Source: a virus | Lineage: Duplodnaviria > Heunggongvirae > Uroviricota > Caudoviricetes | Length of the DNA stretch: 64,000 nt | IMG/VR virus record: IMGVR_UViG_3300031949_000001 | Coordinates: 219,305 to 283,304 of that record | Reading direction: 5' to 3' (one strand) | Part shown: in pieces, positions 1 to 64,000 of the stretch | How the letters are laid out: each line of letters begins with the position of its first letter | Position numbering within the stretch: the first letter of the stretch is position 1 | Program-made: the position numbers and the translations under genes | Notes under the pieces: model-generated | Database searches by the model: none | What the model was told of the DNA's origin: nothing | What the model saw: only the letters and a program-made list of their open reading frames with translations

Positions 1-435
1 ATGTTCCTCCGCATCTTCTTCACCATTCGCTGGCTGTTCTTCGTTCTGAGGATGACTGGTAGTCGGCATCATACCTGATGGAGAGTTTGGTGGGTCCATA
101 ACACCCCCGTTGATCGGTGGATGAGATGGAGCGACATTAAACATATCCTTCGTCAAACTCAACGATTGAGGTACGGAAATTACGGCACTCGGGATAATAT
201 GAGAATGGTCATTTAAAGCCCAAGCAAAAACCACACAATGATCATGTGGAGTCTTTTCGGTAGGCTGATACATTACGACAGGCTTGTGACCTTTGTTGAA
301 AATGTCTCGACTGTCACCCATCTTATCACCCATGAAAGCAAACGTTATATCACCAATTGTGATACGATCCGGTAGATTACTAAGTTTACCAGCCAGGAAG
401 GCTCTTTCAACGTCTCTTAAGTTTTCAAATTTCAT
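1..435 (-). CDS. hypothetical protein, partial (C-terminus lies beyond the window start)
   Basis: Open minus-strand frame runs from the window edge to an ATG (reverse complement at 433-435) preceded by an AAGAGG ribosome-binding site. The protein begins MKFENLRDVERAFLAGK. This gene is missing from the ORF track. Confidence 0.45.
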   Translation of the reverse strand, partial: MKFENLRDVERAFLAGKLSNLPDRITIGDITFAFMGDKMGDSRDIFNKGHKPVVMYQPTEKTPHDHCVVFAWALNDHSHIIPSAVISVPQSLSLTKDMFNVAPSHPPINGGVMDPPNSPSGMMPTTSHPQNEEQPANGEEDAEEH

Positions 436-460
436 GGTCTGCCTCTTTTCTGTTATTTAT

Positions 461-1117
461 TCAAGCAGTAGCATAGAATTCGTCTATTCGCGCTTTTAAG
501 GGTAAGATGTATGGATAGATTGGTTTTTTAAAAACCAACGGAGCTATTCCTCTCTCCACTGACATGAGGGTTACGATTTGTTCAATTGGCTCGCCTGTTA
601 GTTCTGTAAATGCTAAAGCGTAGAAAGTTTCCTGAAGAAAGTAATCTTCAATCATCTCTTCTGTTTTATTCCCATTTGATGTTTTGAAGTCAACAATCGA
701 TAAAACATTATTATACTCTGCAATACAATCAACTCTTCCGGCTACGCCTAGAAACTCACTATAAACCGTTGCTTCTTGTGCGCGAATGTTGTTTATTTTA
801 TGTAGTACCAATCTTAGTTGATTAAACTGTTTGACATGTTCCTTTCCATGACCTTTGGTTGGATCATCGTCATTGTCTAAATACCTTTCCACCATCGCGT
901 GAATAGAATGACCTCGATCCTTTGTTCGTTCGTTTTCTTTTTTAGCTTTTTCCGGACCGAGAGATTTTTGCCATGCTACAAGATATGGCTTCTCTTTAAC
1001 AGACAAAACGCTGGTAATCGAAGGATAAAAATCTCCATTAGGGATTTCATACCAACGTTTATTTTTGAAGGTGGTTGACCGTAATTCTGGCAACTCTGTT
1101 TTTATATGAGTGAACAA
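461..1117 (-). CDS. PD-(D/E)XK nuclease, RecB/Cas4-like exonuclease
   Basis: N-terminal YPSITSVL motif; RVDCI and VDFKT (D...D/ExK) motifs; QETFY (QxxxY) motif typical of RecB-family nucleases. Confidence 0.55.
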   Translation of the reverse strand: MFTHIKTELPELRSTTFKNKRWYEIPNGDFYPSITSVLSVKEKPYLVAWQKSLGPEKAKKENERTKDRGHSIHAMVERYLDNDDDPTKGHGKEHVKQFNQLRLVLHKINNIRAQEATVYSEFLGVAGRVDCIAEYNNVLSIVDFKTSNGNKTEEMIEDYFLQETFYALAFTELTGEPIEQIVTLMSVERGIAPLVFKKPIYPYILPLKARIDEFYATA

Positions 1118-1119
1118 GT

Positions 1120-1707
1120 TTAACTAAATGATGCCCCAAATCCTACCCTTGCTGAAGGTGCTATTGTTTGAGTAGTTTTTGCACCGGAAGGGGTGGTTGT
1201 TTTTTCGGGATTACCAGAACGTCCCATTGTACCCATTCCGGAGACGGGTGGTGGGGTGGTTGGACCGCCAGGAACCGATTGTTTTTGCTGTTGGTTAGTA
1301 AGTGCGTCTATTTGTCCCTGCGTGCGCTTTAATTCGGAATCAATTTGTTTATCACCATCAGCTTTAAGCCTCATCGCTGCTTGCTGTTTTTGCTTCCATA
1401 TTTGCATTTGAGGATCGGCGGTTGAAAGATTCAGCGCCCCAGGATTCGATTGTTGAGGCTGAGTTACTGGATTCGGAGCTTGATCTTCTGAGACCGCATT
1501 AATAGCCGACTGTGATCGTTGCATGTCACTATCAAACTTTTGTTGTAGATCGGCTTTCCTCTTAAGCAGCGCTTGTTGCTTGAGTTGTAACGCTTTCAAT
1601 TGGGTATTAGTTACATTGGTTTGACTACCGGTACTCGAAGAGGGAGGGGTTGAACCCATCGCAGCTTGGTCATATTCAGCCAATAGAAACTCTTTAAACG
1701 TCAACAT
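1120..1707 (-). CDS. hypothetical Gln/Pro-rich coiled-coil protein
   Basis: 195-aa ORF with low-complexity Q-rich segments and a TAA stop. Confidence 0.45.
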   Translation of the reverse strand: MLTFKEFLLAEYDQAAMGSTPPSSSTGSQTNVTNTQLKALQLKQQALLKRKADLQQKFDSDMQRSQSAINAVSEDQAPNPVTQPQQSNPGALNLSTADPQMQIWKQKQQAAMRLKADGDKQIDSELKRTQGQIDALTNQQQKQSVPGGPTTPPPVSGMGTMGRSGNPEKTTTPSGAKTTQTIAPSARVGFGASFS

Positions 1708-3053
1708 TAGAAAGTTCCTTGAGCGCGAACGTCTTCGGCTTCCCGACCGGCTTCAGAACGATACTTAGCAAGCAACATTAGCTTCTTTGCTTCGTCTTGA
1801 TCCTTCTTCTTAGTATCGTAGTAACCTTTAGCATCCATGACTTCTTGTTCAGAACGGACCTTGTTATTGGCGATTTGAGCGGCATATTTGGCTTCGTCAG
1901 CATTTGCCTGAGCCTTACGAGCATCTGCTTCAGCTTTACGAGCGTCGATGTCTGCTTTTAACATATCGATAACTTTATCTAGCGCCGATCCTGCCTCACC
2001 TTCACCGCTTGGAGCATCCATCATACCCATATCCATATCACCCATACCCGGCATTGTTCCACCAGCGCCACCTTCGGCGCCTAGATTTGGTAATCCTGCC
2101 TCACCTTCAGCCCCCGGAGCAGCACCAGCTACACCAGCAGCTCCACCCGGAACGCCTCCTGCTGGCTCTTCTGCGTCTTCTGGAATATTTGGCCATTCTG
2201 CATGAAGGATATCAAATCGACCGCGCAAGTTGAAAAGCAATTCAGCTATTTCATTTGGGGTTGAATCAGTTCTATTGAGTTCGGCAGCAACAACATTCTC
2301 AAAATCATCTGCTTGATCTGGACGGACGTATACAACAACAATTTGTCCTGTTTCGTCTTTAAGACCGAAGGGAACTGAATTGCGCTGGAAGTCAAGACGT
2401 TTCTCGGCTGAGTCTAGCTTGGAATGAACATCAGCCGCATTGAATTTATTAGCACCAGGAGCAAACTCCGTTAAGAGTGTACGCATGAAGCTTTCTTTGA
2501 GGTTAAGCACCGAAGATGATTCGTTATGATAACGAATCACAGGAACGTTACCCACAGCTTTTCTGCGACGCAACATCTTTGGTCTTGAAAACAATTGGTT
2601 AGGATATGCAGCAACTGCGCCAGCGCCTACTGATCCACCGGCTGCATCTTCAGAAACTAGTTTACGTTTGGTCTTACTTTCCATAATATTAACCCTCTTT
2701 GGCGGCTTTTTGAATTTCATTGCGTCGAAAGAAAGAACCTTATCTAAAGCGATTTTAGAATCCATAGATGGAGATACAGCATACATCATGTCTCTAATAT
2801 CGGTAAAGGTCAAAGAGCCTAGACAGAAGTATCTAGCCTTTGGAACATTACCTTCGCTTAGCTTTTTCGCAACGTTTTCAAGTTCGGAAATGATACCAAA
2901 CATTCGAATCTTACGTTCTTCGTCTTCTTCGTATTCAGACTTTCTTCTTAATTTTCCGATTAGACGCTCAACGATGTCTAGAACGTGACTAATCTCCATA
3001 GGAGTAATAGTCTTGTCTCGGTCGAGATAGAATTTCAAAGGGCGCATATCCAA
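1707..3053 (-). CDS. hypothetical protein with Gly/Ala-rich linker and charged coiled-coil C-terminus
   Basis: 448-aa ORF. An ATAAATA-type late-promoter core lies about 35 nt upstream of the start. Confidence 0.5.
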   Translation of the reverse strand: MDMRPLKFYLDRDKTITPMEISHVLDIVERLIGKLRRKSEYEEDEERKIRMFGIISELENVAKKLSEGNVPKARYFCLGSLTFTDIRDMMYAVSPSMDSKIALDKVLSFDAMKFKKPPKRVNIMESKTKRKLVSEDAAGGSVGAGAVAAYPNQLFSRPKMLRRRKAVGNVPVIRYHNESSSVLNLKESFMRTLLTEFAPGANKFNAADVHSKLDSAEKRLDFQRNSVPFGLKDETGQIVVVYVRPDQADDFENVVAAELNRTDSTPNEIAELLFNLRGRFDILHAEWPNIPEDAEEPAGGVPGGAAGVAGAAPGAEGEAGLPNLGAEGGAGGTMPGMGDMDMGMMDAPSGEGEAGSALDKVIDMLKADIDARKAEADARKAQANADEAKYAAQIANNKVRSEQEVMDAKGYYDTKKKDQDEAKKLMLLAKYRSEAGREAEDVRAQGTF

Positions 3054-3119
3054 AACCTTAAAATATTTAGTAGTCTTGGATATTTATTGTCTTATGGAAG
3101 CTACTACTGAAAAAGTTCT

Positions 3120-3449
3120 TTAAGACTCAAGGTCTTCGACTAGTTCAGCCTTGGACTCTTCGAGAATACCATCAATCTTGAAAGTACGCCAATTTAGTTC
3201 TTCCCGTACGTCATTACCTGTATGTGTAAGCCAATCAGCAAAAGAGAAAATTCGCTTGTTTTGTTTATCTCTGTATTGACGATATTCAGCCACAAGTCCT
3301 TCTAAAGCTTCACATGATTCTGGATTCCAACCCGTAACGTCTAGAGCCTTCACTTGGTCTCGCGGAGCATCGATAAGTACGATGTTCCGCTCTGTTAATT
3401 CACCATTTATTTTAACGTAAACAATGGTAGTTGTTTCTGCTGCTTTCAT
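3120..3449 (-). CDS. hypothetical protein
   Basis: 109-aa ORF in a co-directional gene string. Confidence 0.4.
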   Translation of the reverse strand: MKAAETTTIVYVKINGELTERNIVLIDAPRDQVKALDVTGWNPESCEALEGLVAEYRQYRDKQNKRIFSFADWLTHTGNDVREELNWRTFKIDGILEESKAELVEDLES

Positions 3450-3470
3450 CTTCTCTCCTTGAGTGGTGTA

Positions 3471-3812
3471 TTACTGTACAGCGTCTGGCGCGTCGTTGGT
3501 AACAGCCTTAAGCTTGCGTGCTTTAGGTGCGCCCGCGCCCGCAGCAGGAACGACTGGAGCAGCATTTGCAGCGGCTTGAGCGGCTTGAAGCTCTTTGATA
3601 CGCTGTGCATTCCATTGACGGACTGCATTTACTACGTTGTCGCCTAGAGCGCGCCGGGCGGCTTCCATCATTGCTGCTGTTCTTTGTGCTTCAACCATCT
3701 TAACTTGTGCTTCCTGGTACAACGAAACCAAGCCCTTGATCTGGTCTGGAAGTTCGCTGGTGATGTATTCGATTTCATCTACGTTGATTTTTTCTACCAA
3801 AGGTTCGTTCAT
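3471..3812 (-). CDS. hypothetical coiled-coil protein
   Basis: 113-aa ORF with an Ala-rich helical sequence. Confidence 0.4.
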   Translation of the reverse strand: MNEPLVEKINVDEIEYITSELPDQIKGLVSLYQEAQVKMVEAQRTAAMMEAARRALGDNVVNAVRQWNAQRIKELQAAQAAANAAPVVPAAGAGAPKARKLKAVTNDAPDAVQ

Positions 3813-3822
3813 TTTTAATCTC

Positions 3823-5151
3823 CTATTGTGTGGGTATCATATCTATTAAATCATTTACATTGCTTTTTGGATCTGGTTTAGGGTTTTTGTTCTTTGGACC
3901 ATTTCCACCGAAAAGTGACGGTTTTCCTATATCTCTAATTCTCAGAGAATTTCTATCCCATGCCAAGTCGATTCTTGTTACATCAACCGTAACGTTCCTA
4001 TTTGCCAAAAACTGGAATGAAATCAAGCCTTCAGCCTTCATTCTCTCCGATTGATAAATCGCAACAAGATCATCAGTCGTATTTATCTTACTAACACCAC
4101 CTGCAATCATACCACCATTATATGATGTGACAGATTCGCCTAATGCGGTACGATTCAACTGGGAGGCGGAAGTTCCGTACATATCATAGTCCACTAAAAT
4201 CTGACGCAATTGCTCACTAACAAGTTTATCCTTTGTGAACGCATCCCCGATGGAAACATCTCTTTCATTTGGATAAAACAAATCTAAGTAATCGAATGCT
4301 ATAGCCTGAGGGATGTAACCACGCTTCAATTCAAACTCTTTTAGATAGCTCCTAATATGGACTGGACGTGTACCAGCAGGCATGTGTTCAACAACTAGGT
4401 CTACGGTATCCTGTAATCGTTCAATAGCGTGTATGACCTCTGTTTCTCTATCTAAAAGTTCTCTGGATGGTATTCCGGAAACCATTTGAGCGAAGCGTTT
4501 CCATATGACTGGTACCGAAAGTTCCAAGGAAATATAGAGAGCAGGTAAGTCTTGTTCGGCGAGGTTCAAGCACAAGTTTTGCATTGTGATTGATTTTCCG
4601 CCTTTTGGTGGAGCGGTCCAAAGTAACATTTCTTGTCGCGAAATGCCACCTTCCATGATATAATCAAATTCCTTCCAACCAGTTGACTGCTTTGGGTGAG
4701 TACGGAGACGTTCCATCATCCCGCGTGGGTCTTCTGTTAACCCCATACCAATTTGTTTATGTAATGATATGGTGCTGGCTTCGGTAACTAAATTTTTGAC
4801 CTTTGCGGCAACAACATCCGGATTCGTATCTTCCTGATTTATTAACGCAGCAGAAGACAATACTGCCGAGATCAATGCTTGTTCTTTACAAAATTTCTCT
4901 ACTTCGATTGCACAGTATTCGATTTGGTCTCTTGTTATCTGGACTAACTCTATTTCAATATCAGACTCCGCGAGAACTTGTGCTGGACTTGGAACTGCGT
5001 TGTACTTATCAGCATAGCCTTTGATAAATGATACTGCATTTTTCAAAGCTGGAGTAAAATATTCTGCCTTAATGATTGGGGCGCAGAGCGCAAAGAGTGG
5101 TGCCGATGAAATCAAATAGCTGACGATCAGCTTTTGTTTGGCGTCGTTCAT
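3823..5151 (-). CDS. replicative DNA helicase, DnaB/gp41 family
   Basis: C-terminal RecA-like domain with Walker A motif PPKGGKS and the segment LYISLELS. Length 442 aa. The stop codon is TAG. Confidence 0.8.
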   Translation of the reverse strand: MNDAKQKLIVSYLISSAPLFALCAPIIKAEYFTPALKNAVSFIKGYADKYNAVPSPAQVLAESDIEIELVQITRDQIEYCAIEVEKFCKEQALISAVLSSAALINQEDTNPDVVAAKVKNLVTEASTISLHKQIGMGLTEDPRGMMERLRTHPKQSTGWKEFDYIMEGGISRQEMLLWTAPPKGGKSITMQNLCLNLAEQDLPALYISLELSVPVIWKRFAQMVSGIPSRELLDRETEVIHAIERLQDTVDLVVEHMPAGTRPVHIRSYLKEFELKRGYIPQAIAFDYLDLFYPNERDVSIGDAFTKDKLVSEQLRQILVDYDMYGTSASQLNRTALGESVTSYNGGMIAGGVSKINTTDDLVAIYQSERMKAEGLISFQFLANRNVTVDVTRIDLAWDRNSLRIRDIGKPSLFGGNGPKNKNPKPDPKSNVNDLIDMIPTQ

Positions 5152-5205
5152 TTTTATTCCTTATTATGATTCTAGTGTAGCATTCTGACGGCGCGCCGTC
5201 AAGAA

Positions 5206-6165
5206 TTATAACTGGGTAAATTGTATTGGTGGGAACATTTGTGTTATTAAGCTACGTTGGACGAATAAATCACCTTGGAATGTATACGAAATTACTGCGC
5301 TTTGTAGTGTAGAAATAGATGATGCCAAGATGATTTGAAGCAAATCTTTGTCTGCAAGGGAGAATGGTGTCTTACCAAGAAGAATTACAACGTCATTGAG
5401 TGATATTGGTCCAGTTGTATTAACGCTAACGACATAAAATGGTGTGTTATCCGGAAGACTCAATGTGCTTAAGATTACAGCCATATCTACTGTCTGAACC
5501 TTATACACTAAACCATTAATCGAGATAGTGTCTGTATCACCCCATGGTGTAGAAATCGATGGAAGTAAAGAGAATGGCAAACCCACAGTAGTGAGTGGAG
5601 TAAATGTCGTACCCATTAAAAACTGTAGAACCATTGTAGCTGGATTTACGAGGTCAGGTGTGGCTATGGTTAAGAAGCCATTTGTAGAGATTTGTACAGG
5701 AGGAGCCACTGGTGTGGTAGTAGCAATGTTCCCACCTAATGGAGCCGTTGAACGGGCTATACATTGTGCGATACCGAGTTCTTCGTCATTGAATGTGATC
5801 GTTAAGTTATTTTGATCTACATAGACAATGCTTATAGGATCTTTAGGATGAGGATTTCCCTCGGTGTCAAAGACGTAAACTTTGACGCTAGGGTTGATGC
5901 CCATCCCATGATCGATATTCCAAATTGTGTTTTTTAGTCTTTGTTGAAAGGTGAATAAAGCCTTTCGTTGAACCCAATCTTCCAACCCAGGCTCAATGGG
6001 TGTTGGTTGTCCAGTCTTATAGGTTTGAAGAACTCTCTGGAATTGTAAATCTCCATGGCAAGATTCGGTTATGATACACTTCCCCATAACTTCCAAGCCT
6101 TGAGTATTTTGTGGTATTTGGATGGTGCGTTTGCACCTATCACATTCGTAAACTACAATCGCCAT
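5206..6165 (-). CDS. hypothetical protein with N-terminal zinc ribbon
   Basis: CDRCKR...C..C..H at the N-terminus; 319 aa. Confidence 0.45.
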   Translation of the reverse strand: MAIVVYECDRCKRTIQIPQNTQGLEVMGKCIITESCHGDLQFQRVLQTYKTGQPTPIEPGLEDWVQRKALFTFQQRLKNTIWNIDHGMGINPSVKVYVFDTEGNPHPKDPISIVYVDQNNLTITFNDEELGIAQCIARSTAPLGGNIATTTPVAPPVQISTNGFLTIATPDLVNPATMVLQFLMGTTFTPLTTVGLPFSLLPSISTPWGDTDTISINGLVYKVQTVDMAVILSTLSLPDNTPFYVVSVNTTGPISLNDVVILLGKTPFSLADKDLLQIILASSISTLQSAVISYTFQGDLFVQRSLITQMFPPIQFTQL

Positions 6166-6168
6166 CTA

Positions 6169-6495
6169 TTATCTTGCACCGAGAATCAAACTCTTTTCTT
6201 GAGTGGTTGGTTGTTGTATGGATGAAGTCTGTTGAATGAAACCATTTACGATTGGTTCTGGAGACTTGACAGGCTCCGCAGAGATAGCTGACCGATAAAC
6301 CTTGGCATCGCCTTCGGACATTGTGCTGACCATCCATGGGGCGAACATCAATATTGACTTACCACTCTCTGGATGCTGCTGAATAACCATAACATGCGGC
6401 TTTCCGAGAATGATATGATCTTCCATTTCTTTCTTTAAATAACCAATCAATTCTTCACCACTTAAAAGTCTGTAAATTTTTACCTCTATAGCCAT
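6169..6495 (-). CDS. hypothetical protein
   Basis: 108-aa ORF. Confidence 0.4.
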   Translation of the reverse strand: MAIEVKIYRLLSGEELIGYLKKEMEDHIILGKPHVMVIQQHPESGKSILMFAPWMVSTMSEGDAKVYRSAISAEPVKSPEPIVNGFIQQTSSIQQPTTQEKSLILGAR

Positions 6496-6504
6496 ATTGT
6501 TCTC

Positions 6505-7092
6505 CTAGATTAGCATATTGTATAGTTCTTCGTATTCTGGAAAGCTATTCTTATGGATGGCATAGTAATATGGAATACCAAAGAAAACGATTTCAGCACC
6601 TTTATCTATACCTTCGAATAGATTTTCAGAAACGTATGTGTAGCCTAATAATTCAGTTATCAATCCCTTAACAGTTCCTTCATCAAAATTCTCTTGAAGC
6701 TCTTCAAACGTGCTCTGATAGCGCTTGCTAGATGAAGTTATTTCCGGATTATAAATGAAATTGTAACGATTAGTGGGGAAGACGTAGTATGTCTGATACC
6801 CTTCTTGCAGTCTAAAGGATTTGACACCGTTTGTAAAGATGGCGCGCTGGTGAATTCTCTGAATACCAAATTTACTCTCAAAAGCCTCATTAAAAGATTC
6901 GATAAGTGGACTTTCTTTCTTGTGATGTCTTACTTTTACTTGTCTGAACCAATCATGGGTCTCGTTTTGAGATAAGTTTTTTAAAAGAGGTTCCCCTTTA
7001 GATTCTTGAAGAAATTCGGTACATTGTCTCAGCCGGAACAGTTCGGCAGACATTCGTTCTTCGATGGATGAAAAAAGTTCTTTGGCTCTCAC
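6505..7092 (-). CDS. hypothetical protein
   Basis: 195-aa ORF with a TAG stop. Confidence 0.45.
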   Translation of the reverse strand: MRAKELFSSIEERMSAELFRLRQCTEFLQESKGEPLLKNLSQNETHDWFRQVKVRHHKKESPLIESFNEAFESKFGIQRIHQRAIFTNGVKSFRLQEGYQTYYVFPTNRYNFIYNPEITSSSKRYQSTFEELQENFDEGTVKGLITELLGYTYVSENLFEGIDKGAEIVFFGIPYYYAIHKNSFPEYEELYNMLI

Positions 7093-7151
7093 GATTAACC
7101 CTTTAAAGAATTATTTATGACTTTTTAGGGTAAGTTTAAAGCACACAAAAA

Positions 7152-7178
7152 GGGACCGAGAACCGGTCCCTTTTTGTT
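7152..7178. terminator. bidirectional rho-independent terminator
   Basis: GGGACCG-agaac-CGGTCCC hairpin flanked by an A-run on the 5' side and TTTTTGTT on the 3' side. Confidence 0.6.
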
Positions 7179-7221
7179 GGTGGCTTAAGAGAGGAATGAC
7201 GAAACCACCTTGACGTAGCTT

Positions 7222-7518
7222 TTAAGCTGTAGCTTCGGTAGAGGCATGTGTTTTAAGCTCGCTAATCTTTGCAATTAGCTCATTACAATCAGTAACGATC
7301 TTAGGCACAATGTAGGTTGGACCGCGAACGATTTCATCAATCATGTAGCTAAACTCAGATTGCCACACATACATCTGTGATTTCGTTCCATCCTTAGAGC
7401 GGATTGCTTTCCCCATACCTTGTGTTGCTACCCGAAATGCGTGATTCAAAAAATCAACAATCTGTTTAATATCCAGAACTGTTTCCTTACCGTCTTTATT
7501 TTGTTCCCGTACGGACAT
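7222..7518 (-). CDS. hypothetical protein
   Basis: 98-aa ORF. A TATATAAT -10-like element lies upstream. Confidence 0.4.
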   Translation of the reverse strand: MSVREQNKDGKETVLDIKQIVDFLNHAFRVATQGMGKAIRSKDGTKSQMYVWQSEFSYMIDEIVRGPTYIVPKIVTDCNELIAKISELKTHASTEATA

Positions 7519-7629
7519 AAGAACCTCATAAAGTTTGGTTAATCAAAAGCCCATGTTTAAATGGACACTTAAGGTCAGGCTACGACCTATGAACCCATTA
7601 TATACGGTTCGATGGAGGAGCGCAAGTGT

Positions 7630-8031
7630 TTACTTTGGTTTGGCTGGTCTACCGGCTTTCTTGACTGGAGGAACGGGTACGAAATTGTCTTCAGTTGCGG
7701 CTGGACCAGTTTCGGTTTCATCAACAGTCGCAAGTGTTAATGGAGCGGGTACGAAACTTCGTGTCCGCGACTGCTTTGAAGATGCCACTGCATCAGAAAC
7801 CCGCTCTAACAGACGGGCAGGCAACGAATTCCATAAATTTTGTGCGAATCGGTGCCAATTTTCTTGGGTGGCATTAAATTGCTTTAGATGCACTTCGATA
7901 TATTCCCTTTGAATTTCAAGAACATCGATTACATCTTGATAACCAGAAGCAGAAAGCAGAGGAACCGTAGCATGTACGAATTCCTCTAATTTCGTTGGAC
8001 TTATAATTGTTGATAGAAATAAACCTTGCAT
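7630..8031 (-). CDS. hypothetical protein
   Basis: 133-aa ORF with a basic C-terminus. Confidence 0.4.
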   Translation of the reverse strand: MQGLFLSTIISPTKLEEFVHATVPLLSASGYQDVIDVLEIQREYIEVHLKQFNATQENWHRFAQNLWNSLPARLLERVSDAVASSKQSRTRSFVPAPLTLATVDETETGPAATEDNFVPVPPVKKAGRPAKPK

Positions 8032-8032
8032 T

Positions 8033-9016
8033 TTAGAACTCCTTGTTCATCATGGAAAAGTACCATTCGCGGCACTTGTTATTTACTTCCTTAACAACCT
8101 CTTTCCACTCGAAGCCATTTTCGGTGATAGTGTCCGACTCTTCCTTAAGAATGTCGCCAGCCACCCACTTCATAAAAACTCCGAAATTCTGAGCAGTTTG
8201 TTCTAACTTCTGCTGGTTTAGCAAAACGTCAAGACCTTGCTTAAGCCTACCTTCCGGCAAAATAAGCTCAACACAAGCCCGGATACTTTCAACTCGTTCA
8301 ACATCAACTGGAGCAACCGTCTTTACCTTAGACTTAGAATGTAAAGTCCCTTTCGTTTTGAACCAGAGATCGCTATCTGTAGGTCTTTCGAGACATGTCC
8401 AAACGATACCTTCACCTAAACCAGAGATACCAAATGACTTAGCCCAAGGGCACTCTTCTTCAACCTGAGCGGTGTATTTCACGAATTCCGCAACAGACTG
8501 CTCCGGAGTCTTGAAGTTAACCTCAACTACAAACGGGTTTATACGATGAATGGTATAAACACCATTAACCTCAAGCCTAGAAGTGTCAAGCTTATTCATC
8601 TGAGAAACGTATTCACCATTGCGCTTCGCAGCAAAAATTACCCACTGCCTTCTTGGAAGCTGACTGATAGCAACTGTATCCTGAATACCTGGACCACACC
8701 ATTCTCCATAGATGGTGATATCATCATCCTTTTCAGTACCGATTTGATCAAAAAGATGATTCAAGTCGTCTTGATTAAGCGTCGCAATGAACTTGGCGAA
8801 GTTGTAGTTATCAGCGGTTACGTCGAGAATTTGTTCACGCGACTGCGGCTGGAATTTGCCATGGAAACGGCGAACGCCAGCGTTGGTTCCGTGCAGCTTG
8901 ACGGTGCCGATGAATGTAAGAGTTGGAATCAAGTGCGGAGAGCTAATTCTGTTGAAATGCTCTCGGACGTTCTTGACAACGTGTCTGAATTGTTCGATAG
9001 ATGTAAACTTTTCCAT
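8033..9016 (-). CDS. RNA ligase 2 (Rnl2-like nucleotidyltransferase)
   Basis: Motif I KLHGTN (T4 Rnl2 has KIHGTN), motif IV EGIVW, motif V FKTKG; 327 aa. Confidence 0.7.
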   Translation of the reverse strand: MEKFTSIEQFRHVVKNVREHFNRISSPHLIPTLTFIGTVKLHGTNAGVRRFHGKFQPQSREQILDVTADNYNFAKFIATLNQDDLNHLFDQIGTEKDDDITIYGEWCGPGIQDTVAISQLPRRQWVIFAAKRNGEYVSQMNKLDTSRLEVNGVYTIHRINPFVVEVNFKTPEQSVAEFVKYTAQVEEECPWAKSFGISGLGEGIVWTCLERPTDSDLWFKTKGTLHSKSKVKTVAPVDVERVESIRACVELILPEGRLKQGLDVLLNQQKLEQTAQNFGVFMKWVAGDILKEESDTITENGFEWKEVVKEVNNKCREWYFSMMNKEF

Positions 9017-9030
9017 TTTAAACCAACCTA

Positions 9031-9390
9031 TTAGTCATCCAACATGATTATTGCTAAAATATTGATAAAATCTTCGGCAGTTTCTTCAGGCGTTGGATAC
9101 TCTGGTGAAACTTGAGCGGCACCGTTGCCTAGTTTGTCGCTCATAACCGCTTCCCAACGAACTGTTTGTCTTTCGTTATTAACGATAAAATTAACGTTTA
9201 TGTTCAAAAGCATTTCTTCTTTCGGTCTTGCTTCTGTCTCTGGTGCTGAATTCTGTTCATCCATGATCTTTCTCCTGTGTGAACCGTCTATTATATATGG
9301 CTTCAAAATTGAAGTCAATACCTTGACTTTCGCGGTTCCGTAAGGTACACTAGACCTTCTTAAAACTAAAACCCGCAAATCCCTTTTCAA
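9031..9390 (-). CDS. hypothetical protein
   Basis: 119-aa ORF. Confidence 0.4.
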   Translation of the reverse strand: MKRDLRVLVLRRSSVPYGTAKVKVLTSILKPYIIDGSHRRKIMDEQNSAPETEARPKEEMLLNINVNFIVNNERQTVRWEAVMSDKLGNGAAQVSPEYPTPEETAEDFINILAIIMLDD

Positions 9391-9641
9391 AGAGATGCTT
9401 ACGTAAAAAACGCAGTTTTCGGTTTTCCGATGGATAAATATAGAGAATAAACGAATCGGTTTATCACTAAGAATCTAAAGGAATGCTGAGGTCGCGTTTA
9501 CACAGAAAGGTTTGAAATATCTGAAAAGACGTGGCGTGTATACTGAAATGCTCAGCATACCGCAAGATATCAATGATGTTATTCATCCCTTCAGCAGTCC
9601 ATGAGAAGTACAGAATAAAAACAACAAAAGGAGCATGACAC

Positions 9642-11603
9642 ATGACGCCTGCTGAGAGCGCCACGGGATCTATTATTGAAGTAAACCCGCATACAGTCCA
9701 TGATTACATAGATGGATTAAACACACTAAATGATGAAGATAGTTGGAGAAATAAAAGTCTCATCGCCGCATCATCAACCCACAAAAAACTAAACGGTTAC
9801 CATCACAATGGTCACGACATTTTAAAAACTAGCAGAGTCAAGATCGACTATTCCCGTGACGATCTTTTTGATGAATTAGGTTTGCGTCGTCTCAAAGATT
9901 CATACATGATGGACACAGAATCGAGTCCTCAAGAGCGTTTCGCTTTCGTTGCTAATGAATTCGGATCAAATCCTGAGCATGCTCAACGATTGTATGACTA
10001 TGCGAGTAAGCATTGGTTGAGTTTTTCGACGCCAATCCTATCATACAAGAAGATGAAACGTGGACTTCCTATAAGTTGTTATTTAAATTTTATGGATGAT
10101 ACTAGCGAAGGATTAGTGGATACACTTTCCGAAACCAATTGGTTGTCAATGCTTGGTGGTGGTGTTGGAATCCATGTCCATATCCGTTCTTCAGATGAAA
10201 AGTCTGTTGGTGTAATGCCACACTTGAAGATTTATGATGCTTCTTGTTTAGCGTATCGTCAAGGCAAAACTCGTCGTGGTTCTTTTGCCGCATATCTAAA
10301 CATCTCCCATCCTGACGTTCTTCAATTCCTGGAAATGAGAAAGGCAACTGGTGATCAGAATATCCGAACATTGAATCTACACCATGGTCTCAACATCACG
10401 GACGACTTCATGGAAATCATCGAGCATTGTATGACCGATCCCGAAGCAGATGACACCTGGGAATTAAAAGATCCGCACGATGGTCGTGTTGTGCAAAAGA
10501 TTTCTGCTAAAGAACTTTGGCAGCGCATTCTAGAGATTCGTCTTCAAACGGGAGAGCCATATCTACATTTTATTGATACCGCGAATCATTTCTTGCCTAT
10601 ATGGTTGAAAGAGAGAGGTCTAAAGATTAACGGCTCGAATCTCTGCGTTGAAATCGAACTTCCAACTTCAAAAGAACGTACTGCTGTTTGTTGTCTCTCT
10701 TCTGTGAATCTGGAATACTACGACCAATGGAAAGACGATTATCAGTTCATCAAAGACGTTGCTGAGATGCTCGATAACGTTCTAACTCGATTCATTGAAA
10801 CTGCTCCTGATTCAATCGCGAAGGCGAAATTTTCAGCATCACGCGAGCGCTCTATTGGTGTTGGTGTCTTAGGATTACATAGTTACTTCCAACAAAAGAT
10901 GATGCCATTCGAATCGGCAATGGCAAAGTCATTGAACATGGGGATCTTCAAGAACATTCGTGGTAAGCTTGATCTTGCAAATCGCGAACTAGCAAAAGAA
11001 CGAGGCGAAGCACCAGATGCCAAGGGCTACGGTGTGAGATTCAGCCATTTAATGGCAATAGCGCCTACAGCTTCGACATCGATCATTCTTGGTAACACAA
11101 GTCCATCCATTGAACCATATCGTGCAAACGCCTATAGACAGGATACATTGTCCGGTGCCTTTCTAAATAAGAACCGCTACCTCGACAAAATTCTGAAGCA
11201 ACGATGCAAAGATGAAGACGAATACAAGGATGTTTGGAAGTCAATCATCAGTCATGATGGTAGTGTGCTACACTTGGAACAGTTGACGGATGATGAGAAA
11301 GAAGTCTTCAAGACAGCAATGGAAATTGACCAGCGCTGGATAATAGATTTAGCAGCGGATCGAGCACAATACATTGACCAAGGTCAATCGGTGAATGTCT
11401 TCTTTAGACCAGATACCAATGTGAAGTACATCCATTCAGTTCACTTCCTAGCATGGCGGAAGGGTTTAAAATCGTTGTACTATTGCCGCTCGGACAAACT
11501 TCGCAAGGCTGATAAGGTTTCACAACAAATCGAACGAAGAATCATAGAAGAGATTGATATAACAAAAGTTGCAGACGGTTCCGAGTGTATCGCCTGCATG
11601 TAA
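9642..11603 (+). CDS. nrdA: ribonucleotide reductase class Ia large subunit (no ATP-cone)
   Basis: Motifs NLCVEIELP and CCLSSVNL plus a glycyl/Cys active-site architecture; 653 aa. Confidence 0.9.
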   Translation: MTPAESATGSIIEVNPHTVHDYIDGLNTLNDEDSWRNKSLIAASSTHKKLNGYHHNGHDILKTSRVKIDYSRDDLFDELGLRRLKDSYMMDTESSPQERFAFVANEFGSNPEHAQRLYDYASKHWLSFSTPILSYKKMKRGLPISCYLNFMDDTSEGLVDTLSETNWLSMLGGGVGIHVHIRSSDEKSVGVMPHLKIYDASCLAYRQGKTRRGSFAAYLNISHPDVLQFLEMRKATGDQNIRTLNLHHGLNITDDFMEIIEHCMTDPEADDTWELKDPHDGRVVQKISAKELWQRILEIRLQTGEPYLHFIDTANHFLPIWLKERGLKINGSNLCVEIELPTSKERTAVCCLSSVNLEYYDQWKDDYQFIKDVAEMLDNVLTRFIETAPDSIAKAKFSASRERSIGVGVLGLHSYFQQKMMPFESAMAKSLNMGIFKNIRGKLDLANRELAKERGEAPDAKGYGVRFSHLMAIAPTASTSIILGNTSPSIEPYRANAYRQDTLSGAFLNKNRYLDKILKQRCKDEDEYKDVWKSIISHDGSVLHLEQLTDDEKEVFKTAMEIDQRWIIDLAADRAQYIDQGQSVNVFFRPDTNVKYIHSVHFLAWRKGLKSLYYCRSDKLRKADKVSQQIERRIIEEIDITKVADGSECIACM

Positions 11604-11612
11604 AAGGATAAT

Positions 11613-12596
11613 ATGAGCAAAGAATATAAGAAACTGACGCTGTCAGACGAGCGCCCATGGTTTAGACCGTTTTCATATGAATGGGCATACGAATATTGGT
11701 TGATGCACGAACAGATTCATTGGTTGTTTAACGAAGTGCCTTTACTGGAAGATTTGAAGGAATGGAACAACAAACTGACGGATAACGAGAAGAATTTTCT
11801 AACGCAGATTTTTCGCTTCTTTACACAAAGCGATATTGACGTTGCTGGTGGATATGTCAAGAACTTTCTACCACACTTTCCCCAACCTGAAGTCCGTATG
11901 ATGCTTTGTGGGTTTGCTGCGCGTGAAGCACTCCACATTGCCGCGTATTCACACCTGATAGAATCATTAGGAATGCCAGATACTGTGTATAATGATTTCT
12001 TCGAGTATGAAGCTATGCGAGAGAAACACGAATATTTTGAGAGTTTCCAAAGCCTGGATAAAGACAAAATCGCTATACAGATGGCAGCATTCTCAGCATT
12101 CACCGAGGGTTTACAACTTTTCAGTTCATTCATCATGCTCTTAAATTTTCCCCGCCATGGGAAGATGAAAGGTATGGGACAAATAATTACATGGTCTGTT
12201 GTTGATGAATCACTTCACGTTGAAGCTATGATTAAGCTTTTTAGGACATACATCGAAGAAAATCGTCATCTTTGGAAGGATGAATTGAAAGGAGAATTAT
12301 ATGTAATTGCAGCGAAAATGGTGGAATTGGAAGACAAGTTCATCGATCTTGCGTTCTCTCCAGGAGAAATGGAAGACCTAACAGCCGATGATGTTAAGAA
12401 GTACATCCGCTATATCGCAGATCGCCGTCTGATTAGTATGGGTTTGAAAGGAATTTACAAGGTCAAAAAGAATCCATTGCCTTGGGTGGATGAACTTATT
12501 AACGCACCGATCCATGGAAACTTCTTTGAAAATCGTGTGACGGATTACGCCAAGGGTGCAACGACCGGTAGTTGGGATGACGTTTGGGCTGCTTAA
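11613..12596 (+). CDS. nrdB: ribonucleotide reductase small subunit
   Basis: Ferritin-like diiron motifs (EREALHIAAYSHL, E..H) and immediate adjacency to nrdA. Confidence 0.9.
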   Translation: MSKEYKKLTLSDERPWFRPFSYEWAYEYWLMHEQIHWLFNEVPLLEDLKEWNNKLTDNEKNFLTQIFRFFTQSDIDVAGGYVKNFLPHFPQPEVRMMLCGFAAREALHIAAYSHLIESLGMPDTVYNDFFEYEAMREKHEYFESFQSLDKDKIAIQMAAFSAFTEGLQLFSSFIMLLNFPRHGKMKGMGQIITWSVVDESLHVEAMIKLFRTYIEENRHLWKDELKGELYVIAAKMVELEDKFIDLAFSPGEMEDLTADDVKKYIRYIADRRLISMGLKGIYKVKKNPLPWVDELINAPIHGNFFENRVTDYAKGATTGSWDDVWAA

Positions 12597-12601
12597 ACAG
12601 G

Positions 12602-12645
12602 AACAGATATACCAAAGAACTTGTATATCTGTTTCAACATTATTT
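12602..12645 (+). terminator. putative terminator hairpin after nrdAB
   Basis: Stem of 11 bp: AACAGATATAC ... GTATATCTGTT. The downstream T-stretch is weak. Confidence 0.4.
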
Positions 12646-12822
12646 CCTCCGTAAGTTCATGTCGTTGCCAAAAGAAAAAACCAGGAGGATGATAATCGTC
12701 ATTGATATAGAACGTCAGATGACCTTGTGCATCAATCTCGACTTCACTAGTCGAATATCCACATGCGCGTAAATACCAATAGTCGATTTCTAAACCTTTA
12801 AGGTCTTGGATTGGTTTACTCA

Positions 12823-13119
12823 TTAGTCGCGCCAATTCAACTTCTGATTAAGAATTGATATTTCTTCTGTCAGTTTTTTATTTTCAACTTTCAATACGCT
12901 CATAGGATGTTCTGGACATTCTTCGATGTGCGTTTTAAGTATGTCAGCCATAGAAACTGGAGTGTTGTTTACTGGTCCATAACGATGCCCACAATAAACA
13001 CAGTTGACATACATTCCGCTTTGTAAGTCATCAATCCATTCTTCATAACGCTTTATTATGTTAGTAAGGCGGCGATTTTCTGTCTCTAGTGATTCAATAC
13101 GTAATTCTATTTTTTCCAT
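12823..13119 (-). CDS. hypothetical zinc-finger protein
   Basis: CVYCGH...C..H motif with a coiled-coil N-terminus. Confidence 0.4.
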   Translation of the reverse strand: MEKIELRIESLETENRRLTNIIKRYEEWIDDLQSGMYVNCVYCGHRYGPVNNTPVSMADILKTHIEECPEHPMSVLKVENKKLTEEISILNQKLNWRD

Positions 13120-13817
13120 TATACTACCTCCTTGTAATTCAGCTTATTCTTTTCAATCAACTGAGCTAACGAAATCGGCGTGAAACCAACCTGTTCAACG
13201 CTTACGTTAACGTGGTGTGGATGACCGGTATTTGAGTCGTGTGTGTGCCCATGGATGCCATAGTAGCCATCAGGCACGTGTGCATTCAATGGATAGTGTG
13301 TGAATATAAGATTACCAAGCTGATAAGCTGAATGAATCTCATCGAAATACAGCGTTCTCAATTTACCACCCTTATCAAGATCGTGGTTACCAAAAACCAA
13401 AATCTTATATCCTGATAGGCTTGCCAACATAGAGTTTGTAACGTGTGTACCGCCACGTTCAAATGTAACATCACCTACCCAAATGCTTACATCATCTGGT
13501 CCAACCGTCTTACGATAGTTTTCCAATAAGGCATGATTCATATCATCTGTATTGGAGTATGGGCGACCGGTATAACGAATAATGTTGTTGTGGAAGAAAT
13601 GGAGGTCACTCCAAATCCAAATTCTATTTGGATCGAATCCGATGAGGTCTTTAAAAGAACCTTCTATCTTAGCCGATGGAATAAAGTCTCTCCATGGGCT
13701 TGGGTCACGGACTTGGGGACGCGATGCGCGCTCTTCGCCCATCCTATCCGCCCGCATCCTTTCGTCTGGTGCTCTTAGGTTTCGAACATATAGTTCAATT
13801 AGTTTTTCGTACTTCAT
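13119..13817 (-). CDS. calcineurin-like metallophosphoesterase
   Basis: Motifs WSDLHF, GD, GNHD and GHTHD. The start was moved to the MKYEKL methionine, which has an AAGGA ribosome-binding site. Confidence 0.65.
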   Translation of the reverse strand: MKYEKLIELYVRNLRAPDERMRADRMGEERASRPQVRDPSPWRDFIPSAKIEGSFKDLIGFDPNRIWIWSDLHFFHNNIIRYTGRPYSNTDDMNHALLENYRKTVGPDDVSIWVGDVTFERGGTHVTNSMLASLSGYKILVFGNHDLDKGGKLRTLYFDEIHSAYQLGNLIFTHYPLNAHVPDGYYGIHGHTHDSNTGHPHHVNVSVEQVGFTPISLAQLIEKNKLNYKEVV

Positions 13818-14838
13818 TTTTGTTACTTTTTCCTTTATGTGTTGATTTTTTACAAAGGACGAATATTTGTGCTTTAGCTTCATTCCCCGTAAAAGTTTTT
13901 TCAATTATAGAATTCAAGACGTATAGCTTACCATATTTTACTACAGCTTCGCAAATGTCCTTACATTCACCTATTTCGGGCATGCCTATTGCCCATCCTT
14001 GTTCTATTCCACATAACGCCAATAAATGACCATCACCCCTCCTATCAGGAAGGATTATCTTTTTGCGAGAAGTTCTATTTAGTATTTTTATTTGTTCTGT
14101 CGAGAGTTCATTTCCCAAGACAGCAACACCTCCCAGGTGAAACGCGTCGAAGAAACCTTCTACAATGTACAGCGGATCATCTGTTTTGCGATGTATTTCA
14201 TCCATTCCGTACATCACATTTCCCTTCGGGATAGCAAGACTGAGATATTTTAAACGAGTTGAATTGTCGAGCAAGTCTCGCCCTTGGTAGAATATTAGTT
14301 TTTCTTGATGATAAAAGGGGATGATTAAACGAGCAACCCATTGCTTACTTTCCTTAGTGCCATCGTTCTTACCCGTAAAGAATGGATAGTCTCCCAAAGA
14401 CATAGATCTTTGAGTCTGAAGATGCTCTTCCGCCATCACGGCAATGGAGTTATTGGGATCGACTTTGAGGCGTTCGAAATAGCTCGGAAACTTAACTTCT
14501 TTAGGATAAAAGACCGATTCTTTCTTGACTTCTGGACTCTTAAGACCCTTTCTAATCGCCAAATCTTTGAGAATGATTCCATTCAATTCTTCTTCGGGAA
14601 TACCAAAAGCTGCGAGAACATCTCGCATCGCATCAGACATTTTGAAATTAGGATCATAGGTTGCCTTGGCTGGACAGTTGAAGCAATGATAGCCGACAGT
14701 ATCGCCTTCAAATTTGAAGCCACCACGCTTTTTATTGGCATGATCGTTACAGGCAAGACATCGAACGGGATGCCAACCCGAGGGCGTAGCATCGCCTAGT
14801 GAAATGTAGGTTCTAATTATTTCTTGTAGATCGTTCAT
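13795..14838 (-). CDS. DNA primase (T4 gp61/DnaG-like: zinc ribbon + TOPRIM)
   Basis: N-terminal zinc ribbon CLACNDH...CFNC and a TOPRIM domain (IVEGFFD, PDRRGDG). Confidence 0.7.
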   Translation of the reverse strand: MNDLQEIIRTYISLGDATPSGWHPVRCLACNDHANKKRGGFKFEGDTVGYHCFNCPAKATYDPNFKMSDAMRDVLAAFGIPEEELNGIILKDLAIRKGLKSPEVKKESVFYPKEVKFPSYFERLKVDPNNSIAVMAEEHLQTQRSMSLGDYPFFTGKNDGTKESKQWVARLIIPFYHQEKLIFYQGRDLLDNSTRLKYLSLAIPKGNVMYGMDEIHRKTDDPLYIVEGFFDAFHLGGVAVLGNELSTEQIKILNRTSRKKIILPDRRGDGHLLALCGIEQGWAIGMPEIGECKDICEAVVKYGKLYVLNSIIEKTFTGNEAKAQIFVLCKKSTHKGKSNKNEVRKTN

Positions 14839-14873
14839 GATGTCTCGAATTATGAACGATTATTGGCTGCGTG

Positions 14874-15500
14874 TCAACGGGGTTTCTTTTTCTTCTTAGC
14901 TGGTTTACGTTCAATCTGTTCTTCTTGGGTCATTTTGTTCAGGCGTTTACGAATTTCATCGGAATCCATCCAAATATCCCGCCCGCCTTGAATTTCTATA
15001 ACCTCTTCTTCGCTAAGGAATGGAACACAAATCTTTTTCAAAATCTTGTTGAACCATTTGTTAATCATTTCCAATTCTGCGGTAATCTCATGACCTTTAC
15101 CATACATGAGGTTGGAGTAATGGTGGAACATCATCAAACAATTTTCATGGATCTGAAGTTCGTCGCCTGATAGAAAAATGAGGGTTCCTAAAGAGTAGGC
15201 TCGGCTTTCTAGACTGGTGATGACATGAGCGTCGGTGGCTCGAATTGCATTGATAATCTGCATCCCGGTTTCGAGATAACCACCAGGAGTGTTTAAGTGA
15301 ATTGTGATAATATCATTTTCGTTTGCTGACCTGATTTTATGAATCATGTCAATGAATTCGGGTCCATCTCCAATCCCATCTGAAAGATAAATCGAAATGT
15401 GCTTGGATATTACTTTGTTTACGAAGATTTTGTAACCGTAAAACGCTTCGTTCTTTCTTTTCTTTTTATCTGTTTTTTCAGCAGGAATTTGATCAACCAT
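14874..15500 (-). CDS. ClpP-family serine peptidase
   Basis: NTPGG motif, AYSLGT (catalytic Ser context) and a downstream FHH histidine; 208 aa. Confidence 0.6.
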   Translation of the reverse strand: MVDQIPAEKTDKKKRKNEAFYGYKIFVNKVISKHISIYLSDGIGDGPEFIDMIHKIRSANENDIITIHLNTPGGYLETGMQIINAIRATDAHVITSLESRAYSLGTLIFLSGDELQIHENCLMMFHHYSNLMYGKGHEITAELEMINKWFNKILKKICVPFLSEEEVIEIQGGRDIWMDSDEIRKRLNKMTQEEQIERKPAKKKKKPR

Positions 15501-15515
15501 GTTGTTTCCTTTGTT

Positions 15516-16151
15516 TTATATTGTGAAACCGTTTCTTTTTAAGAATCTATTTAAATAATCATGTTTTGGATACATCTCACGCCGTTCTCTGGCATTTTTC
15601 CCCTCATCTAAATTGATCAACAATCCACTCTTAGACAAAGTCTTTAATCCCAACAAATCAATAATTTTTGATTCTGTTTCGAACGCTTTAGCTTCGGATA
15701 GATTTTCAGCAATTTTAATAGAAATTATTTCTTTGTTAGCTTTTAGAATTTTTGTTCGAATCTTTCTATGACCTTCGTTTCGATTAAAATCTAGATATCT
15801 ATCGTCGTTTCCTTTACCTACGTAGAATGGTTGGAATTGGAGATTGAACTTCAGTGCCAGAAAAACGAAACGAATATCATTTTTAACACGGATGGGGTCG
15901 AGCGGGTTACAATGAAGGTAAACATAATAATTATTCGAAGGATTGTTCGCTGGATAAAGACTAGACAAATCCGTAGCGTAAACAGATTCCATCAATGGAT
16001 AAATGTTATCCATATTATGCTTACACCCATCGAAATAAACTTCGTTGTAACCCAAAGAGCGAAGGATTTCTTTTCTTCGTTTTTGGAGTTTCGAAATTAA
16101 CTTCTTGAGGTCCGTTGGATCATCAATATCAACTTCAAAATTTCTTTTCAT
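15516..16151 (-). CDS. GIY-YIG-like homing endonuclease
   Basis: YVYL and FYVGKG motifs plus the R/H/E catalytic residues. The start was trimmed to MKRNF so that it follows the tmRNA terminator. The spacing between the two motifs is atypically long. Confidence 0.45.
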   Translation of the reverse strand: MKRNFEVDIDDPTDLKKLISKLQKRRKEILRSLGYNEVYFDGCKHNMDNIYPLMESVYATDLSSLYPANNPSNNYYVYLHCNPLDPIRVKNDIRFVFLALKFNLQFQPFYVGKGNDDRYLDFNRNEGHRKIRTKILKANKEIISIKIAENLSEAKAFETESKIIDLLGLKTLSKSGLLINLDEGKNARERREMYPKHDYLNRFLKRNGFTI

Positions 16152-16159
16152 AGTTGCAA

Positions 16160-16457
16160 GAAACTCGGTGGAATTGGTTAACAAGGCTCCACCGAAAACC
16201 CCGGTCAAGATTAGGCTGCTACGCCGTAAACATCCTCGACATTGTAAAATGCGTCATTTGCATTTAGTTTTTGCTACTTCACGGTGTTCGCCTACCGAGT
16301 TGCTCTAATAGGTACATTATCATGCCCCCGTCGAATCCTGTCATCCCCATAATTTAAGAGATAACCACCATTGTACATCTTGGTGGAGATGCCGGTCTAC
16401 GATAACCGGGTCCGAAAACACTTTCCACAATTCGAGTTTACAACCATTAACTACACT
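16160..16457 (-). ncRNA. ssrA: two-piece (circularly permuted) tmRNA, ssrA-like
   Basis: The minus strand reads GGGGATGACAGGATTCGACGGGGG (compare E. coli GGGGCUGAUUCUGGAUUCGACGGG). A tag reading frame follows: GCA AAT GAC ... GTA GCA GCC TAA, giving ANDAFYNVEDVYGVAA. Upstream in the gene lies the acceptor piece, GGAAAGUGUUUUCGGAC-CCGGU-loop-ACCGG-CATCUCC-A-CCA, which includes a conserved G3-U70 wobble. Confidence 0.75.
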
Positions 16458-16464
16458 AGTATTT

Positions 16465-16493
16465 ATCGTACCATCAAATCCAAGTCTCGTCAA
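16465..16493 (-). promoter_or_regulatory. sigma70-like promoter for the tmRNA
   Basis: TTGACG, 17-nt spacer, TACGAT on the minus strand just 5' of the acceptor piece. Confidence 0.35.
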
Positions 16494-16504
16494 CTATGAT
16501 TTTA

Positions 16505-16699
16505 CTAGTAATTTCGAGACAATTTTGCTAATTCTCTATTGATCCAATTGATAGCTCCGTTCTTAGAAAAGAAGCCACGCTGAAAGAATGGCTTAGAGTC
16601 ACCCACCTGAAAGAAGTCTACATCCACGAACGCGTGATCGCGCCCATGAATAGCAAACGTTAACCCTCGAAAATTTCCAAATGTATAAACGTTTTTCAT
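16505..16699 (-). CDS. hypothetical small protein
   Basis: 64-aa ORF overlapping the DHFR stop by 4 nt. Confidence 0.35.
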   Translation of the reverse strand: MKNVYTFGNFRGLTFAIHGRDHAFVDVDFFQVGDSKPFFQRGFFSKNGAINWINRELAKLSRNY

Positions 16700-17238
16700 C
16701 GCATTACCCTCTCATAATGAACGAAATAGGTGTCTTTACTCTCGACCCCGTCTAATATCTTAAACTTTTTTGTTAGTTCTGTTATTGGAAAAAATTTATC
16801 ACAATCATAATATCCTTTTACAATTGTGCAATATATATCCTTTACATATGGCAAGAATTCAAGGTAAAGCTTCTCGCCACCAATTACAAACAATGTTTGA
16901 ACCTTATTTTCTACCATGGCTTCTTTTTGGTACATGATGCCTCGAAGCCAACCAATCCGTTTTGCACCATGAGGTTTGAATTCCTCGTTTCTGGAAAGTA
17001 CAAAACTTGTCCTCCCGCGCAATAGAGGTCCATCTTCGCGTAGTCCTCTATTTAGCTTATCTTCATGAATTTCCTCGTAAGTATTGCGCCCCATAACTAC
17101 AATATGACCGTTCGTCAATTCCTTGAATCGCTTCAAGTCTTTCTTATAGAATGGTTGATCCTTCCAAGGGGTCTTGAAATTCTTTGCAAACCCGCCGGCT
17201 TCATCCAAAGCGACCGCAATCGCTATGTTGTTGATCAT
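16696..17238 (-). CDS. frd: dihydrofolate reductase
   Basis: N-terminal IAVALDEAGGF, PW and VVMGRNTYE motifs; 180 aa. Confidence 0.85.
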   Translation of the reverse strand: MINNIAIAVALDEAGGFAKNFKTPWKDQPFYKKDLKRFKELTNGHIVVMGRNTYEEIHEDKLNRGLREDGPLLRGRTSFVLSRNEEFKPHGAKRIGWLRGIMYQKEAMVENKVQTLFVIGGEKLYLEFLPYVKDIYCTIVKGYYDCDKFFPITELTKKFKILDGVESKDTYFVHYERVMR

Positions 17239-17756
17239 TTGGTGCCTTTCGTCTTAGCCCAATTTAAATTAAGTTCTTCCAAATATTCCGTATCAAACTC
17301 TAAATCGAAATCAACTTCCGGCAACTTGCTCACATCCAGATCACCAATATCATATGACAAGGTTATGTGCGTCTCATACTTATCGTAATCAAACGTAGCA
17401 CCATGTTCTTTCATCAATTCTTCATGTCGCTTAACTAGAGCGGGGCACTTGAACTTTAAAACTAAACAGTTTGCTTTTTCCTCGTTTGGATCTTCCGGTG
17501 TTGTTTTCCACACCGTAAATCCTACCGTCTTGCCAACATAAGGGACATCTAGTTTACCAGCAGGTTTGTAATTTGGTAAGTGCTTTCTGCTGTAGAGAAT
17601 GGTCGTATGAAGTTTATCTGCCTTGACCGGGAGTGGAATCTTGTTATCTTCCATGTAGTCAGCCAGATTTTCTTTTGTTTCTTGGCTAGGTTTTACACCT
17701 GCGTAGATGCCTCGAACTGTTTTTCTTTTTTCTTCAAGGATTTCTTTTATTTTCAT
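17235..17756 (-). CDS. 2H phosphoesterase (LigT/Acb1-like)
   Basis: Two H-x-T/S-x motifs (LHTTIL and THITLS) about 70 residues apart; 173 aa. Confidence 0.6.
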   Translation of the reverse strand: MKIKEILEEKRKTVRGIYAGVKPSQETKENLADYMEDNKIPLPVKADKLHTTILYSRKHLPNYKPAGKLDVPYVGKTVGFTVWKTTPEDPNEEKANCLVLKFKCPALVKRHEELMKEHGATFDYDKYETHITLSYDIGDLDVSKLPEVDFDLEFDTEYLEELNLNWAKTKGTK

Positions 17757-17772
17757 TGTTACCCCATTAAGT

Positions 17773-17991
17773 TTATTTTTGACAAGGAATCACCTTGCTT
17801 TCTTTATCTAACATAATTGACATCATCGCGCTTTGTAAATTTCGATTTATAGCGATATAGGTTAAACCTTCAATACAAAGAATATCGTATTGTTTTGTCA
17901 CCACCGGAATTTTATGACCGCCTGGAATCGAATAAATGATTATCAGAACCAAACCGGCAAGAATAATTCCTAAAATTGACATTGTCTTATT
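17773..17991 (-). CDS. small membrane protein
   Basis: One hydrophobic helix, ILGIILAGLVLIIIY. The start was taken at MNKT. Confidence 0.4.
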   Translation of the reverse strand, partial: NKTMSILGIILAGLVLIIIYSIPGGHKIPVVTKQYDILCIEGLTYIAINRNLQSAMMSIMLDKESKVIPCQK

Positions 17992-18238
17992 CATTTCCAT
18001 TTCCCTTAACACCTGTACAAGTGTTGATAATCCTTCCATTAAGTAACGGACATTCAGCACATCCATAGATGCGTATCTCTCCGTCTTTCCCTTTCATTTC
18101 TGTTAAAACAATCTTACAAGCAAAAATAGTCTCCGGTGGTCCGAGATTACTTGGATACTGTTCGTCCGGTACGTCTTGTGCGAAACAGAAAGATGAACCT
18201 AACAACAATAAACTAATTAAATATTTAATCATAACCAA
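17987..18238 (-). CDS. small secreted cysteine-rich protein
   Basis: Signal peptide LISLLLLGSSFCFA followed by 6 Cys. Confidence 0.45.
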   Translation of the reverse strand: MVMIKYLISLLLLGSSFCFAQDVPDEQYPSNLGPPETIFACKIVLTEMKGKDGEIRIYGCAECPLLNGRIINTCTGVKGNGNE

Positions 18239-20184
18239 GATTCGAGTTCAGCTACACCAATGATGGATACACCTTTATCTCTAGCCTTTTTAATTTTACC
18301 AGAGTTAGAATTTGGATCATCAGCAACAACGTGTGTAACTTCCTTAGTCACGCTACTCGCCATTTTGCCACCATTTTCGATGATTTTATCTTCCAATTCA
18401 GGAGATCTAAATCCCGTAAACACAAAACATTTTCCAGTCAGATTGCCCTCAATGGAAGTGGTAAATTCCTTAAAGTTGATATAATCACTAAGATCGGCTA
18501 CGAAATCATTATACTGTTTATAACCAGAAATGATACGATTTGCTGTCTTCGCTTGAAATCCTTCCACTGAAACGATCCAAGAATAGTTAGTGAAAATGTC
18601 TTCACTACCATTCGAAGATTCCAACAGTTTCTTCATCCTCTTACGCCCTACCCCACGACCGAAATAGCCCGTTGCAGCCATGAGATTGTGCTTGTCTAGG
18701 TTTTGAAGTTTTTTGATCATATCATTGTAAATCTTAGAACCATTCTCACCAAGAACATGACGAAATTCGGCTTCTTCCATTTTCATGATCTTCGTCGGTG
18801 AATTGAAACCCGCTTCAAACAGCTTAATGAGGTTGCCTTCGCGAAGCATATTGATATCGATTGTAGTAAAGAAGAAGGTAGCCTTTTCAAGAGCTATAGC
18901 AGGATGATCGCTAACCAGAAAAGCGTCAACCATAGTATCTGTCCACGCCCATTCACCAATGACGTTTAATTGAGCATTAAACCACTCGTCATAATTTTCA
19001 ATAGATGCAAGTTCAACAACCTCAGTAATGAATGGGATAACATCCCCGCTTCGCGTAATACGAATCTTGGCGCCTGGACCAATTTGGTTGGAATAGATAA
19101 ACCAAGCATGAAAGCCCGTCGCAAATGTAACTGTGACGCCAACTAGATCAACAGGCTTGATTTCAACTCGTGGTTTAAGATATCCGTTCTTGGAGATGCC
19201 CCAATGGATGCCGACGACTTCCGCAACAGCCATGTTCGAAGCGTCAGCAACCTTAAATTTACGGGCATATTCCGGTTCAAGAGATTCAGTGGAAGGCTTG
19301 AGTGATTCACGAAGGTCTTTATCAAGAGCCTCAATAACCAAGCCATCGATTTCATACCATGAATCCTGACGAGCGACTTGTAGGTAATGAGTTAGGCGTT
19401 CTTCCGTAAAATCGCTACCATGCCATACAGCACGCTTCGGAACTTCGAAACCAAAACAAACCAGTTCAACGAATTGATTATCCTTGAAGTCATTCGCACG
19501 ATTCATGATTTCATACGCAATGACTGAAAGTTCAGCCAAAACATCTGGATTACTCACCGACGCATTCATCAAGCCTGCAACCATGTTGCGAGGATTTTTG
19601 TAGGTACGCTTTGCAATCTCTTGAATGCGCTCGAATTTATCCTTTTCGAGAATTATTTCTGCACGAACGGCGCGGATGCCACGTCCGACCGATTTCGGAA
19701 AGTTCATCTGTTTCAAATGGCGAGTAATGTCCGCACCTTCGAATCCATCGCCACGAGTGAAGGCTGCGGTAAAATTTCCATTTACGTCATAAATCAATTC
19801 GACGCTATTACCATCGAGCTTGTCTGAAATGACGATATAGCGATCATTCAGTCCACATTTTGTAATCCATTTCTGAATTTCACCTTCATATACCTGGGTA
19901 AGACCAGCCATTGGGAAAGGAAGAGGAACGGCATCACCACGAACATCACTTCCGATGATGGTGGTTACGTCATCGCCGGGCGCGGAGAGCGCAATAAAAC
20001 GCTCAACCATATCATATTGATCATCGGTCAATAGTGGTTGTTCAGTGTTGTAATAGGCGTCTTTAGCAGCCAGCGCTAGGTTAACGAGAGCCTTGGTGTC
20101 GCAATCTTCGAGAGTTACGGTTCCAAGGAGAAAAAGTTCGTTTCGCAATTGAATTGCGTCAATGCCATTAAGAACGTCAATCAT
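18229..20184 (-). CDS. ligA: NAD-dependent DNA ligase
   Basis: KLDG adenylation motif, N-terminal Ia domain (DDQYD), helix-hairpin-helix motifs and a C-terminal BRCT domain; 651 aa. Confidence 0.85.
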   Translation of the reverse strand: MIDVLNGIDAIQLRNELFLLGTVTLEDCDTKALVNLALAAKDAYYNTEQPLLTDDQYDMVERFIALSAPGDDVTTIIGSDVRGDAVPLPFPMAGLTQVYEGEIQKWITKCGLNDRYIVISDKLDGNSVELIYDVNGNFTAAFTRGDGFEGADITRHLKQMNFPKSVGRGIRAVRAEIILEKDKFERIQEIAKRTYKNPRNMVAGLMNASVSNPDVLAELSVIAYEIMNRANDFKDNQFVELVCFGFEVPKRAVWHGSDFTEERLTHYLQVARQDSWYEIDGLVIEALDKDLRESLKPSTESLEPEYARKFKVADASNMAVAEVVGIHWGISKNGYLKPRVEIKPVDLVGVTVTFATGFHAWFIYSNQIGPGAKIRITRSGDVIPFITEVVELASIENYDEWFNAQLNVIGEWAWTDTMVDAFLVSDHPAIALEKATFFFTTIDINMLREGNLIKLFEAGFNSPTKIMKMEEAEFRHVLGENGSKIYNDMIKKLQNLDKHNLMAATGYFGRGVGRKRMKKLLESSNGSEDIFTNYSWIVSVEGFQAKTANRIISGYKQYNDFVADLSDYINFKEFTTSIEGNLTGKCFVFTGFRSPELEDKIIENGGKMASSVTKEVTHVVADDPNSNSGKIKKARDKGVSIIGVAELESWL

Positions 20185-20275
20185 TTCTGTGCTCCAGAAT
20201 TATCGGAAGTTGTATTCTACTCTAGGTTGTGCCACGATGTCAAGATAAATAACTAATCATCAAAAGGGCTACGCA

Positions 20276-21193
20276 ATGAAACTTCATGAACTTCTTTCCG
20301 AAAACATAAAAACCATCTCACTTCAAGCAGTTCGAGACGAAAAGCTTTTCGGACCTGTGTATCATGGTTCAACCGAAGAAAATCGTAAAAAAATTGAGCA
20401 ACAAGGTTTCCGAGTTATTAAAGATGTCATTGGCGTCCGGTCGGAAGAACGAACACATGGTTTCCAAACGAGTGATTACGCTCTTGGTATACCAGCTCCA
20501 ATCCATTTTTTAGGCTGGGGTGTTTATTTCACAACTGTTAAAAGTATTGCTATGAAATTCAATTGGGCTGGTGGTCCTTCGGCTAAAGGGCTTACTGCTT
20601 ATTATATCAATGCTCCTAGAATGACAACGATAAATTTTGCTGCTCCTCGTATAATTATGAAATGGTGGATCGACAATGGATATGATTTTGATTGGAGAAA
20701 TATTCCTGGCGAAAAGAATTTCATGAACCCGGCTGTCGAAAGAGAACGCGTACGCGCAACCGATCACATGACTGAACAATTAAAATCTCAATACGATGCC
20801 ATTTGGTTCAAAGGAAAAACAATGTATAAAACCTTAGATGGTGATCAAGTCTGCATCTATGAACCTGCGGGTAAAATTTTCAAGATAGATCCAAAACTTA
20901 GTAAAGGAATGGAAGTCGGCGCAATAGTTAAAATCAAGGATGGTGCAACCGAAGCATATCTCAAATCATACGAAGAAAGATTCGCCAGAGAGATAACAAC
21001 CAAAAAAGAAGGCAATGTCGTTGTGTTTTATAATCAGAATGGTTCTCCATTCCATAAGCAACCAATCGGCGTAAAAGGTACGATCATGAATATCAGAGAA
21101 GCCCCAAATGGAAAAAAATATTACGATATTAAATGGACTAAAGGCGGTTCCCAGTTCAACTATGTTGAATCTGAATTAGAGGCTCTATCCTAG
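20276..21193 (+). CDS. hypothetical protein
   Basis: 305-aa plus-strand ORF. An ATAAATA core lies about 25 nt upstream. Confidence 0.5.
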   Translation: MKLHELLSENIKTISLQAVRDEKLFGPVYHGSTEENRKKIEQQGFRVIKDVIGVRSEERTHGFQTSDYALGIPAPIHFLGWGVYFTTVKSIAMKFNWAGGPSAKGLTAYYINAPRMTTINFAAPRIIMKWWIDNGYDFDWRNIPGEKNFMNPAVERERVRATDHMTEQLKSQYDAIWFKGKTMYKTLDGDQVCIYEPAGKIFKIDPKLSKGMEVGAIVKIKDGATEAYLKSYEERFAREITTKKEGNVVVFYNQNGSPFHKQPIGVKGTIMNIREAPNGKKYYDIKWTKGGSQFNYVESELEALS

Positions 21194-21410
21194 ATTGAAC
21201 TTCTTCAACTTCAATATCTATATGGTCTTTTTGGAAATCGATAACATAAGAAAACTCCAACCTATCTCCGATTTTGAAATTGCCAGCCTTTAGAACTTCT
21301 TCAATAGCATCGCCCATTCGTTGCTGACAAGTTTCAACCATATTTTTAATAAAATCAGAAGTTAGATTAAATGGTTTTCTTTCGTCCAATACTTCAATAA
21401 TTTTATTCAT
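21156..21410 (-). CDS. hypothetical protein
   Basis: 84-aa ORF. Confidence 0.35.
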   Translation of the reverse strand: MNKIIEVLDERKPFNLTSDFIKNMVETCQQRMGDAIEEVLKAGNFKIGDRLEFSYVIDFQKDHIDIEVEEVQSRIEPLIQIQHS

Positions 21411-21416
21411 ATCTTC

Positions 21417-22004
21417 CTAGTTTGCTTTTCGGTAAGCGGTCCAGATAGCCAAGTCGTACTCCGCTATAGTCGTACCTTCTGGAACCAATTTTAAAAACTG
21501 TTCTTCCCAATATTTGTATTGCTTTCCGGTCGGAGTGGACTTTGGTGCATCCAAGCCGACTGCGCGCATGAATTTTAACACATGGGTATCTAGACCGGCA
21601 TGTCGAGCATTCTCGCGTGTATGAATCAAGAAGCAACGAGCAGTTTTTGGACCGATGCCATGTATCTTTTCAAGATCGTCCACAGTACACATCTTGAGAT
21701 TTATTCCACTATAAGCTAGTTCGTGATAGCCGCGTGCTTTATTTTTGAAGCAACCAAAACGATGCTTCTTAACTAAGTCTGTGATCTGTTCAATAGAACC
21801 GGCTTCTCTAATCAATTGGAAGGGAGAGGCTAGATTTGGATCGAAGGTTGAAGCGACTTGCTTACTAAGGTCTAGGAAGAAGTTATCGACGTATTGAGAT
21901 ATGGTTGCTGCCGTCTTATTGGCTACAGCAACCCAAAAACAGATGTTTTCTTCCAGTTCATTTATCGTCAGATGGAAGTTGCTGATCTTCGTTGGATCTA
22001 TCAT
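21417..22004 (-). CDS. HhH-GPD family DNA glycosylase (EndoIII/Ogg-like)
   Basis: Helix-hairpin-helix IHGIGPKTARCF followed by a D..H segment; TAG stop. Confidence 0.55.
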   Translation of the reverse strand: MIDPTKISNFHLTINELEENICFWVAVANKTAATISQYVDNFFLDLSKQVASTFDPNLASPFQLIREAGSIEQITDLVKKHRFGCFKNKARGYHELAYSGINLKMCTVDDLEKIHGIGPKTARCFLIHTRENARHAGLDTHVLKFMRAVGLDAPKSTPTGKQYKYWEEQFLKLVPEGTTIAEYDLAIWTAYRKAN

Positions 22005-22509
22005 TTGTTTTTCTCTCCATTTCCAGGATTCTTTTTTCCCATTTTTTATATTTTGTACTCAACGCCAAGGCAAGAGCATGATGAACTTGATGAGGAGTTA
22101 ATTCTAAATGGAGGCGAGAAAGAACATCGAGCACACAAAGGATAACATCTGCTCCTTCTCCAAAGCTGTCTTCATTAGGCTTGGCTTTATGTTGATTGAA
22201 ACCGTTTTCATAAAGCGCAACTTCGGCTAATTCACCCATTTCTTCTTGTAATTTCATAAATTTAGCGCCGATATCCCAACTTGCCATGCTACGACTCAGA
22301 CGAATGCTCTTTGTGATAACATCAAGAATGCCAATAATATCCGATACGGATTTCAAGCGCTCAACGGAACTAGTGCTTCGATATGCCTGTTCCAACGCTT
22401 CCCAATCTTCATCAGAAACCGTAAAGATATCATCCGGGATAATATTGCCATATTTCCCTGCGATAAAATTCTCCACATCTTGTTCGGTTACTTTCTCAAA
22501 TTCAATCAT
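21958..22509 (-). CDS. mazG: MazG-like nucleotide pyrophosphohydrolase
   Basis: EEMGELAE (ExxGEL) motif and GEGADV. Confidence 0.65.
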   Translation of the reverse strand: MIEFEKVTEQDVENFIAGKYGNIIPDDIFTVSDEDWEALEQAYRSTSSVERLKSVSDIIGILDVITKSIRLSRSMASWDIGAKFMKLQEEMGELAEVALYENGFNQHKAKPNEDSFGEGADVILCVLDVLSRLHLELTPHQVHHALALALSTKYKKWEKRILEMERKTNDRSNEDQQLPSDDK

Positions 22510-23318
22510 ACTTTCTTTCCCTCAAACTTGACCGAAAATAGTTCCGGATCGTTTTCATCATTATACATTATTTGAGCATCGCCATAAAGTCCTGGATAGC
22601 GGTCTTTAACCAGATTGAACATTTGGTTAAAGACCAATCGGATTTCTTCTTCGGCTCCCGCATCTGTTCTGAGTTCAATCATGTGGCGCAAAGAGCGATG
22701 GTTACAAGTTAAAACGATATGATTTGCCTGACCATTCCCAATAATGCGGCGGAAGGCAGATGTGAGAATTTTCTTGATTTTGAAACCAATACCACCTTTA
22801 AGTTCATCGATCTTGAAATGTTCTTCTAGTTGACGAATCCACATTTCCATTGTCGCAAAGCACATGATAAAGAATTCCTTTGCCCACGGATCATTACGAA
22901 TTACAGCCGGCAACCAGAAATTGATCTTATCGGTTCGAACATAACGTCCTGAGACTTGTGAGAATGCGTTACCAACCCGATGACGGACAAGTTCATGTGT
23001 TAAGACTCTTGATACATTAACTAAGAAGAATGTCATTGTACCATGTTCAAGAACGGAACCGTGTCCAGTTTTGATAATTTGATCTTGGATATATTCTTGA
23101 TTGTTTCTTGTACCAACCCGAGTTAGATTTTTGTTAAGCGTGGTATCAAAACTCATATAGCAAGATTTACCGGAGAATTCAATCAAGTGCTCGGCATCGC
23201 TCGCTGCGTCCGTCGTCCAACCAGGGACTCCTAGCTCGGTCAATGATTGTTGTAAACCATCATGTAATAGTTTAGTTTCGGCAATGAGAAATGCCTTTGG
23301 TTCAACGAAGTTCGGCAT
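22506..23318 (-). CDS. thyX: flavin-dependent thymidylate synthase
   Basis: ThyX signature RHRVGNAFSQVSGRY (RHRxxxxxxxSxR). Confidence 0.85.
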   Translation of the reverse strand: MPNFVEPKAFLIAETKLLHDGLQQSLTELGVPGWTTDAASDAEHLIEFSGKSCYMSFDTTLNKNLTRVGTRNNQEYIQDQIIKTGHGSVLEHGTMTFFLVNVSRVLTHELVRHRVGNAFSQVSGRYVRTDKINFWLPAVIRNDPWAKEFFIMCFATMEMWIRQLEEHFKIDELKGGIGFKIKKILTSAFRRIIGNGQANHIVLTCNHRSLRHMIELRTDAGAEEEIRLVFNQMFNLVKDRYPGLYGDAQIMYNDENDPELFSVKFEGKKV

Positions 23319-23327
23319 GAAATCCTC

Positions 23328-24023
23328 TTAGAATATTTTGGAAAGGATGGTGCCGTAGATGTAGAAGCAAGGAATTACTGCGAATACGGTTAACCAGAAT
23401 AATTTTGTTTTGAGTTTTTTGTTTTCGGATGCTAAAGCAATAATTGTTGCATCCAATTCTTTAGTTTTTTTAGCGAAATCACCGACATGCTCTGTAATGA
23501 GGCACGCCGCTTGTTCAAAATCATCCGCTTGGGCTTGAATTGTTTCTATTTTTCTATCAGTTCGTTTGCGACTTTCTTTGGCGTACTCGAAAAGCTCCCG
23601 CATGTTTTTAACTAGATAAATATTATCCAGTTCTATGTCTTCGACATCTTTTTCAAACACCGTCATGCGTTCTTCATTCTTAGAGAATCGCTTGATAAGC
23701 GCTGACCAGTAACCCATGAAATCATAGAATTTGTAGTTGCTAGCACGGAATGATAAACCTTTTGACGGATTATGTGTGCCTTGATCTTCGATACCAAGCA
23801 TTTGAGCGAGTTCTAGAGCACCATCAACAAAGTCTTTCATGAAGACATCATTTTCACGTGGACGAGAACCAAGCATGTCCTTAGCGGGGCGCGGTTCGAG
23901 TGATTTACCAGCAGCCTTAAGCGTGTCTTTGACTGGATTGAGCGATGATAGCTTTTCTAGTTCTGCTACGAGTGCTGGAACATCTTCTTCGGTGAGATTG
24001 GGATTTACTTTAACTTGAACCAT
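23328..24023 (-). CDS. hypothetical protein with C-terminal transmembrane helix
   Basis: 231-aa ORF; C-terminal LFWLTVFAVIPCFYIYG. Confidence 0.45.
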   Translation of the reverse strand: MVQVKVNPNLTEEDVPALVAELEKLSSLNPVKDTLKAAGKSLEPRPAKDMLGSRPRENDVFMKDFVDGALELAQMLGIEDQGTHNPSKGLSFRASNYKFYDFMGYWSALIKRFSKNEERMTVFEKDVEDIELDNIYLVKNMRELFEYAKESRKRTDRKIETIQAQADDFEQAACLITEHVGDFAKKTKELDATIIALASENKKLKTKLFWLTVFAVIPCFYIYGTILSKIF

Positions 24024-24061
24024 TATTTTTCTTATAGTTATAGGTTGTGAGGTTTAGACTA

Positions 24062-24325
24062 TCACTTGTTGGCTGACTTGTCAATAGATTCGACCTTAGC
24101 CGGGGCTATTTCGAATAGGTCTTTATGTTTGATCCATTTGTTCCAAACCGGTACTCCGGGTTTTTTAACTGGTGTGACCTCAACAAGTTCATTCGTTATG
24201 AGTTTACCGGAAGACATTTTCTTTTTGTTAATCGCAATGCGACCAGTAAGCGTGACTTCTACTCCATCGAAAACATAGGTTTTCTTTACTTCTTCTACTT
24301 TAGGCTCATCCATATCAGTATCCAT
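24062..24325 (-). CDS. hypothetical protein
   Basis: 87-aa ORF. Confidence 0.4.
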   Translation of the reverse strand: MDTDMDEPKVEEVKKTYVFDGVEVTLTGRIAINKKKMSSGKLITNELVEVTPVKKPGVPVWNKWIKHKDLFEIAPAKVESIDKSANK

Positions 24326-24349
24326 TAAACCGATATTTATTCAGAAAAA

Positions 24350-24376
24350 ATGGGGTGTAAAACACCCCATTTTTTA
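24350..24376. terminator. bidirectional rho-independent terminator
   Basis: ATGGGGTGT-aaa-ACACCCCAT hairpin flanked by A6 on the 5' side and T6 on the 3' side. Confidence 0.6.
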
Positions 24377-25237
24377 CTCTGCGGTCTTTTCGGTTGCAAT
24401 AATCCATGACTTGACGAACTCACTTCGAACAATATCATCTGTCGTGAATTTAACTGAAGCAAATTCGGGCATTGTTTCTATTGTTCTAAGAAATCGTTTC
24501 ATACCAGACTTGTCGTTGGACTTTTTATCTAAGTCTGTTTGAACGATATCACCGGTAAAGATGACCTTTGAATTGGTTCCGACTCTTGTCATGACGGAAT
24601 TAATTTCATGCCATGTCATGTTTTGACCTTCATCGATAACGATGATAGTGTTATCCCAAGTCAAACCACGAATGTAGGAAGTTGTCGTAAATCGGACCAA
24701 GCCGGTCTCCTTCATGTCATCATATGTCGATGCACGACCAAATAATTCTGACATGATATCGATGTATGGAAGTTCATAGAAGCGTGTTTTGTCTTCAAGA
24801 GATCCTGGCATGAAACCCAATTCGCGGGTTGCTACAGCGGAACGAACGATTCTTAAATGATAATACGATGTATTGCCATCTAGAATGTCACACATTGCAA
24901 GGTATAGGGCTAGAAATGTTTTACCGGTTCCGGCAGAACCTGAAGCACAAATTTGGTATCCCAAATTATGCAGTTTGAACATTTCTTTTTGATTATCTGT
25001 TAAGGGTTGTATTGCTCTGATATCATGTTTGGTCCATTTCTTTCTTTGTGGACCATCTAACATTGCTGCCTGATTATTGGATATGAGATGTAAATCTGCC
25101 TGTTTTTGCTTAGTTTTGTGACCTGCGTTCTTAGACATATCTTTGTCCTTTTTAATAGGTTGGTGTGTTACAAACTCGCTTACTGCCGAACTTATTTTAC
25201 ATAGCCACCCCCTTTCATTCAGTTTAAAGTTGATCAA
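24374..25237 (-). CDS. phoH: PhoH-like ATPase
   Basis: Walker A motif GSAGTGKTF and Walker B motif IVIDEGQN. Confidence 0.85.
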   Translation of the reverse strand: MINFKLNERGWLCKISSAVSEFVTHQPIKKDKDMSKNAGHKTKQKQADLHLISNNQAAMLDGPQRKKWTKHDIRAIQPLTDNQKEMFKLHNLGYQICASGSAGTGKTFLALYLAMCDILDGNTSYYHLRIVRSAVATRELGFMPGSLEDKTRFYELPYIDIMSELFGRASTYDDMKETGLVRFTTTSYIRGLTWDNTIIVIDEGQNMTWHEINSVMTRVGTNSKVIFTGDIVQTDLDKKSNDKSGMKRFLRTIETMPEFASVKFTTDDIVRSEFVKSWIIATEKTAE

Positions 25238-25823
25238 TAACCTCCCTTCTCTTCTTTATATTATCGTTGCTTTGCATTATGAGTGATGTCATTTTCATGA
25301 TTTTTAATTTAAGAGCAGCGTCACTTGACTCTATGCGCTGGACGATTCTTTCGAACGTGGTTTTCATCATTTCAATTCGTTCTTTATTGCCTTCTAGTTT
25401 ATCCAGGACGAATCGAATCGCATCCACAAGTTTTGGATGGGGTGTATCGTCTTTGGTGGATAATTCACTGGCTATCTGAAAAATTTTTTCCATCTTTTTT
25501 TTAAGAACTGGTTCCTTGAACTTGGTGGTCTTTCCAAGCTCTTTTTCAAGTTCGTCGGAGATGACAAAAATTTGTGCGAGTGTGATCGCAAGGCGCATTG
25601 ATACGCGTTGATTGTTTATGAGATGGCGTCTAACATCGGAACGAAGATTAAGTATGCTCTCTTCGAGAACCTGAGTTCCATTCGTAATTTGTTCAAAAAG
25701 CTCAACCGTCTTTTCAATTAGTGCCGATTCTTGGACTATTTCGTGGTTGAGTTCTCTAATAAATTTAATCACATTACATTCCAGGTGCGGCAGCGCCTTG
25801 TTGTGTTCCAGAGCCACCCGCAA
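25224..25823 (-). CDS. hypothetical protein
   Basis: 199-aa helical ORF. Confidence 0.4.
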   Translation of the reverse strand: MRVALEHNKALPHLECNVIKFIRELNHEIVQESALIEKTVELFEQITNGTQVLEESILNLRSDVRRHLINNQRVSMRLAITLAQIFVISDELEKELGKTTKFKEPVLKKKMEKIFQIASELSTKDDTPHPKLVDAIRFVLDKLEGNKERIEMMKTTFERIVQRIESSDAALKLKIMKMTSLIMQSNDNIKKRREVIDQL

Positions 25824-26445
25824 GATTCATCGGACGAACTGGAGATGCTGCATTACCAGTTGATGTTGCCATAGTCTTTGGGGCTGGCGTAGCCGGTCCT
25901 TGAGACGTTTTCTGTTGTCCTTGGGAATTTGCCTGCATGGCGGCGGCTGCGTTCCTAAAAGCTCCCTGAGCACGCTGTAGACGTTGTGTGAGAGCCTGTC
26001 GCTGGTTTTGATCCAGAACGTTACCATGGAGCATCATTGTTTGAAGTTGGTACGGAGTACCGTTGCCACTTGCCTGGACATATGACTTACCAGCTTGCCT
26101 CAGAATGTTTGTTATCTGAGCATCATCACCAGCTAGTTGTAGCGCGACGAGAAGCGGAAGCCCGCCCTTACGGAGAGCCATGACTTGTTGTAAAGTCTTA
26201 TCTTTTGAACCTGGATCGCCTAAAGAGAAAAGACCCATTATGAGGTCAGCCTCTTCGCCGGAAATATTTTTTCCAGCACTAAGCTGAGCAAACGCCTTAC
26301 CGACTGCGGCTTCAGCGGTTTCGACTAAAACTTGGGGGAGAGTTGCTAAGAATGTTTCCTCTGGAGTAATAGCATCGACAGATTCAAAGAACGTCTTTTG
26401 ATTGAGTGCAAGTTCATTTATTTGTTTTAGTAAGGTAAGATTCAT
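25774..26445 (-). CDS. hypothetical protein
   Basis: 223-aa ORF with an Ala/Gln-rich tail. Confidence 0.4.
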   Translation of the reverse strand: MNLTLLKQINELALNQKTFFESVDAITPEETFLATLPQVLVETAEAAVGKAFAQLSAGKNISGEEADLIMGLFSLGDPGSKDKTLQQVMALRKGGLPLLVALQLAGDDAQITNILRQAGKSYVQASGNGTPYQLQTMMLHGNVLDQNQRQALTQRLQRAQGAFRNAAAAMQANSQGQQKTSQGPATPAPKTMATSTGNAASPVRPMNLAGGSGTQQGAAAPGM

Positions 26446-26483
26446 TTGAACGCTCCGTCTATTGGGATATTATTAGCTATTTA

Positions 26484-26774
26484 TTAACTATTTGCCTTTT
26501 CCTCCCCAAGAATTGGCAATCCTTCCATATAAAAAACTTTAGCAAATCCCATACCAAAAGCGTAATTTGCCGCAATGGCAGCATCAGCGCCAAAAAAGAT
26601 GACCGTATCTGTCTTCTGGTAGAGTGTAACAATCTTTGAAATGTTTCTCAAAACTAGATTAATAGCGCCAGCCAGCGTGCCCTTGTTGAATTCAACCGGT
26701 CCGCGAGTGTCAATTAGTTTAGCCTTACCGTTTCCAGCAAGTTTCATGGCTTTATCATAGTTAATCTTCATCAT
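26484..26774 (-). CDS. rhodanese-like domain protein (no catalytic Cys)
   Basis: LIDTRGPVEFNKGTLAGAINL; the active-site loop reads FFGAD. Confidence 0.5.
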   Translation of the reverse strand: MMKINYDKAMKLAGNGKAKLIDTRGPVEFNKGTLAGAINLVLRNISKIVTLYQKTDTVIFFGADAAIAANYAFGMGFAKVFYMEGLPILGEEKANS

Positions 26775-26779
26775 TTTGT

Positions 26780-27151
26780 TTACTCCTTATCAAGCGGGTC
26801 GTCTTTGTTTACTTCGATCCATACACCATCCATCTTAACCTCAACTTTCACCTTACGCAACTCCTTTCTAACATTTTCATCTATTACAGAAAGTAGCCCG
26901 GTTCTACGTGCAGCTTCGTGCTTAACCCATGCTTGAAACTCCTTTGTGTTAAACATCTTTTCAAAAGCATCGATTTTGTTATCATGCTGTGATCTGGACG
27001 CCTCACTATAGCCGTGAGCACCAGATGGGCGGTGTATACAGTGAACCGCACTGGAGGTCTTATTTTTTTTCTGCCCACCCGAGCCGGTGCCCTTGGTATA
27101 CGACCATTCACAGTCTTTCGCCGTTACCCTAAAAAGTAACTCTTTTCCCAT
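26780..27151 (-). CDS. ArfB/ICT1-like peptidyl-tRNA hydrolase (class I release factor GGQ domain)
   Basis: GSGGQKKNKTSSAVHCIH versus E. coli ArfB GAGGQHVNKTSTAIHLRF; basic C-terminal tail; 123 aa. Confidence 0.75.
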   Translation of the reverse strand: MGKELLFRVTAKDCEWSYTKGTGSGGQKKNKTSSAVHCIHRPSGAHGYSEASRSQHDNKIDAFEKMFNTKEFQAWVKHEAARRTGLLSVIDENVRKELRKVKVEVKMDGVWIEVNKDDPLDKE

Positions 27152-27166
27152 ATATTCTCCAAAGAA

Positions 27167-27190
27167 AAAAGCGCCAACAAGCGCTTTTAT
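27167..27190. terminator. bidirectional terminator hairpin
   Basis: AAAAGCGC-caacaa-GCGCTTTT. Confidence 0.5.
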
Positions 27191-27436
27191 CGTTTGTTGT
27201 CTTATTTATCTTAAATATGAATCATCGAACACCGGTCAATTTAATTATATAATAACTTTTACCATCAGCCGTTGTCTTAAGATCGTATCCGCCGACTGGT
27301 TCGTAACTATTACCTATTTTTACAACCAACGGAATATCTTTTGTGCGAAGTATGTCTGTGTGGTGTCGCAACCATTTTAAATCTTGTTCGATTTCTTCGA
27401 TTGCTAAACAATTATTAGGTTCTATGTCTCTTAATC

Positions 27437-27802
27437 TTATAGTGTTTCCAAAGTCTTTCGTTCCGCTACCAAGTCTCGGTTGAGTGCTTTTTCAGTACTA
27501 AACTTTTCTGGATATCTTGTTTGTAATTTTTTGATGTTTGTAGCCATAATACTTTCGTAATCTCCATCAACTGCCTTAATAATCAGTGATATGTACCATA
27601 ACAAGTCACCGCATTCTTCTTTTATGTTTACTAAGTCGATTGATTTACCATAAAATAATGCTTTCTTGAGAGCATCGAGTAATTCACCAGCCTCGGTCGA
27701 TACTCCGATAATACCATGTAGCAATCTACGATCAACTTTTTCCATGAAAAAGTTTGAACTTTCTGTCTTTAAAACATTTTCGATATATTCTTTATTATTC
27801 AT
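27437..27802 (-). CDS. MazG-like NTP pyrophosphatase (second copy)
   Basis: EAGELLD and EECGDLLWY motifs; 121 aa. Confidence 0.6.
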   Translation of the reverse strand: MNNKEYIENVLKTESSNFFMEKVDRRLLHGIIGVSTEAGELLDALKKALFYGKSIDLVNIKEECGDLLWYISLIIKAVDGDYESIMATNIKKLQTRYPEKFSTEKALNRDLVAERKTLETL

Positions 27803-27832
27803 TATTATTCTCCTTTTTATTATTTTTATAGA

Positions 27833-28147
27833 TTAGGTCGGAACGAATTCAATCAACGTCAAAAGGCTCATTGGTCCGATGTCTGGATAGAAGCGCTTGA
27901 GTGCTTGTACCATTTCGCCTGCGGTTTCTGCGCCATCTAGTTGAGCATCAAAATCAGTCATATCTTGTGCGACTAGATAACTAACTCGATGAACATAAAC
28001 CGTTCGTTTTAAATCTGGAATGGTAGCACCTTCAAAAACCAGCAATTCACCGGGAGTGATATCGCGCTTACCAGTTCGAATTGTTGCCTGCTTCCAACCT
28101 TCTTCAATACCTTGAAACAAATCATCTGCTAATTTCAGAGTTTGCAT
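27833..28147 (-). CDS. ASCH (PUA-like) domain protein
   Basis: WKQATIRTGKRD segment typical of ASCH; 104 aa. Confidence 0.4.
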   Translation of the reverse strand: MQTLKLADDLFQGIEEGWKQATIRTGKRDITPGELLVFEGATIPDLKRTVYVHRVSYLVAQDMTDFDAQLDGAETAGEMVQALKRFYPDIGPMSLLTLIEFVPT

Positions 28148-28186
28148 GTTGTTCTCCTTTTTATTATTGTTTTATGGAACTGCTTA

Positions 28187-28579
28187 TTAGACTTCTTTTA
28201 ATAACTCCCTCAATATGAGTAGCTCAGATTCTGTTATGGTGCGCTTATATTGCAGCCAGTTTGTCAACAGATGTTCAATGTTTGCAGCGCCAATTTGATT
28301 GGCTGAGTGAACCTGAAACCTGAAGTTTGGTTGTAAGAAATCACGATGTTTTTCAACAGCATCTAAATCTTTTTCGACTAACCATTTGGCGAAAGCATAG
28401 CCATCATTACCTTCTTCGTGTCCAAGGTCATGATCAAAACTAACAACGGTTGGTGCTCCCCGACCAGTAACTAATTCTTTAGCTTGAGATACTGAACGGG
28501 CGATTACCCATTTCGTGATACCTAGCGGATTTGCGGCTTCGGAAGGGGAGCGTAGATCGTCTAGAAAAAGATTCCACAT
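28187..28579 (-). CDS. hypothetical protein with CheY-like receiver-type motifs
   Basis: LFLDDLR ... VSFDHDLG ... YAFAKW resemble the DD/D/K positions of REC domains. Confidence 0.35.
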   Translation of the reverse strand: MWNLFLDDLRSPSEAANPLGITKWVIARSVSQAKELVTGRGAPTVVSFDHDLGHEEGNDGYAFAKWLVEKDLDAVEKHRDFLQPNFRFQVHSANQIGAANIEHLLTNWLQYKRTITESELLILRELLKEV

Positions 28580-28667
28580 AAACTACTCCTATGATTAGAT
28601 CGTAGCCGTATTTACCGGAAATGTCAATAGAAAAGCCACCCGAAAGCGGCTTTTCTAAGTTAGATTT

Positions 28668-30140
28668 TTAGAAGTCGTACTGAAGACGCATCATAATTAC
28701 CTTCTCACCATTTGTCTTAGCAACAGATGGTGTTGAAGCAGCTTGAGAGACAATCACTGGACTGTTGAATTTAGTATCAACATAGTTCAACATTAGACGA
28801 GTTCTTGGATTAAGAATCCAATTCACACCATATGTGATAGATGTTGCGCTAGTTGTAAATGCTGCACTCGCTGTTGAAGTAGGAATGACACCTGTACCAG
28901 CCTTACCGGTTGCGAAATCATCAGCATTAAACTGACTGAAACGAATACCAACTTCCCACCCACCACCACTAAGAGTCTTATAGTCAAAATCTTTCTTTGG
29001 TTTCATACGGTCGAACTTGCCATCCTTATACCGATCAGCGTAATGTTCACCCGTGATCATCCACATTATATCCACATAATTACTGGTGATTTTTTTGTCG
29101 TAGCCGACATTGGCTACCGAAACTCCACTGTAGTTGACTGACATCATTTCAGTTTGTATCTTAAAATTCTTATAAGCTAATACACCTTCAAGACCGGTAC
29201 GAGTCCGGGACAAATCAGCTCCAGTAAATGTACTCGGTGTAAAAAATATGATACCACGAGATTCAGTTCTACCGCTTACTGCCGCTCCGATTGGCTCGGT
29301 GCCTGTTGTGTAGCCAATTCCAAGATGAACAACAGTGTCTTTCCAAGAAAACAATTCAGCAAAGTTGATTGTGCCGCGTGCGATAATATCATTGCTATCG
29401 ACCGTATTTACTGTTTCGTTTGCGTTCTTACCTTGACCAGTAGACAATGCCAATGCATATGTGGTACCAGCCAATGGTGTACCATGAACCATGATACCGC
29501 GTTCCTTATTAGGAACCATCGAATTACCCATCGAACGTTCCATGAAATCGGTGAACAAGTCGCTTGTCATCTCTTCCAAACTGAAAGGCATCTTGAATTG
29601 ACCAACGCGGAACTGTGCTTCTTTCCAATAGTTGACGTTTAAATATGCTTCGTCAAGTACGCTTGCTCCACTACCACCACCGAAATCACCAATTATAAGC
29701 CATTCATACGAACCGTAGAATTTACCCTTCAAACCCAAAAAGCCTCTACGAATGTCGAATGTATTTGCTGTTGCGCCTGCCGCATCACCACCAAACTTAC
29801 GATAATCAAGTTGTAGACGAACTGTTGGGGCGAATGAGAAATTTTTGTCAGTACTTTCAAAAACCAAAGAACCGTCTTTAAGTTTACCTTTTACATCTGT
29901 TTTTGCGTTTTCCTTTGCTTTCTCTTTAGCTTCTATGTCCTGGGCTACCCTTAGAGCGGTTGCTCTACGATCAGCCCGTTGTGTTAATGTTTCCTCTTCA
30001 TGCTGGTTCGAAAGCGTCTTATACTCATCATCAGTTAATTTACCACTGTCATGAAGTGTATCGAGAAGATTAGTCGTTGTATCTGCATACACGAATCCTA
30101 TGCACATACTCAATGCGATTGTCATAATTAATTGTTTCAT
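28668..30140 (-). CDS. phosphate-selective porin O/P-like outer-membrane beta-barrel
   Basis: Signal peptide, alternating amphipathic strands and a C-terminal ...LQYDF with terminal Phe. Shares an operon with pstS. Confidence 0.6.
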   Translation of the reverse strand: MKQLIMTIALSMCIGFVYADTTTNLLDTLHDSGKLTDDEYKTLSNQHEEETLTQRADRRATALRVAQDIEAKEKAKENAKTDVKGKLKDGSLVFESTDKNFSFAPTVRLQLDYRKFGGDAAGATANTFDIRRGFLGLKGKFYGSYEWLIIGDFGGGSGASVLDEAYLNVNYWKEAQFRVGQFKMPFSLEEMTSDLFTDFMERSMGNSMVPNKERGIMVHGTPLAGTTYALALSTGQGKNANETVNTVDSNDIIARGTINFAELFSWKDTVVHLGIGYTTGTEPIGAAVSGRTESRGIIFFTPSTFTGADLSRTRTGLEGVLAYKNFKIQTEMMSVNYSGVSVANVGYDKKITSNYVDIMWMITGEHYADRYKDGKFDRMKPKKDFDYKTLSGGGWEVGIRFSQFNADDFATGKAGTGVIPTSTASAAFTTSATSITYGVNWILNPRTRLMLNYVDTKFNSPVIVSQAASTPSVAKTNGEKVIMMRLQYDF

Positions 30141-30142
30141 GG

Positions 30143-31117
30143 TTATTCCTTAGTTTCCATTTTAATTAGTTGCTCGATGGTTAGTCCTACTTTATTCTCT
30201 CCACCGAATTTTGTTCCGAATTTTTTACTTCTAGCGTGTGTTAGATTGTATTCATAAGCATGAACAGGCAAAGGCACATACTTGACTTCTTTAACTAATT
30301 TCGGCGCGTTCTTCATGTAGTACTCTATGAATCGTTGAACTTCCGATCTTTCGAAAGACCTTGCATTAACATAGATAAAGAGAGGTCTGGATAATGGTTG
30401 ATAAGTACCGTTCATAACTGTTTCTACGGAAGGACCGACCGGCTTTGCCCCAGTCTTGGAAATGATTAGAACTGCCCTTAGTTTGTTACGATTTTCATCA
30501 AAATAAGCAAACCCAAAATATCCAAGCGAATTCACATCTTGAGAAACGCCTTGAACTAGAACATTGTCATCTTCGCTCGCAGTAAAGTCACCACGAGAAG
30601 ATTTGGTTTTTCCAACAATAGCTTCGGTAAAATAATCAAATGTTCCAGAATCAGCACCGGGACCATAAAGCTTCAATTGAGTATTTGTCCATGCTGGATT
30701 TATTTGATTCCATTTTGTAATTTTACCCTGCGCCATCGGCTCCCATATTTTCTTTAGTTCTTCGACAGTAATGCTATTAAGCCAAGTATTTTTAGAGCTA
30801 ACAACAACAGTCAGAGCATCAAACGCAACTGGTAGTTCATAATACTGAATGCCGGCTACTTTACAAGCTTCCATTTCGGATTTGAGGATAGGACGAGACG
30901 CGTTAGCAATATCAATTTCGCCTCGACAAAACTTCTTAAACCCGCCGCCTGTACCAGAAATACCAACAGTAACTTTGGTGTGTGTCGATGATTGAAAGTC
31001 TTCTGCTACTGCCTCTGATATAGGAAACACTGTGCTCGATCCGTCTAGTTTAACTAACTGAGCATGTGCGGTTACAGAACAAAACAAAAAAGTAAGGATT
31101 GTTAGAACTGTCTTCAT
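30143..31117 (-). CDS. pstS: phosphate ABC transporter substrate-binding protein
   Basis: Signal peptide plus [17 protein letters not shown] and GISGTGGG motifs; 324 aa. Confidence 0.85.
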
Positions 31118-31198
31118 ATTATTCCTTTGGTTAAGTTATACCAGAATTATTACAGTGGTCTGGTGTATTTACTAACTATCTGAGTATAAAGGAATTTT

Positions 31199-31216
31199 GT
31201 GACAGTAGTATGACAG
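31199..31216 (-). promoter_or_regulatory. Pho box (PhoB binding site) upstream of pstS
   Basis: The minus strand reads CTGTCAT-ACTA-CTGTCAC, two 7-nt direct repeats with a 4-nt spacer, matching the CTGTCAT A(A/T)A(T/A) CTGTCAY consensus. It lies about 85 nt upstream of the start. Confidence 0.6.
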
Positions 31217-31240
31217 TTTTGTTAAATTAATGTTACAACC

Positions 31241-31279
31241 CGAAATAAAAGGGGGTTCATCGGACCAGGATGAACCCCC
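31241..31279 (-). terminator. rho-independent terminator downstream of the SPFH gene
   Basis: 11-bp stem GGGGGTTCATC...GATGAACCCCC followed by TTTTATTTC on the minus strand. Confidence 0.6.
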
Positions 31280-31324
31280 TTTCGAGGAGCAGTCTCACAT
31301 GAAGGAAGAGACTGTTTATTTTGC

Positions 31325-32557
31325 TTACTTCTTTACCTTAGCGGTCGCTTCCTTACCAGCAGTCTGCAAGTCTATGCTAAGCTGCTTAGCTGCATTAGCA
31401 GTCATGATTTCCATAAATGTCTGTGCATTGATTACAGCGGAGCCACCACCATTAGCGCCACCGCCGATCACGACGCCTGGAACCATGTTGCCAGGGAATC
31501 CTTGGAAAGCAGTAGCCCATGCCTTATTAATTTCGATAAGGGCATCAAGTTTAGGTTGCAAAGCACCGTCAGCATTCATTACAAGTTTCTTTCTTTCGGC
31601 ATCACCCTCGCCGCGCAGAATCTGTGCTTTCTTATACTGTTCAGCTTGTTTAGCATCGAGTGTTGCAACTTCAAGTTGCTGTTGAGCCTCTGTAACAACC
31701 TTAGCCTTGATTGTTTCTTGTTCCCACTTAGCCTTGGCAGCGTTTGCCTCACCTTGCTTAACCGCAGTAATAGCTTCCTGTTCAGCACGCAGGGCAGCAG
31801 CCCTCGAAATCTGAACCTGAGTTGTGGCGCCTTGTCTTTCAGCGATCTGTTTTTCAACTATAGCATCGTAATCGATGGCGCGAATTGAAACCGGTTGAAG
31901 CTTGATACCGTATTCATCAAGAATGGAACCTTGCTGCCGTTTTGGCATACCTTTTTCATCGTGTGCGATCTTAACAAGAGTGATTTGTTTCTTTTCTCCA
32001 GTAAGCGGATCGGGCGCGAAAGTAGTTTCGGTTGTGGTAACATAGATACCATTTTGTGCTTGATCATTAATATACTGAACCAATTCAGCGCGACGTTCTG
32101 CTGAGGATTCCGTCGAAGACATTAGTGGACCAGACATATAGATAGCGTTGTCAACCATCTTGGAGATACCCTTAGCAATAATTCCCTCGGAACTACTAAA
32201 ATTCTGTTGAATTGCGATGATACTCTTGCAATCTGAAGGCATTAGCCAGTTGACGGAACCGGACAAGTCTGCGTGTCCACCATCATTAAAACGTATCTTT
32301 TTGGAATTGTCAATGATTTCCTTACCCTTTTCCTTCAAGAAGTCATAAGACTCTTGACGTGGATACTTGGTAACATGTCCCAACCATTGTGGTTGCCAGC
32401 CGGGCTGTGTGAAGCAATTAAGCTTTCCACCAAGACTCTGAATAACCATGACCTTGTCGGATTCCAAATTAACTGCCATATTTGGAAGAATGATAACCGC
32501 AACTATAGCCAATACAACAGCAGCAGCCATACCTAGAATTTTATTTAAAGTCCACAT
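31325..32557 (-). CDS. SPFH/band-7 (stomatin/prohibitin-like) membrane protein
   Basis: N-terminal transmembrane helix, SPFH domain, long Ala/Glu/Lys/Gln coiled coil; 410 aa. Confidence 0.7.
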   Translation of the reverse strand: MWTLNKILGMAAAVVLAIVAVIILPNMAVNLESDKVMVIQSLGGKLNCFTQPGWQPQWLGHVTKYPRQESYDFLKEKGKEIIDNSKKIRFNDGGHADLSGSVNWLMPSDCKSIIAIQQNFSSSEGIIAKGISKMVDNAIYMSGPLMSSTESSAERRAELVQYINDQAQNGIYVTTTETTFAPDPLTGEKKQITLVKIAHDEKGMPKRQQGSILDEYGIKLQPVSIRAIDYDAIVEKQIAERQGATTQVQISRAAALRAEQEAITAVKQGEANAAKAKWEQETIKAKVVTEAQQQLEVATLDAKQAEQYKKAQILRGEGDAERKKLVMNADGALQPKLDALIEINKAWATAFQGFPGNMVPGVVIGGGANGGGSAVINAQTFMEIMTANAAKQLSIDLQTAGKEATAKVKK

Positions 32558-32573
32558 ATTAGTTTCCTTTCTC

Positions 32574-32855
32574 TTAAGATTGAATTGTGTCAGTAGGCTT
32601 TTGCTCGGTCTGAGCAGTACTTTCTGACGGGGTTGTAGGATTAAGTCTTTTATTAAGTTCTTCGACTTTATCCTTTAGATCCAGTTCATGAAGTTGTTGG
32701 TTGAGTTCAGTGTATTGCGCACTCAACTCTTTCTCGGTTTTCCTGAATAATGGAAAAAGCTTGCGATTCAGAATAGCTGGCATGATAATCTGCGTTACAA
32801 AAAACGCGATGACCCAAATTACTCCAGCAAATTGTAACAGACGTAACCAGAACAT
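32574..32855 (-). CDS. small membrane protein
   Basis: N-terminal transmembrane helix LLQFAGVIWVIAFFV. Confidence 0.4.
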   Translation of the reverse strand: MFWLRLLQFAGVIWVIAFFVTQIIMPAILNRKLFPLFRKTEKELSAQYTELNQQLHELDLKDKVEELNKRLNPTTPSESTAQTEQKPTDTIQS

Positions 32856-33105
32856 ATAAGTCTCCTTTTTCTCAACTTATCACGAAAAGCGTAGCACCTT
32901 TTAATACTGAAGTCAAGTACTAACGTTTGGATTAGAGAATGAAGAAGAGCCTAAGCCGGTTGGACAACCAGCACGAGGACATACATAGCCCATAACAGGA
33001 TATAGAATTAAACCACAGACAAGACATTTACCGAGCGAAAGAGGTTGTGGAAAGAGTTCGTGTGGTTCAATAGGTGGTGCAGGGATATATGGTGGGGATG
33101 TTCGT

Positions 33106-33843
33106 TTGATTTCCATTTTTGTGCCTAATAAATACATCAACTATTTGTGGGGTATTTCAATGTATTACATCATATACAAAATCACAAATGTTGTCAATAA
33201 TAAAATATATATCGGAAAACACAAAACCTTAGATTTAAATGATAATTATATGGGTTCTGGTAAGTATCTAAAACGCGCCATTAAGAAATATGGAATAGAA
33301 AACTTCAAAAAAGAAGTATTACATTATTGTAACTCTGATGAAGACATGATAGCAAAAGAACGAGAAATAGTTAACGAAGAATTCTTGAGTAGGACGGATA
33401 TTTATAATCTAAAAATTGGTGGAGAGGGTGGGTTTGATTATATAAACAAGTCTGAAAAGAAATTAGAATATGTTAGAAAAGGCAGAACAGAGGCAAATAA
33501 AAAAGATGCCCATATAAAAGCAGCCCAAAAACGTAAAGAACAGATGGCATTATATGGGTGTCCGTTGGGTAACTATTTAGGAAGTTTTAAAACTGATAAA
33601 GAATTACAGAAACTTGGACATAAATTTGCTAATACACCATCAGCAAAAGATAAAAGGAAGGAAACTTACAAAGAAATTAAGCATCAACAAGGCGAAACTA
33701 ATTCTCAATATGGCACTTGTTGGATTTATAATTTAAAATTAAAACAAACCATGCTAGTTAAAAAAGAAAGTTTGAAAGAATATGAAAATCTCGGATGGAA
33801 TCTTGGACATAAAATGAGATTTCATAAACCAAAAATAACATAA
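33106..33843 (+). CDS. GIY-YIG homing endonuclease
   Basis: YIIYKITN...KIYIGK with canonical spacing, Arg and Glu catalytic residues, and a basic C-terminal DNA-binding region. Confidence 0.75.
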   Translation: MISIFVPNKYINYLWGISMYYIIYKITNVVNNKIYIGKHKTLDLNDNYMGSGKYLKRAIKKYGIENFKKEVLHYCNSDEDMIAKEREIVNEEFLSRTDIYNLKIGGEGGFDYINKSEKKLEYVRKGRTEANKKDAHIKAAQKRKEQMALYGCPLGNYLGSFKTDKELQKLGHKFANTPSAKDKRKETYKEIKHQQGETNSQYGTCWIYNLKLKQTMLVKKESLKEYENLGWNLGHKMRFHKPKIT

Positions 33844-33936
33844 AAACTGGAGCGTCCTGCGAAATTCGAATTCGCTCATTCACGTTGGAAGCGTGACATG
33901 CTACCGTTGAACACCAAGGACGCATTTAAATATTTT

Positions 33937-34039
33937 TGGAGCTTCTGGTGAGAATCGAACTCACACACTAACATTGTTATGAACACTCGTTAAAAATATT
34001 CATAGGCAATGTCAGAGGCTACCACTACATCACAGAAGC
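33937..34039 (-). other. tRNA-like element (T-arm + 7-bp acceptor stem + encoded CCA) of atypical length
   Basis: GCTTCTG pairs with CAGAAGC (7/7). T-arm GTGAG-TTCGATT-CTCAC, discriminator T, CCA. A D-loop-like AGTGGTAG is present. There are 68 nt between the acceptor and the T-arm where 41 are expected, so no canonical cloverleaf can be drawn. Confidence 0.35.
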
Positions 34040-34098
34040 ATTTTGATGCACAAGTATTTACTACTGTACATCAAAAAATTGAAACTGTCAATAGGTTT

Positions 34099-34224
34099 TT
34101 AGTACTTTTTGACTTCGGCTTGAGCCTTGGCAACTAGCTCAGCAGCCTTTGCCTTATGGTTACGATACCACCAGTAACCCAATCCAACAACCACCACGAC
34201 GGCAACTACCCAAAATAGATCCAT
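34099..34224 (-). CDS. small membrane protein (41 aa), absent from the ORF track
   Basis: ATG preceded by an AGGAGAT ribosome-binding site. Sequence MDLFWVVAVVVVVGLGYWWY..., one transmembrane helix. Confidence 0.4.
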   Translation of the reverse strand: MDLFWVVAVVVVVGLGYWWYRNHKAKAAELVAKAQAEVKKY

Positions 34225-34275
34225 GCTAATCTCCTGTTAAATAAATGTGAAAGGTGATACATTCACAGGTATTTA

Positions 34276-34617
34276 TCAACCCGGAAAGAGATGATAAATG
34301 TTAGGATAAACGTCTTCTTTTTCAATATCTTCCGGTGGAATTATTATTTCAATAATCTGCATTTCACCATTGTTTCTAGCTATCCGTTCGATTCTTTTGC
34401 GGGGCGTATTGAAATACTTTCGATACCACTCACACCGATTGTAAAGCATTCGCTTGATGTAGGTGTCAACTTTGTTATGATTTGCATCTAAAAAATTTAA
34501 TGCGAACGCCCAATCAGAAAAGGTTGGTTCGTCGGTGTTTTCAAGAATTGCTTTGGCTTGAAGCCTAATTTCGCGCATCAGATCGCCTTTCTGAATATCT
34601 TTGCATCGGTTGCCCAA
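34276..34617 (-). CDS. hypothetical protein
   Basis: 113-aa ORF. Confidence 0.4.
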   Translation of the reverse strand: MGNRCKDIQKGDLMREIRLQAKAILENTDEPTFSDWAFALNFLDANHNKVDTYIKRMLYNRCEWYRKYFNTPRKRIERIARNNGEMQIIEIIIPPEDIEKEDVYPNIYHLFPG

Positions 34618-35036
34618 ACATGGAGTTCACCAAAGTATTTGAATCCGTTTTTACGGTAGAAGTTCTGGACTGCTCGACTACCTTCAGTCCAAAGGTAAAA
34701 ATAGTTTACATTTGGATGGCTTGCTTTTAATTCGTTGATTGTTGCGTCTAGTATCTTTGATCCTAAACCTTGATTCTGATACTTAGATAAAACCCCAAAC
34801 CATCCCAACCAATATTCTCCGGTCTTTTCTTTGTAAAAGCCGGATAAACCAACTGGTTTGTTGCGATGATAGGCTACGAAATAAGGTTGTCCTGGTTTCT
34901 GGCGACGATTACGAGGATCGTAGAGTTTATTGATGACATACTTCTTGATCCAATATGGTTCATCAGGAAATATTCTAAACCACAAATCGGTGGCAACTTC
35001 TCGCTGTTCAATGTTGGTAATACGAACTAGTTTCAT
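34578..35036 (-). CDS. GNAT family N-acetyltransferase
   Basis: Motif A QNQGLGSKIL. The start was moved to MKLVRITN to reduce overlap. Confidence 0.6.
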   Translation of the reverse strand: MKLVRITNIEQREVATDLWFRIFPDEPYWIKKYVINKLYDPRNRRQKPGQPYFVAYHRNKPVGLSGFYKEKTGEYWLGWFGVLSKYQNQGLGSKILDATINELKASHPNVNYFYLWTEGSRAVQNFYRKNGFKYFGELHVWATDAKIFRKAI

Positions 35037-35463
35037 AGTGTGGTAAGCTCCTAAGCCCCGCATGAACTTCGCGATGGCATATACAACAGACCATCATACA
35101 CTTTTCAATTTCTGCGCGCAAATTTTTCTCCGAGTAATTTTTCATACCTGAAACAAGATGGTCTTTTGTGCTAGGATCAACGTGGTGAAAGTCTATGGCG
35201 GCTGCGCACTTGTCATATCCACAAATTGTACATCTCAACTTGTCTATACCACCAACGATTCGAATGATTCGTTCTTGAAATTTATTGCGTTCCCAACTCT
35301 GTAAGCAACTTAGACATTTGGCTTTTCTGCGAATGACACCGTCTTTATTCTTACCGTTCTTACCAAAGAGTTCTATTGGGAGATCGTTCTTGCAAATCTT
35401 ACAACATTTTGTTTGCATCGAGCCTCCTTCTTTGGTGTATTTACTAGAGAAGAAGGAAAGCAA
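35008..35463 (-). CDS. HNH endonuclease
   Basis: Cys clusters plus FHHVDP...N...CH..H. Confidence 0.6.
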   Translation of the reverse strand: MLSFFSSKYTKEGGSMQTKCCKICKNDLPIELFGKNGKNKDGVIRRKAKCLSCLQSWERNKFQERIIRIVGGIDKLRCTICGYDKCAAAIDFHHVDPSTKDHLVSGMKNYSEKNLRAEIEKCMMVCCICHREVHAGLRSLPHYETSSYYQH

Positions 35464-35476
35464 TCACTAACTTAAG

Positions 35477-36052
35477 TCACTTTTCCCATATGAATTCTTT
35501 TATCATTTGAATGACAGGATCAGCAAGTAGCAATTCGAAATGATTAAAACCAACTTCAATGTGCTTGGCTCCAGGAAGTTTCTTTTGACTGTCGATAGTT
35601 ATGACACCATCATTACGAGCCGCTGAGAATGGATTGTATCCTACTGTTGCAATGACATTCAAAGTCGGAACAGTTGCACCACGGTGGCGAATTTCTCGAA
35701 CTAGTGGATTGGAAGTAGCTACATTTTTAAAAAGACCATATGATGGGAAAAAGAAACGCAAATAGTTCGCACCTTCACTTCCACCGAACGGTGAAGCAAG
35801 TGACACAATTTTCTTTACGGATTTATTGTAATATCCAAGAGCCACTGCAATCAAACCACCATAACTATGAGAAATGAATTCGAACTCTTGGTTTTTTGGA
35901 AGTTTGTTGAGAATGCTGATGACTGTGGGTATAATCGGCGCTTGGCAATCGTAATCTATATCGATTGCTTCGTGTTCTGGTAGAACTGCCTTTATGTAAT
36001 TGAAACAGGTGGCGGTCTCGTTCGCGCCGTGTATATAGAATAACCGTTTCAT
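35477..36052 (-). CDS. alpha/beta hydrolase (esterase/lipase-like)
   Basis: Nucleophile elbow ISHSYGG (GxSxG); 191 aa. Confidence 0.55.
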   Translation of the reverse strand: MKRLFYIHGANETATCFNYIKAVLPEHEAIDIDYDCQAPIIPTVISILNKLPKNQEFEFISHSYGGLIAVALGYYNKSVKKIVSLASPFGGSEGANYLRFFFPSYGLFKNVATSNPLVREIRHRGATVPTLNVIATVGYNPFSAARNDGVITIDSQKKLPGAKHIEVGFNHFELLLADPVIQMIKEFIWEK

Positions 36053-36197
36053 GTCACCATCCTGCTTACTGTTGAGTAAGCTATCTTACTATCTATTTAG
36101 AGCATGTTCAAGAGCAAAATGAAAAATTCACGTAAACGTCACAAACCTGTGCTATACTGACTATTCGGATAAATATTAGCTATGAAAAAGGGCTTGC

Positions 36198-36962
36198 ATG
36201 GAACCAATTAGATACCGGACGATTTGGATATCAGACGTACATTTAGGAACGAAAGGATGTCAAGCAGAGAAACTTCATGAATTCCTTAAGCGCACCGAGA
36301 GCGATACTCTCTTTCTCGTTGGTGACATCATTGATTTTTGGGCATTAAAACGTGGCTCTAAGTGGACTAAAGAGCACAATGGCATCCTTCAAAAAATCCT
36401 CAAAAAGTCACGACACGGAACGAAGGTCATTTACATTCCAGGTAATCATGACGAAGCACTCCGCGAATATTGCGGTAGTAAATTTGGCGACATTGAAATA
36501 CATCACGATTATACGCACACAACAGCAGACGGAAAGACGATCTTTTGTCTTCATGGTGATTACTTTGATATGGTTACACGTTATCACAAATGGCTCGCTA
36601 ATTTGGGAGATGTAGGATACAACCTTCTAATACGATTGAACAACTCTCTCAACTGGCTACGTAAGATTATTGGAAAGGACCATTGGTCGCTTTCGGCTTA
36701 CATCAAGAACAAAGTCAAACAAGCGATAAGCTACGTCAGTGACTTTGAAGAAAGTGTTGCTAAGCACGCTAAAAAATTAAATGTCGATATGGTCTTGTGT
36801 GGACACATCCATTTTGCTACAATGACTGAATATCACGGTGTAAAATATCTCAACACTGGAGATTGGGTTGAAAGTCTAACCGCCATTGTCGAACATAGAG
36901 ACGGGAAACTTGAACTGATAAAATGGAATGAATATGAAAAAAGGATTGCTCGTAATAACTGA
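36198..36962 (+). CDS. LpxH-like metallophosphoesterase (UDP-2,3-diacylglucosamine hydrolase family)
   Basis: Motifs ISDVHLG, GDIIDFW, GNHDE, GHIHF; length and motif order match LpxH. Confidence 0.65.
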   Translation: MEPIRYRTIWISDVHLGTKGCQAEKLHEFLKRTESDTLFLVGDIIDFWALKRGSKWTKEHNGILQKILKKSRHGTKVIYIPGNHDEALREYCGSKFGDIEIHHDYTHTTADGKTIFCLHGDYFDMVTRYHKWLANLGDVGYNLLIRLNNSLNWLRKIIGKDHWSLSAYIKNKVKQAISYVSDFEESVAKHAKKLNVDMVLCGHIHFATMTEYHGVKYLNTGDWVESLTAIVEHRDGKLELIKWNEYEKRIARNN

Positions 36963-37983
36963 TACCTGGGAACCATACTTTAACGGCGTAATCACTACTC
37001 TAAGAGAAACGGTTGAAAACCTTCGAAAGTATTCTGACATTCCTGTTTGGATAGTTCATGCTCGTACACCTAGTTATTTCAGTGATACCTGGGATAGCAA
37101 TCTTTTCAAGTATATCTCTTTGAAAGAACTCGACCTCGTCTATTCCGGATTTAAGAAACTGGAAAGACTAATACTCGATTACAACCCCGAGTTTATCCAT
37201 ATTGAAACGGAAGGATCACTCGGCATTACCGCGAGACATTTCTGTCTCAAACATGGTTGGAAATTCACCACCGCTTATCATACAAAACACCCCGAATACT
37301 TAAAGCTGCGTTACGGTATTCCTATCGATGTTGGTTATGCTTTTGTTCGTTGGTTTCATAAGCCAGCCACTAGGGTGATGGCTGCGACAACTGTCCTTAT
37401 CGATGAACTCAAAGATCATGATTTCAAGAATGAGTTTGGTATTTGGTCCAGAGGTGTTGATGTTGAGTTTTTTAATCCTAAGCATCGTTCCAACGATTTC
37501 CTGTCGGAATTAAAACCATATGCTCTTAGTGTGGGTCGAGTTGCCAGAGAAAAGAATATTGAAGCATTCCTTCAAGCTGATACCAGTCTTCGAAAAGTGA
37601 TCGTCGGTGATGGACCCTCTCGTGCTGAACTCGAAAAGAAATATCCAGATGCTGTTTTCTTGGGCAAGAAATTCGGTCTAGAATTGGCGAAGATATACGC
37701 CAATGCCGAACTCTTTGTATTTCCGAGTATTGAGGATACCTTCGGTGTAGTCTTGCTTGAGGCTATGGCAAGCGGATTACGCATTGCTACAACTCCTGTC
37801 TCAAAACATGTCGTTTGGAGGAGCGGAGAAAAGCCTGTTGCGGCTCTATACAGCAACATGTCTATCGCTATCACTACGGCTTTGAATTTCGTGGGAAAAG
37901 ACGAGCCTCGCAAATTTGTTTTGAAGCATTACACTCAAGAACAAGCGACAAAGCAATTCTTGAGTAATTTAGTAAGCAATTGA
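36928..37983 (+). CDS. glycosyltransferase family 4 (GT-B fold)
   Basis: Motif EDTFGVVLLEAMASG (E..G....EAMA.G) and an N-terminal GT4 domain. Overlaps the LpxH-like gene. Confidence 0.65.
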   Translation: MNMKKGLLVITDTWEPYFNGVITTLRETVENLRKYSDIPVWIVHARTPSYFSDTWDSNLFKYISLKELDLVYSGFKKLERLILDYNPEFIHIETEGSLGITARHFCLKHGWKFTTAYHTKHPEYLKLRYGIPIDVGYAFVRWFHKPATRVMAATTVLIDELKDHDFKNEFGIWSRGVDVEFFNPKHRSNDFLSELKPYALSVGRVAREKNIEAFLQADTSLRKVIVGDGPSRAELEKKYPDAVFLGKKFGLELAKIYANAELFVFPSIEDTFGVVLLEAMASGLRIATTPVSKHVVWRSGEKPVAALYSNMSIAITTALNFVGKDEPRKFVLKHYTQEQATKQFLSNLVSN

Positions 37984-38014
37984 TTTTTATTGGTATTTGG
38001 TTGTAGTGTTTCCC

Positions 38015-38022
38015 TATAAATA
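38015..38022 (+). promoter_or_regulatory. T4-type late promoter TATAAATA
   Basis: Exact TATAAATA 21 nt upstream of ATG 38043, with a GGGAG ribosome-binding site in between. Confidence 0.4.
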
Positions 38023-38042
38023 AAACAAAGGGAGATACATAT

Positions 38043-38603
38043 ATGGCAATGATCAATGAAAGTCCGATCTTAAGTAATATTCTAAACGGCAGTGGAGGGA
38101 TTCTTCAACCTCATTTATCAAATCGTTTCGCGGTAAGATTCAACGCGTATTCGTATTCTTATCGTTCAACATTTTCTCAAGATTGTTTTGATTTTTTATC
38201 AATGCAAGTTCTTGGACTTAAACTCGATTTAAAGAACAATACCGTCTCCTTTGAGCTAGAACAACCACTTAACAACTATGAATTTTTTCTTGTCATGTTG
38301 AAAGAACTTGCTGATATGCCTTTTGTTGAAATTAAAGTTCTAGACACCCCTAAAAATTCAGGAGAAGAGCCGGTTCAACTTTTGGTGTTGGAAAGATGTA
38401 AGTTAAAGGATCATGAATTTGCTCTACACTATGCCGAGACTGGCACCGCTAAACATACGTTGACTTTCAAATTTGATTTCAAACTGATTCGAGACAAAAT
38501 CATTTGTCAGATTCATGACCTTGAAACAGCAAGAAATGCTGTGGCTCTTTCAAGTGATAATTCATCCCAAGAGGTCATCCAGCCCGAGATGCCACCAGTC
38601 TAA
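38043..38603 (+). CDS. hypothetical protein (putative late gene)
   Basis: 186-aa ORF directly downstream of the late-promoter motif. Confidence 0.5.
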   Translation: MAMINESPILSNILNGSGGILQPHLSNRFAVRFNAYSYSYRSTFSQDCFDFLSMQVLGLKLDLKNNTVSFELEQPLNNYEFFLVMLKELADMPFVEIKVLDTPKNSGEEPVQLLVLERCKLKDHEFALHYAETGTAKHTLTFKFDFKLIRDKIICQIHDLETARNAVALSSDNSSQEVIQPEMPPV

Positions 38604-39219
38604 TTTGATTTTCCTTACGAGAGTAGACCTTCTTGGATGTATTCCCGGATAAGATATCTATGTAGTCTGCTTGAAGATTTATAGGCAATGGTTTGTCTGG
38701 ATGATTCATATCGACAGCATAAACAGTGTATCTCCTGTCTTTAATCATAGATTGCCAGACACGAGAAGCAGCGTAGGTGTGTGATTCATTCGATATCAAA
38801 ATCACATCATCATGGAGCACTGCGGTTTCATACATTCCCTTGCCGATCCCCTTACCACGATATTCGTGTTGCATCCACACCAATCCTTCTTCGAAGCCTT
38901 TCCAACCGGTTTTGGTTGATGTCATATCCAAGAAACCGATAATGGACTTGTAAAGATCCTTTTCCATCCAAAAATCCGAATTTGGTTCTTGTTGCTCCGC
39001 TGACTTCATCAATTCCGGATCATATGCAACGTATATTCTATGCCAAGTCGCTCCTTGAATGAGACCATATGCTACATTACCGACTTTGCGCTTAAGCTGG
39101 ATATTGTTTCTATTCTTGATGATGCTGCGCAAGTTGGCACCGGTCCCACCATAGAAAATGGTGTTGCTTAGATTTCTGGTGCCTACTTTTCCGGTTGCGA
39201 TAATCTCATTGATAATCAA
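38575..39219 (-). CDS. GNAT-like acetyltransferase
   Basis: HEYRGKGIGKGMYE motif A. Confidence 0.5.
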   Translation of the reverse strand: MIINEIIATGKVGTRNLSNTIFYGGTGANLRSIIKNRNNIQLKRKVGNVAYGLIQGATWHRIYVAYDPELMKSAEQQEPNSDFWMEKDLYKSIIGFLDMTSTKTGWKGFEEGLVWMQHEYRGKGIGKGMYETAVLHDDVILISNESHTYAASRVWQSMIKDRRYTVYAVDMNHPDKPLPINLQADYIDILSGNTSKKVYSRKENQIRLVASRAG

Positions 39220-39222
39220 GTC

Positions 39223-39729
39223 TTATAGTCCTAATTTCTGTAGTTCTCTGATTACTTGGAAAGCGTTTTCAAATTTAATACCGATACCACCAGCAGCAAT
39301 CCAAGGATCGATTGCGCGCTTCGCGTCATCGATCAAGATATGATTCGGAGCCGCGTGATGCGCCTTGTCTTTCGATGCACGAACGACAATGATTTTTACA
39401 TCCGATCCAAGATGCTTTGCTGTCCATTCTTTCTTTTCACGAGGGGCATCGCCCGTATCTCCAGATGCTGTGAGAACGGTTGGATTGTACTTCTTGATGT
39501 ATCCCCATAGGTCAAGACCATCAGGCATGAATTCCATTTCACCCCAAAACTCACCACCATTCTTTTCGTAACGCACTATAGAACTCCAAAAGTGTCTTTT
39601 CTCTTTTGGTGTCAGTGTATCAGCGGGTTTGTTCAATCCAGTGACCTCTAGTCCCTTCTTACCGAAGTCTACGAGAGTTCCATCTAAATCGACAAATAAT
39701 TCATATTTTCTTACATCTTCAAGTTTCAT
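39223..39729 (-). CDS. 5'(3')-deoxyribonucleotidase, HAD superfamily (NT5C-like)
   Basis: Motif I LFVDLDGTLVDF (DxDGT.xDF). Confidence 0.6.
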   Translation of the reverse strand: MKLEDVRKYELFVDLDGTLVDFGKKGLEVTGLNKPADTLTPKEKRHFWSSIVRYEKNGGEFWGEMEFMPDGLDLWGYIKKYNPTVLTASGDTGDAPREKKEWTAKHLGSDVKIIVVRASKDKAHHAAPNHILIDDAKRAIDPWIAAGGIGIKFENAFQVIRELQKLGL

Positions 39730-40124
39730 TTTACCATCTCCGGTACAACCATTATTTCAATAGGATCTACCGGTTCATATCCTTGAGAAATCAAGGTATT
39801 CGAATCTACCGGCTTAAAACCCTTCTTTCTATCCAATGACCATGTGATATGGTAAATTTTGCCATCAGGACGATGAATTTCACCATCTATCTCTACCACA
39901 AGGGCTTCCAATCCTTCTCCATTATCTGCATATCCAACTATTATAGCAGTTTTCGGAACTTCTGGCAATGAAGAATTTGATTTAACGAATTGAACAGTTA
40001 TATGGTTACCGATGAATTCTGGATATTTTGGAGGGAAAAGCTCGGCAAGACGCTGCCTAGTTTGATCGTTGAAATGATAGGCTATATACGATTCTTTAAG
40101 AAGGTAAAATTCATTTAGTTTCAT
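39726..40124 (-). CDS. hypothetical protein
   Basis: 132-aa ORF, translationally coupled to its neighbours. Confidence 0.4.
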   Translation of the reverse strand: MKLNEFYLLKESYIAYHFNDQTRQRLAELFPPKYPEFIGNHITVQFVKSNSSLPEVPKTAIIVGYADNGEGLEALVVEIDGEIHRPDGKIYHITWSLDRKKGFKPVDSNTLISQGYEPVDPIEIMVVPEMVK

Positions 40125-40473
40125 TATATTGACGTTGCCACGTTGCCAGAGATTTCGGATCGTCTAATTCTGACCCACCATCGGATATTTTAGCGGCTCG
40201 GGCAAGTCTTCCTAATATACCGTCCATCAAATCAATCTCTTGTTCGACTTGTAGAATCAACCTTTCGTCTGAGCGTTCCCTCTGCATTGCTGTTAAATGT
40301 GAACGCATATCTTGTTGAATCATTTTCAAATCCCGCATGGATCTTGTAATTAAATCGCGTGATGTCTCTGGTTGCATGTTAGAAGGACGATCTTCACCGT
40401 GCTCGGTAAGACGAGTGATCTTGATTTTCGATTTTTGGGTATAGCTTTCGATGACTTTATCAAGGTATGACAT
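40111..40473 (-). CDS. hypothetical protein
   Basis: 120-aa ORF. Confidence 0.4.
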   Translation of the reverse strand: MSYLDKVIESYTQKSKIKITRLTEHGEDRPSNMQPETSRDLITRSMRDLKMIQQDMRSHLTAMQRERSDERLILQVEQEIDLMDGILGRLARAAKISDGGSELDDPKSLATWQRQYNETK

Positions 40474-40481
40474 TTTTGTCC

Positions 40482-40706
40482 TTAGTATGTCTGCAACGCT
40501 GCTCGCGCTTCTTCATCGGATAAAATAGTGTCGGTACCCAGGTCCAGATAAGCATGTTTTTTCTGTTTAGGATTCCAACAGTAAAGTAAACGTTTTCCGC
40601 TTCGAGAAGTAAATGGAGTTTCAGAGCCACCACTAGCAGGAATCCATTGATCTACGTTCATATCATCCGGATAAGCTCTTGGTTGGGTGATTTCTTTAAG
40701 TAGCAT
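40482..40706 (-). CDS. hypothetical protein
   Basis: 74-aa ORF. Confidence 0.35.
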   Translation of the reverse strand: MLLKEITQPRAYPDDMNVDQWIPASGGSETPFTSRSGKRLLYCWNPKQKKHAYLDLGTDTILSDEEARAALQTY

Positions 40707-40716
40707 AGAAACCCTC

Positions 40717-42654
40717 TTATTTCAAAGGAATAAGGTTAGCTTTGACTTCTTTGAATCTGTCAGCCAACTTTGGATACTTGTATCCGTAGCCGTAGTGAGC
40801 CATATACTTGATAAGTTCAGAAGGCCAACTCCACCATCTTGCGTTTTCCCAAGATTGCATCTTAACAACTGCACGCTTAAGATTTGCCTCGTCTCCACTT
40901 TCGAGCCAATCCAAGACTTCCTGAAGCATGTCCGCAGTGTTCTTCCACCAAGACTTGTCACTATGACCACGAGTGTTGATAACGTCTTCCTCAGTCTTCG
41001 CTGCCACGTCACGGCAGTGTTTGATTGAATCACGAACAGCCTTCAATACTTCGGCTGGGACTTCGATTGAACCGTATTGTTGAGGAACGTCACCACCCGC
41101 CTCTTCTTCTTTACCGAATAGAGTATGTTCATCGGAAATCTCAGTATGGTCATAGTCGGGGCGCTTGTATTGTGGCTTATCGTATGCTGGCGCACCAACA
41201 TTGCTGGAATTTTGACCCTTGCTACCAGAAGATTTAGTTGAAAAATTACCAACCTTTTCTTTCTGTAGAAGGAATTTTTCTGTTTCAATAACAATATTTT
41301 CATTCACGTCGTAATGAATCTTACCCTTACGGATAACAGCCTTCTTTTTGCTTTCTGGATGTGAATAGAATACTCCACCAGCGTCCTTGTCATCTGCCAT
41401 TGCGCTATGGGTCTTTTCGTATCCTTTGGTCTTAAGCTCTTTATGAGCATTAGCAAACGCGTCTTTATCCATAGATGCTGCTTCAGCAAGCGCTTTGCGT
41501 GCTTCTGCCTTAGCCTTTTGACGGTTGTAATCTTTATCGGTGCGATGACCACCACCCTTCTTTGTCATTAGAACAGTATTCAAGGTCTTTGCACCGGCTG
41601 CTTTGGAAGGACGATCCTTACGGGTCTTACCTTCTTCTAAGTCCACACTTTCGGTAACACCCTTACCATTTGGATAGTTGCTCATACCCAACACATCTTC
41701 ATACTTTTTGATGGAGAAGGCAGGATCAGTTACACCATCGGTGTGACGACGTAGATATTCTTCGGCTTCTTCCTTGGTGTCATATGGACCGCTCTTGATA
41801 GCGTTGGTTTTTGTATTCTGAATGACATAACCTTGCATTCCAAGACCGACACTTTCCTTGGTCAATTCTATTGGATCGACCTTGTAGTTGCGACGCTCTT
41901 CAGGAGACATCTTTTGGTTCATGAAGTCTTCTGCACCTTTTGGTGTCATGAAGCGAGGACCATGAGTACTTCCGTCCTCTTTGTGTTTTAGAACGTAACC
42001 TTCGACGCTAGTACCAAAAGCGACACATTCCATAGCCCAATCAATGACTGACCAATCGGAACGTTCATCTTTTGAAACTGCTTGTTTTAGGTAATCTTTG
42101 GCTTCTTTACGAGACTCAAAAGCCATACCATATGGAACGTCCAGCATATCACCGGTAGTTTTATTCTTTAGACCAAAACCAGCAACGCGGCTGACTTGAC
42201 TCCAATAACCATGAGAGGCTTGTGAAGCACCAGAGACACGATATGTAAGAGAAACGTCGGAATCAACACTTTCCGTTCTAGGAGTAAATGTGCGCCATTT
42301 GTTTCTATTTTTGTCAAGGTATGTCTCGGCACCGCTATAAACCGATGACAATAATGAGCGAACATCTTCGGCTTTCTTAGCAGTAGGCAATGGACCTACG
42401 GCGCCACGTTCCTTATCAGGATTCATCGACTGCGAAATTTCATAATTATCCAAATAGAGGTACCAATTGCCGTGAGCACCACCTTCATCCAATTGTATTG
42501 ATTTTTCGATAGCTATTTGGAAGGCGTCTGCGAGCATCTCCAAAGTTTGTTCTTTGGATACATTATTTTGTTCCGTTTTAGCTTGCATCTGAGAAGAAGG
42601 ACGAACATCGTAATTCATTCCAGATAGTTTAAGGAATTCGTTTTTCAAATCCAT
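40717..42654 (-). CDS. large hypothetical protein with three internal ~45-aa repeats (putative late/virion protein)
   Basis: 645 aa. Repeats GYW..(31 aa)..EAKDYL, GYV..(22 aa)..GAEDFM, GYV..(26 aa)..EAEEYL. An exact late-promoter motif lies upstream. Confidence 0.55.
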   Translation of the reverse strand: MDLKNEFLKLSGMNYDVRPSSQMQAKTEQNNVSKEQTLEMLADAFQIAIEKSIQLDEGGAHGNWYLYLDNYEISQSMNPDKERGAVGPLPTAKKAEDVRSLLSSVYSGAETYLDKNRNKWRTFTPRTESVDSDVSLTYRVSGASQASHGYWSQVSRVAGFGLKNKTTGDMLDVPYGMAFESRKEAKDYLKQAVSKDERSDWSVIDWAMECVAFGTSVEGYVLKHKEDGSTHGPRFMTPKGAEDFMNQKMSPEERRNYKVDPIELTKESVGLGMQGYVIQNTKTNAIKSGPYDTKEEAEEYLRRHTDGVTDPAFSIKKYEDVLGMSNYPNGKGVTESVDLEEGKTRKDRPSKAAGAKTLNTVLMTKKGGGHRTDKDYNRQKAKAEARKALAEAASMDKDAFANAHKELKTKGYEKTHSAMADDKDAGGVFYSHPESKKKAVIRKGKIHYDVNENIVIETEKFLLQKEKVGNFSTKSSGSKGQNSSNVGAPAYDKPQYKRPDYDHTEISDEHTLFGKEEEAGGDVPQQYGSIEVPAEVLKAVRDSIKHCRDVAAKTEEDVINTRGHSDKSWWKNTADMLQEVLDWLESGDEANLKRAVVKMQSWENARWWSWPSELIKYMAHYGYGYKYPKLADRFKEVKANLIPLK

Positions 42655-42683
42655 GATGAAATATCTCCAGATCTAGTAGAGAT

Positions 42684-42691
42684 ATTTATAA
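42684..42691 (-). promoter_or_regulatory. T4-type late promoter (TATAAATA on minus strand)
   Basis: TATTTATA on the plus strand, 30 nt upstream of the start codon at 42654. Confidence 0.4.
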
Positions 42692-42713
42692 GATTCAACG
42701 GCTTTAAGGATAA

Positions 42714-43013
42714 TTATTTTAGGGTTGGATGATTTACCATCCAGGCGACTGGATCGAAATCATATTTACGGTCTCCACCTTCATCTTCAACAACGGCGGC
42801 TTCTTCCATCTCCGGTGTCAGAGTTCTGATTGGAGTAGAATATGAAATTGAAGTCTTAGGTTTGAAATTCCCATCCCCATCGACATAAAAACCTACGAAT
42901 CGGCTACTTCCGATACTAGCGAGCCTATCCCAATACTTGAACATTGCTTGCAACGCCAATGCTTGTGGTTCAGTTACTTCCATTTCCACTGTCATCTTGA
43001 TTCTGTCGTTCAT
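42714..43013 (-). CDS. hypothetical protein
   Basis: 99-aa ORF. Confidence 0.4.
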   Translation of the reverse strand: MNDRIKMTVEMEVTEPQALALQAMFKYWDRLASIGSSRFVGFYVDGDGNFKPKTSISYSTPIRTLTPEMEEAAVVEDEGGDRKYDFDPVAWMVNHPTLK

Positions 43014-43033
43014 TTGTTTTCTCTATGTAGTAT

Positions 43034-43402
43034 TTATTTCTTGACGTGTCGAAATACCGTTACTGGAACAACTTCGATGTATCGAGGCTGTGTTTCTGGT
43101 ATAATAACCCGACATTTATAACAAATTCTCCAGCCGTGATAAGCGATACTAAGGTCGAAACTCTCTCGTAACTTACTGAAAAAGCTATATTTTAAAAGGG
43201 TGTACTTAAACGCAGCGGCAAGAACTTCTTCTCTGATAGACATAGCACCTTCACCAGTAATTCGTTCAATCATACGTTCAAAGAAGTGATCCGGGCAAAT
43301 GCCGAACATTACCCGGATCTCTCCATCATGCGTTTCGCGAACCTCTCTATCAAACCTTTGACAAAGAGACTGATACAAACTTTGAAGGTATACTACGCTC
43401 AT
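43034..43402 (-). CDS. hypothetical protein
   Basis: 122-aa ORF. Confidence 0.4.
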   Translation of the reverse strand: MSVVYLQSLYQSLCQRFDREVRETHDGEIRVMFGICPDHFFERMIERITGEGAMSIREEVLAAAFKYTLLKYSFFSKLRESFDLSIAYHGWRICYKCRVIIPETQPRYIEVVPVTVFRHVKK

Positions 43403-44493
43403 TACTTTAATCCCAAGATCACCATCAATCCATCAAGGCTCATCTCTCGCAAATACTTCTTAACAGAATCAACCTTACCAGCCCGCATGCTGTACAGGGC
43501 ACCGGGAGTACGACACTTAGCCGCCTGAACTGCCAAAGCAAAGTCCTTCTGAGTCGAGATATCCTTGATAGTATCATACAAAGCTTCCAATTCGGACACA
43601 AGAACATCATAACGCGTCTGAACCTCAGTGAATTGAGGTTCATATTCCGGAAAATAGGTCAAGAACTCCGAACCTTCCGACGTACGAACGATTTCCGTAA
43701 TTCGTTTGTAACCAAAACCATCCTTCAAGTGATGGATCGCGACATAAGCCGGATTCTTCATCTTGACACGATTGAAGAGACCATTCTCACGGTTGCTTAC
43801 AACGATGTAGCCTTCCTGGGAAAGCGGATCGATTGCAGCAAAAGTGTCAACAATTGCCTCGAATGATGTGAGGTCATAACGCTTAACACCAGTGAATGTA
43901 TCCTCGAAAAATACAGTCGAAGATTCAGATTCTGTTTCACGGTTGTGAACACCAATCAAAGTCAATGACGGTTCTGTGTAGCGAACAACAACACGGTTGA
44001 ACTGGCTTGTCAATTCGAAAGAAAAACACCAATCCTGACCAATGTCATCTAAAGTGTAACCCATTTCCTTAAAAGTCTTCCAAAAAAGCTCTTCAAAGGT
44101 GAATGGAAAGTCACCAACCTGACCACCAGCGTGCGGCGAACCAGAAGTCGCAACGTGCCACTTACCATCATAGTGGTACATAGTCATCAAGCTACCATCG
44201 ACCTTTTCTTCGACAACTGCGTCGTTCCAATCGATGGGCTCGGCGTGTCCTTCTCCATAGTTGAAGAATTTCTTAAAGCGATAGCAAATCAACTTCCAGT
44301 TGTTGAATTCATCCAAGATGATACCACGGCACTCCTGCACGATTTCTTCGGCAAAAGGAGACTCTAACTGATCATACTTCAGTAGGACCAAGTTCATGAA
44401 GTGTGGATGACGCATAGCGTTAATAGCGTACTTCGCTTTGAGGTCATCAAGGGAATTGCCATCACGAAGATACTTCTGTACCAAGAGTGTCAT
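43402..44493 (-). CDS. RNA ligase 1 (RnlA-like)
   Basis: Motif I EEKVDGSL (T4 Rnl1 has KEDG), motif IV EGYIVV, motif V RVKMK; 363 aa versus 374 aa in T4. Confidence 0.65.
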   Translation of the reverse strand: MTLLVQKYLRDGNSLDDLKAKYAINAMRHPHFMNLVLLKYDQLESPFAEEIVQECRGIILDEFNNWKLICYRFKKFFNYGEGHAEPIDWNDAVVEEKVDGSLMTMYHYDGKWHVATSGSPHAGGQVGDFPFTFEELFWKTFKEMGYTLDDIGQDWCFSFELTSQFNRVVVRYTEPSLTLIGVHNRETESESSTVFFEDTFTGVKRYDLTSFEAIVDTFAAIDPLSQEGYIVVSNRENGLFNRVKMKNPAYVAIHHLKDGFGYKRITEIVRTSEGSEFLTYFPEYEPQFTEVQTRYDVLVSELEALYDTIKDISTQKDFALAVQAAKCRTPGALYSMRAGKVDSVKKYLREMSLDGLMVILGLK

Positions 44494-44503
44494 TTTTAAA
44501 TCT

Positions 44504-44875
44504 CTACTTGAGTTTTTCGACTTGTTTCTTTAACGCATCGATTTGTTTCATAATATCGTCAATTTGCGCTTGACGATTCTCGGTTTCTATTTGTTTCATA
44601 ATATCGTCAATTTGCGCTTGACGATTCTCGGTTTCTATTGGATCACTCACAACCACAGTATGTTGAATTGTTTTTCCAACTGGATATGCAGTGGAAACCG
44701 TATCCATGGCAGGACAACGAACCACCAATACCCACCCCTGTATAGCCTTACAACCAGCAAGACTTGGGTCGAGAGTACCCATGTCACTCACTACTGTTTG
44801 TGCTCCCGACGAACAAGAAGCGACGGCGAAAGCAATAACAACGATTGCGGTGATTGAGTAAAATTTCTTTAACAT
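44504..44875 (-). CDS. lipoprotein with duplicated coiled-coil repeat
   Basis: Lipobox FAVASC, Cys-rich middle, tandem ETENRQAQIDDIMKQI x2; TAG stop. Confidence 0.5.
   Translation of the reverse strand: MLKKFYSITAIVVIAFAVASCSSGAQTVVSDMGTLDPSLAGCKAIQGWVLVVRCPAMDTVSTAYPVGKTIQHTVVVSDPIETENRQAQIDDIMKQIETENRQAQIDDIMKQIDALKKQVEKLK
44541..44636. repeat. perfect 2 x 48-bp tandem direct repeat inside the CDS
   Basis: tttgtttcataatatcgtcaatttgcgcttgacgattctcggtttcta occurs twice consecutively. Confidence 0.9.
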
Positions 44876-44882
44876 ATAATCT

Positions 44883-44918
44883 CCAAAATAAAAATGGCAT
44901 TCTTAAGTGAACGCCATT
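44883..44918 (-). terminator. rho-independent terminator
   Basis: AATGGC...GCCATT hairpin followed by TTTATTTT on the minus strand, downstream of the 44946 gene. Confidence 0.5.
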
Positions 44919-44945
44919 CTACGTGAATTAGCTCTGTAAGTCAAA

Positions 44946-45308
44946 TCATTTGAGTTTATCAACACATTCGTCGTATATCTTGTCTGCGAATAAAGAAATT
45001 TGAGACGTACTGTGTCCCCAAACATAGGTTTCTATCTTTTGAACTTCGGCGCGTATTGCCTCTGTCCAATCAGAATGGGGTGGATTTTGGTTTATGTATT
45101 CTTCGTAACTCACACCTTCGTCTCGTTTTTTTGCCATACTGATAACAATCATTTTACGGGTGAAACAAGCGTTGGTTATGGGACATGGCATCTCGACTGA
45201 AGATCGAGACATACCTTGACAATGTATTCTCGATTCTTCGGCATATACATTTTGAGATAAACCGAATCCGGCGAGCAACAATAGAACGGTGAACAGAAGG
45301 GTTTTCAT
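44946..45308 (-). CDS. secreted protein
   Basis: Signal peptide MKTLLFTVLLLLAGFGLSQNVYA. Confidence 0.45.
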   Translation of the reverse strand: MKTLLFTVLLLLAGFGLSQNVYAEESRIHCQGMSRSSVEMPCPITNACFTRKMIVISMAKKRDEGVSYEEYINQNPPHSDWTEAIRAEVQKIETYVWGHSTSQISLFADKIYDECVDKLK

Positions 45309-45361
45309 ATGTTCTCCTTAGAAAAGGTTTAGGCTACACCAAGATAGACATTTAGTCAAGT

Positions 45362-45742
45362 CTAAATTCCGAACTTTTGTCTAAATCCACCCGATTTTCC
45401 AGAGGCTTGATCTTCAAGCTTTGTGCTTAAAAGCTTCCACCCATCGTCTCGAACACCCTTTAGGGTAGCTTTAGATAGTATTTGCACAGCAAATAACAAT
45501 GCATCTTCGTATTGAGACCAAGCCTCCTTCATAGACGGTAGAGGCTTTTGTACGTTCTCTGATTCATAAGCAATATCAACCAATTCCATGGCACTAGTCC
45601 ATTGATGATCCTGGTCCATGGCACCTTTTTTGATTAATTTTTTGATTTTTTCCATACTTTTGTATGGAACCTCAGAAGTGTCGCCTGAAGAGGCTTTGTT
45701 CGCTTCTGCCAGAATTTGTCGCAAGTATTCCATTATTCCCAT
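45362..45742 (-). CDS. hypothetical protein
   Basis: 126-aa ORF with a TAG stop. Confidence 0.4.
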   Translation of the reverse strand: MGIMEYLRQILAEANKASSGDTSEVPYKSMEKIKKLIKKGAMDQDHQWTSAMELVDIAYESENVQKPLPSMKEAWSQYEDALLFAVQILSKATLKGVRDDGWKLLSTKLEDQASGKSGGFRQKFGI

Positions 45743-46260
45743 GTACCTGTAGTTACTTTTGACACTTTTTTCTGGACTTTCTTAGCAGATTTACCAGCTC
45801 TCAGTTGGTTTCTAAGTTTCTTAATTTTTTTCTTGGCAAACTTTGAAGTTTGAAGTGCCCTATCATAAGGATGCCCTTTGTGTTCACCACCAGACATCTT
45901 AAGCTTTTCAACTTGCTTCTTTAAACTTTTAACTTGTTGCTTAAGTCCTTTGTGTTCGATGCTCAATTGCTTTTCGAGAGCCTTGCGTTCTTCGGCTTCT
46001 TTAATTAGTCCAATAGCACCATCTAAAAATGTTGTGTTCATTCCCATCTCCCCGAGATTTCTTTCCGGTATCGCTTTGGAACCGTAAGACTTTCCTGTTT
46101 TTGTGCTTCGTATGTTTACTTTATGTAAAACCATATCAGCATCTTTTCCATAATCACGCTTAGCGTACATACTAGGCAAATGAACTATAGTCGTTGCTTT
46201 CCTTGAAAGCTCATTTTGTGGTGCTTTCCACTCACCCAACTTAATTTCAAGAAGTTTCAT
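45733..46260 (-). CDS. hypothetical protein with Lys-rich coiled coil
   Basis: 175-aa ORF. Confidence 0.4.
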   Translation of the reverse strand: MKLLEIKLGEWKAPQNELSRKATTIVHLPSMYAKRDYGKDADMVLHKVNIRSTKTGKSYGSKAIPERNLGEMGMNTTFLDGAIGLIKEAEERKALEKQLSIEHKGLKQQVKSLKKQVEKLKMSGGEHKGHPYDRALQTSKFAKKKIKKLRNQLRAGKSAKKVQKKVSKVTTGTWE

Positions 46261-46541
46261 GCCGTTCCTTTAATAAACTTATGAAACCTACTAATTGCGC
46301 CTCGAAGAGTTGGGGCAGAATTAAAAGCCCTGTGGGTATTTGTTACATAAGTCTTCTTACCTTTAGAATTCTCAGATTTCCAAACAGCAGGCGATGCTAC
46401 GCCATTATCCGATCCCATATGCCAAACCGCACCAGATTTCATGACCTCTTCTCGTTCTTCAGGCGTTAAAGGCTTTTTATTTGCCTTCAGAATCTCGAAA
46501 GAATTCTTCCTTTCGTATATGAATAATTCAGTCAAGAGCAT
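46257..46541 (-). CDS. hypothetical protein
   Basis: 94-aa ORF. Confidence 0.35.
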   Translation of the reverse strand: MLLTELFIYERKNSFEILKANKKPLTPEEREEVMKSGAVWHMGSDNGVASPAVWKSENSKGKKTYVTNTHRAFNSAPTLRGAISRFHKFIKGTA

Positions 46542-46551
46542 ATTTTATTTA

Positions 46552-47052
46552 TTACTGTGGAGGTGGCGGTGGAGCAAAAGTCCTACCGGATGGTGTCAGA
46601 GGCGACACTCGTGGTTTTACCTTGGGCGTCTCTGGCTTGTTTATAACAGGAGGAGTTGGAGCAGGTTCTGGCTTGGCTATAACAGGCGAAACCGGGGTTG
46701 CTGGTTTAAAAGGTGGTACGGTAATTGTTGGAACCGGGGTTGCTGGAGGAGGGAGTTTACCATCACGACAAGCATCCAATAACACTTTCTGACGCAATAT
46801 AACACCTTTCAGTTGTGTTACATCTACGGTGTAATATTGCACGACCTTACCTGGATCTTTGATATCTTCATCGGTAAGCTTACCCATGAATAGTTCAGGT
46901 AGCGGAACATCGTCCGTCACACAAGGTTGAACAATTGGAATTTCAACTCTAATTGGATCGAGTTGCTTAATTATAGTCGTAGGCGCGCGAGGAAGTGTAT
47001 TACAACCACCTAATAAAAGAGCGATTAGAATAATAAATTTATGGTTGTTCAT
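46552..47052 (-). CDS. o-spanin-like outer-membrane lipoprotein
   Basis: Starts MNNHKFIILIALLLGGC (lipobox LGGC) with a Pro-rich periplasmic region. The start overlaps the 3' end of the upstream i-spanin-like gene. Confidence 0.5.
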   Translation of the reverse strand: MNNHKFIILIALLLGGCNTLPRAPTTIIKQLDPIRVEIPIVQPCVTDDVPLPELFMGKLTDEDIKDPGKVVQYYTVDVTQLKGVILRQKVLLDACRDGKLPPPATPVPTITVPPFKPATPVSPVIAKPEPAPTPPVINKPETPKVKPRVSPLTPSGRTFAPPPPPQ

Positions 47053-47527
47053 CTTTAGGTTCCTCCCACTTACCGGCGTTTTTAGCAAAATCAATCAAAT
47101 ATTGAATACTTTCGTGATCGTTTTGCGGCTTTGCCTGATTCAAAATTTGTTGTATTTTCGATTCGTACTCTTTTTTTATGGAAGTATTAGCCTTTGATGC
47201 AGCAGCAGCCGCTATCTTATACTTCTCTGCCTGACTAGCGAGTATCTCAACGTGTTTATTTTGATCAGCGATAGTATCTTTACAAACTTGTGCCGCCTCA
47301 TCTGCCAACTTCTTTAAATTGTTGAATTTGTCAGACCAATCTTGGATTATTACCACATCTTCCTTGATTTGAGCTTGATCTTTAACATGTTGATTACGCA
47401 AATGATTAACATACAGAAGTGCAACAGCTACGAGTATAACAGGCAGCACAATTTTCCAATTCTTAATCAGAAAACTGAAGATACCACCAAAAAAAGATTT
47501 GGCTAAAAGAAAGAAACCCATTATCAA
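47039..47527 (-). CDS. i-spanin-like protein (N-terminal transmembrane segment + coiled coil)
   Basis: Hydrophobic N-terminus followed by a charged helical periplasmic domain. Overlaps the lipoprotein gene. Confidence 0.5.
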   Translation of the reverse strand: MIMGFFLLAKSFFGGIFSFLIKNWKIVLPVILVAVALLYVNHLRNQHVKDQAQIKEDVVIIQDWSDKFNNLKKLADEAAQVCKDTIADQNKHVEILASQAEKYKIAAAAASKANTSIKKEYESKIQQILNQAKPQNDHESIQYLIDFAKNAGKWEEPKDEQP

Positions 47528-47748
47528 ACTCCCATACTAATTTGTTTTAATTTTATTCTTGTCGCTTCGGCTTCTGCAAATTCTTGCGATCCTTTCAAAG
47601 CGGATGCCTTACGCGCACTTGCCTTTAGGGCAAATTGCATATGCACAAGCATGACCTTAAGTTTGCGATTCTCTGTTGTTAATTTAAAATTTTCAAAGCG
47701 AAGACGCTTTTCTTCCTTAGATATAACAGCCATAATTCTCCTAGACAT
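47524..47748 (-). CDS. hypothetical basic protein
   Basis: 74-aa ORF. Confidence 0.35.
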   Translation of the reverse strand: MSRRIMAVISKEEKRLRFENFKLTTENRKLKVMLVHMQFALKASARKASALKGSQEFAEAEATRIKLKQISMGV

Positions 47749-47795
47749 AATTGTCTAGTTATTTATGCTTCAGCTATTGTACCGCCAAGGTATTA

Positions 47796-48137
47796 CTATG
47801 CTTTAGGATGGATCTTACTCATTGAATGAGCAAGGATTAGTTTTTTCCAAAGACGTGGGCTGATAAGATCACTGTGCCGCAAAATATCAGGATGAATAAC
47901 CAGGACACCACGATCCAAGGCAGATGTCAAGCTCTCAGTTGAAAGCTTAACGGGAATGGTTCCTTCAGGTAGGAACGTTTCTTCTGCTCGAATAATGGAT
48001 AAATTAAAAGAAAATTGATATAGTTTCTCAACGATACCGTAATCGTAATAGTTTCGTGTCAAAGTACTCGGAAGTACGACGATAGCTCCAACAAAAATCT
48101 CTTGATTTAGAACGTCAAAGAAAGGTGCCTTTTGCAT
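47796..48137 (-). CDS. hypothetical protein
   Basis: 113-aa ORF. Confidence 0.4.
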   Translation of the reverse strand: MQKAPFFDVLNQEIFVGAIVVLPSTLTRNYYDYGIVEKLYQFSFNLSIIRAEETFLPEGTIPVKLSTESLTSALDRGVLVIHPDILRHSDLISPRLWKKLILAHSMSKIHPKA

Positions 48138-48138
48138 C

Positions 48139-48567
48139 TCATTTACTCAGTGGTTGTTTCTTATTTTCCGCGAGAAACCATTTGATATCTCTGAAACTAT
48201 TCTTTACCTTATCAGAAGCAATGGATAGATTGTATTCAGCTTCTGCGGCGATATCAACCAATTCTTCCAAAGTTTTAGCATGATGGCTATAACGAAGAGG
48301 ATAATAATGCATGGGTTCATACTTGGTTCTGTCGATCAAACGAAAATTGATCGGAACGTCACCATCGGGGTCCATTTCATACTTGTTGTGAATTATATCA
48401 TTAAAGATGTCGGCAAGTGTTGCAACTTCGTCGTCTTCGACAGGCGACCAGCCTCCGGTTGATTCCTTCTTAACTTCAAGGAATTTACGGAGACGCTCAA
48501 AGATTTCTTCTGGCGTTGGAATGATATAGCATTCTTTCTCGTGATCGTAGTCTATCATTGACAGCAT
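48139..48567 (-). CDS. hypothetical protein
   Basis: 142-aa ORF. Confidence 0.4.
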   Translation of the reverse strand: MLSMIDYDHEKECYIIPTPEEIFERLRKFLEVKKESTGGWSPVEDDEVATLADIFNDIIHNKYEMDPDGDVPINFRLIDRTKYEPMHYYPLRYSHHAKTLEELVDIAAEAEYNLSIASDKVKNSFRDIKWFLAENKKQPLSK

Positions 48568-48621
48568 CCTCAGTTAAGATGCCACCAATGATAGCTCATA
48601 ACAAATTCAGAGTCAAGTGCT

Positions 48622-49038
48622 TTATTTTTGAAGCACAGAAAAGATGTATTCCCAAATTTCCGGAGTAAGAACCTTTTTGTACGCATCGTAATTCGAAATA
48701 CATTCCAAATAGTACTCCGATTTCTTGGGATACCAATTACGGAGGCGATTCCAAAGATCCCAACGAGCATGAACGAATTTGCTCTGATGACCATTGTCTA
48801 TCTTGCTTTTCTTGGTGAGTGGAGTGAATCCGAAATCATCCGGACGACCACGCAAGATGTTATGAATAATCATATCCGATGCGGTGAGGCAACGATTATG
48901 AGCCAATGTCTTATGGGTTGCTCGGTACTGTAGATACTGCTCTTTACTGACGAACGGTTTTGTGTCTTGAATGATTGTTTCCATTTTGAATCTCCTAATA
49001 AAAAGTTGTGTTTGTAAAACCGGATAAACTAAAAACAA
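48622..49038 (-). CDS. hypothetical protein
   Basis: 138-aa ORF. Confidence 0.4.
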   Translation of the reverse strand: MFLVYPVLQTQLFIRRFKMETIIQDTKPFVSKEQYLQYRATHKTLAHNRCLTASDMIIHNILRGRPDDFGFTPLTKKSKIDNGHQSKFVHARWDLWNRLRNWYPKKSEYYLECISNYDAYKKVLTPEIWEYIFSVLQK

Positions 49039-49099
49039 CTTTATTAGGGTGGGCTTAAATTATGAACCTACATACATCCTCCTGTCTATGTTGTAAATT

Positions 49100-49175
49100 T
49101 GGCGCGCAGTGTGGGAATCGGACCCACGACAATCGGTTTTAGAGACCGCTCCTCTGACCACTAAGGTAACTGCGC
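49100..49175 (-). tRNA. tRNA with CUA anticodon (amber suppressor; Trp-like anticodon arm)
   Basis: The minus strand reads GCGCAGT-TA-CCTT-AGTGGTCA-GAGG-A-GCGGT-CTCTAAA-ACCGA-TTGTC-GTGGG-TCCGATT-CCCAC-ACTGCGC-G-CCA. It is 76 nt with 7/7 acceptor pairs, U33, A37, anticodon positions 34-36 = CUA, and discriminator G73. The anticodon arm is nearly identical to E. coli tRNA-Trp (CCGGUCUCCAAAACCGG). Confidence 0.75.
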
Positions 49176-49593
49176 ATGTTGGATTGAATAATACAGGGAT
49201 TTGTTTAGGATGTCAATACGAGGTTGGCTAGTCGCCACCACCGTCTCCACCATCGCCTCCAGAATCGGAGTCTGAGCCGGTATTAGAGCCGAAGCCCCCG
49301 ACACCAAGCCAGAAGCCACCAAATCGACGGTGATAGGATTTCTTAGAAGATTTGCGTTTTCGCTTCTTCTTTCTCTTTTTTTCAATAAGAAGGATTTCTC
49401 GAAGAAGCATTTTGTCTAGTCTTGATTTTTACGGTAAGGCTTGTCTTTCGTCCTCAAATAATCGCGACGATATACTTTAGCGGCTGTCGGCTTACCAACA
49501 TTCTTGGCTGCTCTCGCTTCGTCTGATGCTAGCCTTTCAGCAATCATAGTATCAGCAATTTCATTGAGTTGCTTAACTAGTTCGAATTTCATA

Positions 49594-51087
49594 TTAAGCT
49601 CCTACATCATTAGCAGCATGCGCCAATAAGCGACGTGCAGTAACGACTTCTGGTGGTGTTAGATGGAATAAATCTGCGTACTGGAGCTTTTGAACAGCCG
49701 ACGCTAGATTTCTATCTTCTGGTGGGTAGTCGGAATATTTAGCAATGATTTCTGCTACCTTACCGATATCAGCCGGTTCTAGTTTAAAACCTGATCTGGA
49801 GACACTAGTGGATGGCTCTCCGATTTGCTGATCATCCGAATCAATACCTTGAGAAAATGCTTCTGGATCATCCCCACCCACATCTGGTACTCTACCGCCC
49901 GGTGCTCCTGGATCTTCATCACCAAATGCTTCAGCCAAATCGTACTTCATGCAAGTTTCGCGGATCAAATCCATTTTTTCATCTTTTGTCATGACATCAA
50001 ATCCGTCAACCTTCTCAGCACCATGTTCCATAGCGATCTTGATAATTGTTGTCTTGTCATCATAATCTGCCGGATCAAGATAATTTTCGAAAACTTTGTT
50101 TAGTTTGCGCATCATCTTTTGAAATTCAAAAGCGCTTTCAACAATGTAATCTACTTCCGGAGCAGCAAAATCAACACCTTCATGATGGGCTGCTTTTTTA
50201 GCTTTCTTTTTCCACATAACAGATGCTGCTACAGCTTTTGGATCGCGAGCGCCTCCAGCTTTTGCTTTTCGTTCAACTTTACCAAAACCACCACCGAAAA
50301 CATTCTTACCGGAATGTGCTTTCTTGACTGTAGTTGTCTTTTGTTTTTTCGTGAGACCAGCGGATGGTTTTTTCTTTTCTTCAAGAACGACACCATTGGT
50401 AGTAACACTTTCATCCTTCTTACTACCGGCTTCATGCGCCGCTTTCATTTTCTTGTAGCGAGCGCTAAGTGTATTGAAATTGCCAGTAATTCTGGACTTG
50501 TGCTTCTTTCTAGCTGCGGGGTCTTTTAGTTTGTCGGCTAGAGCACGACCACGCAAAGCAGCCTTGTACATCTTTTCGACTTCAGCGAAACTGGCGCCTG
50601 CTGGAATCTCCACAGCTTCAGCCATAATGATTGTATCGGCTTCTTCTTGAGTTAGACCTTCACTCATCGCTTTATATGCTTCTTGTGCTCGAAGAGCACT
50701 CATTAGACGACCTTGTATATTACTGTCTTTAAGAGCCTGTTGAACTCGTTGGAAAAATGTCAAGCCGCCAGGAGTCTTGGATTGAGCAGCTTGAGTAGCC
50801 TCGTTCTCAATTTGGGAAATTAGTGTCAAAGCATCTGGCGCGCCGCTCCTACCAGAATTTTCGACCAAGAAGTTTGTGAAGGACATATTACGGACATCTT
50901 CAATCATTTTTAGTGTCTCCAAGTATTCAACTGCTTCCTTAACCTTACGCTTAGCTCTCTTGTGCTTTGCTGCATCAGCACGATTAAAATCACACGCGAC
51001 ATCTTTTGGAATGCCGGAAGTGGATTTCTCAGGATCGTGGCAAGCTATCGCCATTGCGACTTTCTGCTTATCGGATACGGAAGGCAT
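49594..51087 (-). CDS. large hypothetical protein (putative late/virion protein)
   Basis: 497 aa with Lys/Ala-rich low-complexity stretches. An ATAAATA core lies about 25 nt upstream. Confidence 0.5.
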   Translation of the reverse strand: MPSVSDKQKVAMAIACHDPEKSTSGIPKDVACDFNRADAAKHKRAKRKVKEAVEYLETLKMIEDVRNMSFTNFLVENSGRSGAPDALTLISQIENEATQAAQSKTPGGLTFFQRVQQALKDSNIQGRLMSALRAQEAYKAMSEGLTQEEADTIIMAEAVEIPAGASFAEVEKMYKAALRGRALADKLKDPAARKKHKSRITGNFNTLSARYKKMKAAHEAGSKKDESVTTNGVVLEEKKKPSAGLTKKQKTTTVKKAHSGKNVFGGGFGKVERKAKAGGARDPKAVAASVMWKKKAKKAAHHEGVDFAAPEVDYIVESAFEFQKMMRKLNKVFENYLDPADYDDKTTIIKIAMEHGAEKVDGFDVMTKDEKMDLIRETCMKYDLAEAFGDEDPGAPGGRVPDVGGDDPEAFSQGIDSDDQQIGEPSTSVSRSGFKLEPADIGKVAEIIAKYSDYPPEDRNLASAVQKLQYADLFHLTPPEVVTARRLLAHAANDVGA

Positions 51088-51150
51088 TGTTGTTTCTCCT
51101 TGATTGTTTTGCCATATTATTTATGGGATTATTGGAAAATGGATCTAATT

Positions 51151-51600
51151 TTAGACCCACATAACGCTATCTTGTGGAAAGTCTGCGTTCATATAATGGT
51201 CTTTAACCATAAAAGTAAGTGCTTTTATTTTATACTCGAATGGAGGAGTATTTTTAAGAATTACACACGGAACATTAGCAACTCCCGGTCGCTTCTCTGG
51301 TGTGGTGAATTTACGTTTGAATAGAATGTATACTTCTGGATTCTTGTTAAGACCATCTAGGAACTTGGTTAGTTTGCCTATTTTCCATGCTTTCAAGATA
51401 CCACCGAAAGTCTCAGTAAAAGCTTTAGGCGAAACCAGAGTGGCTCGCCTTGGATCTTGATTGAAAGCGACTTGTAATTTAACGTGAGTTGTGAAAATGA
51501 GTTCTATCTTCGCTGCCGCAAACTGATCAACAGATTGGCGTGCGTAGACGACAAACTCCTCTTCAGACATTTCCGATAGAACAAATTCAATAAGACGCAT
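51151..51600 (-). CDS. hypothetical protein
   Basis: 149-aa ORF. Confidence 0.4.
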   Translation of the reverse strand: MRLIEFVLSEMSEEEFVVYARQSVDQFAAAKIELIFTTHVKLQVAFNQDPRRATLVSPKAFTETFGGILKAWKIGKLTKFLDGLNKNPEVYILFKRKFTTPEKRPGVANVPCVILKNTPPFEYKIKALTFMVKDHYMNADFPQDSVMWV

Positions 51601-51803
51601 AAATTAACCTCGTTGGTTTATTTATGGAGTTATTTTATCCGAGCAGTAATTGTTTACCTTCGTCGGTACGTTCTAGAATTTGTGGAACTTCGTTGAGTGC
51701 GCGCGGCACCGAAAGAGAAGCACTTTCGGCAAGATTTTTACTGCCATAAGGTCCGAACATTCCTTGGGAAGTTTGGACCCAATATTTCAACATATTCATT
51801 TGA

Positions 51804-52304
51804 TCATTCAACATTTTCACCACTGATGGCTTCGATAGCATTGTTCCTAATAACATTCGTAGTTTCCTCCATGAATAATTGTATATATTGCTTTAAATTG
51901 CCTGGGATATTATTGAATTCGAGTGGTATATCGTAAGTTACGGTACGAAATCGCCGCCCCTTTACAAAAGTGTGGACATCATGACAACCCATAAAACAAA
52001 CAGTTTGATTTCGAGGAGTTCGGATAATATGAGGATTTGATTTAGAGCGTCCAAACTCAACACCAGCTTCATTGAGCATGAAGCAAAAATATTCACAGAG
52101 ACATAGAGCGTAACTATAAGAGGGAGCAACCACCAAATGAAAAGTATCAGTATCACCGACCTCTAATTCACCAATCAGCAAAACAAATTGAGCAGTTGTT
52201 TTCCCTGCTCTGCGCGGGAGATGTTCAGTTGTTTTTAATTTTTCAATAGTCGAATGAAGCCGATCAATATCGAATTGGGTATTTCCCACGGCAATAGATT
52301 TCAT
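51804..52304 (-). CDS. hypothetical protein
   Basis: 166-aa ORF containing PRRAGKTT (not a canonical Walker A). Confidence 0.4.
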   Translation of the reverse strand: MKSIAVGNTQFDIDRLHSTIEKLKTTEHLPRRAGKTTAQFVLLIGELEVGDTDTFHLVVAPSYSYALCLCEYFCFMLNEAGVEFGRSKSNPHIIRTPRNQTVCFMGCHDVHTFVKGRRFRTVTYDIPLEFNNIPGNLKQYIQLFMEETTNVIRNNAIEAISGENVE

Positions 52305-52463
52305 CGAGGATATCCCTGTCTAATTTTTCTTGTATTTCTTTAATGACGGCTGTTACTAAGACTTCATCTAAACCATGAGGAGGCTCAATGAATGATATCG
52401 TTGGTTCTGGAGGAAGAGGAGCGGCATAACCAAAGAATGCGGCTATTCTTCTAAATAATTTCC

Positions 52464-52661
52464 TTAATCCCACTTCAAACCAGTCTTTGGGTTTATAGCT
52501 GTTTCCAGCTTGTAGTTTTTTTCTTCGATAACGATGTAAGGTTCATAGGTGTCTGGATCGACTTGAGTATGTCCAGCACCCATCATATTCTTGCGTATAT
52601 ATTCCTTGAGACGATCAAATTCTTCTTTAGTTTTGATTTCTTCGTAAACAATATAACTCAT
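52464..52661 (-). CDS. small protein, paralogue A
   Basis: 65 aa. Shares IVY.EI...EE......E........D...PY..I.EKNY with the adjacent ORF. Confidence 0.4.
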   Translation of the reverse strand: MSYIVYEEIKTKEEFDRLKEYIRKNMMGAGHTQVDPDTYEPYIVIEEKNYKLETAINPKTGLKWD

Positions 52662-52663
52662 TT

Positions 52664-52852
52664 TTAATCCTTAAGTGGTAAAAGTAAATAGTTCTTTTCG
52701 TCTATTTTTACGTAAGGTTGAAATGTATCGGGATCAATTAAAATAAATGAAGATCGTCCAAATTCATCAACGTTGGCTTTGTGTTCCTTGCACCAATCTC
52801 TAACTTTTTGCTCTTCTTCTGCTGAAGAAATCTCACTATAAACAATATTCAT
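52664..52852 (-). CDS. small protein, paralogue B
   Basis: 62 aa, tandem paralogue of 52464..52661. Confidence 0.4.
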   Translation of the reverse strand: MNIVYSEISSAEEEQKVRDWCKEHKANVDEFGRSSFILIDPDTFQPYVKIDEKNYLLLPLKD

Positions 52853-52860
52853 ATGTCACC

Positions 52861-53274
52861 TTATAATTTGCGTGTGGGCACATAGTCTGGTGGTTCGCCG
52901 TTGTTCTTGCGGCAATCCGTTAGTTCATCATTAAAGGCTGTATCCGCCTCCTCTTTTGCGTAGGTTCTCTTGAACCAATCTTGTATTTCTTCTGAACCCC
53001 AATCGTTATACCAACCTATAACCAGATTACTCGGTCCTGGCGCTAGTTCTGGTAGGCGATCTACTGTCAACCATGTGTAGAAATCGTCTTTAACTGTCTT
53101 GAGTGACATATCTGTCTTTTTCTTCTCAATCACAGTAAAAGCGATCCAGGCACGTAATTCACATTCATCTTTTGTATCAATAGGAATCCACTTTTCCGCC
53201 GCTAAGGCAGAATTTAATCCTAAAAAACATAGAACAATAAAAACAAACTTTTTCATGGTATTCTCCTTAAGCAT
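52861..53274 (-). CDS. secreted protein
   Basis: Signal peptide MKKFVFIVLCFLGLNSALA. Confidence 0.45.
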   Translation of the reverse strand: MLKENTMKKFVFIVLCFLGLNSALAAEKWIPIDTKDECELRAWIAFTVIEKKKTDMSLKTVKDDFYTWLTVDRLPELAPGPSNLVIGWYNDWGSEEIQDWFKRTYAKEEADTAFNDELTDCRKNNGEPPDYVPTRKL

Positions 53275-53647
53275 CGGATTTCATTTTAGGTTCGGTTACT
53301 TCTGGTATTGCGTTGTCTGTAATAGTACAAGCCTTAATTTCTGATTCTTGTGCTCGTTTCGGATCATCGTAGCTTCCATATGTTACGTTGAACCATGTTT
53401 CCATAGCCGTTGGACCCCAAGCTTTATACCATTCTCTCATAATGGCAAGTCTACGTCGGTTACCAACACCACGACCTTGGAGTTGAAAAACAAATCGTTC
53501 AAATTGTTGCTCAACCGGAAACATCCTTTTGGTAGTAATAATGTGTGAAGCGACAATTCCTCTGACATCACAAACAGTAACTTGTGGTTCTTCATCAGCA
53601 ATTGCTAACGTTGCAGTTAACAACAGTAAGGGGATCAGTCTTAACAT
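53267..53647 (-). CDS. secreted protein
   Basis: Signal peptide MLRLIPLLLLTATLAIA. Trp/Tyr spacing similar to the neighbouring secreted protein. Confidence 0.45.
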   Translation of the reverse strand: MLRLIPLLLLTATLAIADEEPQVTVCDVRGIVASHIITTKRMFPVEQQFERFVFQLQGRGVGNRRRLAIMREWYKAWGPTAMETWFNVTYGSYDDPKRAQESEIKACTITDNAIPEVTEPKMKSDA

Positions 53648-53649
53648 TT

Positions 53650-54141
53650 CTATCCTTTATAATCGCAAACAAAAAATTCTACATCCGGAAAATTAGCTGC
53701 GACCTTCTCAACTACCGGTTTAACTTCTTCTTCCCAATTCAATCCACCGAGATTACAACCGATCTTGGGCATGTAAATCGGAAGTTTTCGCTGTCTTGCA
53801 AAAGAGGCTACTGTTGACAACCCTTGTTCGATGGCTTCTGGATTAGCGTATTTAGCACCGTCTCGACCGTAGTATAATTGAGTGAAAATGTTGGCGACGA
53901 AGAGTTCCAAACCGATGGCTTTAACGCCTTCTTGTGTGTCTACATAGAGGACAAACCCAAGCAAACCTGCTTTGTTTTTTTGGTTTTTCTCCCAATATGA
54001 ACGATATGCCTTGTAGACAATTGGGAATCTTTGACGTAGCGCAAATGCAACACCAGATCCCATTTTCCCTTGACAATTACATCCATGAGCGATGATTCCC
54101 ATCTTAATGGTGGTGAGGTCTAATGTTTCATAATGTATCAT
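53650..54141 (-). CDS. macro domain protein (ADP-ribose binding/hydrolysing)
   Basis: GIIAHGCNCQGKMGSGVAFAL and PKIGCNLGGL align with macro-domain motifs (compare Af1521 AIVNAANKRLEHGGGVAYAI ... SAGIYG). Confidence 0.7.
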   Translation of the reverse strand: MIHYETLDLTTIKMGIIAHGCNCQGKMGSGVAFALRQRFPIVYKAYRSYWEKNQKNKAGLLGFVLYVDTQEGVKAIGLELFVANIFTQLYYGRDGAKYANPEAIEQGLSTVASFARQRKLPIYMPKIGCNLGGLNWEEEVKPVVEKVAANFPDVEFFVCDYKG

Positions 54142-54178
54142 ATATGTTATTAAAATGGTCTTAAATGTAATTTATATG

Positions 54179-55066
54179 TTACATTACGAGGATACCTTTA
54201 CTTGCCTCGCTCATGAGTTGGTCGAAATAATAATTCATAGTATTTGCGAAAGTTTCTACAGAATCCGCATAGTCTTCACGAGTATCAGCATCCGAATACA
54301 ATGGATACTTACCCCAACCTGTTCCACCAATAGTCTTTGGTAACTTGTTAAATCTTACCTTACCTTCAATGACATACTGCGCGAATAGTTCATTGTAAAT
54401 TTCGAAATAATCTCGAATATTCTTTTCTCTAGCTGATTTAAAGGTACACAATTCCTGGAACAGATGAATCATCCTTAATTGGCTGTTTCGAATCTGTGCC
54501 CTTCTTTGTTCATCATACGCTGACGCAGAAGACTGAACACTTGTATATCCTCTCATATTATAGACGTTCTGAAGGATATCTTCAAGAAAATGGTTAGTTT
54601 CCTTCACTAATTCAGCATAAAATCGAAATTGCCGTGTACTCCTTCCACCATTAAAATCAAATCTAGCCAGTGCGTGAGCCATTCTATGCGCCATGATCCA
54701 AGGCGTCATTGGCACCTTTTGAGCAGCAGCATTTCCAACATAAATGATATTGACGTTTTCCTCTTGCCCAACATAAGGCTCTACCGCCTTAGCAACATCA
54801 GCACCTAAATTCTTCTCAACCCAAGGCAAATCAACCTTTCCTTTTTCCGTAAACTGACGAGCACCCGGCTTATTATCAAAGAACATATTGATAATGTATG
54901 GCGTCTTGCCGAACTTCTTCCTGACGTTCTCAATAGCCTTTGGGCTTGAAACTAGAGCGGGATCTGTTTTGCCTTGGAAAGAATGGGGCTTGCTAAAATC
55001 GCCGATAGTTTGATAGGCGCCGAGGGGTACTTCCGCCAGAAATGTCTTGAAAGTTGTTTTTTCCAT
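54179..55066 (-). CDS. hypothetical protein
   Basis: 295-aa ORF between macro-domain and NDT-like genes; no motif recognised. Confidence 0.45.
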   Translation of the reverse strand: MEKTTFKTFLAEVPLGAYQTIGDFSKPHSFQGKTDPALVSSPKAIENVRKKFGKTPYIINMFFDNKPGARQFTEKGKVDLPWVEKNLGADVAKAVEPYVGQEENVNIIYVGNAAAQKVPMTPWIMAHRMAHALARFDFNGGRSTRQFRFYAELVKETNHFLEDILQNVYNMRGYTSVQSSASAYDEQRRAQIRNSQLRMIHLFQELCTFKSAREKNIRDYFEIYNELFAQYVIEGKVRFNKLPKTIGGTGWGKYPLYSDADTREDYADSVETFANTMNYYFDQLMSEASKGILVM

Positions 55067-55107
55067 AATAAATCCTTGAGTTCACTATGGAATATTTATT
55101 TCAAACT

Positions 55108-55452
55108 TTACTGAACATCACCATTTTCCATTTTTTTCTGATCTTCATAAGGAGCTACTACCTTCCGTTCGAATTCGGTCTTTGCACATTCTAATACTCC
55201 AACTGCTCGATTTACTCTGTAATAATTGGTAATTGGTATACCACCAGCATCAACTCCATCTGTATAAAATCCTTTCATCAATCTGGTTATGACATAATTC
55301 ATCACACCATCCAATTTTGATTGATCAAGTTCTAAATTTTCAGTGGCAAGTGTATGATACCCATCCAACAATATAGCATCACAAATAGATGCCATTAATT
55401 GACTGATTTCTGGATCGATTTCATCTCTAAGTATTTGTTTAATATAAGGCAT
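55108..55452 (-). CDS. hypothetical protein
   Basis: 114-aa ORF. Confidence 0.4.
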   Translation of the reverse strand: MPYIKQILRDEIDPEISQLMASICDAILLDGYHTLATENLELDQSKLDGVMNYVITRLMKGFYTDGVDAGGIPITNYYRVNRAVGVLECAKTEFERKVVAPYEDQKKMENGDVQ

Positions 55453-55461
55453 TCTTTTCTC

Positions 55462-55959
55462 CTAAGGTAGTAATACAATTCTTGCTATGTCCATACCCTC
55501 TTCAAGTGTTTCCACAATGTAAGGGGTAGATGCGTTAATCATCGGATGGTCATGCAAATTGCCTGACTTTTCTCTGACTATAATGATAGGTTTTCTTTGT
55601 TGCCAAACCCAGGCAATTTCCATGACAGTACCAATGGTAACACGAGTCGCACCGAGTAAATTAACAAACGTGCCATCACGATTGAAACAATCAAAAGCAT
55701 CTCTGAATAGAATTCCTTGTTCAGAAGACAAAACGGAAGACAGTCCACCAAGACCTAATTGTCCCGGAGCCCCATCAATAACTTTCAGTTTCTTCAGGTA
55801 AGACTTGCCGCGCAAAGGCGACCAGCATTCAAATTCTGTTAGTGTATTGGCGACATAAAAGCGCCAATCCGTACTTTGTTCGTAATTTAGACCACCAATT
55901 GGTCCCGAGAGGTATAGGCTAGGTTTTTTCATTATTATTCTGTATCTTCCATTAACCAT
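55462..55959 (-). CDS. nucleoside 2-deoxyribosyltransferase-like protein
   Basis: SLYLSGPIGG and ...RVTIGTVMEIAWVWQQRKPIII (GTxxE.G/A..K.P) match NDT/Rcl-fold motifs. Confidence 0.55.
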   Translation of the reverse strand: MVNGRYRIIMKKPSLYLSGPIGGLNYEQSTDWRFYVANTLTEFECWSPLRGKSYLKKLKVIDGAPGQLGLGGLSSVLSSEQGILFRDAFDCFNRDGTFVNLLGATRVTIGTVMEIAWVWQQRKPIIIVREKSGNLHDHPMINASTPYIVETLEEGMDIARIVLLP

Positions 55960-56513
55960 TGATGAAAGTCGTATGCTCCATGAAGTGTTGTATGTGTATC
56001 TTTCGTTAATCCATGAACTAAAGCAACGCCAACTTGTTTAGCACAAATTGCTGATGGTACGTTTCCAACACCAGTTCCCAATCCCGGAATAGCGATACTT
56101 TTAAAACCGTATGTAATAACCGCTCTAACAATAGCCTTCATCGCTAGATACACGTTTACAGTATTACCAATCCTCATAGGAATTCTCATTGTTGGCGCTG
56201 CCAGGAGAGATTTGAATTGTGGATGATCTGTAAAGACTGCTACTGCTTGACCCACCAAAAGTTCACCATTGTAAGCGCTGTTGATAACCTCTTGCAACCT
56301 CTCTTGAACGTGCCAGCCAAGGTATCGGCTATAGGCTAGATCAATGCCACCGTCCATGAAACCAAAGCTGTTGGCGGGACTAACGATGGCGTCATATTCG
56401 CCCGGCAAATTGGTGAAATCACCTTGGAAAAATTTTACATCCGATGCTTTTTGAAATCGCTTTCGATAGGCATCAACCATTTCAGCGCTTCGATCAAAAA
56501 AAGTTATTATCAT
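55935..56513 (-). CDS. macro domain protein (MacroD/YmdB-like)
   Basis: GDFTNLPGEYDAIVSPANSFGFMDGGIDLAY and IAIPGLGTGVGNVP align with the MacroD1 GDIT..VDAIVNAAN..LLGGGGVD and FPCISTGIYGFP motifs. Confidence 0.7.
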   Translation of the reverse strand: MIITFFDRSAEMVDAYRKRFQKASDVKFFQGDFTNLPGEYDAIVSPANSFGFMDGGIDLAYSRYLGWHVQERLQEVINSAYNGELLVGQAVAVFTDHPQFKSLLAAPTMRIPMRIGNTVNVYLAMKAIVRAVITYGFKSIAIPGLGTGVGNVPSAICAKQVGVALVHGLTKDTHTTLHGAYDFHQWLMEDTE

Positions 56514-56779
56514 TCTCTTCCTGCTTCGTATATTGCCAATGCAGCTTCTTCAAGAGCATCGCGTATTTTCTTTAGACGTTCTGTTTCAGATTCTTTTTCG
56601 AGGACGCCCCATGACATACCTACCGGATGAGTTGGAAAACCACATTCTTGTAATTGTGTTGCGACCCATTCAGCCACTTCTTCTATAGACGCATCTTTCC
56701 ATCCGGCTTGGTGCATGTGTAAAGTAATGGCGATGGAGAAACAGATGTCAATTAATTTTTGTTCTCGGGATATATTCAT
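56510..56779 (-). CDS. hypothetical protein
   Basis: 89-aa ORF. Confidence 0.35.
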   Translation of the reverse strand: MNISREQKLIDICFSIAITLHMHQAGWKDASIEEVAEWVATQLQECGFPTHPVGMSWGVLEKESETERLKKIRDALEEAALAIYEAGRE

Positions 56780-57486
56780 TTTGCAACTTCTTTTCCTAAA
56801 TGCTCCATAAAGAACTCATACCTGTCTTTATGAACCTCGTATGTGGTAGTCACTAAATCAACGCAGGACTTGCAATACAATGGGGAAACTTTTGACACGA
56901 AATGATGCTTCGATTTCGCGAAAACATTGCCACAAAGGCTGCAAAGGTATTCTTGTTTTGAACTATGATTGCCGTAAATATCCCTCTTTAGAATTCCGTA
57001 TGGCAAATCGTTAAGATACGCAAACAGATCATCAAACTCCACAAACATCTTGGTTGTAAGGCTCTGGAGCCAGCCTGGAACCTCTTTCCACCATTCCTTG
57101 TAGTCGGAGACCAAGAATAGTGGTACACCCGCCTCATAAGCCACCTGACACTCACTGATGGTGCCAGCGCCTCGTCGGGCGCTCTCGTCGTAAAACACAA
57201 TCACAGCATCGCTATCTTGTTTCACCAGTGCGATGTCTGTCCATACGAAATGTCGTCTGAAGTTAGATTTGTACTGTAAGTGGTTACTTTTGTCAAGCAT
57301 GTTGTAAAGTTCACCATATTTCGTAGCATATGCTCTGTCCATATCGGTGATATCGATAGGGAAATAGTTCATTTTTTTCAATTTATCGGCGCAGAGTTTT
57401 CTCCAACCAGCACCTAAATCTTTTGCAAACTGCATGCCTCCCGAGAGATACACCGCTCCACGAGTTAGAGTTGGATGATTTATCAT
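56776..57486 (-). CDS. nucleoside 2-deoxyribosyltransferase-like protein with C-terminal zinc ribbon
   Basis: AVYLSGGMQF ... DAVIVFYDESARRGAGTISECQVAYEAGVPLFLV, plus CSLCG...CKSC. Confidence 0.6.
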   Translation of the reverse strand: MINHPTLTRGAVYLSGGMQFAKDLGAGWRKLCADKLKKMNYFPIDITDMDRAYATKYGELYNMLDKSNHLQYKSNFRRHFVWTDIALVKQDSDAVIVFYDESARRGAGTISECQVAYEAGVPLFLVSDYKEWWKEVPGWLQSLTTKMFVEFDDLFAYLNDLPYGILKRDIYGNHSSKQEYLCSLCGNVFAKSKHHFVSKVSPLYCKSCVDLVTTTYEVHKDRYEFFMEHLGKEVAK

Positions 57487-57561
57487 TATTTTCTCCTTCT
57501 TATTATATACTTATATCACACCAATGATAAATAGTCAATCTATTTCAGAGGCGGCATGTAA

Positions 57562-58179
57562 ATGAAAACTTGTATCAAATGTAATGAATCTAAACTATTA
57601 TCTGAATTTTATAAAAATAGTCATTGCGCGGATGGACATTTAACTATTTGTAAAGCATGTTCTAAAATCTATAAACAACAAAATCAAAAACATGCAGCAG
57701 CAGTAGAAAAACAACGACGTAGACGTTTAGGTGTAAAACAAAAACGTATTTTCTCTTCGGAAGAAGAGAGGCGGCTGGCTCATATAGAAGTCTGTAAGCG
57801 CCATCAACTTCGAAACAAAGAAAAGTACGATCAATATAGTGTTTGGTATCGCAAAACTTTTAAAAAAGAATGCAACCAAAGAGTTAAAGAATGGTCTCAG
57901 AAAAATCCTATAAAGCGCAAAACCCAATCTAAAAAACGACACGATCAAGAACGCAAAGCTGTTCCACCTTGGACTGACTTCAATAAAATATTAGACATCT
58001 ATAAACAATGTGAACAAACTACAAAAGAAAGTGGTATTCTTCACACTGTAGACCATTACTATCCTATTCTCGGAAAGACTGTCTGTGGTCTTCATGTAGC
58101 TGATAATCTCAAGATAATTACTGCGCTTGAGAATTCGAAGAAAGGGAACAAGCATCCAGAGGATTTTTATCTTCTTTGA
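57562..58179 (+). CDS. HNH endonuclease
   Basis: N-terminal Cys4 and C-terminal HTVDHYYP...N...N.KKGNK. Confidence 0.6.
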   Translation: MKTCIKCNESKLLSEFYKNSHCADGHLTICKACSKIYKQQNQKHAAAVEKQRRRRLGVKQKRIFSSEEERRLAHIEVCKRHQLRNKEKYDQYSVWYRKTFKKECNQRVKEWSQKNPIKRKTQSKKRHDQERKAVPPWTDFNKILDIYKQCEQTTKESGILHTVDHYYPILGKTVCGLHVADNLKIITALENSKKGNKHPEDFYLL

Positions 58180-58305
58180 TTATCGGTCTTTCTCTCATTG
58201 GTATCATACCACCACAATTGATCGGGTCGGAGCAATGAGACATACCGACCAATCTACAATCAGGACAATACATTCCTGACGGATTGTCACTGAATGGAAT
58301 TTCGG

Positions 58306-58836
58306 TCATTTTTCGTCCAATCCCCATACTGCTCTTATTATGTCTTCTTCTGTACAATGCGTTGGTTCAAGATGACTTGGGAAAATTATTCGCTGTCCTT
58401 TCAACTCTTTTCGTATCTTCATCAAAATTTTACCTAGCTCGTTTCGACCATTACCAGAGCCAACAGGAGATACACCCCAAAATTTGTCAGACCAACGGTT
58501 TCCTTCCTCTAAAACAGCATCACCAGTCTCTAATAGCATATGAGCAAGATCGCCATTCTGTTGGAATTTTGCGCGCACAATTTCTTCCATGAGACCAACC
58601 TTGACTGCTTCCCAATCTGGACGAACGACCATCTTACGACCAAACCGTTTTACGTCTCCGGGCTTCTCTATTGTAGAAATCTCAAGGCGTAGCTCTCGGT
58701 CGGTAGTCTTCGCGGCGACGTAGGCATTCTCACTTGCCCGCCAAAGAATATTGTCCCATACAAATCGGCATTTCCAAAAATTTGAAAGGAACCTATGCTT
58801 GCCTTGGAACTCTAGAATTTTCTTTACGGTTTCCAT
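58306..58836 (-). CDS. NADAR (YbiA-like) domain protein
   Basis: FLSNFW..., SENAYVAAK, KF.Q...L...LL.TG.A.L.E, D.FWG motifs colinear with E. coli YbiA; 176 aa. Confidence 0.75.
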   Translation of the reverse strand: METVKKILEFQGKHRFLSNFWKCRFVWDNILWRASENAYVAAKTTDRELRLEISTIEKPGDVKRFGRKMVVRPDWEAVKVGLMEEIVRAKFQQNGDLAHMLLETGDAVLEEGNRWSDKFWGVSPVGSGNGRNELGKILMKIRKELKGQRIIFPSHLEPTHCTEEDIIRAVWGLDEK

Positions 58837-58915
58837 TTCATAATCCGTTTTTGTAAGTAATTAAATCTGCGAGATATACAACGTTTAATATCCTTCAATG
58901 CTACCACATAACGAC

Positions 58916-59179
58916 TTAAGTTTCATTATTATTCTCTTCATACGGCGTTCTCGCCGTAAGTAAATATGTTTGTCCAGTTTGACGATTAACACCAAACTGT
59001 AACAAAGTTTCTAGTTTCATCGCTTGAACGAACTTTGGTATATTCTTAATACCAACTTCTCGTGCCCAATCTTCAAATGGCTGTGTAATGTGTTTATTCA
59101 CTACCGGTAGTATATCGTATGGAGCAACATATACATCTAAAATTGAAAAACCTTTTTCATATGCCTCATCTATGGTCAT
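58916..59179 (-). CDS. hypothetical protein
   Basis: 87-aa ORF. Confidence 0.35.
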   Translation of the reverse strand: MTIDEAYEKGFSILDVYVAPYDILPVVNKHITQPFEDWAREVGIKNIPKFVQAMKLETLLQFGVNRQTGQTYLLTARTPYEENNNET

Positions 59180-59864
59180 TATTATTCTCCTTGTTACTTG
59201 GTTTCCATTTCATAATCCGTTCTTTGTAGATAATTAAATCTGCGAGATATACACAACGCTTGATATCCTTCAGATCTGTTTTGGCTGGTAATTGCAATAG
59301 TGGGTATTTCTTGATTACTCCCCACGGAACAATAGCATGAACGAAACCAATATTCGATTCCCATTGATCCATGAAGACAAAAGCAACCAGATCGGTTTCT
59401 AAGCCATGTTCTAAAATTGGATCAGTTCCACCCCAACCAGTAGCATTCTTGAATTGAAATGTCCAACTTTTACCAGCATAGTGGAGCGTAACATTGTCGC
59501 ACGTTTTCACATGGACATTAGGTATACCAGGAATACTATCATACTCCTGAGGATAAGGCAAGTCGGGACGCCATCCTTTGGCTCTTCCTTCTCGTATTTC
59601 CAAGTCGATTGAAATATTAGGAAACCCGAGTTGCATCATAGCCTGTTTAGCAAAAAATTCGCCTTTTTTACCAAGAACATTATTCTCGTATGCTCGGCTT
59701 GCTCGGCGATTTGCTTCGTAGTTATCTAGCGATTGCCCTTTACCTTTTTGGCGTTCAACAAATTCTCTAATCAACTGATTGTAACCTTTGTTTTCTTCTG
59801 GTGTAAACTCAATACGAATATCTTCTACGCTACTAATGAGGTAGCCGTTTTCAAACACTTCCAT
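59166..59864 (-). CDS. hypothetical protein
   Basis: 232-aa ORF. Confidence 0.45.
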   Translation of the reverse strand: MEVFENGYLISSVEDIRIEFTPEENKGYNQLIREFVERQKGKGQSLDNYEANRRASRAYENNVLGKKGEFFAKQAMMQLGFPNISIDLEIREGRAKGWRPDLPYPQEYDSIPGIPNVHVKTCDNVTLHYAGKSWTFQFKNATGWGGTDPILEHGLETDLVAFVFMDQWESNIGFVHAIVPWGVIKKYPLLQLPAKTDLKDIKRCVYLADLIIYKERIMKWKPSNKENNNDHR

Positions 59865-59887
59865 TATAATCTCCCTTATTTTTATTT

Positions 59888-60724
59888 TTATTCGGGGCAG
59901 ATGATTAACTCCGATTTAACTCGTGCGTTTCTTATTGTATAATTGGCGTTTATTTTTTCTATCGACGCCCAACTATAAAGTTTACGAATTTCTGGACAGT
60001 CATCATAGGAGAGCACCCAATCATGTGATGACCTCTCTAGAAGGTGTGCTAGGTATTCATGCTCTTCGATGGTGAAGCTATATTGATACAACTCGCTTCC
60101 TTTGTTAAAATATGGCGGATCGAGGTATAAAATGGCTTTCCTCGTATCGTCTTGAACTAACACCGAAAAATCTAACGCTGTACAATAACCATATTGCACA
60201 TTCAAATCGGAAAACATATCACTAAACCGTCTTATTTTCTTTATCAGATAATTTGGAGACCACCTACAATCGATTTTATATTTGGACTCTTGGCTTTTAC
60301 CACCTAACGGACCACCCGCCTTGGTCCCAAGACCAGAAAAAGACAGTTGATGCACAACTAGTTTCTTAAAGCCTATGTTAACGATATCAACTGGATCAGA
60401 TGGCATCATATACAGAGCTAACAATTCTTCTTTGAATGAATAGAATTTGTCTGGATGCGGTTCAAACGTCCCAATTTCATTTATCAAGAGTTGTGGATAT
60501 GCTAGAACTGAAGACCAAAGGCATGCAATGCCCACGTCTCGGTCATTGATCCATACATCTTTAACATGTGTCCAAATTTCGAGAAACTTAAGACCAACAC
60601 CACCCCCACCGAAAAACGGTTCACGATACTGCAAACCAGTTTCCAAAGAACGAATTAAGAGCGCGTCTATAATCTTGGATTGGAATTTTGATTTCCCGCC
60701 TGGATAGCGGAAGAATGAAGACAT
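59888..60724 (-). CDS. dam: DNA N6-adenine methyltransferase (Dam/D12 class)
   Basis: N-terminal FRYPGGKSK and catalytic DPPY. Confidence 0.8.
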   Translation of the reverse strand: MSSFFRYPGGKSKFQSKIIDALLIRSLETGLQYREPFFGGGGVGLKFLEIWTHVKDVWINDRDVGIACLWSSVLAYPQLLINEIGTFEPHPDKFYSFKEELLALYMMPSDPVDIVNIGFKKLVVHQLSFSGLGTKAGGPLGGKSQESKYKIDCRWSPNYLIKKIRRFSDMFSDLNVQYGYCTALDFSVLVQDDTRKAILYLDPPYFNKGSELYQYSFTIEEHEYLAHLLERSSHDWVLSYDDCPEIRKLYSWASIEKINANYTIRNARVKSELIICPE

Positions 60725-61017
60725 TACAGAATTCCGAAAATATCTTCTTCTTTAATGAAGTAGTAATCCTGATTTTCCAGCTTGATAAGCTGAGCCGATC
60801 CAATACCGAAGATAACTTGATCACCTTCTTTAACTTCTGGTACGATACGTTCACCATCTTCTAGCACTCTACCCGGTCCTACTGCTATGACGGTTCCTAT
60901 CGTTTTCTTATCCTTATCGTCACCCTTGTCGATAATCAAAATGCCGTTCTTGGAAAATTCCTGGTCTTTCTTCTCGATGGTTACGATAACCTTATCGAAT
61001 AGTGGTCTTATTTTCAT
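60724..61017 (-). CDS. groES: co-chaperonin GroES
   Basis: MKIRPLFDKVIV...GIL.I........GTVIAVGPGR...G........GD.VIF is colinear with E. coli GroES; 97 aa. Confidence 0.8.
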   Translation of the reverse strand: MKIRPLFDKVIVTIEKKDQEFSKNGILIIDKGDDKDKKTIGTVIAVGPGRVLEDGERIVPEVKEGDQVIFGIGSAQLIKLENQDYYFIKEEDIFGIL

Positions 61018-61523
61018 TTTTGTTCTTCCTTTATTTTATTACAGGTTAATGGTAAATTTTCGATTTTGGAGCCGCCGATAGTAGTATTTGTCCAGGTATC
61101 ATCACGAAAAAGATTTCCATTCGCGTCTAGAGATAAGAACTCTGAAAGAGTCAATGCTCTAGATGGTATATCATCTGTTTGAAGGGTTTCTGGTGTTTGA
61201 TCATGATACCATTTTTGAGATTCGATCAGATGTAACTTATTGTCTTCACAAGTTAATAATAACGAATGGAATATAACACCGCCCGGAATCGCCGCGATAT
61301 AGCTTTTTTGTTCCCCATTTGCAACCCATTTTAGTTTAGGTATATCTGTTGCATTTAAAATAGACATTTCATATTCATTACCCGTAGTTTCAATACGAAG
61401 ATCAAAACTAGAAGTATTTCCAGTGTCAAGTTTTTTAACATCACAATGATAGTTACCTGTTAAAATAGGACATGAAAACGCAATCGATGGTAATAATAGA
61501 AGTAAATAAATAAGTTTTTTCAT
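61014..61523 (-). CDS. lipoprotein
   Basis: Signal peptide with lipobox IAFSC. Confidence 0.45.
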   Translation of the reverse strand: MKKLIYLLLLLPSIAFSCPILTGNYHCDVKKLDTGNTSSFDLRIETTGNEYEMSILNATDIPKLKWVANGEQKSYIAAIPGGVIFHSLLLTCEDNKLHLIESQKWYHDQTPETLQTDDIPSRALTLSEFLSLDANGNLFRDDTWTNTTIGGSKIENLPLTCNKIKEEQK

Positions 61524-62065
61524 GATAACTGTTCTCCAAAAATGGTTGAAAGATCGTACCGCATTTTTTCTAGTCTACCAGGATTTCCGAGGTTGTAAAC
61601 TGGTATTCCGTTTTCGTCTGCAATGGCAATAGCTGTTCCGGTGCCACCGGTTTTGATTGTTCTATCTTGCTTTCGTTCGCAACCGTCAAGCGTCCAACAT
61701 ACAAGCAATGTCGATGGTGTTTTTAAATCTTCACCCAACACTTGAAAGACGTTTCGAGCATGTAGATTTTTTGCCGCAGGAGATAATTTACTCCAGACGG
61801 AATGAATTCTTGACGCATAGTCTAAAGCTGGTATAGTAACTTCATACTTATCAGATGTATGATTATTAAAGCCTTTCCATGGAAGGTAAATTTCCTTTTT
61901 TCCTAATACAACATCACACCCATCCTCGAAAGCGCTATCGGCGCCGGCAGCGCCCCCACTACGTAGACACCATCCGAGAGATGCAAATGTTTCTCCCATG
62001 CCCATCATTTGAGCTATAACCAACGGTGGTGTTTGTCTACTTCCTACTCCCGAATAATATATCAT
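61520..62065 (-). CDS. SLOG-superfamily (DprA/Smf-like Rossmann) protein
   Basis: YSGVGSRQTP ... LRSGGAAGADSA matches the DprA/SLOG nucleotide-binding signature GSR...SGGA.G.D. Confidence 0.5.
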   Translation of the reverse strand: MIYYSGVGSRQTPPLVIAQMMGMGETFASLGWCLRSGGAAGADSAFEDGCDVVLGKKEIYLPWKGFNNHTSDKYEVTIPALDYASRIHSVWSKLSPAAKNLHARNVFQVLGEDLKTPSTLLVCWTLDGCERKQDRTIKTGGTGTAIAIADENGIPVYNLGNPGRLEKMRYDLSTIFGEQLS

Positions 62066-62613
62066 GTGTAATGTGCTCCTCCGATTTCCAACAATCGAAT
62101 TTCTTCAAGCATATTGTTTCTAGCAGTAGCCTCCGAAAAAGTAAATGGTTCGGTATAGAAAATTTGGTCTCTGTCTAGCATCTTGCATAAGAACTTTCTG
62201 CGTCCTTCTTTCCATTCTTCATCTGAAAATGCTGCAAATTCTTTTCGAATTAACTCAGCATTATACCAATATTTTCGAAAAATATCACAAAGACCCATCA
62301 GATCAAGATCGATAACGCGTTTAGATTCATGAACAGTAGAGATATGCTCTTTTGTATCAAGAATTATCCTCTGAACAAGATCTAATGCTATAGTCGTGGA
62401 ATGTCCATAGTGTTCAAAGAATTTACCGGAGCTTTCTAGTTCGTTAGTTTTTGAACCAGCTACATATACATAATCATGATACCAAATAGCTAAAATTTGC
62501 TCATCTGTTAATGTAGATAATTCCAAGCCAATTTTAACCATCTCAGCAGGATGTGTCAAAACATGGTACACTCGATGTGGTTCTGAATAGGCTTTAGTTA
62601 GTTTGAGAAGCAT
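62062..62613 (-). CDS. HD-domain phosphohydrolase
   Basis: H..H (YHVLTH) then HD (WYHDYVY) about 25 aa later. Its stop overlaps the start of the SLOG gene by 4 nt. Confidence 0.5.
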   Translation of the reverse strand: MLLKLTKAYSEPHRVYHVLTHPAEMVKIGLELSTLTDEQILAIWYHDYVYVAGSKTNELESSGKFFEHYGHSTTIALDLVQRIILDTKEHISTVHESKRVIDLDLMGLCDIFRKYWYNAELIRKEFAAFSDEEWKEGRRKFLCKMLDRDQIFYTEPFTFSEATARNNMLEEIRLLEIGGAHYT

Positions 62614-62672
62614 AGTTTATCCTTTAGTGATATTGTATCTCAAGTGGATAAATAAATCAAGAGGAAAATACA

Positions 62673-63098
62673 ATGAATTTATTCGAAATTTTAGATAGCC
62701 CCTATGCAGCAGCCCGTTGGAAGTGGCTACACCAAAATTCTGAGGAATGGACTGGTGTGTTCATGCTCGGTGATAGAGAATACACTGTTAGTATTAAAAA
62801 GGCAGTAGAACCAGAAAACGCATATGTCGTTAATCTGTCTTATGTCTTCTTTGATAAGGCAGGTAAGCCTTTAGTCAACAAAAATGCGGGCGACACAACC
62901 TTTGCATTGACAACTCTAACCCACATGGTTAATGAGTTTGCTCATCATATGCGTCCGAAAGTGATTATTGTTCATCCTGGCGACTGGCGACTCAAAGTAG
63001 CCTATAAGAACCGCTTCTCGAAGATGTTTGCTGGTTGGAAGGTAGTCGGAACTAAAACCTCAGGTGCAGGCACGATCACAATAACAAGCAAGCCGTAA
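62673..63098 (+). CDS. hypothetical protein
   Basis: 141-aa plus-strand ORF. Confidence 0.4.
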   Translation: MNLFEILDSPYAAARWKWLHQNSEEWTGVFMLGDREYTVSIKKAVEPENAYVVNLSYVFFDKAGKPLVNKNAGDTTFALTTLTHMVNEFAHHMRPKVIIVHPGDWRLKVAYKNRFSKMFAGWKVVGTKTSGAGTITITSKP

Positions 63099-63101
63099 TT
63101 A

Positions 63102-63350
63102 CTAGTACTCTCTGGCTCGTGGATACTTTTTATTAACATAGGCAACAGCTTCCAGATAAGCATCGAACCTTTTCGGTACATGCAACGGTCCATACAAATC
63201 CGGCGAGACGAGAGAATGAATATCATCTACTAATTCATATTCAGTAGTCCAGAACCATAGGAATTTAGTTTGTATAATCCATTTGGTTCCATCACCGATG
63301 ATGCGCCACTTTTTCATATTATGCTCCAGGTTGCACTGTTTCCTTACCAA
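63102..63350 (-). CDS. hypothetical protein
   Basis: 82-aa ORF. Confidence 0.35.
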   Translation of the reverse strand: MVRKQCNLEHNMKKWRIIGDGTKWIIQTKFLWFWTTEYELVDDIHSLVSPDLYGPLHVPKRFDAYLEAVAYVNKKYPRAREY

Positions 63351-63603
63351 CTAGAATGTACACGGTGTTCAACGTTTCCGCGATACCGAGTTCTCGGTTG
63401 AGATCAAGAACACGCGAAGTGTAAATATGCTCCCCATCTTTAAAACGAGGGTGATCGTACACATTACCCGCTAATTGAGGATATCCCCAAGTGAGGACAG
63501 TCCAGTTTTCCAGCTTAGCGGCTTGCTTTCCAGGAAGATTTTCTTCCGTATTTTCTACGGGAATTACTGGTGCTACAAGTTCTTTAACAATCTCAGTTTC
63601 CAT
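63319..63603 (-). CDS. hypothetical protein
   Basis: 94-aa ORF. Confidence 0.35.
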   Translation of the reverse strand: METEIVKELVAPVIPVENTEENLPGKQAAKLENWTVLTWGYPQLAGNVYDHPRFKDGEHIYTSRVLDLNRELGIAETLNTVYILVGKETVQPGA

Positions 63604-64000
63604 GACAGACCTCTTCTTTAACTTTTAACCATTGTTTGGTCACACGACCACTTTTAACAAAATTCTCTTGTCCTTTAACAATTCCAGCCACGGGATCATG
63701 ACCTTTAGTCACGGGGTAAGTCGTACTTATGACCCCATTGGCATATAAATTTATGCTTTCAACTTCAACATAATGAACATCCCAATACGTAACTTCAACT
63801 CCGTGGTAGTCATAAAATGGCATACCAAGGTGAATTCCTTTCAACGACAACTTACCAGCGCAGGGGTCGCCTATATGCGGTTGCCCGTATGGTTCTCGCA
63901 AATTTACTACCTTTATTCCCGCGTCTTTACATACAGCCAGAGTGTTAAAAATATCATCACTTGAAACAGTCTCAGGACATAAAACAACATTTGTCTTAAG
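63593..64000 (-). CDS. hypothetical protein, partial (N-terminus beyond the window end)
   Basis: The minus-strand frame stays open from 63901 to the window edge. The ORF-track start at 63901 is a TTG. Confidence 0.4.
   Translation of the reverse strand, partial: LKTNVVLCPETVSSDDIFNTLAVCKDAGIKVVNLREPYGQPHIGDPCAGKLSLKGIHLGMPFYDYHGVEVTYWDVHYVEVESINLYANGVISTTYPVTKGHDPVAGIVKGQENFVKSGRVTKQWLKVKEEVCHGN

Follow-up and report, generated by a model that had tools for sequence, protein, structure and literature searches.

A divergent T4-type RNA ligase in a proposed modular RNA-repair kit of an environmental huge phage

In bacteriophage T4 the RNA ligase Rnl1 (gp63, rnlA) and the polynucleotide kinase-phosphatase Pnkp (pseT), encoded 1.4 kb from rnlA, form a tRNA heal-and-seal pathway against PrrC. 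RNA cut by metal-independent nucleases has to be healed before it can be sealed; PIN-type toxins are metal-dependent nucleases that leave 5'-PO4/3'-OH ends. A second activity of T4 Rnl1, tail-fibre attachment, is established from T4 genetics. In the bacterial Pnkp/Hen1 system and Clostridium thermocellum Pnkp, a kinase, a phosphatase and a ligase are brought together, the phosphatase of the Clostridium enzyme being of the calcineurin type, and a metallophosphoesterase of this kind is able to heal 2',3'-cyclic and 3'-phosphate RNA ends.

Modular repair kits are already known from jumbo phages (Iyer, Anantharaman, Krishnan, Burroughs and Aravind, 2021, Viruses 13:63; PMC7824862), where Rnl1 and Rnl2 ligases occur together and where the components (section 3.4.9) include 2H, cRec, stand-alone HAD, calcineurin-like, Macro, NADAR and PhoH proteins as well as phage tRNAs and ribosome-rescue hydrolases. 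The ligase described here would be part of one more such kit. It lies in a 64-kb stretch of DNA, the window, which makes up about a sixth of a 378,912-bp contig; ~14 kb of flanking sequence was also readable, and ~80% of the contig (about 300 kb) lies outside both. The source is a ~379-kb environmental huge phage of the T4 superfamily, related to Atu_ph07 and to RsoM2USA, the latter being its nearest completely sequenced relative in culture; Atu_ph07-like phages have been assigned to group 2.2 (Iyer et al., 2021; PMC7824862). The ligase and the genes directly downstream of it are:

43402..44493, minus strand, Rnl1-family ATP-dependent RNA ligase (363 aa; PF09511, PHROG 562, AF2 model)
43034..43402, minus strand, lineage-specific 122-aa ORF of no family, its ATG overlapping the ligase stop codon (TAATG)
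40717..42654, minus strand, 645-aa repeat-containing protein without a Walker A motif, kept downstream of the ligase in relatives

The original prediction had read an Rnl1-type ligase from two motifs of this ORF, EEKVDGSL (residues 95-102) and EGYIVV (residues 227-232), and the exact ORF is indeed a genuine but divergent T4-type (Rnl1-family) RNA ligase. It matches all 227 positions of the PF09511 (RNA_lig_T4_1) profile with 59.6 bits, where the cut-off is 28.3 (E=5e-16), and PHROG 562 over residues 21-351 (E=3e-44), and T4 Rnl1 is its only sequence match in the PDB. The AF2 model (pLDDT 94.9) has a nucleotidyltransferase domain (~50-250) and a C-terminal all-helical domain (~248-360), with helices across residues 248-360, and its best structural match in the PDB is again T4 Rnl1, at a TM of 0.69-0.71 (about 0.7) in a full-length superposition over 386-395 columns, so that the fold is shared along the whole length, C-terminal helical domain included. 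The model also matches the ligase domains of fungal and plant Trl1, at a TM of about 0.5; the ligase is thus nearer to T4 Rnl1 than to Trl1. Identity to T4 Rnl1 is nevertheless only about 19.5%, and Pfam T4_Rnl1_C goes undetected by sequence. TIGR02308, the NCBIfam equivalog model for the T4 RnlA family, scores 59 bits over residues 54-262 only, below its cut-off of 242.25, and we therefore regard the ligase as belonging to a divergent subfamily rather than as a T4 equivalog.

The active site is well preserved. Motifs I (KxDG, with K97 as the nucleophile), III, IV and V are all present, and K97, D99, G100, E160, E227, G228, K244 and K246, which are invariant in 37 homologues, align with K99, D101, G102, E159, E227, G228, K240 and K242 of T4 Rnl1. 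Mutational work by the Shuman laboratory is said to have identified R54, K75, F77 and K119 of the T4 enzyme as Rnl1-specific essential residues. The first three have conserved counterparts here (R56, K75 and F77), while the K119 position is occupied by S117 and, in the subfamily, by Ser/Thr in 36 of the 37 sequences and Asn in the other. With the exception of that position, the catalytic side chains are invariant or nearly so in these diverse homologues, which points to selection on catalysis. The wider family is large (2371 homologues at E<=1e-10, many from contigs of 100-470 kb). Rnl1 enzymes seal 3'-OH/5'-PO4 RNA ends at the expense of ATP, preferring those of tRNA anticodon loops, and the ligase is predicted to do the same.

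The overlapping 122-aa ORF had no match in Pfam, PHROG or NCBIfam and, although kept on contigs with the exact-match protein, is missing from a relative with a 71% identical ligase (L011), where a 643-aa gene follows the ligase directly; we therefore rejected it as a hidden partner of the ligase. Homologues of the 645-aa protein occur in L011 (54% identical) and, partially, in a more distant relative (L101), and Pfam returned nothing for it beyond weak SPOR-like noise. A scan of 38-45.5 kb for the promoters and terminators that might delimit an operon gave counts no higher than in shuffled sequence.

Further genes of the window are:

8033..9016, minus strand, Rnl2-family RNA ligase (327 aa; PF09414, E=5e-13; PHROG 548, E=7e-55, full length)
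18229..20184, minus strand, NAD-dependent DNA ligase, LigA-like (651 aa; PF01653, PF03120, BRCT)
26780..27151, minus strand, RF-1 domain (ArfB-like, GGQ) peptidyl-tRNA hydrolase (PF00472, E=2e-12)
33848..33923, minus strand, tRNA-Gly(UCC) (ARAGORN)
49100..49175, minus strand, amber-suppressor tRNA, anticodon CUA (ARAGORN)

Both additional ligases had been called correctly beforehand. The Rnl2-like enzyme has a 39% identical homologue in RsoM2USA, and the DNA ligase is complete, with adenylation, OB and BRCT domains. The RF-1/ArfB-like protein adds ribosome rescue to this counter-defence theme, and the window also encodes Macro and NADAR domains and PhoH; these, like its 2H, cRec, stand-alone HAD and calcineurin-like proteins, its tRNAs and its rescue hydrolase, are component types described for the jumbo-phage kits. 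The differences lie in the details: the stand-alone HAD phosphatase described below is NT5C-like rather than of the PNK-HAD or SAK family, the rescue hydrolase is RF-1/ArfB-like rather than PTH2 (or the rare Pth1), the 2H protein near the ligase belongs to a family without a Pfam model, and no kinase was found in the readable DNA. Membership of the ligase in such a kit would help annotation, but would be expected. Tpt1/KptA was not found in the window; compared with the bacterial Pnkp/Hen1 system, the window also lacks Hen1 and a fused kinase.

Unlike T4, this phage has no Pnkp within the 64 kb. The prediction that no P-loop/HAD Pnkp would be found there withstood every search. A Walker-A search of all window ORFs of at least 50 aa returned PhoH, DnaB and chance non-kinase matches only, and PhoH, considered as a possible kinase, was set aside as a PhoH-family ATPase. 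Searches by phmmer and tblastn with T4 Pnkp, the Pnkp of one relative and three stand-alone Pnk-type kinases found nothing in the window, and Pfam scans of nearly all window ORFs of at least 93 aa gave zero kinase families. Thus neither a Pnkp nor a Pnk-type P-loop kinase occurs in the 64-kb window or its ~14 kb of flanks. The phage likewise has no entry among the best 120 homologues of a relative's Pnkp, among the listed members of 10 multi-member Pnkp clusters, or among the 80 JGI loci listed from a Pnkp profile scan. The absence describes the window and cannot be carried over to the phage as a whole, given a contig of 378,912 bp of which the window takes up 64 kb.

Kinase placement in relatives bears this out. 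Where the Rnl1 of a relative is up to 61% identical, a canonical Pnkp gene follows at 0.7-2 kb on the downstream side, an AAA_33+HAD_PNKP gene lying 2 kb downstream in one (L009, Rnl1 60% identical) and 0.75 kb downstream in another (L018, 61%), and seven Rnl1 matches and seven Pnkp matches come from contigs of equal length in bp. Such sister lineages, like T4, keep a T4-type fused Pnkp beside the ligase. In every close relative (Rnl1 identity of 67% or more) the 10 kb around Rnl1 are free of kinase genes; this holds for L011 and also for two syntenic distant relatives (L098 and L101), in which the syntenic position is taken by a T4-like Rnl1 only ~22% identical to this ligase. Across 80 IMG/VR loci with related Rnl1 genes, a Pnk-type kinase lies at most 10 kb away in 39 and is lacking at that distance in 41. 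In distant relatives an SPFH gene is followed by Pnkp; in this phage it is followed by PstS and a porin. The complete RsoM2USA genome has Rnl1, Rnl2, the small 2H protein (mini-2H) and the HAD, together with a stand-alone AAA_33 Pnk-type kinase (ORF 69894..70319) situated ~90 kb from the mini-2H and ~200-270 kb from both ligases, while at locus L100 a stand-alone Pnk lies 1 kb from the mini-2H. A 'polynucleotide kinase' annotated in Phosso was considered as a further stand-alone kinase near the mini-2H and rejected: the protein carries DxDxT but lacks Walker A, which makes it a HAD phosphatase (it also has no Pfam match). Because the kinases of relatives are often small, stand-alone and far from the ligases, the local absence of Pnkp is weakly informative, and the lack of one near Rnl1 says little about genome content.

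For the healing of 3' ends, three genes of the window come into question:

39726..40124, minus strand, mini-2H phosphoesterase, candidate RNA 2',3'-cyclic phosphodiesterase (132 aa; without a Pfam model)
39223..39729, minus strand, stand-alone HAD (DxDxT) phosphatase, NT5C-like (168 aa; start overlapping the mini-2H end)
28187..28579, minus strand, cRec (cyclic-phosphate processing receiver) domain protein (130 aa; PF20274)

The mini-2H has the two H-x-T/S-x motifs and the pseudo-twofold fold that define the 2H superfamily. Its nearest fold is the CNPase catalytic domain (CNPase/Trl1-CPD-like), its second-best fold match is Acb1, and it also resembles domains in giant-virus proteins of 765-771 aa, one of them annotated 'RNA ligase'. 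The family (about 130 aa) is labelled 'hypothetical' in all four cultured carriers (Atu_ph07, Phosso, RsoM2USA and SCTP-2); the proteins of this widespread family are minimal 2H phosphoesterases of CNPase-like fold. Rather than acting on RNA ends, the mini-2H could degrade signalling nucleotides, by Acb1-like cleavage of cyclic oligonucleotides. Together with the ligase it recalls Trl1, in which ligase, P-loop kinase and 2H CPD domains are joined, although here the two are separate genes 3.3 kb apart rather than one polypeptide, and the kinase was not found in the window. The overlapping HAD (LFVDLDGT motif; PHROG 2643, E=5e-27) reaches 19.7 bits against Pfam NT5C, under the cut-off of 24.8, and matches neither HAD_PNKP nor HAD_SAK; it is a candidate 2'/3'-phosphate remover that could equally be a nucleotidase (a plain deoxyribonucleotidase). 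We also considered the 132-aa and 168-aa proteins as a split Pnkp and rejected the kinase half, since the former has a 2H fold and no P-loop. The HAD adjoins or lies near the mini-2H in L011, L101, L098 and RsoM2USA, and the order Rnl1 ... mini-2H ... HAD is kept in L011, L098 and L101. The mini-2H shows no linkage to any ligase in Phosso or at a further locus (L099), and neither it nor this HAD was found at any of the 80 IMG/VR Rnl1 loci, so this arrangement could be synteny by descent and not a functional tie. The cRec protein scores 78.5 bits with PF20274 (E=6e-22; cut-off 27), and such domains have been predicted to act on 2',3'-cyclic RNA ends and found in operonic linkage with RNA ligases (Iyer et al., 2021; PMC7824862). 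These three proteins are plausibly better local candidates for 3'-end healing than two phosphoesterases named in the original prediction:

17235..17756, minus strand, Acb1 anti-CBASS 2H phosphodiesterase (PF23474)
13119..13817, minus strand, calcineurin-like metallophosphoesterase, aq_1665/PdeM-like (PF00149, PHROG 547)

The reading that we prefer, at a probability of roughly 60%, is that the ligase is a predicted active Rnl1 within a modular kit whose kinase lies elsewhere in the genome, with 3'-end healing supplied locally by the mini-2H, the overlapping HAD and cRec. Lys97 would attack ATP to form ligase-AMP, the AMP would then be moved onto an RNA end bearing a 5'-phosphate, and a 3'-OH end would attack the adenylylated end to seal the break, three steps that are established chemistry of covalent nucleotidyltransferases. 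The role would probably be to reseal tRNAs or other translation RNAs cleaved by host ribotoxins, in partnership with Rnl2, the phage tRNAs, the ArfB-like hydrolase and ADP-ribose-processing enzymes, and we infer that the 5'-kinase is encoded in the ~300 kb beyond the window, as part of a fused Pnkp or as a small AAA_33 Pnk standing alone. If the ligase and its neighbours act in this way, they make up another huge-phage RNA-repair kit against tRNA-cutting host defences. The original prediction, read as phage-wide, was of a toolkit lacking Pnkp, and that reading is not supported with a sixth of the genome visible and with relatives that carry Pnkp or Pnk. A true loss of polynucleotide kinase from the lineage is nonetheless a coherent, if doubtful, alternative, in which the ligase works without phage 5'-phosphorylation: it would either reseal the 5'-PO4/3'-OH breaks of metal-dependent nucleases such as PIN-type toxins, or use ends healed on the 3' side by the mini-2H, HAD and cRec and phosphorylated on the 5' side by a host kinase. 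Loss is consistent with the empty window and flanks, with the kinase-free 10 kb around the ligase of L011, L098 and L101, with PstS and a porin after SPFH where distant relatives have Pnkp, and with the absence of this phage from the Pnkp matches listed. Against it, most of the genome lies beyond the readable DNA, RsoM2USA places its kinase far from its ligases, half of the related ligase loci have no nearby kinase anyway, and the kinases and phosphoesterases of jumbo phages are generally congruent with ATP-dependent ligases (Iyer et al., 2021; PMC7824862). A lineage with the ligase and a kinase nowhere would, if demonstrated, point to ribotoxins that leave 5'-phosphates or to reliance on host kinases. 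In its fuller form, which we find distinctly doubtful, a kinase-less lineage would pair the divergent Rnl1 with a new two-gene 3'-healing module, the mini-2H translationally coupled to the NT5C-like HAD; such a module would be a split repair route against ribotoxins of that kind, or one dependent on a host kinase.

Healing of RNA ends for Rnl1 by the metallophosphoesterase and the 2H protein at 17235..17756, in a non-T4 pathway, was the route first proposed. The general idea was reasonable, in that both superfamilies include RNA end-healing enzymes and the Clostridium phosphatase is of the calcineurin type. Calcineurin-like phosphatases occur in a few jumbo-phage repair kits, and end healing by 2H and other phosphoesterases had already been published for such phages (Iyer et al., 2021; PMC7824862). 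The genes chosen make it very improbable. The 2H fold of the protein at 17235..17756 is confirmed, but its match to PF23474, which spans positions 1-143 of the 144 in the profile (E=5.5e-38; 130.4 bits, cut-off 27), identifies it by sequence as Acb1, a predicted cyclic-oligonucleotide (anti-CBASS) phosphodiesterase rather than an RNA end-healing candidate, and its annotation as a repair enzyme should be corrected accordingly. The other is a calcineurin-like metallophosphoesterase, as had been said, but it resembles Aquifex aq_1665 (PDB 1xm7, E=3e-11) and, weakly, PdeM (TIGR04123, 35 bits where the cut-off is 150), and has no conserved linkage to Rnl1 or Rnl2. None of the window metallophosphoesterases matched TIGR04075, the model for bacterial Pnkp; a second one is LpxH-like and paired with a glycosyltransferase. 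Both proposed healers sit 26-30 kb from Rnl1, their RsoM2USA homologues adjoin one another at a distance from that genome's ligases, and neither would give a 5'-kinase. Retention of the ligase mainly for non-catalytic morphogenesis, in the manner of tail-fibre attachment by T4 gp63 and with no need of healing enzymes, we consider improbable. The T4 precedent, the product names in PHROG 562 and RefSeq, and the nature of the phage, a distant T4-type myovirus with gp25-like and gp5-like baseplate genes in the left flank, speak for such a role, whereas the (near-)invariant catalytic side chains, the position of the gene among early/metabolic rather than structural genes, and the tie between ligase and Pnkp in sister lineages speak for sealing; the two roles are compatible with each other.

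The ligase genes named in the original prediction all hold up:

43402..44493 (-), Rnl1-type RNA ligase, 363 aa, with EEKVDGSL at residues 95-102 and EGYIVV at residues 227-232
8033..9016, Rnl2
18229..20184, NAD-dependent DNA ligase

The Rnl1-type protein matches the whole Pfam profile RNA_lig_T4_1 (PF09511) at 59.6 bits (threshold 28.3 bits) and, over residues 21-351, PHROG 562 ('RNA ligase and tail fiber protein attachment catalyst'; E=3e-44), and a sequence search of the PDB returned T4 Rnl1 as the sole family. It is no equivalog of T4 RnlA, however, scoring 59 bits against the NCBIfam cut-off of 242; identity to T4 Rnl1 is about 19.5%, and on sequence grounds the protein is a divergent member of the family. 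At E<=1e-10 a public protein search yielded 2371 homologues, and contigs of 100-470 kb carry many of them. Across 37 aligned homologues R56, K97, D99, G100, E160, E227, G228, K244 and K246 are invariant (R54, K99, D101, G102, E159, E227, G228, K240 and K242 in T4 Rnl1, respectively), and alignment with T4 Rnl1 shows that its K75 and F77 are also retained; the sole differing T4 site is K119, where 36 of the 37 sequences have Ser/Thr and one has Asn. The AlphaFold model built on this alignment is confident (pLDDT 94.9), and its top structural matches are three T4 Rnl1 entries (E ~1e-15, TM 0.69-0.71) over ~390 columns, so that the superposition includes the C-terminal helical domain; the next best, at TM ~0.5, are fungal Trl1 ligase domains and archaeal Rnl3. 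Given profile, catalytic residues and modelled fold, we take the protein as an Rnl1-type RNA ligase that is predicted to be catalytically competent. Members of the Rnl1 family use a three-step lysyl-AMP mechanism, and from this family knowledge the window ligase is predicted to work as T4 Rnl1 does.

At the position syntenic to 43402..44493, two more distant relatives (L098 3460..4584, L101 1319..2467) carry a T4-like Rnl1 that matches Pfam T4_Rnl1_C and is only ~22% identical to the window ligase, which suggests either that another Rnl1 subfamily has been swapped in at this site or that divergence has been very rapid. Directly upstream of the window ligase, a lipoprotein-like ORF (44504..44875, -) contains an exact tandem peptide duplication, with IETENRQAQIDDIMKQ occurring twice. 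A 645-aa protein kept downstream of the ligase (40717..42654, -) is internally repetitive, with several ~30-aa units (G[YF]x[LI]...K.EA..[YF]L-like), and family searches gave it nothing but weak SPOR noise.

The window itself holds no partner kinase. A Walker-A search of all its ORFs of at least 50 aa recovered only PhoH (24374..25237), a DnaB-like helicase and chance matches that are not kinases, and a relaxed pattern added nothing further; phmmer and tblastn searches of the window with T4 Pnkp (the fused polynucleotide kinase-phosphatase), a relative's Pnkp and three stand-alone Pnk-type kinases gave no match, and Pfam scans of nearly all window ORFs of at least 93 aa found no kinase family. 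These searches bear out the reported absence of Pnkp from the window, and the flanks are also kinase-negative (10 kb of baseplate genes on the left, ~4 kb with NAMPT and radical SAM genes on the right). Extending that absence to the whole phage, however, is not justified, as kinases are present in relatives and the window covers only a small part of the genome: the exact ligase protein occurs on a JGI contig of 378,912 bp, making the window ~17% of a huge-phage genome. Three indirect searches placed no Pnkp on this contig among the matches listed. The window helicase shares ~33% identity with its counterparts in RsoM2USA, Atu_ph07, Phosso, XacN1 and PA5oct, and we therefore assign the phage to 'group 2.2' of Iyer et al.

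A canonical T4-type Pnkp (AAA_33 + HAD_PNKP) adjoins related ligases whose identity to that of the window reaches 61%; it lies 2 kb downstream of the ligase in one related locus (L009) and 0.75 kb downstream in another (L018), and seven ligase/Pnkp pairs fall on contigs of equal size among the matches listed. Because of these associations, the subfamily is tied to classical heal-and-seal repair. In close relatives, whose ligase is at least 67% identical (L011, for example, is in synteny with 28-55 kb of the window), no kinase lies within 10 kb of the ligase. Of 80 IMG/VR loci that hold a related ligase, 39 also carry a Pnk-type kinase within 10 kb (a fused Pnkp in 15) and 41 carry none. We also assembled and searched locally the complete 343,806-bp genome of the cultured huge phage RsoM2USA, which encodes mini-2H and HAD proteins (see below) in addition to:

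337028..337960, T4-like Rnl1
266722..267723, Rnl2
69894..70319, stand-alone AAA_33 kinase, 141 aa

This kinase (AAA_33 E=3e-13; 31% identical to Pnkp kinase residues 1-96) lies ~200-270 kb from the two ligases. Since so many loci lack a neighbouring kinase and that of RsoM2USA is so distant, absence near the ligase is common and says little about the genome. We put at roughly two in three the probability that a Pnk-type kinase is encoded in the part of this phage genome beyond the window. A 'polynucleotide kinase' label is misleading in the locus of Sinorhizobium phage Phosso (L104 7044..7559, XYS97661.1): the protein so annotated in public records lacks a Walker A, carries a DxDxT motif (IDIDETL) and is a HAD phosphatase standing alone; its homologue in Atu_ph07 is 42% identical to it.

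As to the healing of RNA ends, three nearby genes are more plausible candidates than those of the original prediction for the removal of 2',3'-cyclic and 2'/3'-phosphate ends:

39726..40124 (-), mini-2H, minimal 2H phosphoesterase, 132 aa, same strand as the ligase and 3.3 kb downstream of it
39223..39729, HAD (DxDxT) phosphatase of NT5C type, 168 aa, its start overlapping the mini-2H stop
28187..28579, cRec, 'cyclic-phosphate processing receiver' protein

The mini-2H protein has no Pfam or NCBIfam match. Its ~170 homologues are nearly all ~120-150 aa long, many on contigs of 200-576 kb, and share invariant H41-x-T43 and H92-x-T94-x-S96; the model is confident (pLDDT 91.5), and the best matches among viral models are domains of 765-771-aa giant-virus proteins, one named 'RNA ligase'. 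Because of these motifs, model and domain matches, we identify it as a minimal 2H phosphoesterase with a CNPase-like fold. The family, which is without a Pfam model, has members in four cultured huge phages (Phosso 380146..380511, RsoM2USA_249, SCTP-2 and Atu_ph07 2159..2488), and in each of them the protein is listed as 'hypothetical'.

The order Rnl1, mini-2H, HAD recurs in L011, L098 and L101, and the mini-2H/HAD pair in RsoM2USA; this linkage may be inherited synteny, and no mini-2H lies near a ligase in locus L099 or Phosso, or in any of the 80 IMG/VR ligase loci. Mini-2H could be a second signal-degrading enzyme, and the HAD protein a deoxyribonucleotidase. In locus L100 a stand-alone Pnk kinase is encoded 1 kb from mini-2H. 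The mini-2H gene of RsoM2USA directly adjoins that of an APS-kinase-like P-loop protein, and this joining of kinase and 2H recalls CNPase and Trl1. The APS-kinase-like protein (RsoM2USA_248, 159734..160165, 143 aa; PF01583 E=7e-13), whose gene overlaps the end of the mini-2H gene, has no homologue in the window.

The end-healers originally proposed, a calcineurin-like phosphoesterase (13119..13817) and a '2H phosphoesterase', exist as genes, but that role is not supported for them; the latter, and a further metallophosphoesterase outside the original prediction, are:

17235..17756, Acb1, anti-CBASS cyclic-oligonucleotide phosphodiesterase (PF23474, E=5.5e-38)
36198..36962, second metallophosphoesterase, LpxH-like, paired with a glycosyltransferase

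The '2H phosphoesterase' is specifically Acb1, a defence-signal nuclease rather than a healer of RNA ends, and the calcineurin-like protein resembles Aquifex aq_1665 (PDB 1xm7, E=3e-11) and weakly PdeM, with no match to the bacterial Pnkp phosphatase; neither can supply a kinase. The observation is confirmed and its interpretation partly supported, being right on the ligase and the window and wrong on the genome and the healers. A kinase-less lineage in which the mini-2H/HAD pair serves as a split 3'-healing module is, in our judgement, improbable. In RsoM2USA the homologue of the calcineurin-like gene directly adjoins Acb1 (28535..29050, 29544..30023), far from the ligases; in the window the two are 3.4 kb apart. 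This hints at a shared anti-signalling role, or merely at conserved synteny.

Jumbo-phage RNA-repair kits have already been described (Iyer et al., 2021; PMC7824862, section 3.4.9). They combine Rnl1, Rnl2 or RtcB with polynucleotide kinases, 2H phosphoesterases, cRec and HAD phosphatases, and also include occasional calcineurin-like or HD enzymes, Macro and NADAR domains, tRNAs, ribosome-rescue hydrolases and PhoH, the kinases and phosphoesterases being generally congruent with ATP-dependent ligases. The window matches this inventory at nearly every point; its ribosome-rescue hydrolase, however, is RF-1/ArfB-like and not the PTH2 named in that paper. This ArfB/ICT1-like peptidyl-tRNA hydrolase (26780..27151, -), which has an RF-1 domain and a GGQ motif, adjoins a rhodanese gene in both the window and L101. 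An ADP-ribose/NAD toolkit comprises two Macro-domain proteins, a NADAR protein and a weak PARP-like match (53650..54141, 55935..56513, 58306..58836, 20276..21193), together with NAMPT just past the window (right flank L014, 2034..3470). Directly downstream of an SPFH/Band 7 gene (31325..32557) lie auxiliary metabolic genes for a phosphate-selective porin O/P and a PstS-like phosphate-binding protein (28668..30140 and 30143..31117, -); at six distant JGI loci Pnkp takes the place of porin/PstS, no more than 2 kb after the SPFH gene. A GIY-YIG homing-endonuclease-like gene (33106..33843, +) abuts tRNA-Gly (33848..33923, -) on the opposite strand; in that interval L011 (a 71% relative) carries a HAD_SAK_2 'Swiss-army-knife' phosphatase (16504..17121) without a homologue in the window. 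Stop-codon recoding has been reported from huge phages, and an amber-suppressor tRNA (49100..49175, -; anticodon CUA, labelled tRNA-Pyl by ARAGORN) may be linked to it; TAG is still the stop of 11 of the 100 predicted window genes.

Follow-up and report, generated by a model that had tools for sequence, protein, structure and literature searches.

We found that the 64,000-nucleotide stretch of phage DNA analysed here (the window) carries an amber-suppressor tRNA gene, and the most probable reading, to which we give a probability of about 0.8, is that this gene is functional and has been kept by selection in a jumbo phage that uses the standard genetic code. The reading is drawn from the sequence of the gene, from the code used around it and from the syntenic tRNAs of relatives. 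A conserved UAG-ending open reading frame (ORF) upstream of the gene is put forward, more tentatively, as its candidate target in cis.

Structure of the tRNA gene and its promoter

The gene and the promoter ahead of it were located as follows:

49100..49175, minus strand: amber-suppressor tRNA gene, anticodon CUA, class I (ARAGORN, Rfam, synteny)
49188..49216, minus strand: sigma-70-type promoter TTGACA-N17-TATTAT, 11/12 matches (motif scan)

A first, sequence-only reading of the window had described a 76-nt cloverleaf on the minus strand with CUA, U33, A37 and G73, and both programs upheld it. ARAGORN called a 76-nt tRNA at 49100-49175(-) with the anticodon cta placed at position 34, as had been claimed, and RF00005 of Rfam matched over the full model (1-71) with 61.4 bits against a gathering score of 29 (E=7e-11), the highest score among the three tRNA matches in the window. 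The sequence is GCGCAGU UA CCUU AGUGGUCA GAGG A GCGGU CUCUAAA ACCGA UUGUC GUGGG UCCGAUU CCCAC ACUGCGC G CCA, and the stems of the ARAGORN cloverleaf are arranged 7/4/5/5 bp. The 8-nt D-loop contains G18-G19, the anticodon stem has 5 bp, the 7-nt anticodon loop has U33, C34-U35-A36, A37 and A38, the variable loop is of 5 nt, and the 3' end consists of the discriminator G73 and an encoded CCA. The gene is thus a canonical elongator tRNA and, by its sequence, an amber suppressor.

A mismatch, G27.A43, is present in the anticodon arm (GCGGU-CUCUAAA-ACCGA), and the T-loop, UCCGAUU, has C55 in place of U55, a form also seen in 12 of 404 sampled phage tRNAs; in a test of the tertiary nucleotides (G18 G19 U54-U55-C56), G18 and G19 were present and position 55 was C. 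The C55, the G27.A43 mismatch and the C33 of one relative (L140) were counted against function. Minimum-free-energy folds of the upstream leader together with the tRNA largely kept the cloverleaf helices, and alternative folds sequestering the tRNA were rejected on this ground.

ARAGORN gives the label 'tRNA-Pyl' to any CUA tRNA. True tRNA-Pyl is recognised by a 3-nt variable loop, a small D-loop without G18G19, an elongated anticodon stem and a pylS/pylBCD context. That identity was excluded by the architecture of the gene (5-nt variable loop, 8-nt D-loop with GG, 5-bp anticodon stem), and no Pyl genes were found among the Pfam annotations of the window.

The -10 element of the promoter ends 12 nt ahead of tRNA position 1. 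Eight sites scoring at least 11/12 to the sigma-70 consensus were found in the window, the tRNA promoter being one of them, compared with 2.6 in shuffles. Two independent assemblies from other samples contain the tRNA and its promoter without a single base change, their flanks differing by 0.3-0.9%, so the CUA anticodon is no assembly artefact or error. Strain-level SNPs, which could have indicated the overlapping frame under selection upstream of the tRNA, were absent from 49025-50308.

The gene had also been taken for the only canonical tRNA in the window, which proved incorrect, as another tRNA, a tRNA-like gene and a tmRNA were detected:

33848-33923, minus strand: tRNA-Gly(UCC) (ARAGORN, Rfam)
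33940-34039, minus strand: second tRNA-like gene (Rfam tRNA match)
16211-16445, minus strand: permuted two-piece tmRNA (ARAGORN/Rfam)

Genome and genetic code

The window is part of a jumbo phage genome of at least 379 kb. A protein from the tRNA neighbourhood, belonging to the cluster of the 497-aa protein described below, sits on a 378,912-bp contig, and positions 1-44570 of the window match a 122,949-bp Logan contig exactly, as deduced from coordinates and, for 1-30184, confirmed by BLAST. The window encodes a DnaB-like helicase, ribonucleotide reductase, NAD-dependent ligase, ThyX, DHFR, PhoH, MazG and ClpP, as well as PstS, a porin, Acb1, two RNA ligases, Macro and NADAR domains and Cpn10. 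The NAD-dependent ligase showed 42% identity to that of Sinorhizobium phage Phosso (469 kb) and 40% to that of XacN1, with 35-40% to XacN1 and Atu_ph07.

As far as can be seen, the standard code is used throughout the visible genome, by early and middle genes and by the late baseplate genes alike. ORFs covered 0.916 of the window under code 11 and 0.911 when TAG was read as sense, and coverage in relatives was 0.89-0.91 under code 11 with TAG used as a stop. The 8.9 kb lying beyond the window start encode a Phage_base_V-like protein, gp25 and a 1,691-aa protein, all of them baseplate genes, and no in-frame TAG was found in these over the ~2,500 codons read, so the late structural genes are standard as far as they are visible; the gene after them was called at 2,927 residues. 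The DNA examined for the code amounts to ~73 kb of at least 379 kb.

The stops were tabulated in a simple non-overlapping ORF set (n=104), which contained 54 TAA, 35 TGA and 15 TAG, in agreement with the earlier statement that most genes stop at TAA or TGA. The five genes named in the sequence-only reading as ending in TAG do so, but the total is about 15 in 104 ORFs and not five. TAG is therefore an ordinary minor stop, with ~14% of the stops in the window and 13% (5/39) in the relative L140, and TAG stops were depleted in neither. Tandem back-up stops followed 4 of the 15 TAG stops versus 9 of the 89 other stops, a difference that was not significant (p=0.09). Traces of this sort might be left by a strong constitutive suppressor, so the undepleted TAG stops and the lack of a significant excess of back-up stops count against one. 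Given the standard code and TAG as a minor stop, the effect of the suppressor would be a partial read-through.

A change of code for late or lysis genes lying elsewhere in the genome, with the tRNA recoding TAG (to Gln) as in the code-15 phages and the window showing only early genes compatible with either code, seems unlikely to us, although suppressor tRNAs are strongly tied to recoded phages (10.1101/2021.08.26.457843; PMC13037316). The anticodon arm CGGTCTCTAAAACCG was found in at least 119 IMG/VR contigs, and ARAGORN called a tRNA(CUA) in ~100 loci; among the same-arm loci of at least 5 kb, 44 of 83 had a strong TAG-recoding signal and the rest had none. These loci favour such a change, as does the fact that the ~73 kb examined are a part of the genome. 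Recoded phages normally give up the recoded codon as a stop and often encode an RF2. Here, TAG ends ~14% of the genes in the window and is also a stop in the relatives, the window is covered no better when TAG is taken as sense, and no full-length RF2 was found, the one candidate being a protein of 123 aa with the GGQ domain only, which scored far below the prfA/prfB cut-offs. Recoded phages also concentrate their in-frame stops in late structural genes (10.1101/2021.08.26.457843), whereas the baseplate codons that we read have no in-frame TAG and the 2,927-residue gene is intact. Finally, XacN1, a standard-code jumbo phage with two CUA suppressors, has 18 amber stops, and in-silico read-through of these revealed no targets (PMC5852040).

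Homologues of the GGQ-only protein occur in cluster C mycobacteriophages and a few others, and were not present in XacN1 or Phosso. No link was established between this release-factor protein and CUA suppressors in terms of co-occurrence.

Conservation in relatives

Relatives were found by using the protein encoded next to the tRNA gene as a synteny anchor:

49594..51087, minus strand: 497-aa protein with no assigned function, synteny anchor (homologues 47-77% identical)

Identity to the anchor was 77% in L137-139, 57% in L140 and L143, 48% in L141 and 47% in L145. Every relative with DNA reaching the slot (L137, L140, L141 and L145) has a tRNA(CUA) there, and in these four the motif TTGACA-N17-TAnnnT is kept upstream of the tRNA. 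The tRNA bodies are of two to three types, with the window, L141 and L140 forming one and L137 and L145 another. These types interleave relative to the anchor identity, and L137, the closest relative by the anchor, has the other type. When the syntenic tRNAs were compared, 94.4% of the cloverleaf cells were paired and both sides had changed in 16 of 21 pairs; such pairing and compensation was reached in none of 500 shuffles, and slid controls were paired at 35-52%.

Invariant across the syntenic tRNAs were C32 and C34-U35-A36-A37-A38. The complete CUCUAAA loop was the same in the window, L137, L141, L145 and Phosso, and L140 has C33; the discriminators among the syntenic relatives were G, A and U. 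An anticodon and loop that stay invariant in a changing body are good evidence for selection on UAG decoding as such, and the tRNA occupying the slot has apparently been remodelled or exchanged.

Searches in public collections were negative. No copy of the tRNA was found with exact and degenerate patterns in IMG/VR and JGI metagenome contigs, the tRNA region and the 497-aa neighbour had no match among GenBank phages by megablast and tblastn, no relative of the neighbour was found in IMG/VR, and its gene did not appear in the bacterial and archaeal genomes scanned.

The rapid turnover of tRNA bodies between lineages is what antagonistic selection might give, and the two RNA ligases of the window are consistent with an arms race around tRNA damage. 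Both observations could speak for a non-translational role, in which the tRNA serves as a decoy or substitute target for a host anticodon nuclease or another tRNA-directed defence, or as a structural or processing element, and in which it would decode UAG only incidentally. We consider this role quite unlikely, because it is exactly C32, CUA, A37 and A38 that stay invariant while all else changes, and because a CUA tRNA cannot stand in for the tRNA of any sense codon.

TAG-ending genes as proposed read-through targets

According to the sequence-only reading, read-through would provide programmed C-terminal extensions to the five named genes (the helicase at 3823, the glycosylase at 21417 and the ORFs ending at 6505, 44504 and 45362), or the suppressor would counter host nonsense-mediated effects; we know of no bacterial counterpart of the latter. 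The extensions are very unlikely. Three TAG-ending genes are indeed in frame with the next ORF (6505 with 6169, 21417 with 21156, and 55462 with 55108), and two relatives retain the TAG at 55462. However, the downstream ORFs are equipped to start independently, with an ATG and a Shine-Dalgarno sequence, and several of the TAG stops form the beginning of a TAGGAG. The extensions past the other TAG stops are of 0-16 codons, those of the remaining named genes being of 1-16. The ORF at 55108-55452, preceded by a TAG-ending ORF that was missing from the list of the sequence-only reading, makes up an entire, self-contained DUF6899 domain, and the 55462 and 55108 ORFs are out of frame in the closest relative, L137.

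Stops also interchange between orthologues. Comparison of the window with its relatives gave TAG-TAG in 4 cases, TAG-TAA in 2 and TGA-TAG in 1, and the Macro gene stops at TAG in the window and at TGA in L140, so that TAG acts like any minor stop. With short extensions, independent starts, a stand-alone domain, a lost frame and interchangeable stops, and with nothing gained from the search in XacN1, the extension model is unsupported. The weakest alternative, a neutral passenger or decaying tRNA-Trp copy having no selected function, could invoke C55, the G27.A43 mismatch and the undepleted TAG stops, but it is scarcely credible for a gene with the highest Rfam score of the three window matches, whose slot, promoter and CUA are kept down to 47% neighbour identity together with compensatory stem changes.

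Probable charging and mode of action

The suppressor had been thought to be a Trp-derived UAG reader. A blastn search of E. coli genomes with the tRNA, made to test its resemblance to tRNA-Trp, gave no match at that database size, and phage tRNA-Trp genes were therefore used for the comparison. The nearest non-CUA tRNA was a phage tRNA-Trp(CCA) with 75% identity, and the motif GGTCT-NNN-AAACC was present in 8 of 14 phage tRNA-Trp genes, 0 of 23 tRNA-Gln and 0 of 21 tRNA-Lys genes from the same loci. A Trp-like ancestry is thus plausible for the anticodon arm, and G73 fits it, but neither the acceptor stem nor the D-arm is Trp-like.

The E. coli suppressor su7/supU is a tRNA-Trp in which CCA was changed to CUA, and it is charged mainly with Gln because GlnRS reads U35. 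The phage tRNA shares with it the Trp-type arm, differing from that of the CCA tRNA by C35 to U, and the discriminator G73. In contrast to su7, which is a laboratory mutant, it occurs in nature as a conserved phage gene, and its acceptor stem GCGCAGU and D-arm C10-G25 are not Trp-like. Our best guess by analogy is that Gln, and some Trp, would be inserted at UAG; G73 fits both Trp and Gln tRNAs, and charging of the su7 type would fit the TAG-to-Gln assignment seen in phages. Since the discriminators vary among the relatives, the amino-acid identity may differ between lineages.

The functional suppressor that we favour would act in the following way. Host RNA polymerase would transcribe the tRNA, probably early in infection, from its own near-consensus sigma-70-type promoter, and the transcript would mature to a canonical class I tRNA with its encoded CCA. 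Charging by a host synthetase would follow, most likely by GlnRS and/or TrpRS to judge from U35, G73, the Trp-type anticodon arm and the behaviour of E. coli tRNA-Trp(CUA). The charged tRNA may then compete with RF1 at UAG, and the expected outcome is that some UAG codons are read through, not that TAG changes to sense genome-wide. For a dedicated target the sequence offers a single candidate, the conserved UAG-ending 58-aa ORF immediately upstream of the gene.

A UAG-ending leader ORF upstream of the tRNA gene

Three features lie between the synteny anchor and the end of the tRNA region:

49416..49592, minus strand: conserved 58-aa leader ORF (MKFELVKQLNEIAD...KVYRRDYLRTKDKPYRKNQD), TAG at 49416-49418; the one TAG-ending ORF that stands out, not among the five named in the sequence-only reading
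49044..49415, minus strand: read-through frame of the leader, 123 codons without TAA or TGA, ending TAA-TAA at 49041-49046
49228..49410, minus strand: 60-aa ORF between leader and promoter, with a K/R-rich N-terminus, a GGFW motif and a G/S/D-rich tail

The leader ORF, which had no Pfam match, is of 57-63 aa and stops at TAG in six of six lineages, the TAG being constant although the C-termini vary (...RKNQD, ...RKDQ, ...RKKHAHSHGA). In three more distant leader homologues, none with a tRNA(CUA) within 2.5 kb, the stop is TAA, and a TGA comes 0-3 codons later. The leader frame of the window spans the G-rich 60-aa ORF, the promoter and the whole tRNA gene, and contains additional in-frame TAGs at 49161-49163 (inside the tRNA), 49088 and 49070. 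In each of the five lineages with a visible tRNA, the leader frame alone lacks TAA and TGA over the whole distance between its TAG and the 3' terminus of the tRNA, and it closes at a TAA 5-58 nt past the tRNA; the totals of TAA and TGA per frame for these lineages plus Phosso were 0/30/11. The distances from TAG to tRNA were 240, 68, 67, 318 and 256 nt, with the tRNA in all three phases relative to the leader.

For comparison, the frame of the upstream ORF was open through the tRNA in 26% of cases with gaps of 31-100 nt among ~500 other phage tRNAs, and in 0.7% (1/134) with gaps of more than 200 nt. Composition of the G-rich ORF, which lies in another frame, accounts for part of the openness of the leader frame in three lineages. 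This 60-aa ORF is present in the window, L141, L143 and L145 and absent from L137 and L140, and its own stop is TAG in the window and TAA in relatives. A hairpin resembling a terminator, its loop containing the -35 element, separates TAG and tRNA in L137 and L140; no such hairpin was found there in the window.

Outside this lineage, the leader arrangement is limited to Phosso and a single 608-kb contig (L062). In Phosso the upstream ORF likewise ends in TAG and its frame is open across the tRNA, but this ORF is not homologous to the leader; XacN1 and CBB are without such a layout. Across the IMG/VR loci no association was found between an upstream ORF ending in TAG and a tRNA(CUA). The pattern was found post hoc in lineages that share ancestry, and we present it as a lead, not as a result.

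It is possible from these sequences, though we present it only as a tentative idea, that the leader UAG is a dedicated cis target or sensor in an autoregulatory loop. Translation of polycistronic transcripts would run on through the tRNA sequence only while RF1 is out-competed by the suppressor. Autoregulation might then take one of three routes: folding or processing of the tRNA could be occluded, anti-termination or anti-polarity could operate (a hairpin lies between UAG and tRNA in L137 and L140), or the extension could inactivate the leader protein. The nearest parallel is the autoregulation of prfB (RF2) by an in-frame UGA, with leader-peptide attenuation as a further one. The proposed loop would share with these that the fate of a short ORF at its stop reports the activity of a decoding factor in cis, as a functional analogy that is unproven; unlike prfB, it involves no frameshift, and the reporter would be the UAG ending a leader ORF upstream of the tRNA gene. 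No description of such a UAG-leader and suppressor arrangement was found in the literature searched.

Relation to known suppressors

Since CUA suppressors have been published for XacN1 (PMC5852040) and for the standard-code jumbo Ralstonia phage RsoM2USA (PMC8504454), the kind of gene described here was already known. The locus is a further example of that class, and what is new is the comparative evidence and the candidate cis target. CUA tRNAs annotated 'tRNA-Pyl' are also carried by Phosso (Sinorhizobium) and CBB (Pectobacterium). With these four phages the window shares a jumbo myovirus-type genome, the standard code, a class I tRNA, the CUCUAAA loop and the lack of identified genome-wide targets. 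Identity of the tRNA to these suppressors is nevertheless only 67-76%, a blastn search with the Phosso suppressor gave generic tRNA similarity only, and the window tRNA differs from the known jumbo-phage suppressors in being a single copy outside a large tRNA cluster or terminal repeat. The two tandem CUA copies of XacN1 differ from each other in acceptor stem and discriminator.

The code-15 phages (crAss-like, Lak and other gut phages) carry suppressor tRNAs as well (10.1101/2021.08.26.457843; PMC9523058). Common to them and the window are a phage tRNA(CUA) expressed in a standard-code host and the same anticodon arm; unlike them, the window and its extension show no in-frame TAG in the 73 kb seen, keep TAG as a stop and have no RF2.

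Why phages without recoding should carry amber suppressors is a minor puzzle of some standing, as those of XacN1 and RsoM2USA were reported without a target or role. To this the locus adds comparative evidence for UAG decoding under selection in a non-recoding lineage, and the UAG leader in cis offers a concrete, testable candidate target. Were the leader link true, a decoding factor would here monitor and adjust its own activity in a new manner, and the locus would supply a compact natural part with which amber suppression could be controlled; otherwise the locus would be one more ordinary example of the known class. Among the phage loci compared, the class I suppressors most like that of the window sit in large, non-recoded contigs.

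Interval between the leader UAG and the suppressor tRNA

In the window and in three relatives found through the 497-aa neighbour protein (L141, L143 and L145), a small conserved G-rich ORF was located between the UAG-ended leader ORF and the promoter of the suppressor tRNA.

window 49228-49410, minus strand: G-rich ORF
L141 3151-3402: G-rich ORF
L143 2360-end: G-rich ORF
L145 4398-4583: G-rich ORF

Its product is K/R-rich at the N-terminus, contains a GGFW motif and ends in a tail rich in Gly, Ser and Asp. With the leader frame as reference, the ORF lay in frame +2 in every case, and it is overlapped by the read-through frame of the leader. Two further relatives, L137 and L140, had no G-rich ORF, and both carried a terminator-like element in the interval from the leader UAG to the tRNA.

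L137 7366-7395: GC-rich hairpin followed by a U-run
L140 11853-11890: GC-rich hairpin followed by a U-run

In both cases the loop of the hairpin contained the -35 hexamer of the tRNA promoter, and the predicted geometry is attenuator-like.

CUA suppressors in other phages

Suppressor tRNAs with the CUA anticodon were also found in L140, in Xanthomonas phage XacN1 (L136) and in a huge-phage contig of 607,744 bp from IMG/VR (L062).

L140 11908-11983: syntenic suppressor tRNA
L136 36047-36205: two tandem CUA suppressors
L062 3880-4260: two tandem tRNA(CUA) genes

The L140 suppressor had C33 instead of the near-universal U33, an anticodon loop CCCUAAA and the discriminator A73. The XacN1 copies, with an overall identity of 88%, differed only in their acceptor stems and discriminator (A73 vs G73), which looks as if each one were tuned to a different synthetase. 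In L062, the TAG of the upstream ORF was found 11 nt ahead of the first tRNA(CUA), and the frame of this ORF had no TAA or TGA across both tandem genes.

Other translation and RNA-related genes of the window

16211-16445, minus strand: phage-encoded two-piece (permuted) tmRNA (Rfam tmRNA_permuted, 97 bits)
26780-27151, minus strand: 123-aa protein with the release-factor GGQ domain alone (Pfam RF-1, 51.5 bits)
33848-33923, minus strand: tRNA-Gly(UCC)
33940-34039, minus strand: 100-nt tRNA-like gene directly upstream of tRNA-Gly(UCC) (Rfam, 39 bits)
33106-33843, plus strand: GIY-YIG endonuclease gene adjoining this pair
8033-9016 and 43402-44493, minus strand: a pair of RNA ligases, one PF09414 RNA_ligase and the other T4 Rnl1-like (PF09511)

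The Rfam alpha_tmRNA model also matched the tmRNA region (16167-16487, 52 bits), whereas ARAGORN did not detect the tmRNA. Interpretation by eye of the cmscan alignment gave the tag ANDAFYNVEDVYGVAA, with UAA after it. A tmRNA of this permuted kind is a hint at a host of alphaproteobacterial type.

Because the GGQ-only protein scored far under the prfA, prfB, prfH and ArfB cut-offs, it is predicted to be codon-independent and rescue-factor-like. Most of its homologues came from cluster C mycobacteriophages, in which the gene is annotated and which also encode a tmRNA; comparing the distribution of homologues established no link between this protein and the CUA suppressor.

The tRNA-like gene had normal acceptor and T arms and an oversized anticodon region, and a call from ARAGORN required the intron mode, which gave 'Ile(aat)' and an intron of 7 nt. 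The sequence TTGACA-N17-TACAGT was present upstream (tRNA locus 33848-34090, minus strand). The two RNA ligases would fit a capacity for RNA or tRNA repair.

Phosphate acquisition and probable counter-defence genes

28668-31117, minus strand: porin O/P (490 aa) and PstS-like phosphate-binding protein (324 aa)
24374-25237: PhoH
53650-58836: NAD and ADP-ribose gene cluster, with two Macro-domain proteins and NADAR
17235-17756: Acb1 (anti-CBASS) homologue

The porin O/P and the PstS-like protein, together with PhoH, are phage-carried phosphate-acquisition genes. The NAD/ADP-ribose cluster, which continues with NAMPT/NAPRTase genes just past the window end (L124), and the Acb1 homologue are probably counter-defence genes. 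PHROGs annotates the ORF at 53650-54141 as 'phosphatase', but it encodes a Macro/DarG-like domain.

What the first reader, a model, noticed from the sequence alone, without database searches (positions are those of the whole stretch)
53650..62613. Island of ADP-ribose and nucleotide-signal processing genes: 2 macro, NADAR, 2 NDT-like, SLOG/DprA-like, HD
Within 9 kb on one strand lie:
- two different macro-domain proteins (53650 and 55935);
- a NADAR/YbiA-like protein (58306), the family that reverses guanine ADP-ribosylation of DNA;
- two nucleoside 2-deoxyribosyltransferase-fold proteins (55462, and 56776 with a zinc ribbon);
- an SLOG/DprA-like Rossmann protein (61520) whose gene overlaps an HD phosphohydrolase gene (62062);
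- several unknowns, including a 295-aa ORF with no recognisable motif.

Dam methylase, GroES and an HNH endonuclease are interspersed.

In host genomes these families are mostly the reversal or antitoxin components of ADP-ribosylating toxin systems, or effectors in nucleotide-signalling defence systems. A phage carrying all three erasers (macro, macro, NADAR) plus NDT/SLOG/HD enzymes is consistent with a multi-layer anti-defence cassette. Its targets could be DNA- or protein-ADP-ribosylating defence systems, or NAD-derived immune signals. I do not recognise this combination as a described system.
Basis: partly seen in the sequence, partly recalled or inferred. Interest (0 to 1): 0.8.

Follow-up and report, generated by a model that had tools for sequence, protein, structure and literature searches.

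The report
Phage NAD/ADP-ribose gene cluster, partly conserved
A large phage carries a real cluster of genes for handling NAD and ADP-ribose, a known kind of phage counter-defence region, but only about half of the 9 kb is conserved, and its most constant part is an uncharacterised two-gene pair.

Summary
All seven family calls sit at the stated coordinates:
- two different macro domains;
- a YbiA-type NADAR;
- two NDT-fold proteins, one with a CxxC…CxxC zinc ribbon;
- a SLOG/DprA-like protein overlapping a putative HD phosphohydrolase by 4 nt (HD rests on a PHROG match only).

Comparison with about 70 non-redundant related loci shows a conserved core: HD, SLOG, NADAR, NDT-zinc-ribbon (g07), DUF6899 and macroA. 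A Nampt-type NAMPT lies just beyond the window end, and relatives often add an NAD kinase.

Not part of that core:
- macroB, the second NDT and the 295-aa ORF occur only in one or two close relatives;
- Dam, the HNH gene and several small ORFs were not found near g07 elsewhere;
- the 295-aa ORF occurs in 62 other phage loci with none of the NAD genes nearby.

The combination is not undescribed. Iyer et al. 2022 reported Macro+NADAR+SLOG neighbourhoods and NadV in large phages. Phage NADAR (AdfN), macro (AdfM, Adpp) and Nampt (NARP2) counter-defence roles are now experimental.

The new element is the g07–DUF6899 pair: adjacent in 47 of 59 loci, uncharacterised, and found in only one cultured phage (Ralstonia RsoM2USA). 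Function is inferred only.

The parts
62062..62613 (-). g16, putative HD-type phosphohydrolase (183 aa). Occasional member of the conserved core.
   Evidence: phrog_19425 1.7e-26. No Pfam or PDB hit. Homologues at 38% identity lie next to NADAR/NADK in L079 and L092. Present in 4 of 24 g07 loci with at least 5 kb on both sides.
61520..62065 (-). g15, SLOG/DprA-like Rossmann protein (181 aa); overlaps g16 by 4 nt. Core member.
   Evidence: phrog_768 1.1e-54. Weak DprA matches in Pfam (0.022) and PDB (0.17). Motifs GxGSR, LRSGxAxGxD and GGT are invariant. Present in 12 of 24 g07 loci against 0 of 62 control loci.
61014..61523 (-). g14, 169-aa ORF with an N-terminal signal or lipoprotein-like sequence. 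Lineage-specific, not core.
   Evidence: No family hit. Not found within 5 kb of g07 in the 24 fully flanked loci.
60724..61017 (-). g13, GroES co-chaperonin. Lineage-specific (also in L113 and L114).
   Evidence: Cpn10 5.9e-23.
59888..60724 (-). g12, Dam-type N6-adenine DNA methyltransferase. Insertion, not core.
   Evidence: PF02086 2.1e-20. Absent from all other g07 loci, including the closest relative L113.
59166..59864 (-). g11, 232-aa unknown; seen only in the closest relative (L113).
   Evidence: No family hit.
58916..59179 (-). g10, 87-aa unknown.
   Evidence: No family hit.
58306..58836 (-). g09, NADAR of the YbiA subfamily (176 aa). Core member.
   Evidence: PF08719 3.9e-26; TIGR02464 78.6 bits (cut-off 73.7); 2b3w 3e-18; 8bau 1e-5. 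Present in 10 of 24 g07 loci against 0 of 62 controls.
57562..58179 (+). g08, HNH/endonuclease VII-type gene on the opposite strand; probably a mobile insertion between NADAR and g07.
   Evidence: phrog_26577 1.7e-21, phrog_1035 1.9e-17. Absent at this position in all relatives.
56776..57486 (-). g07, nucleoside 2-deoxyribosyltransferase-fold domain fused to a C-terminal CxxC…CxxC zinc ribbon (236 aa). Anchor of the conserved core; uncharacterised family.
56510..56779 (-). g06, 89-aa unknown, inserted between g07 and DUF6899.
   Evidence: No family hit. Absent in relatives.
55935..56513 (-). g05, macroB, a macro domain whose closest solved relatives are TTHA0132, PARP9/14 macros and O-acetyl-ADP-ribose deacetylases (192 aa). 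Accessory (also in L114).
   Evidence: PF01661 3.1e-13; phrog_2613 5e-52; 2dx6 7e-7. Present in 1 of 24 g07 loci.
55462..55959 (-). g04, NDT165, nucleoside 2-deoxyribosyltransferase family (probably 156 aa from 55932). Accessory (L113, L161).
   Evidence: Homologues carry PF05014/PF15891. Weak reciprocal HMM hits with g07, 0.004 and 0.028. Other NDT-like genes occupy similar positions in L065 and L100.
55108..55452 (-). g03, DUF6899 (114 aa). Near-obligate downstream partner of g07; three-helix bundle with an invariant N-terminal MPYI.
54179..55066 (-). g02, 295-aa protein of a widespread phage family with an invariant MTPWIMAHRxGHA motif. Not part of the NAD module.
   Evidence: 62 IMG/VR loci with none of the other island genes. 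Weak zincin-like alignment, E 0.35. Near g07 only in L113.
53650..54141 (-). g01, macroA, macro domain of the ALC1/TARG1/DarG/Poa1p class (163 aa). Core member.
   Evidence: PDB 2fg1 6e-12, SCO6735 1e-10, DarG 2e-7, Poa1p 7e-7. PADLOC DarG 2.8e-17. Aligns with PhiKZ AdfM, E 2e-5. Present in 8 of 24 g07 loci against 0 of 62 controls.

Best explanation
The window comes from a large, uncultured, jumbo-type phage. It encodes ribonucleotide reductase, NAD-dependent DNA ligase, DnaB, primase, RNA ligases and Acb1.

The 9-kb stretch is an accessory-gene block, and a conserved NAD+/ADP-ribose neighbourhood is embedded in it. In transcription order the neighbourhood reads:
- Nampt-type NAMPT, about 3.5 kb beyond the window end;
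- HD, then SLOG;
- NADAR;
- the NDT-fold/zinc-ribbon protein g07;
- DUF6899;
- a DarG/Poa1p-class macro domain (macroA).

Lineage-specific genes have been inserted between these: radical SAM, g14, GroES, Dam, g11, g10, HNH, g06, macroB, NDT165 and g02.

**Most likely role.** The block keeps the infected cell's NAD+ pool and the phage DNA usable when host defences consume NAD+ or ADP-ribosylate DNA.
- NAMPT re-uses nicotinamide.
- NADAR and the macro domains remove ADP-ribose from guanine or thymine, or dephosphorylate or deacylate free ADP-ribose derivatives.
- SLOG, HD and the NDT-fold enzymes cut N-glycosidic or phosphoester bonds in NAD-derived or nucleotide molecules.

**Shown here:** the folds and families, the gene order, and the co-conservation.

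**Inferred:** every enzymatic substrate and any anti-defence phenotype. It is probably a set of adjacent, individually acting genes rather than one multi-protein system. The exception is g07 and DUF6899, which behave as a coupled pair.
For: - **Family assignments:**
- **NAMPT next to the block in the same phage:** PF18127+PF04095 on the same strand (L075). Its motif GMGGALLQQVNRD is Nampt-type, not Namat-type.
- **Co-conservation:** the closest relative found, L113 (80% g07 identity), carries NAMPT-HD-SLOG-GroES-g11-NADAR-g07-NDT165-DUF6899-g02-macroA in about 10 kb. More distant phages keep subsets:
  - L079, 343 kb: NAMPT, SLOG, NAD kinase, HD, NADAR, g07, DUF6899, macroA;
  - L065: NAMPT, an NDT-like gene, SLOG, g07, DUF6899, macroA;
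  - L100, g07 only 39% identical: NAMPT, an NDT-like gene (PF15891), SLOG, NADAR, g07, DUF6899, all contiguous.
- **Counts:** in 24 non-redundant g07 loci with at least 5 kb on both sides, SLOG is in 12, NADAR 10, macroA 8, NADK 7, NAMPT 5 and HD 4. The same HMMs find 0 of 62 in 983 kb of control phage loci; Fisher p runs from 2e-8 to 5e-3.
- **Distribution on the tree:** loci with the NAD context are scattered over the g07 tree, including its deepest branch.
- **Cultured phages:** Rhizobium phage RHph_I1_18 has NMNAT/Nudix-NAMPT-macro in a row.
- **Literature:** Iyer et al. 2022 describe and interpret such neighbourhoods. AdfN, AdfM, Adpp, NARP1-3 and RyDEP show NAD-centred counter-defence experimentally.
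- **Other counter-defence in the window:** an Acb1 anti-CBASS gene.
Against: - No activity or phenotype was tested.
- No NMN adenylyltransferase, Nudix, Adps or ADP-ribosyltransferase was found in the sequence available, so no complete known NAD reconstitution pathway is present.
- macroA lacks an obvious equivalent of the DarG/TARG1 catalytic lysine in the pairwise alignment. Its closest solved relatives are uncharacterised or protein-directed macro domains.
- The NADAR is YbiA-type, a subfamily that also includes a riboflavin-intermediate N-glycosidase.
- The related loci are phylogenetically linked, so the Fisher tests overstate independence.
- The HMMs were built from g07-linked members and may under-detect divergent homologues in the controls.
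- DUF6899 also occurs without g07, next to ThyX, MazG or CCA-adding enzyme genes. In RsoM2USA the pair is followed by an RNA ligase and thymidylate synthase. Other themes are therefore possible.
Confidence: 0.6

Rival explanations
1. RNA-repair by-product processing. The macro, NADAR and related enzymes clear ADP-ribose 1''-2'' cyclic phosphate or ADPR-1''-phosphate made when NAD+ is used to remove 2'-phosphates during tRNA repair after host anticodon-nuclease attack.
For: - macroA matches Poa1p (ADPR-1''-P phosphatase, 6lfu 7e-7) and phrog_335 'phosphatase'.
- The window encodes a cREC cyclic-phosphate-processing domain (28187-28579) and RNA ligases.
- In RsoM2USA an Rnl1-type RNA ligase directly follows DUF6899.
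- In L065, L100 and L109 a CCA-adding-enzyme-like ORF lies within a few kb of DUF6899; only the L109 one has a Pfam match.
- Iyer et al. note that such genes sit with RNA-repair genes in early regions.
Against: - No Tpt1/KptA 2'-phosphotransferase or Pnkp was seen in the window or in related loci.
- In the window the RNA ligases and cREC lie 10-45 kb from the island.
- The most frequent partners of g07 are NAMPT, NAD kinase, SLOG and NADAR, which fit NAD economy better than RNA repair.
Confidence: 0.15
2. Nucleotide-pool or nucleobase metabolism. The NDT-fold enzymes, the SLOG (LOG-like phosphoribohydrolase) and HD (nucleotidase) salvage or exchange bases and supply ribose-5-phosphate or modified nucleotides for phage DNA synthesis. 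The macro and NADAR genes are merely neighbours.
For: - DUF6899 lies beside ThyX, MazG, an IMPDH/GMP-reductase-like gene or thymidylate synthase in other phages.
- Dam and a radical SAM gene lie in or next to the block.
- The window is rich in nucleotide-metabolism genes: RNR, ThyX, DHFR, MazG.
Against: - It does not explain the repeated linkage to NAMPT, NAD kinase, NADAR and macro.
- Iyer et al. place most viral SLOGs in the YpsA-like, NAD-related clade rather than the LOG clade. The clade of g15 was not resolved here.
Confidence: 0.15
3. No functional unit. The block is an accessory-gene region of a jumbo-phage lineage, and the apparent conservation is inherited synteny among related phages.
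For: - All related loci come from phages that share g07, so they may form one broad lineage.
- About half of the genes in the 9 kb are lineage-specific.
- 11 of the 24 fully flanked g07 loci carry none of the six tracked NAD-related families nearby.
- The g15-type SLOG occurs alone in 9 other phage loci.
Against: - The NAD-related families are the most persistent neighbours, while other flanking genes turn over.
- Order and intervening genes differ between loci, yet the members stay within a few kb.
- The association is present at 39% g07 identity (L100).
- Different, non-orthologous NDT-like genes recur at similar positions.
- Independent surveys found Macro/NADAR/SLOG co-occurrence across unrelated viruses.
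Confidence: 0.1

Closest known systems
Phage Macro-NADAR-SLOG(-Nudix) neighbourhoods and NadV salvage genes described by Iyer, Burroughs, Anantharaman and Aravind 2022 (PMC9503650)
   Same: - The same domain families co-occur and neighbour each other in large phages.
- They are standalone proteins in early or accessory regions.
- The proposed role is the same: division of labour against NAD+-derived signals or toxins, plus NAD+ salvage.
   Different: - That survey reports DrHyd/NDT-fold domains as under-represented in viruses, present only as ADP-ribosyl-cyclase-like versions.
- Here an NDT-fold/zinc-ribbon protein with DUF6899 is the most constant element, and further NDT-like genes recur.
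- Neither Nudix nor DUF4326 was seen here.
AdfN, phage NADAR that reverses DarT1 guanine ADP-ribosylation (PMC11825919; Schuller et al. 2023, PMC11543638)
   Same: Orphan single-domain NADAR in a lytic phage; the NADAR fold and active-site region are conserved.
   Different: - g09 is YbiA-subfamily (TIGR02464; Glu at the position that is His in T4-like AdfN and Asp in DarG1).
- Activity on ADPr-guanine is untested.
- YbiA itself is a riboflavin-intermediate N-glycosidase.
AdfM (PhiKZ gp104, DarG2-like macro) and Adpp (Poa1p-like macro ADPR-1''-P phosphatase in NARP1-AP operons)
   Same: - macroA is a roughly 160-aa standalone macro domain of the same ALC1/TARG1/DarG/Poa1p class.
- It aligns end to end with AdfM, including the N of the N-x-x-G-x-M-G-x-G motif.
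- It sits in an NAD-salvage neighbourhood, as Adpp does.
   Different: - Only 21% identity to AdfM, with no clear catalytic-lysine equivalent.
- It lies next to Nampt-type rather than Adps/Namat genes.
- Its closest solved relatives are BT1257 and SCO6735.
NARP2 (Nampt + Nmnat) phage NAD+ reconstitution pathway; KVP40 NadV/NatV
   Same: A Nampt-type NAMPT with the GGALLQ..NRD motif, encoded by a large phage beside ADPr-processing genes.
   Different: - No NMN adenylyltransferase/Nudix partner in the available sequence.
- Relatives instead carry NAD kinase and an AAA_28 kinase-like gene.
Nucleoside 2-deoxyribosyltransferase / DNPH1 / MilB family (DrHyd superfamily)
   Same: g07 and NDT165 share the fold and the GxGTxxE catalytic-Glu motif.
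   Different: g07 has a C-terminal zinc ribbon, matches no Pfam model, and is coupled to DUF6899. Its substrate is unknown.

Membership tests
Macro domain (PF01661) | Significant match to the macro-domain profile over the whole domain | tested here: met
   macroA 26.1 bits (cut-off 22); macroB 50.1 bits. PDB macro-domain hits.
DarG/AdfM-type DNA ADP-ribosyl glycohydrolase | Macro domain of the ALC1/TARG1/DarG class | tested here: met
   macroA: NCBIfam DarG 2.8e-15, PADLOC DarG 2.8e-17, DarG structures 5m3i 2e-7 and 5m31 9e-6.
DarG/AdfM-type DNA ADP-ribosyl glycohydrolase | Catalytic lysine (TARG1 K84 / DarG K80; residue identities recalled from my own knowledge) and the substrate-binding Asn mutated in AdfM (N23) | tested here: inconclusive
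   The Asn is conserved (N22). The region aligned to AdfM 'FPTKDN' reads 'LYYGRDG' or 'IFTQ', so there is no clear Lys (pairwise alignment only).
DarG/AdfM-type DNA ADP-ribosyl glycohydrolase | Removal of ADP-ribose from thymidine in ssDNA; rescue from DarT2 | not testable with these tools
   Needs biochemistry or genetics.
Adpp / Poa1p ADPR-1''-phosphate phosphatase | Sequence relation to Poa1p | tested here: met
   6lfu/6lfq 7e-7 to 2e-6, but over residues 16-88 only; phrog_335 'phosphatase' 5e-38.
Adpp / Poa1p ADPR-1''-phosphate phosphatase | Placement inside a NARP1 (Adps-Namat) operon | tested here: not met
   No Adps was found. The NAMPT lacks the Namat GS[FY]x[FY]x[FY]xTRD signature and reads GMGGALLQQVNRD.
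NADAR (PF08719), YbiA subfamily | Profile match, plus the conserved Glu that defines the YbiA subfamily (Asp in BC4488/DarG1, His in T4-like phage NADARs) | tested here: met
   PF08719 92.7 bits; TIGR02464 78.6 bits (cut-off 73.7). In the alignment to YbiA 2b3w, 'LEEGN' lies opposite 'LVEHT'.
AdfN (anti-DarT1 NADAR) | Hydrolysis of ADPr-guanine; rescue from DarT1 | not testable with these tools
   Plausible, because YbiA-subfamily NADARs from Phytophthora and others are active.
Nucleoside 2-deoxyribosyltransferase fold (PF05014/PF15891; DrHyd) | Rossmannoid NDT fold with a catalytic Glu in a GxGTxxE-type motif | tested here: met
SLOG / DprA-like Rossmann superfamily | Profile match and glycine-rich loops (GxGSR; SGxAxGxD; GGT) | tested here: met
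   phrog_768 1.1e-54. Motifs are invariant in 16 sequences. Four DprA structures are hit weakly at the same motif, E 0.17. The clade (YpsA-like or LOG-like) was not resolved.
HD phosphohydrolase superfamily | Match to an HD profile and the H…HD…D metal-binding motif | tested here: inconclusive
   Only phrog_19425 'phosphohydrolase' 1.7e-26. No Pfam, NCBIfam or PDB hit. H…HD is visible (YHVLTH…WYHDYVY).
NARP2 (Nampt + Nmnat) | Both the Nampt and Nmnat genes present | tested here: not met
   Nampt is present just outside the window. No Nmnat/Nudix was found in the window or in L075. The rest of the genome was not available.
Phage Macro-NADAR-SLOG neighbourhood (Iyer et al. 2022) | Standalone Macro, NADAR and SLOG genes in one conserved neighbourhood of a large phage | tested here: met
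   description.

The most novel reading that the evidence does not exclude
The NDT-fold/zinc-ribbon protein g07 and its small partner DUF6899 (three helices, invariant N-terminal Met-Pro-Tyr-Ile) form a previously undescribed two-protein enzyme of phage NAD+/ADP-ribose counter-defence.

One example of what it could do: an N-glycosidase or base-exchange activity on ADP-ribose-derived immune signals or adducts, such as cADPR isomers, His-ADPR or ADPr-nucleobases. With nicotinamide as acceptor, that would destroy the signal and regenerate NAD+ or NMN, a further route beside NARP1-3 and RyDEP.

The evidence does not exclude this. The catalytic Glu is invariant. The pair is nearly always adjacent. 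Its commonest neighbours are NAMPT, NAD kinase, SLOG, NADAR and a Poa1p/DarG-class macro domain.
Probability: 0.2. Interest if true: 0.8.

Novelty: new variant of a known kind. Interest (0 to 1): 0.5.

Why it matters
NAD+ is now a recognised battleground between bacteria and phages. Host systems include TIR, SIR2, SEFIR and RES NADases and DarT ADP-ribosylation. Phage answers include NARP1-3, AdfN, AdfM, Adpp and RyDEP.

This locus adds a well-delimited, widely conserved neighbourhood in huge uncultured phages. Its core pair, g07-DUF6899, has no assigned function, and g07 matches no Pfam model. The pair is found in only one cultured phage, Ralstonia phage RsoM2USA (genes 482 and 481), which gives a concrete system for experiments.

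It also shows that NDT-fold proteins belong to viral NAD/ADPr neighbourhoods, which the main survey had considered rare. If the pair has no NAD-related activity, the locus is simply another example of an already described class.

Tried and rejected
- **DNA similarity to GenBank phages:** megablast and blastn found nothing. The phage has no sequenced close relative.
- **g02 as a guide to the island:** 62 homologous loci contained none of the other island genes, so g02 is unrelated to the module. Its profile gave only a weak zincin-like hit.
- **Small ORF upstream of distant DUF6899 genes as a homologue of the g07 zinc ribbon:** not supported.
- **g07-DUF6899 fusion proteins:** none among 120 homologues.
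- **SLOG and HD against PDB by sequence:** nothing significant.
- **NAMPT as Namat (NARP1):** rejected on the motif and the absence of Adps.
- **Pfam scan of nine ORFs at 43-49 kb to locate Acb1 and cREC:** empty. They were then located at 17.2 kb and 28.2 kb.
- **Promoter and terminator scan:** only weak consensus matches. Candidates lie upstream of HD (62660-62614) and of g07 (57530-57502). No convincing terminators.
- **Stop-codon recoding linked to the amber-suppressor tRNA:** TAG ends 13 of 107 ORFs and coding density is 93%, so there is no sign of recoding here.
- **Cellular homologues of g07:** only zinc-ribbon-less NDT domains in Ignavibacteria/Bacteroidota, in a housekeeping-looking context without DUF6899. 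These were uninformative.

Full report
**What is in the sequence**

Between 53650 and 62613 there are 15 minus-strand ORFs and one plus-strand ORF. The window as a whole is 93% coding, about 40% G+C and mostly minus-strand.

The window encodes ribonucleotide reductase, an NAD-dependent DNA ligase, DnaB, primase and an Rnl1-like RNA ligase. It also encodes ThyX, DHFR, PhoH, MazG, PstS, a phosphate porin, Acb1 and a cREC domain. It therefore comes from a large lytic phage.

No GenBank phage shows DNA similarity to the island. Nearly identical short contigs occur in several metagenomes.

**Checking the family calls**

- **macroA (53650-54141).** It passes the Pfam Macro cut-off. It belongs to the ALC1/TARG1/DarG/Poa1p class:
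  - NCBIfam DarG 2.8e-15 and PADLOC DarG 2.8e-17;
  - PDB BT1257 6e-12, SCO6735 1e-10, DarG 2e-7 and Poa1p 7e-7;
  - phrog_335 'phosphatase' 5e-38.

  It aligns end to end with PhiKZ AdfM, the experimentally shown anti-DarT2 macro domain (E 2e-5, 21% identity). The Asn mutated in that study is kept. There is no obvious equivalent of the DarG/TARG1 catalytic lysine.
- **macroB (55935-56513).** This is a different macro domain. Pfam gives 3e-13, and the best PDB matches are TTHA0132, PARP9/14 macros and O-acetyl-ADP-ribose deacetylases.
- **NADAR (58306-58836).** It is YbiA-subfamily: TIGR02464 above cut-off, YbiA 2b3w 3e-18, DarT-associated NADAR 8bau 1e-5. It has Glu at the subfamily-defining position.
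- **NDT165 (55462-55959).** It has only marginal direct Pfam hits. Its homologues at 40-50% identity carry PF05014/PF15891. Gene calls on near-identical contigs start at M10, so the gene probably does not overlap macroB.
- **g07 (56776-57486).** It has no Pfam hit, yet 520 highly conserved homologues at mostly 55-70% identity.
  - The GAGTxSE motif with invariant E112 corresponds to the NDT catalytic glutamate.
  - C182, C185, C205 and C208 form the zinc ribbon.
- **g15 (61520-62065).** It matches phrog_768 'DprA-like' at 1e-54 and has invariant glycine-rich motifs. It shows only weak DprA similarity in Pfam and PDB.
- **g16 (62062-62613).** It rests on phrog_19425 'phosphohydrolase' (1.7e-26) and an H…HD motif. 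This is the weakest call.
- **Dam, GroES and the HNH-type endonuclease** are as stated.

HMMs of all these families find no further copy in the window.

**What lies just outside**

A contig of the same phage that extends past the window end (L075) shows more genes on the same strand upstream of HD. These are a radical SAM protein, two small ORFs and a 478-aa NAMPT with PF18127+PF04095.

The NAMPT motif GMGGALLQQVNRD is the Nampt type. It is not the aromatic Namat signature GS[FY]x[FY]x[FY]xTRD defined for NARP1.

No NMN adenylyltransferase, Nudix, Prs-like, NAD kinase or Tpt1 gene was found in the sequence available.

**Is the block conserved?**

I anchored searches on two genes.

*The 295-aa ORF g02.* It has 62 homologous loci in IMG/VR. 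None carries any other island gene within 10 kb, by tblastn or by family HMMs. g02 is therefore a passenger. Its family has an invariant MTPWIMAHRxGHA motif that aligns weakly with a zincin HExxH site in which Glu is replaced by Arg.

*The NDT-zinc-ribbon gene g07.* It gave 103 loci from IMG/VR, metagenomes, one GTDB MAG contig and one cultured phage. These collapse to 70 groups at 90% g07 identity.

- DUF6899 (g03 in the window) lies at most 600 bp downstream of g07 in 47 of 59 loci with enough flank, and within 2 kb in 52 of 59. In the window, three genes (g06, macroB, NDT165) have been inserted between the two.
- In the 24 non-redundant loci with at least 5 kb on both sides, the following fall within 5 kb of g07: SLOG in 12, NADAR in 10, macroA in 8, NAD kinase in 7, NAMPT in 5 and HD in 4.
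- The same HMMs find none of these in 983 kb of g02-anchored control loci. Fisher p runs from 2e-8 to 5e-3, not corrected for relatedness.
- Dam, HNH, g06, g10 and g14 are never found near g07 elsewhere.
- macroB, NDT165, g02, g11 and GroES appear in the closest relatives L113 and L114. An NDT165-family gene also appears in L161.

Representative architectures:

| Locus | Gene order |
|---|---|
| L113 (80% g07 identity) | NAMPT-HD-SLOG-GroES-g11-NADAR-g07-NDT165-DUF6899-g02-macroA |
| L079 (343-kb phage) | AAA_28, NAMPT, SLOG, NADK, HD, NADAR, g07, DUF6899, macroA |
| L065 | NAMPT, NDT-like, M16, SLOG, g07, DUF6899, macroA |
| L100 (39% g07 identity) | NAMPT, NDT-like (PF15891), SLOG, NADAR, g07, DUF6899, all contiguous |

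On a neighbour-joining tree of g07, loci with and without the NAD context are interleaved, and the deepest branch has the context. Other flanking genes turn over much faster. In another set of loci a Metallophos phosphoesterase sits directly upstream of g07, where HD sits in others.

**The g07-DUF6899 pair**

DUF6899 is a roughly 90-aa protein. P2, Y3 and I4 are invariant and M1 and K5 nearly so, giving an N-terminal MPYIK. It ends in a conserved acidic and basic motif, LECAKxExYRRxxAPYEDxKxxxNGDV.

The AlphaFold2 model is a three-helix bundle (pLDDT 88) with no informative structural or sequence neighbour. No paper in the searched library mentions it.

DUF6899 is broader than g07. Distant members lie without g07 beside ThyX, MazG, DnaJ or CCA-adding enzyme genes.

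Full-length g07 (NDT plus zinc ribbon) is a small family: 28 clusters at or below 1e-30 among 1.84 billion representatives. The bare NDT domain has several hundred relatives. These include zinc-ribbon-less copies in Ignavibacteria, in a housekeeping-like context.

Among 50,697 GenBank phage records only Ralstonia phage RsoM2USA carries the pair. Its genes 482 and 481 are both annotated 'hypothetical', and are followed by an Rnl1 RNA ligase, thymidylate synthase and a macro domain.

**Comparison with what is known**

- Iyer et al. 2022 surveyed 21,191 viral proteomes.
  - They report that Macro, NADAR, SLOG and Nudix co-occur more than expected in DNA viruses.
  - They report conserved neighbourhoods that combine SLOG with Macro and NADAR.
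  - They find NadV in 33% of jumbo phages.
  - They suggest that these enzymes divide the labour of degrading NAD+-derived signals or toxins.
  - They also state that DrHyd (NDT-fold) domains are under-represented in viruses.
- Phage NADARs (AdfN) remove DarT1 ADP-ribose from guanine.
- The PhiKZ macro domain AdfM removes DarT2 ADP-ribose from thymidine.
- Poa1p-like macro domains (Adpp) in NARP1 operons dephosphorylate ADPR-1''-P made by aRES.
- NARP1, NARP2 and NARP3 rebuild NAD+.
- RyDEP cleaves cADPR signals.
- macroA-type macro domains occur in 2,301 GenBank phage records and NADARs in 483. Rhizobium phage RHph_I1_18 has NMNAT/Nudix-NAMPT-macro in a row.

The island is therefore a member of a described class. 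The statement that the combination is undescribed is not correct.

**Most likely mechanism, and what is inferred**

*Shown:* the folds and families, conserved catalytic motifs in g07 and NADAR, the gene order, and co-conservation of a core of seven genes including NAMPT.

*Inferred:*
- NAMPT recycles nicotinamide released by NADase defences.
- NADAR and macroA reverse DNA ADP-ribosylation or process free ADPR derivatives.
- macroB deacylates or de-ADP-ribosylates other substrates.
- SLOG, HD and the NDT-fold proteins cleave N-glycosidic or phosphoester bonds of NAD-derived or other nucleotides.

The alternatives are processing of RNA-repair by-products, ordinary nucleotide or base metabolism, and mere synteny. 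Each has some contextual support and none is excluded. I put about 0.6 on the NAD/ADPr counter-defence and salvage reading.

**Verdict**

The locus is a new variant of a known kind of phage region.

The part worth following is the uncharacterised g07-DUF6899 pair. It is the most constant element of these neighbourhoods and can be tested experimentally in RsoM2USA or by heterologous expression.

Noticed in passing
window 17235-17756 (-): Anti-CBASS nuclease Acb1 homologue (PF23474, E 5.5e-38), showing that the phage carries at least one recognised counter-defence gene about 36 kb from the island.
   Followed up: partly
window 28187-28579 (-): cREC_REC cyclic-phosphate-processing receiver domain (PF20274, E 6.3e-22), a family that Iyer et al. 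link to processing of ADPr>P and to RNA repair.
   Followed up: partly
window 49100-49175 (-) and 26780-27151 (-): ARAGORN calls a tRNA with a CTA anticodon (amber suppressor, labelled tRNA-Pyl). One window ORF matches the RF-1/GGQ domain (PF00472 1e-13), probably 26780-27151 by its GGQ motif. TAG still ends 13 of 107 ORFs and coding density is normal, so there is no sign of recoding in this window.
   Followed up: partly
window 54179-55066 (-); L001-L062: The 295-aa ORF belongs to a widespread large-phage family with an invariant MTPWIMAHRxGHA motif plus E222, E226 and Q230. It resembles a zincin HExxH site with Arg in place of Glu (E 0.35 to fragilysin). Recurrent neighbours include a 244-aa unknown in 27 of 62 loci and ORFs that look like Dps, IF-1 and Fe/Mn superoxide dismutase (identified by eye from their sequences, not by a family search). 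Function unknown.
   Followed up: partly
window 28668-31117 (-): A phosphate-selective porin O/P (PF07396) and a PstS-like phosphate-binding protein (PBP_like_2) were detected in the window. By sequence they are probably the adjacent ORFs 28668-30140 and 30143-31117. These are auxiliary phosphate-uptake genes and point to a Gram-negative host.
   Followed up: no
window 52464-52852 (-) and 52861-53647 (-): Two pairs of tandem paralogues lie immediately downstream of the island: two 62-65-aa proteins that hit each other in profile searches, and two 126-137-aa proteins with signal peptides and a shared W(Y)xxWG…WF…TY motif.
   Followed up: no
window 51635-51856 (-); L065 12166-12357; L100 9085-9270: A conserved 60-70-aa protein ending in …(K/Q)(E/Q)LLLG recurs 1-2.5 kb downstream of g07-DUF6899 in 9 of 21 related loci, and is present in the window. 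Function unknown.
   Followed up: no
window 57562-58179 (+): The HNH/endonuclease VII-like gene is the only opposite-strand gene in the island and is absent at this position in all relatives. This fits a homing-endonuclease insertion between NADAR and g07.
   Followed up: partly
window 59166-60724 (-): The Dam methyltransferase is immediately followed by the unknown 232-aa g11. In the closest relative L113, g11 is present without Dam, so the two do not form a fixed pair. Whether g11 is a nuclease was not resolved.
   Followed up: partly
L082-L084, L095, L098 (about 0.9 kb upstream of g07): In a subset of related phages a calcineurin-like Metallophos phosphoesterase sits directly upstream of g07, where HD or NADAR sit in others. 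This hints that a phosphoesterase step accompanies g07-DUF6899.
   Followed up: partly
L101-L106 (Ignavibacteria/Bacteroidota MAG contigs): Zinc-ribbon-less homologues of the g07 NDT domain (165-171 aa) lie in a conserved chromosomal context without DUF6899. By eye, the neighbouring ORFs look like glycolate-oxidase-like, HD-domain, YgfZ-like and LOG-family genes; no family search was run on them.
   Followed up: no
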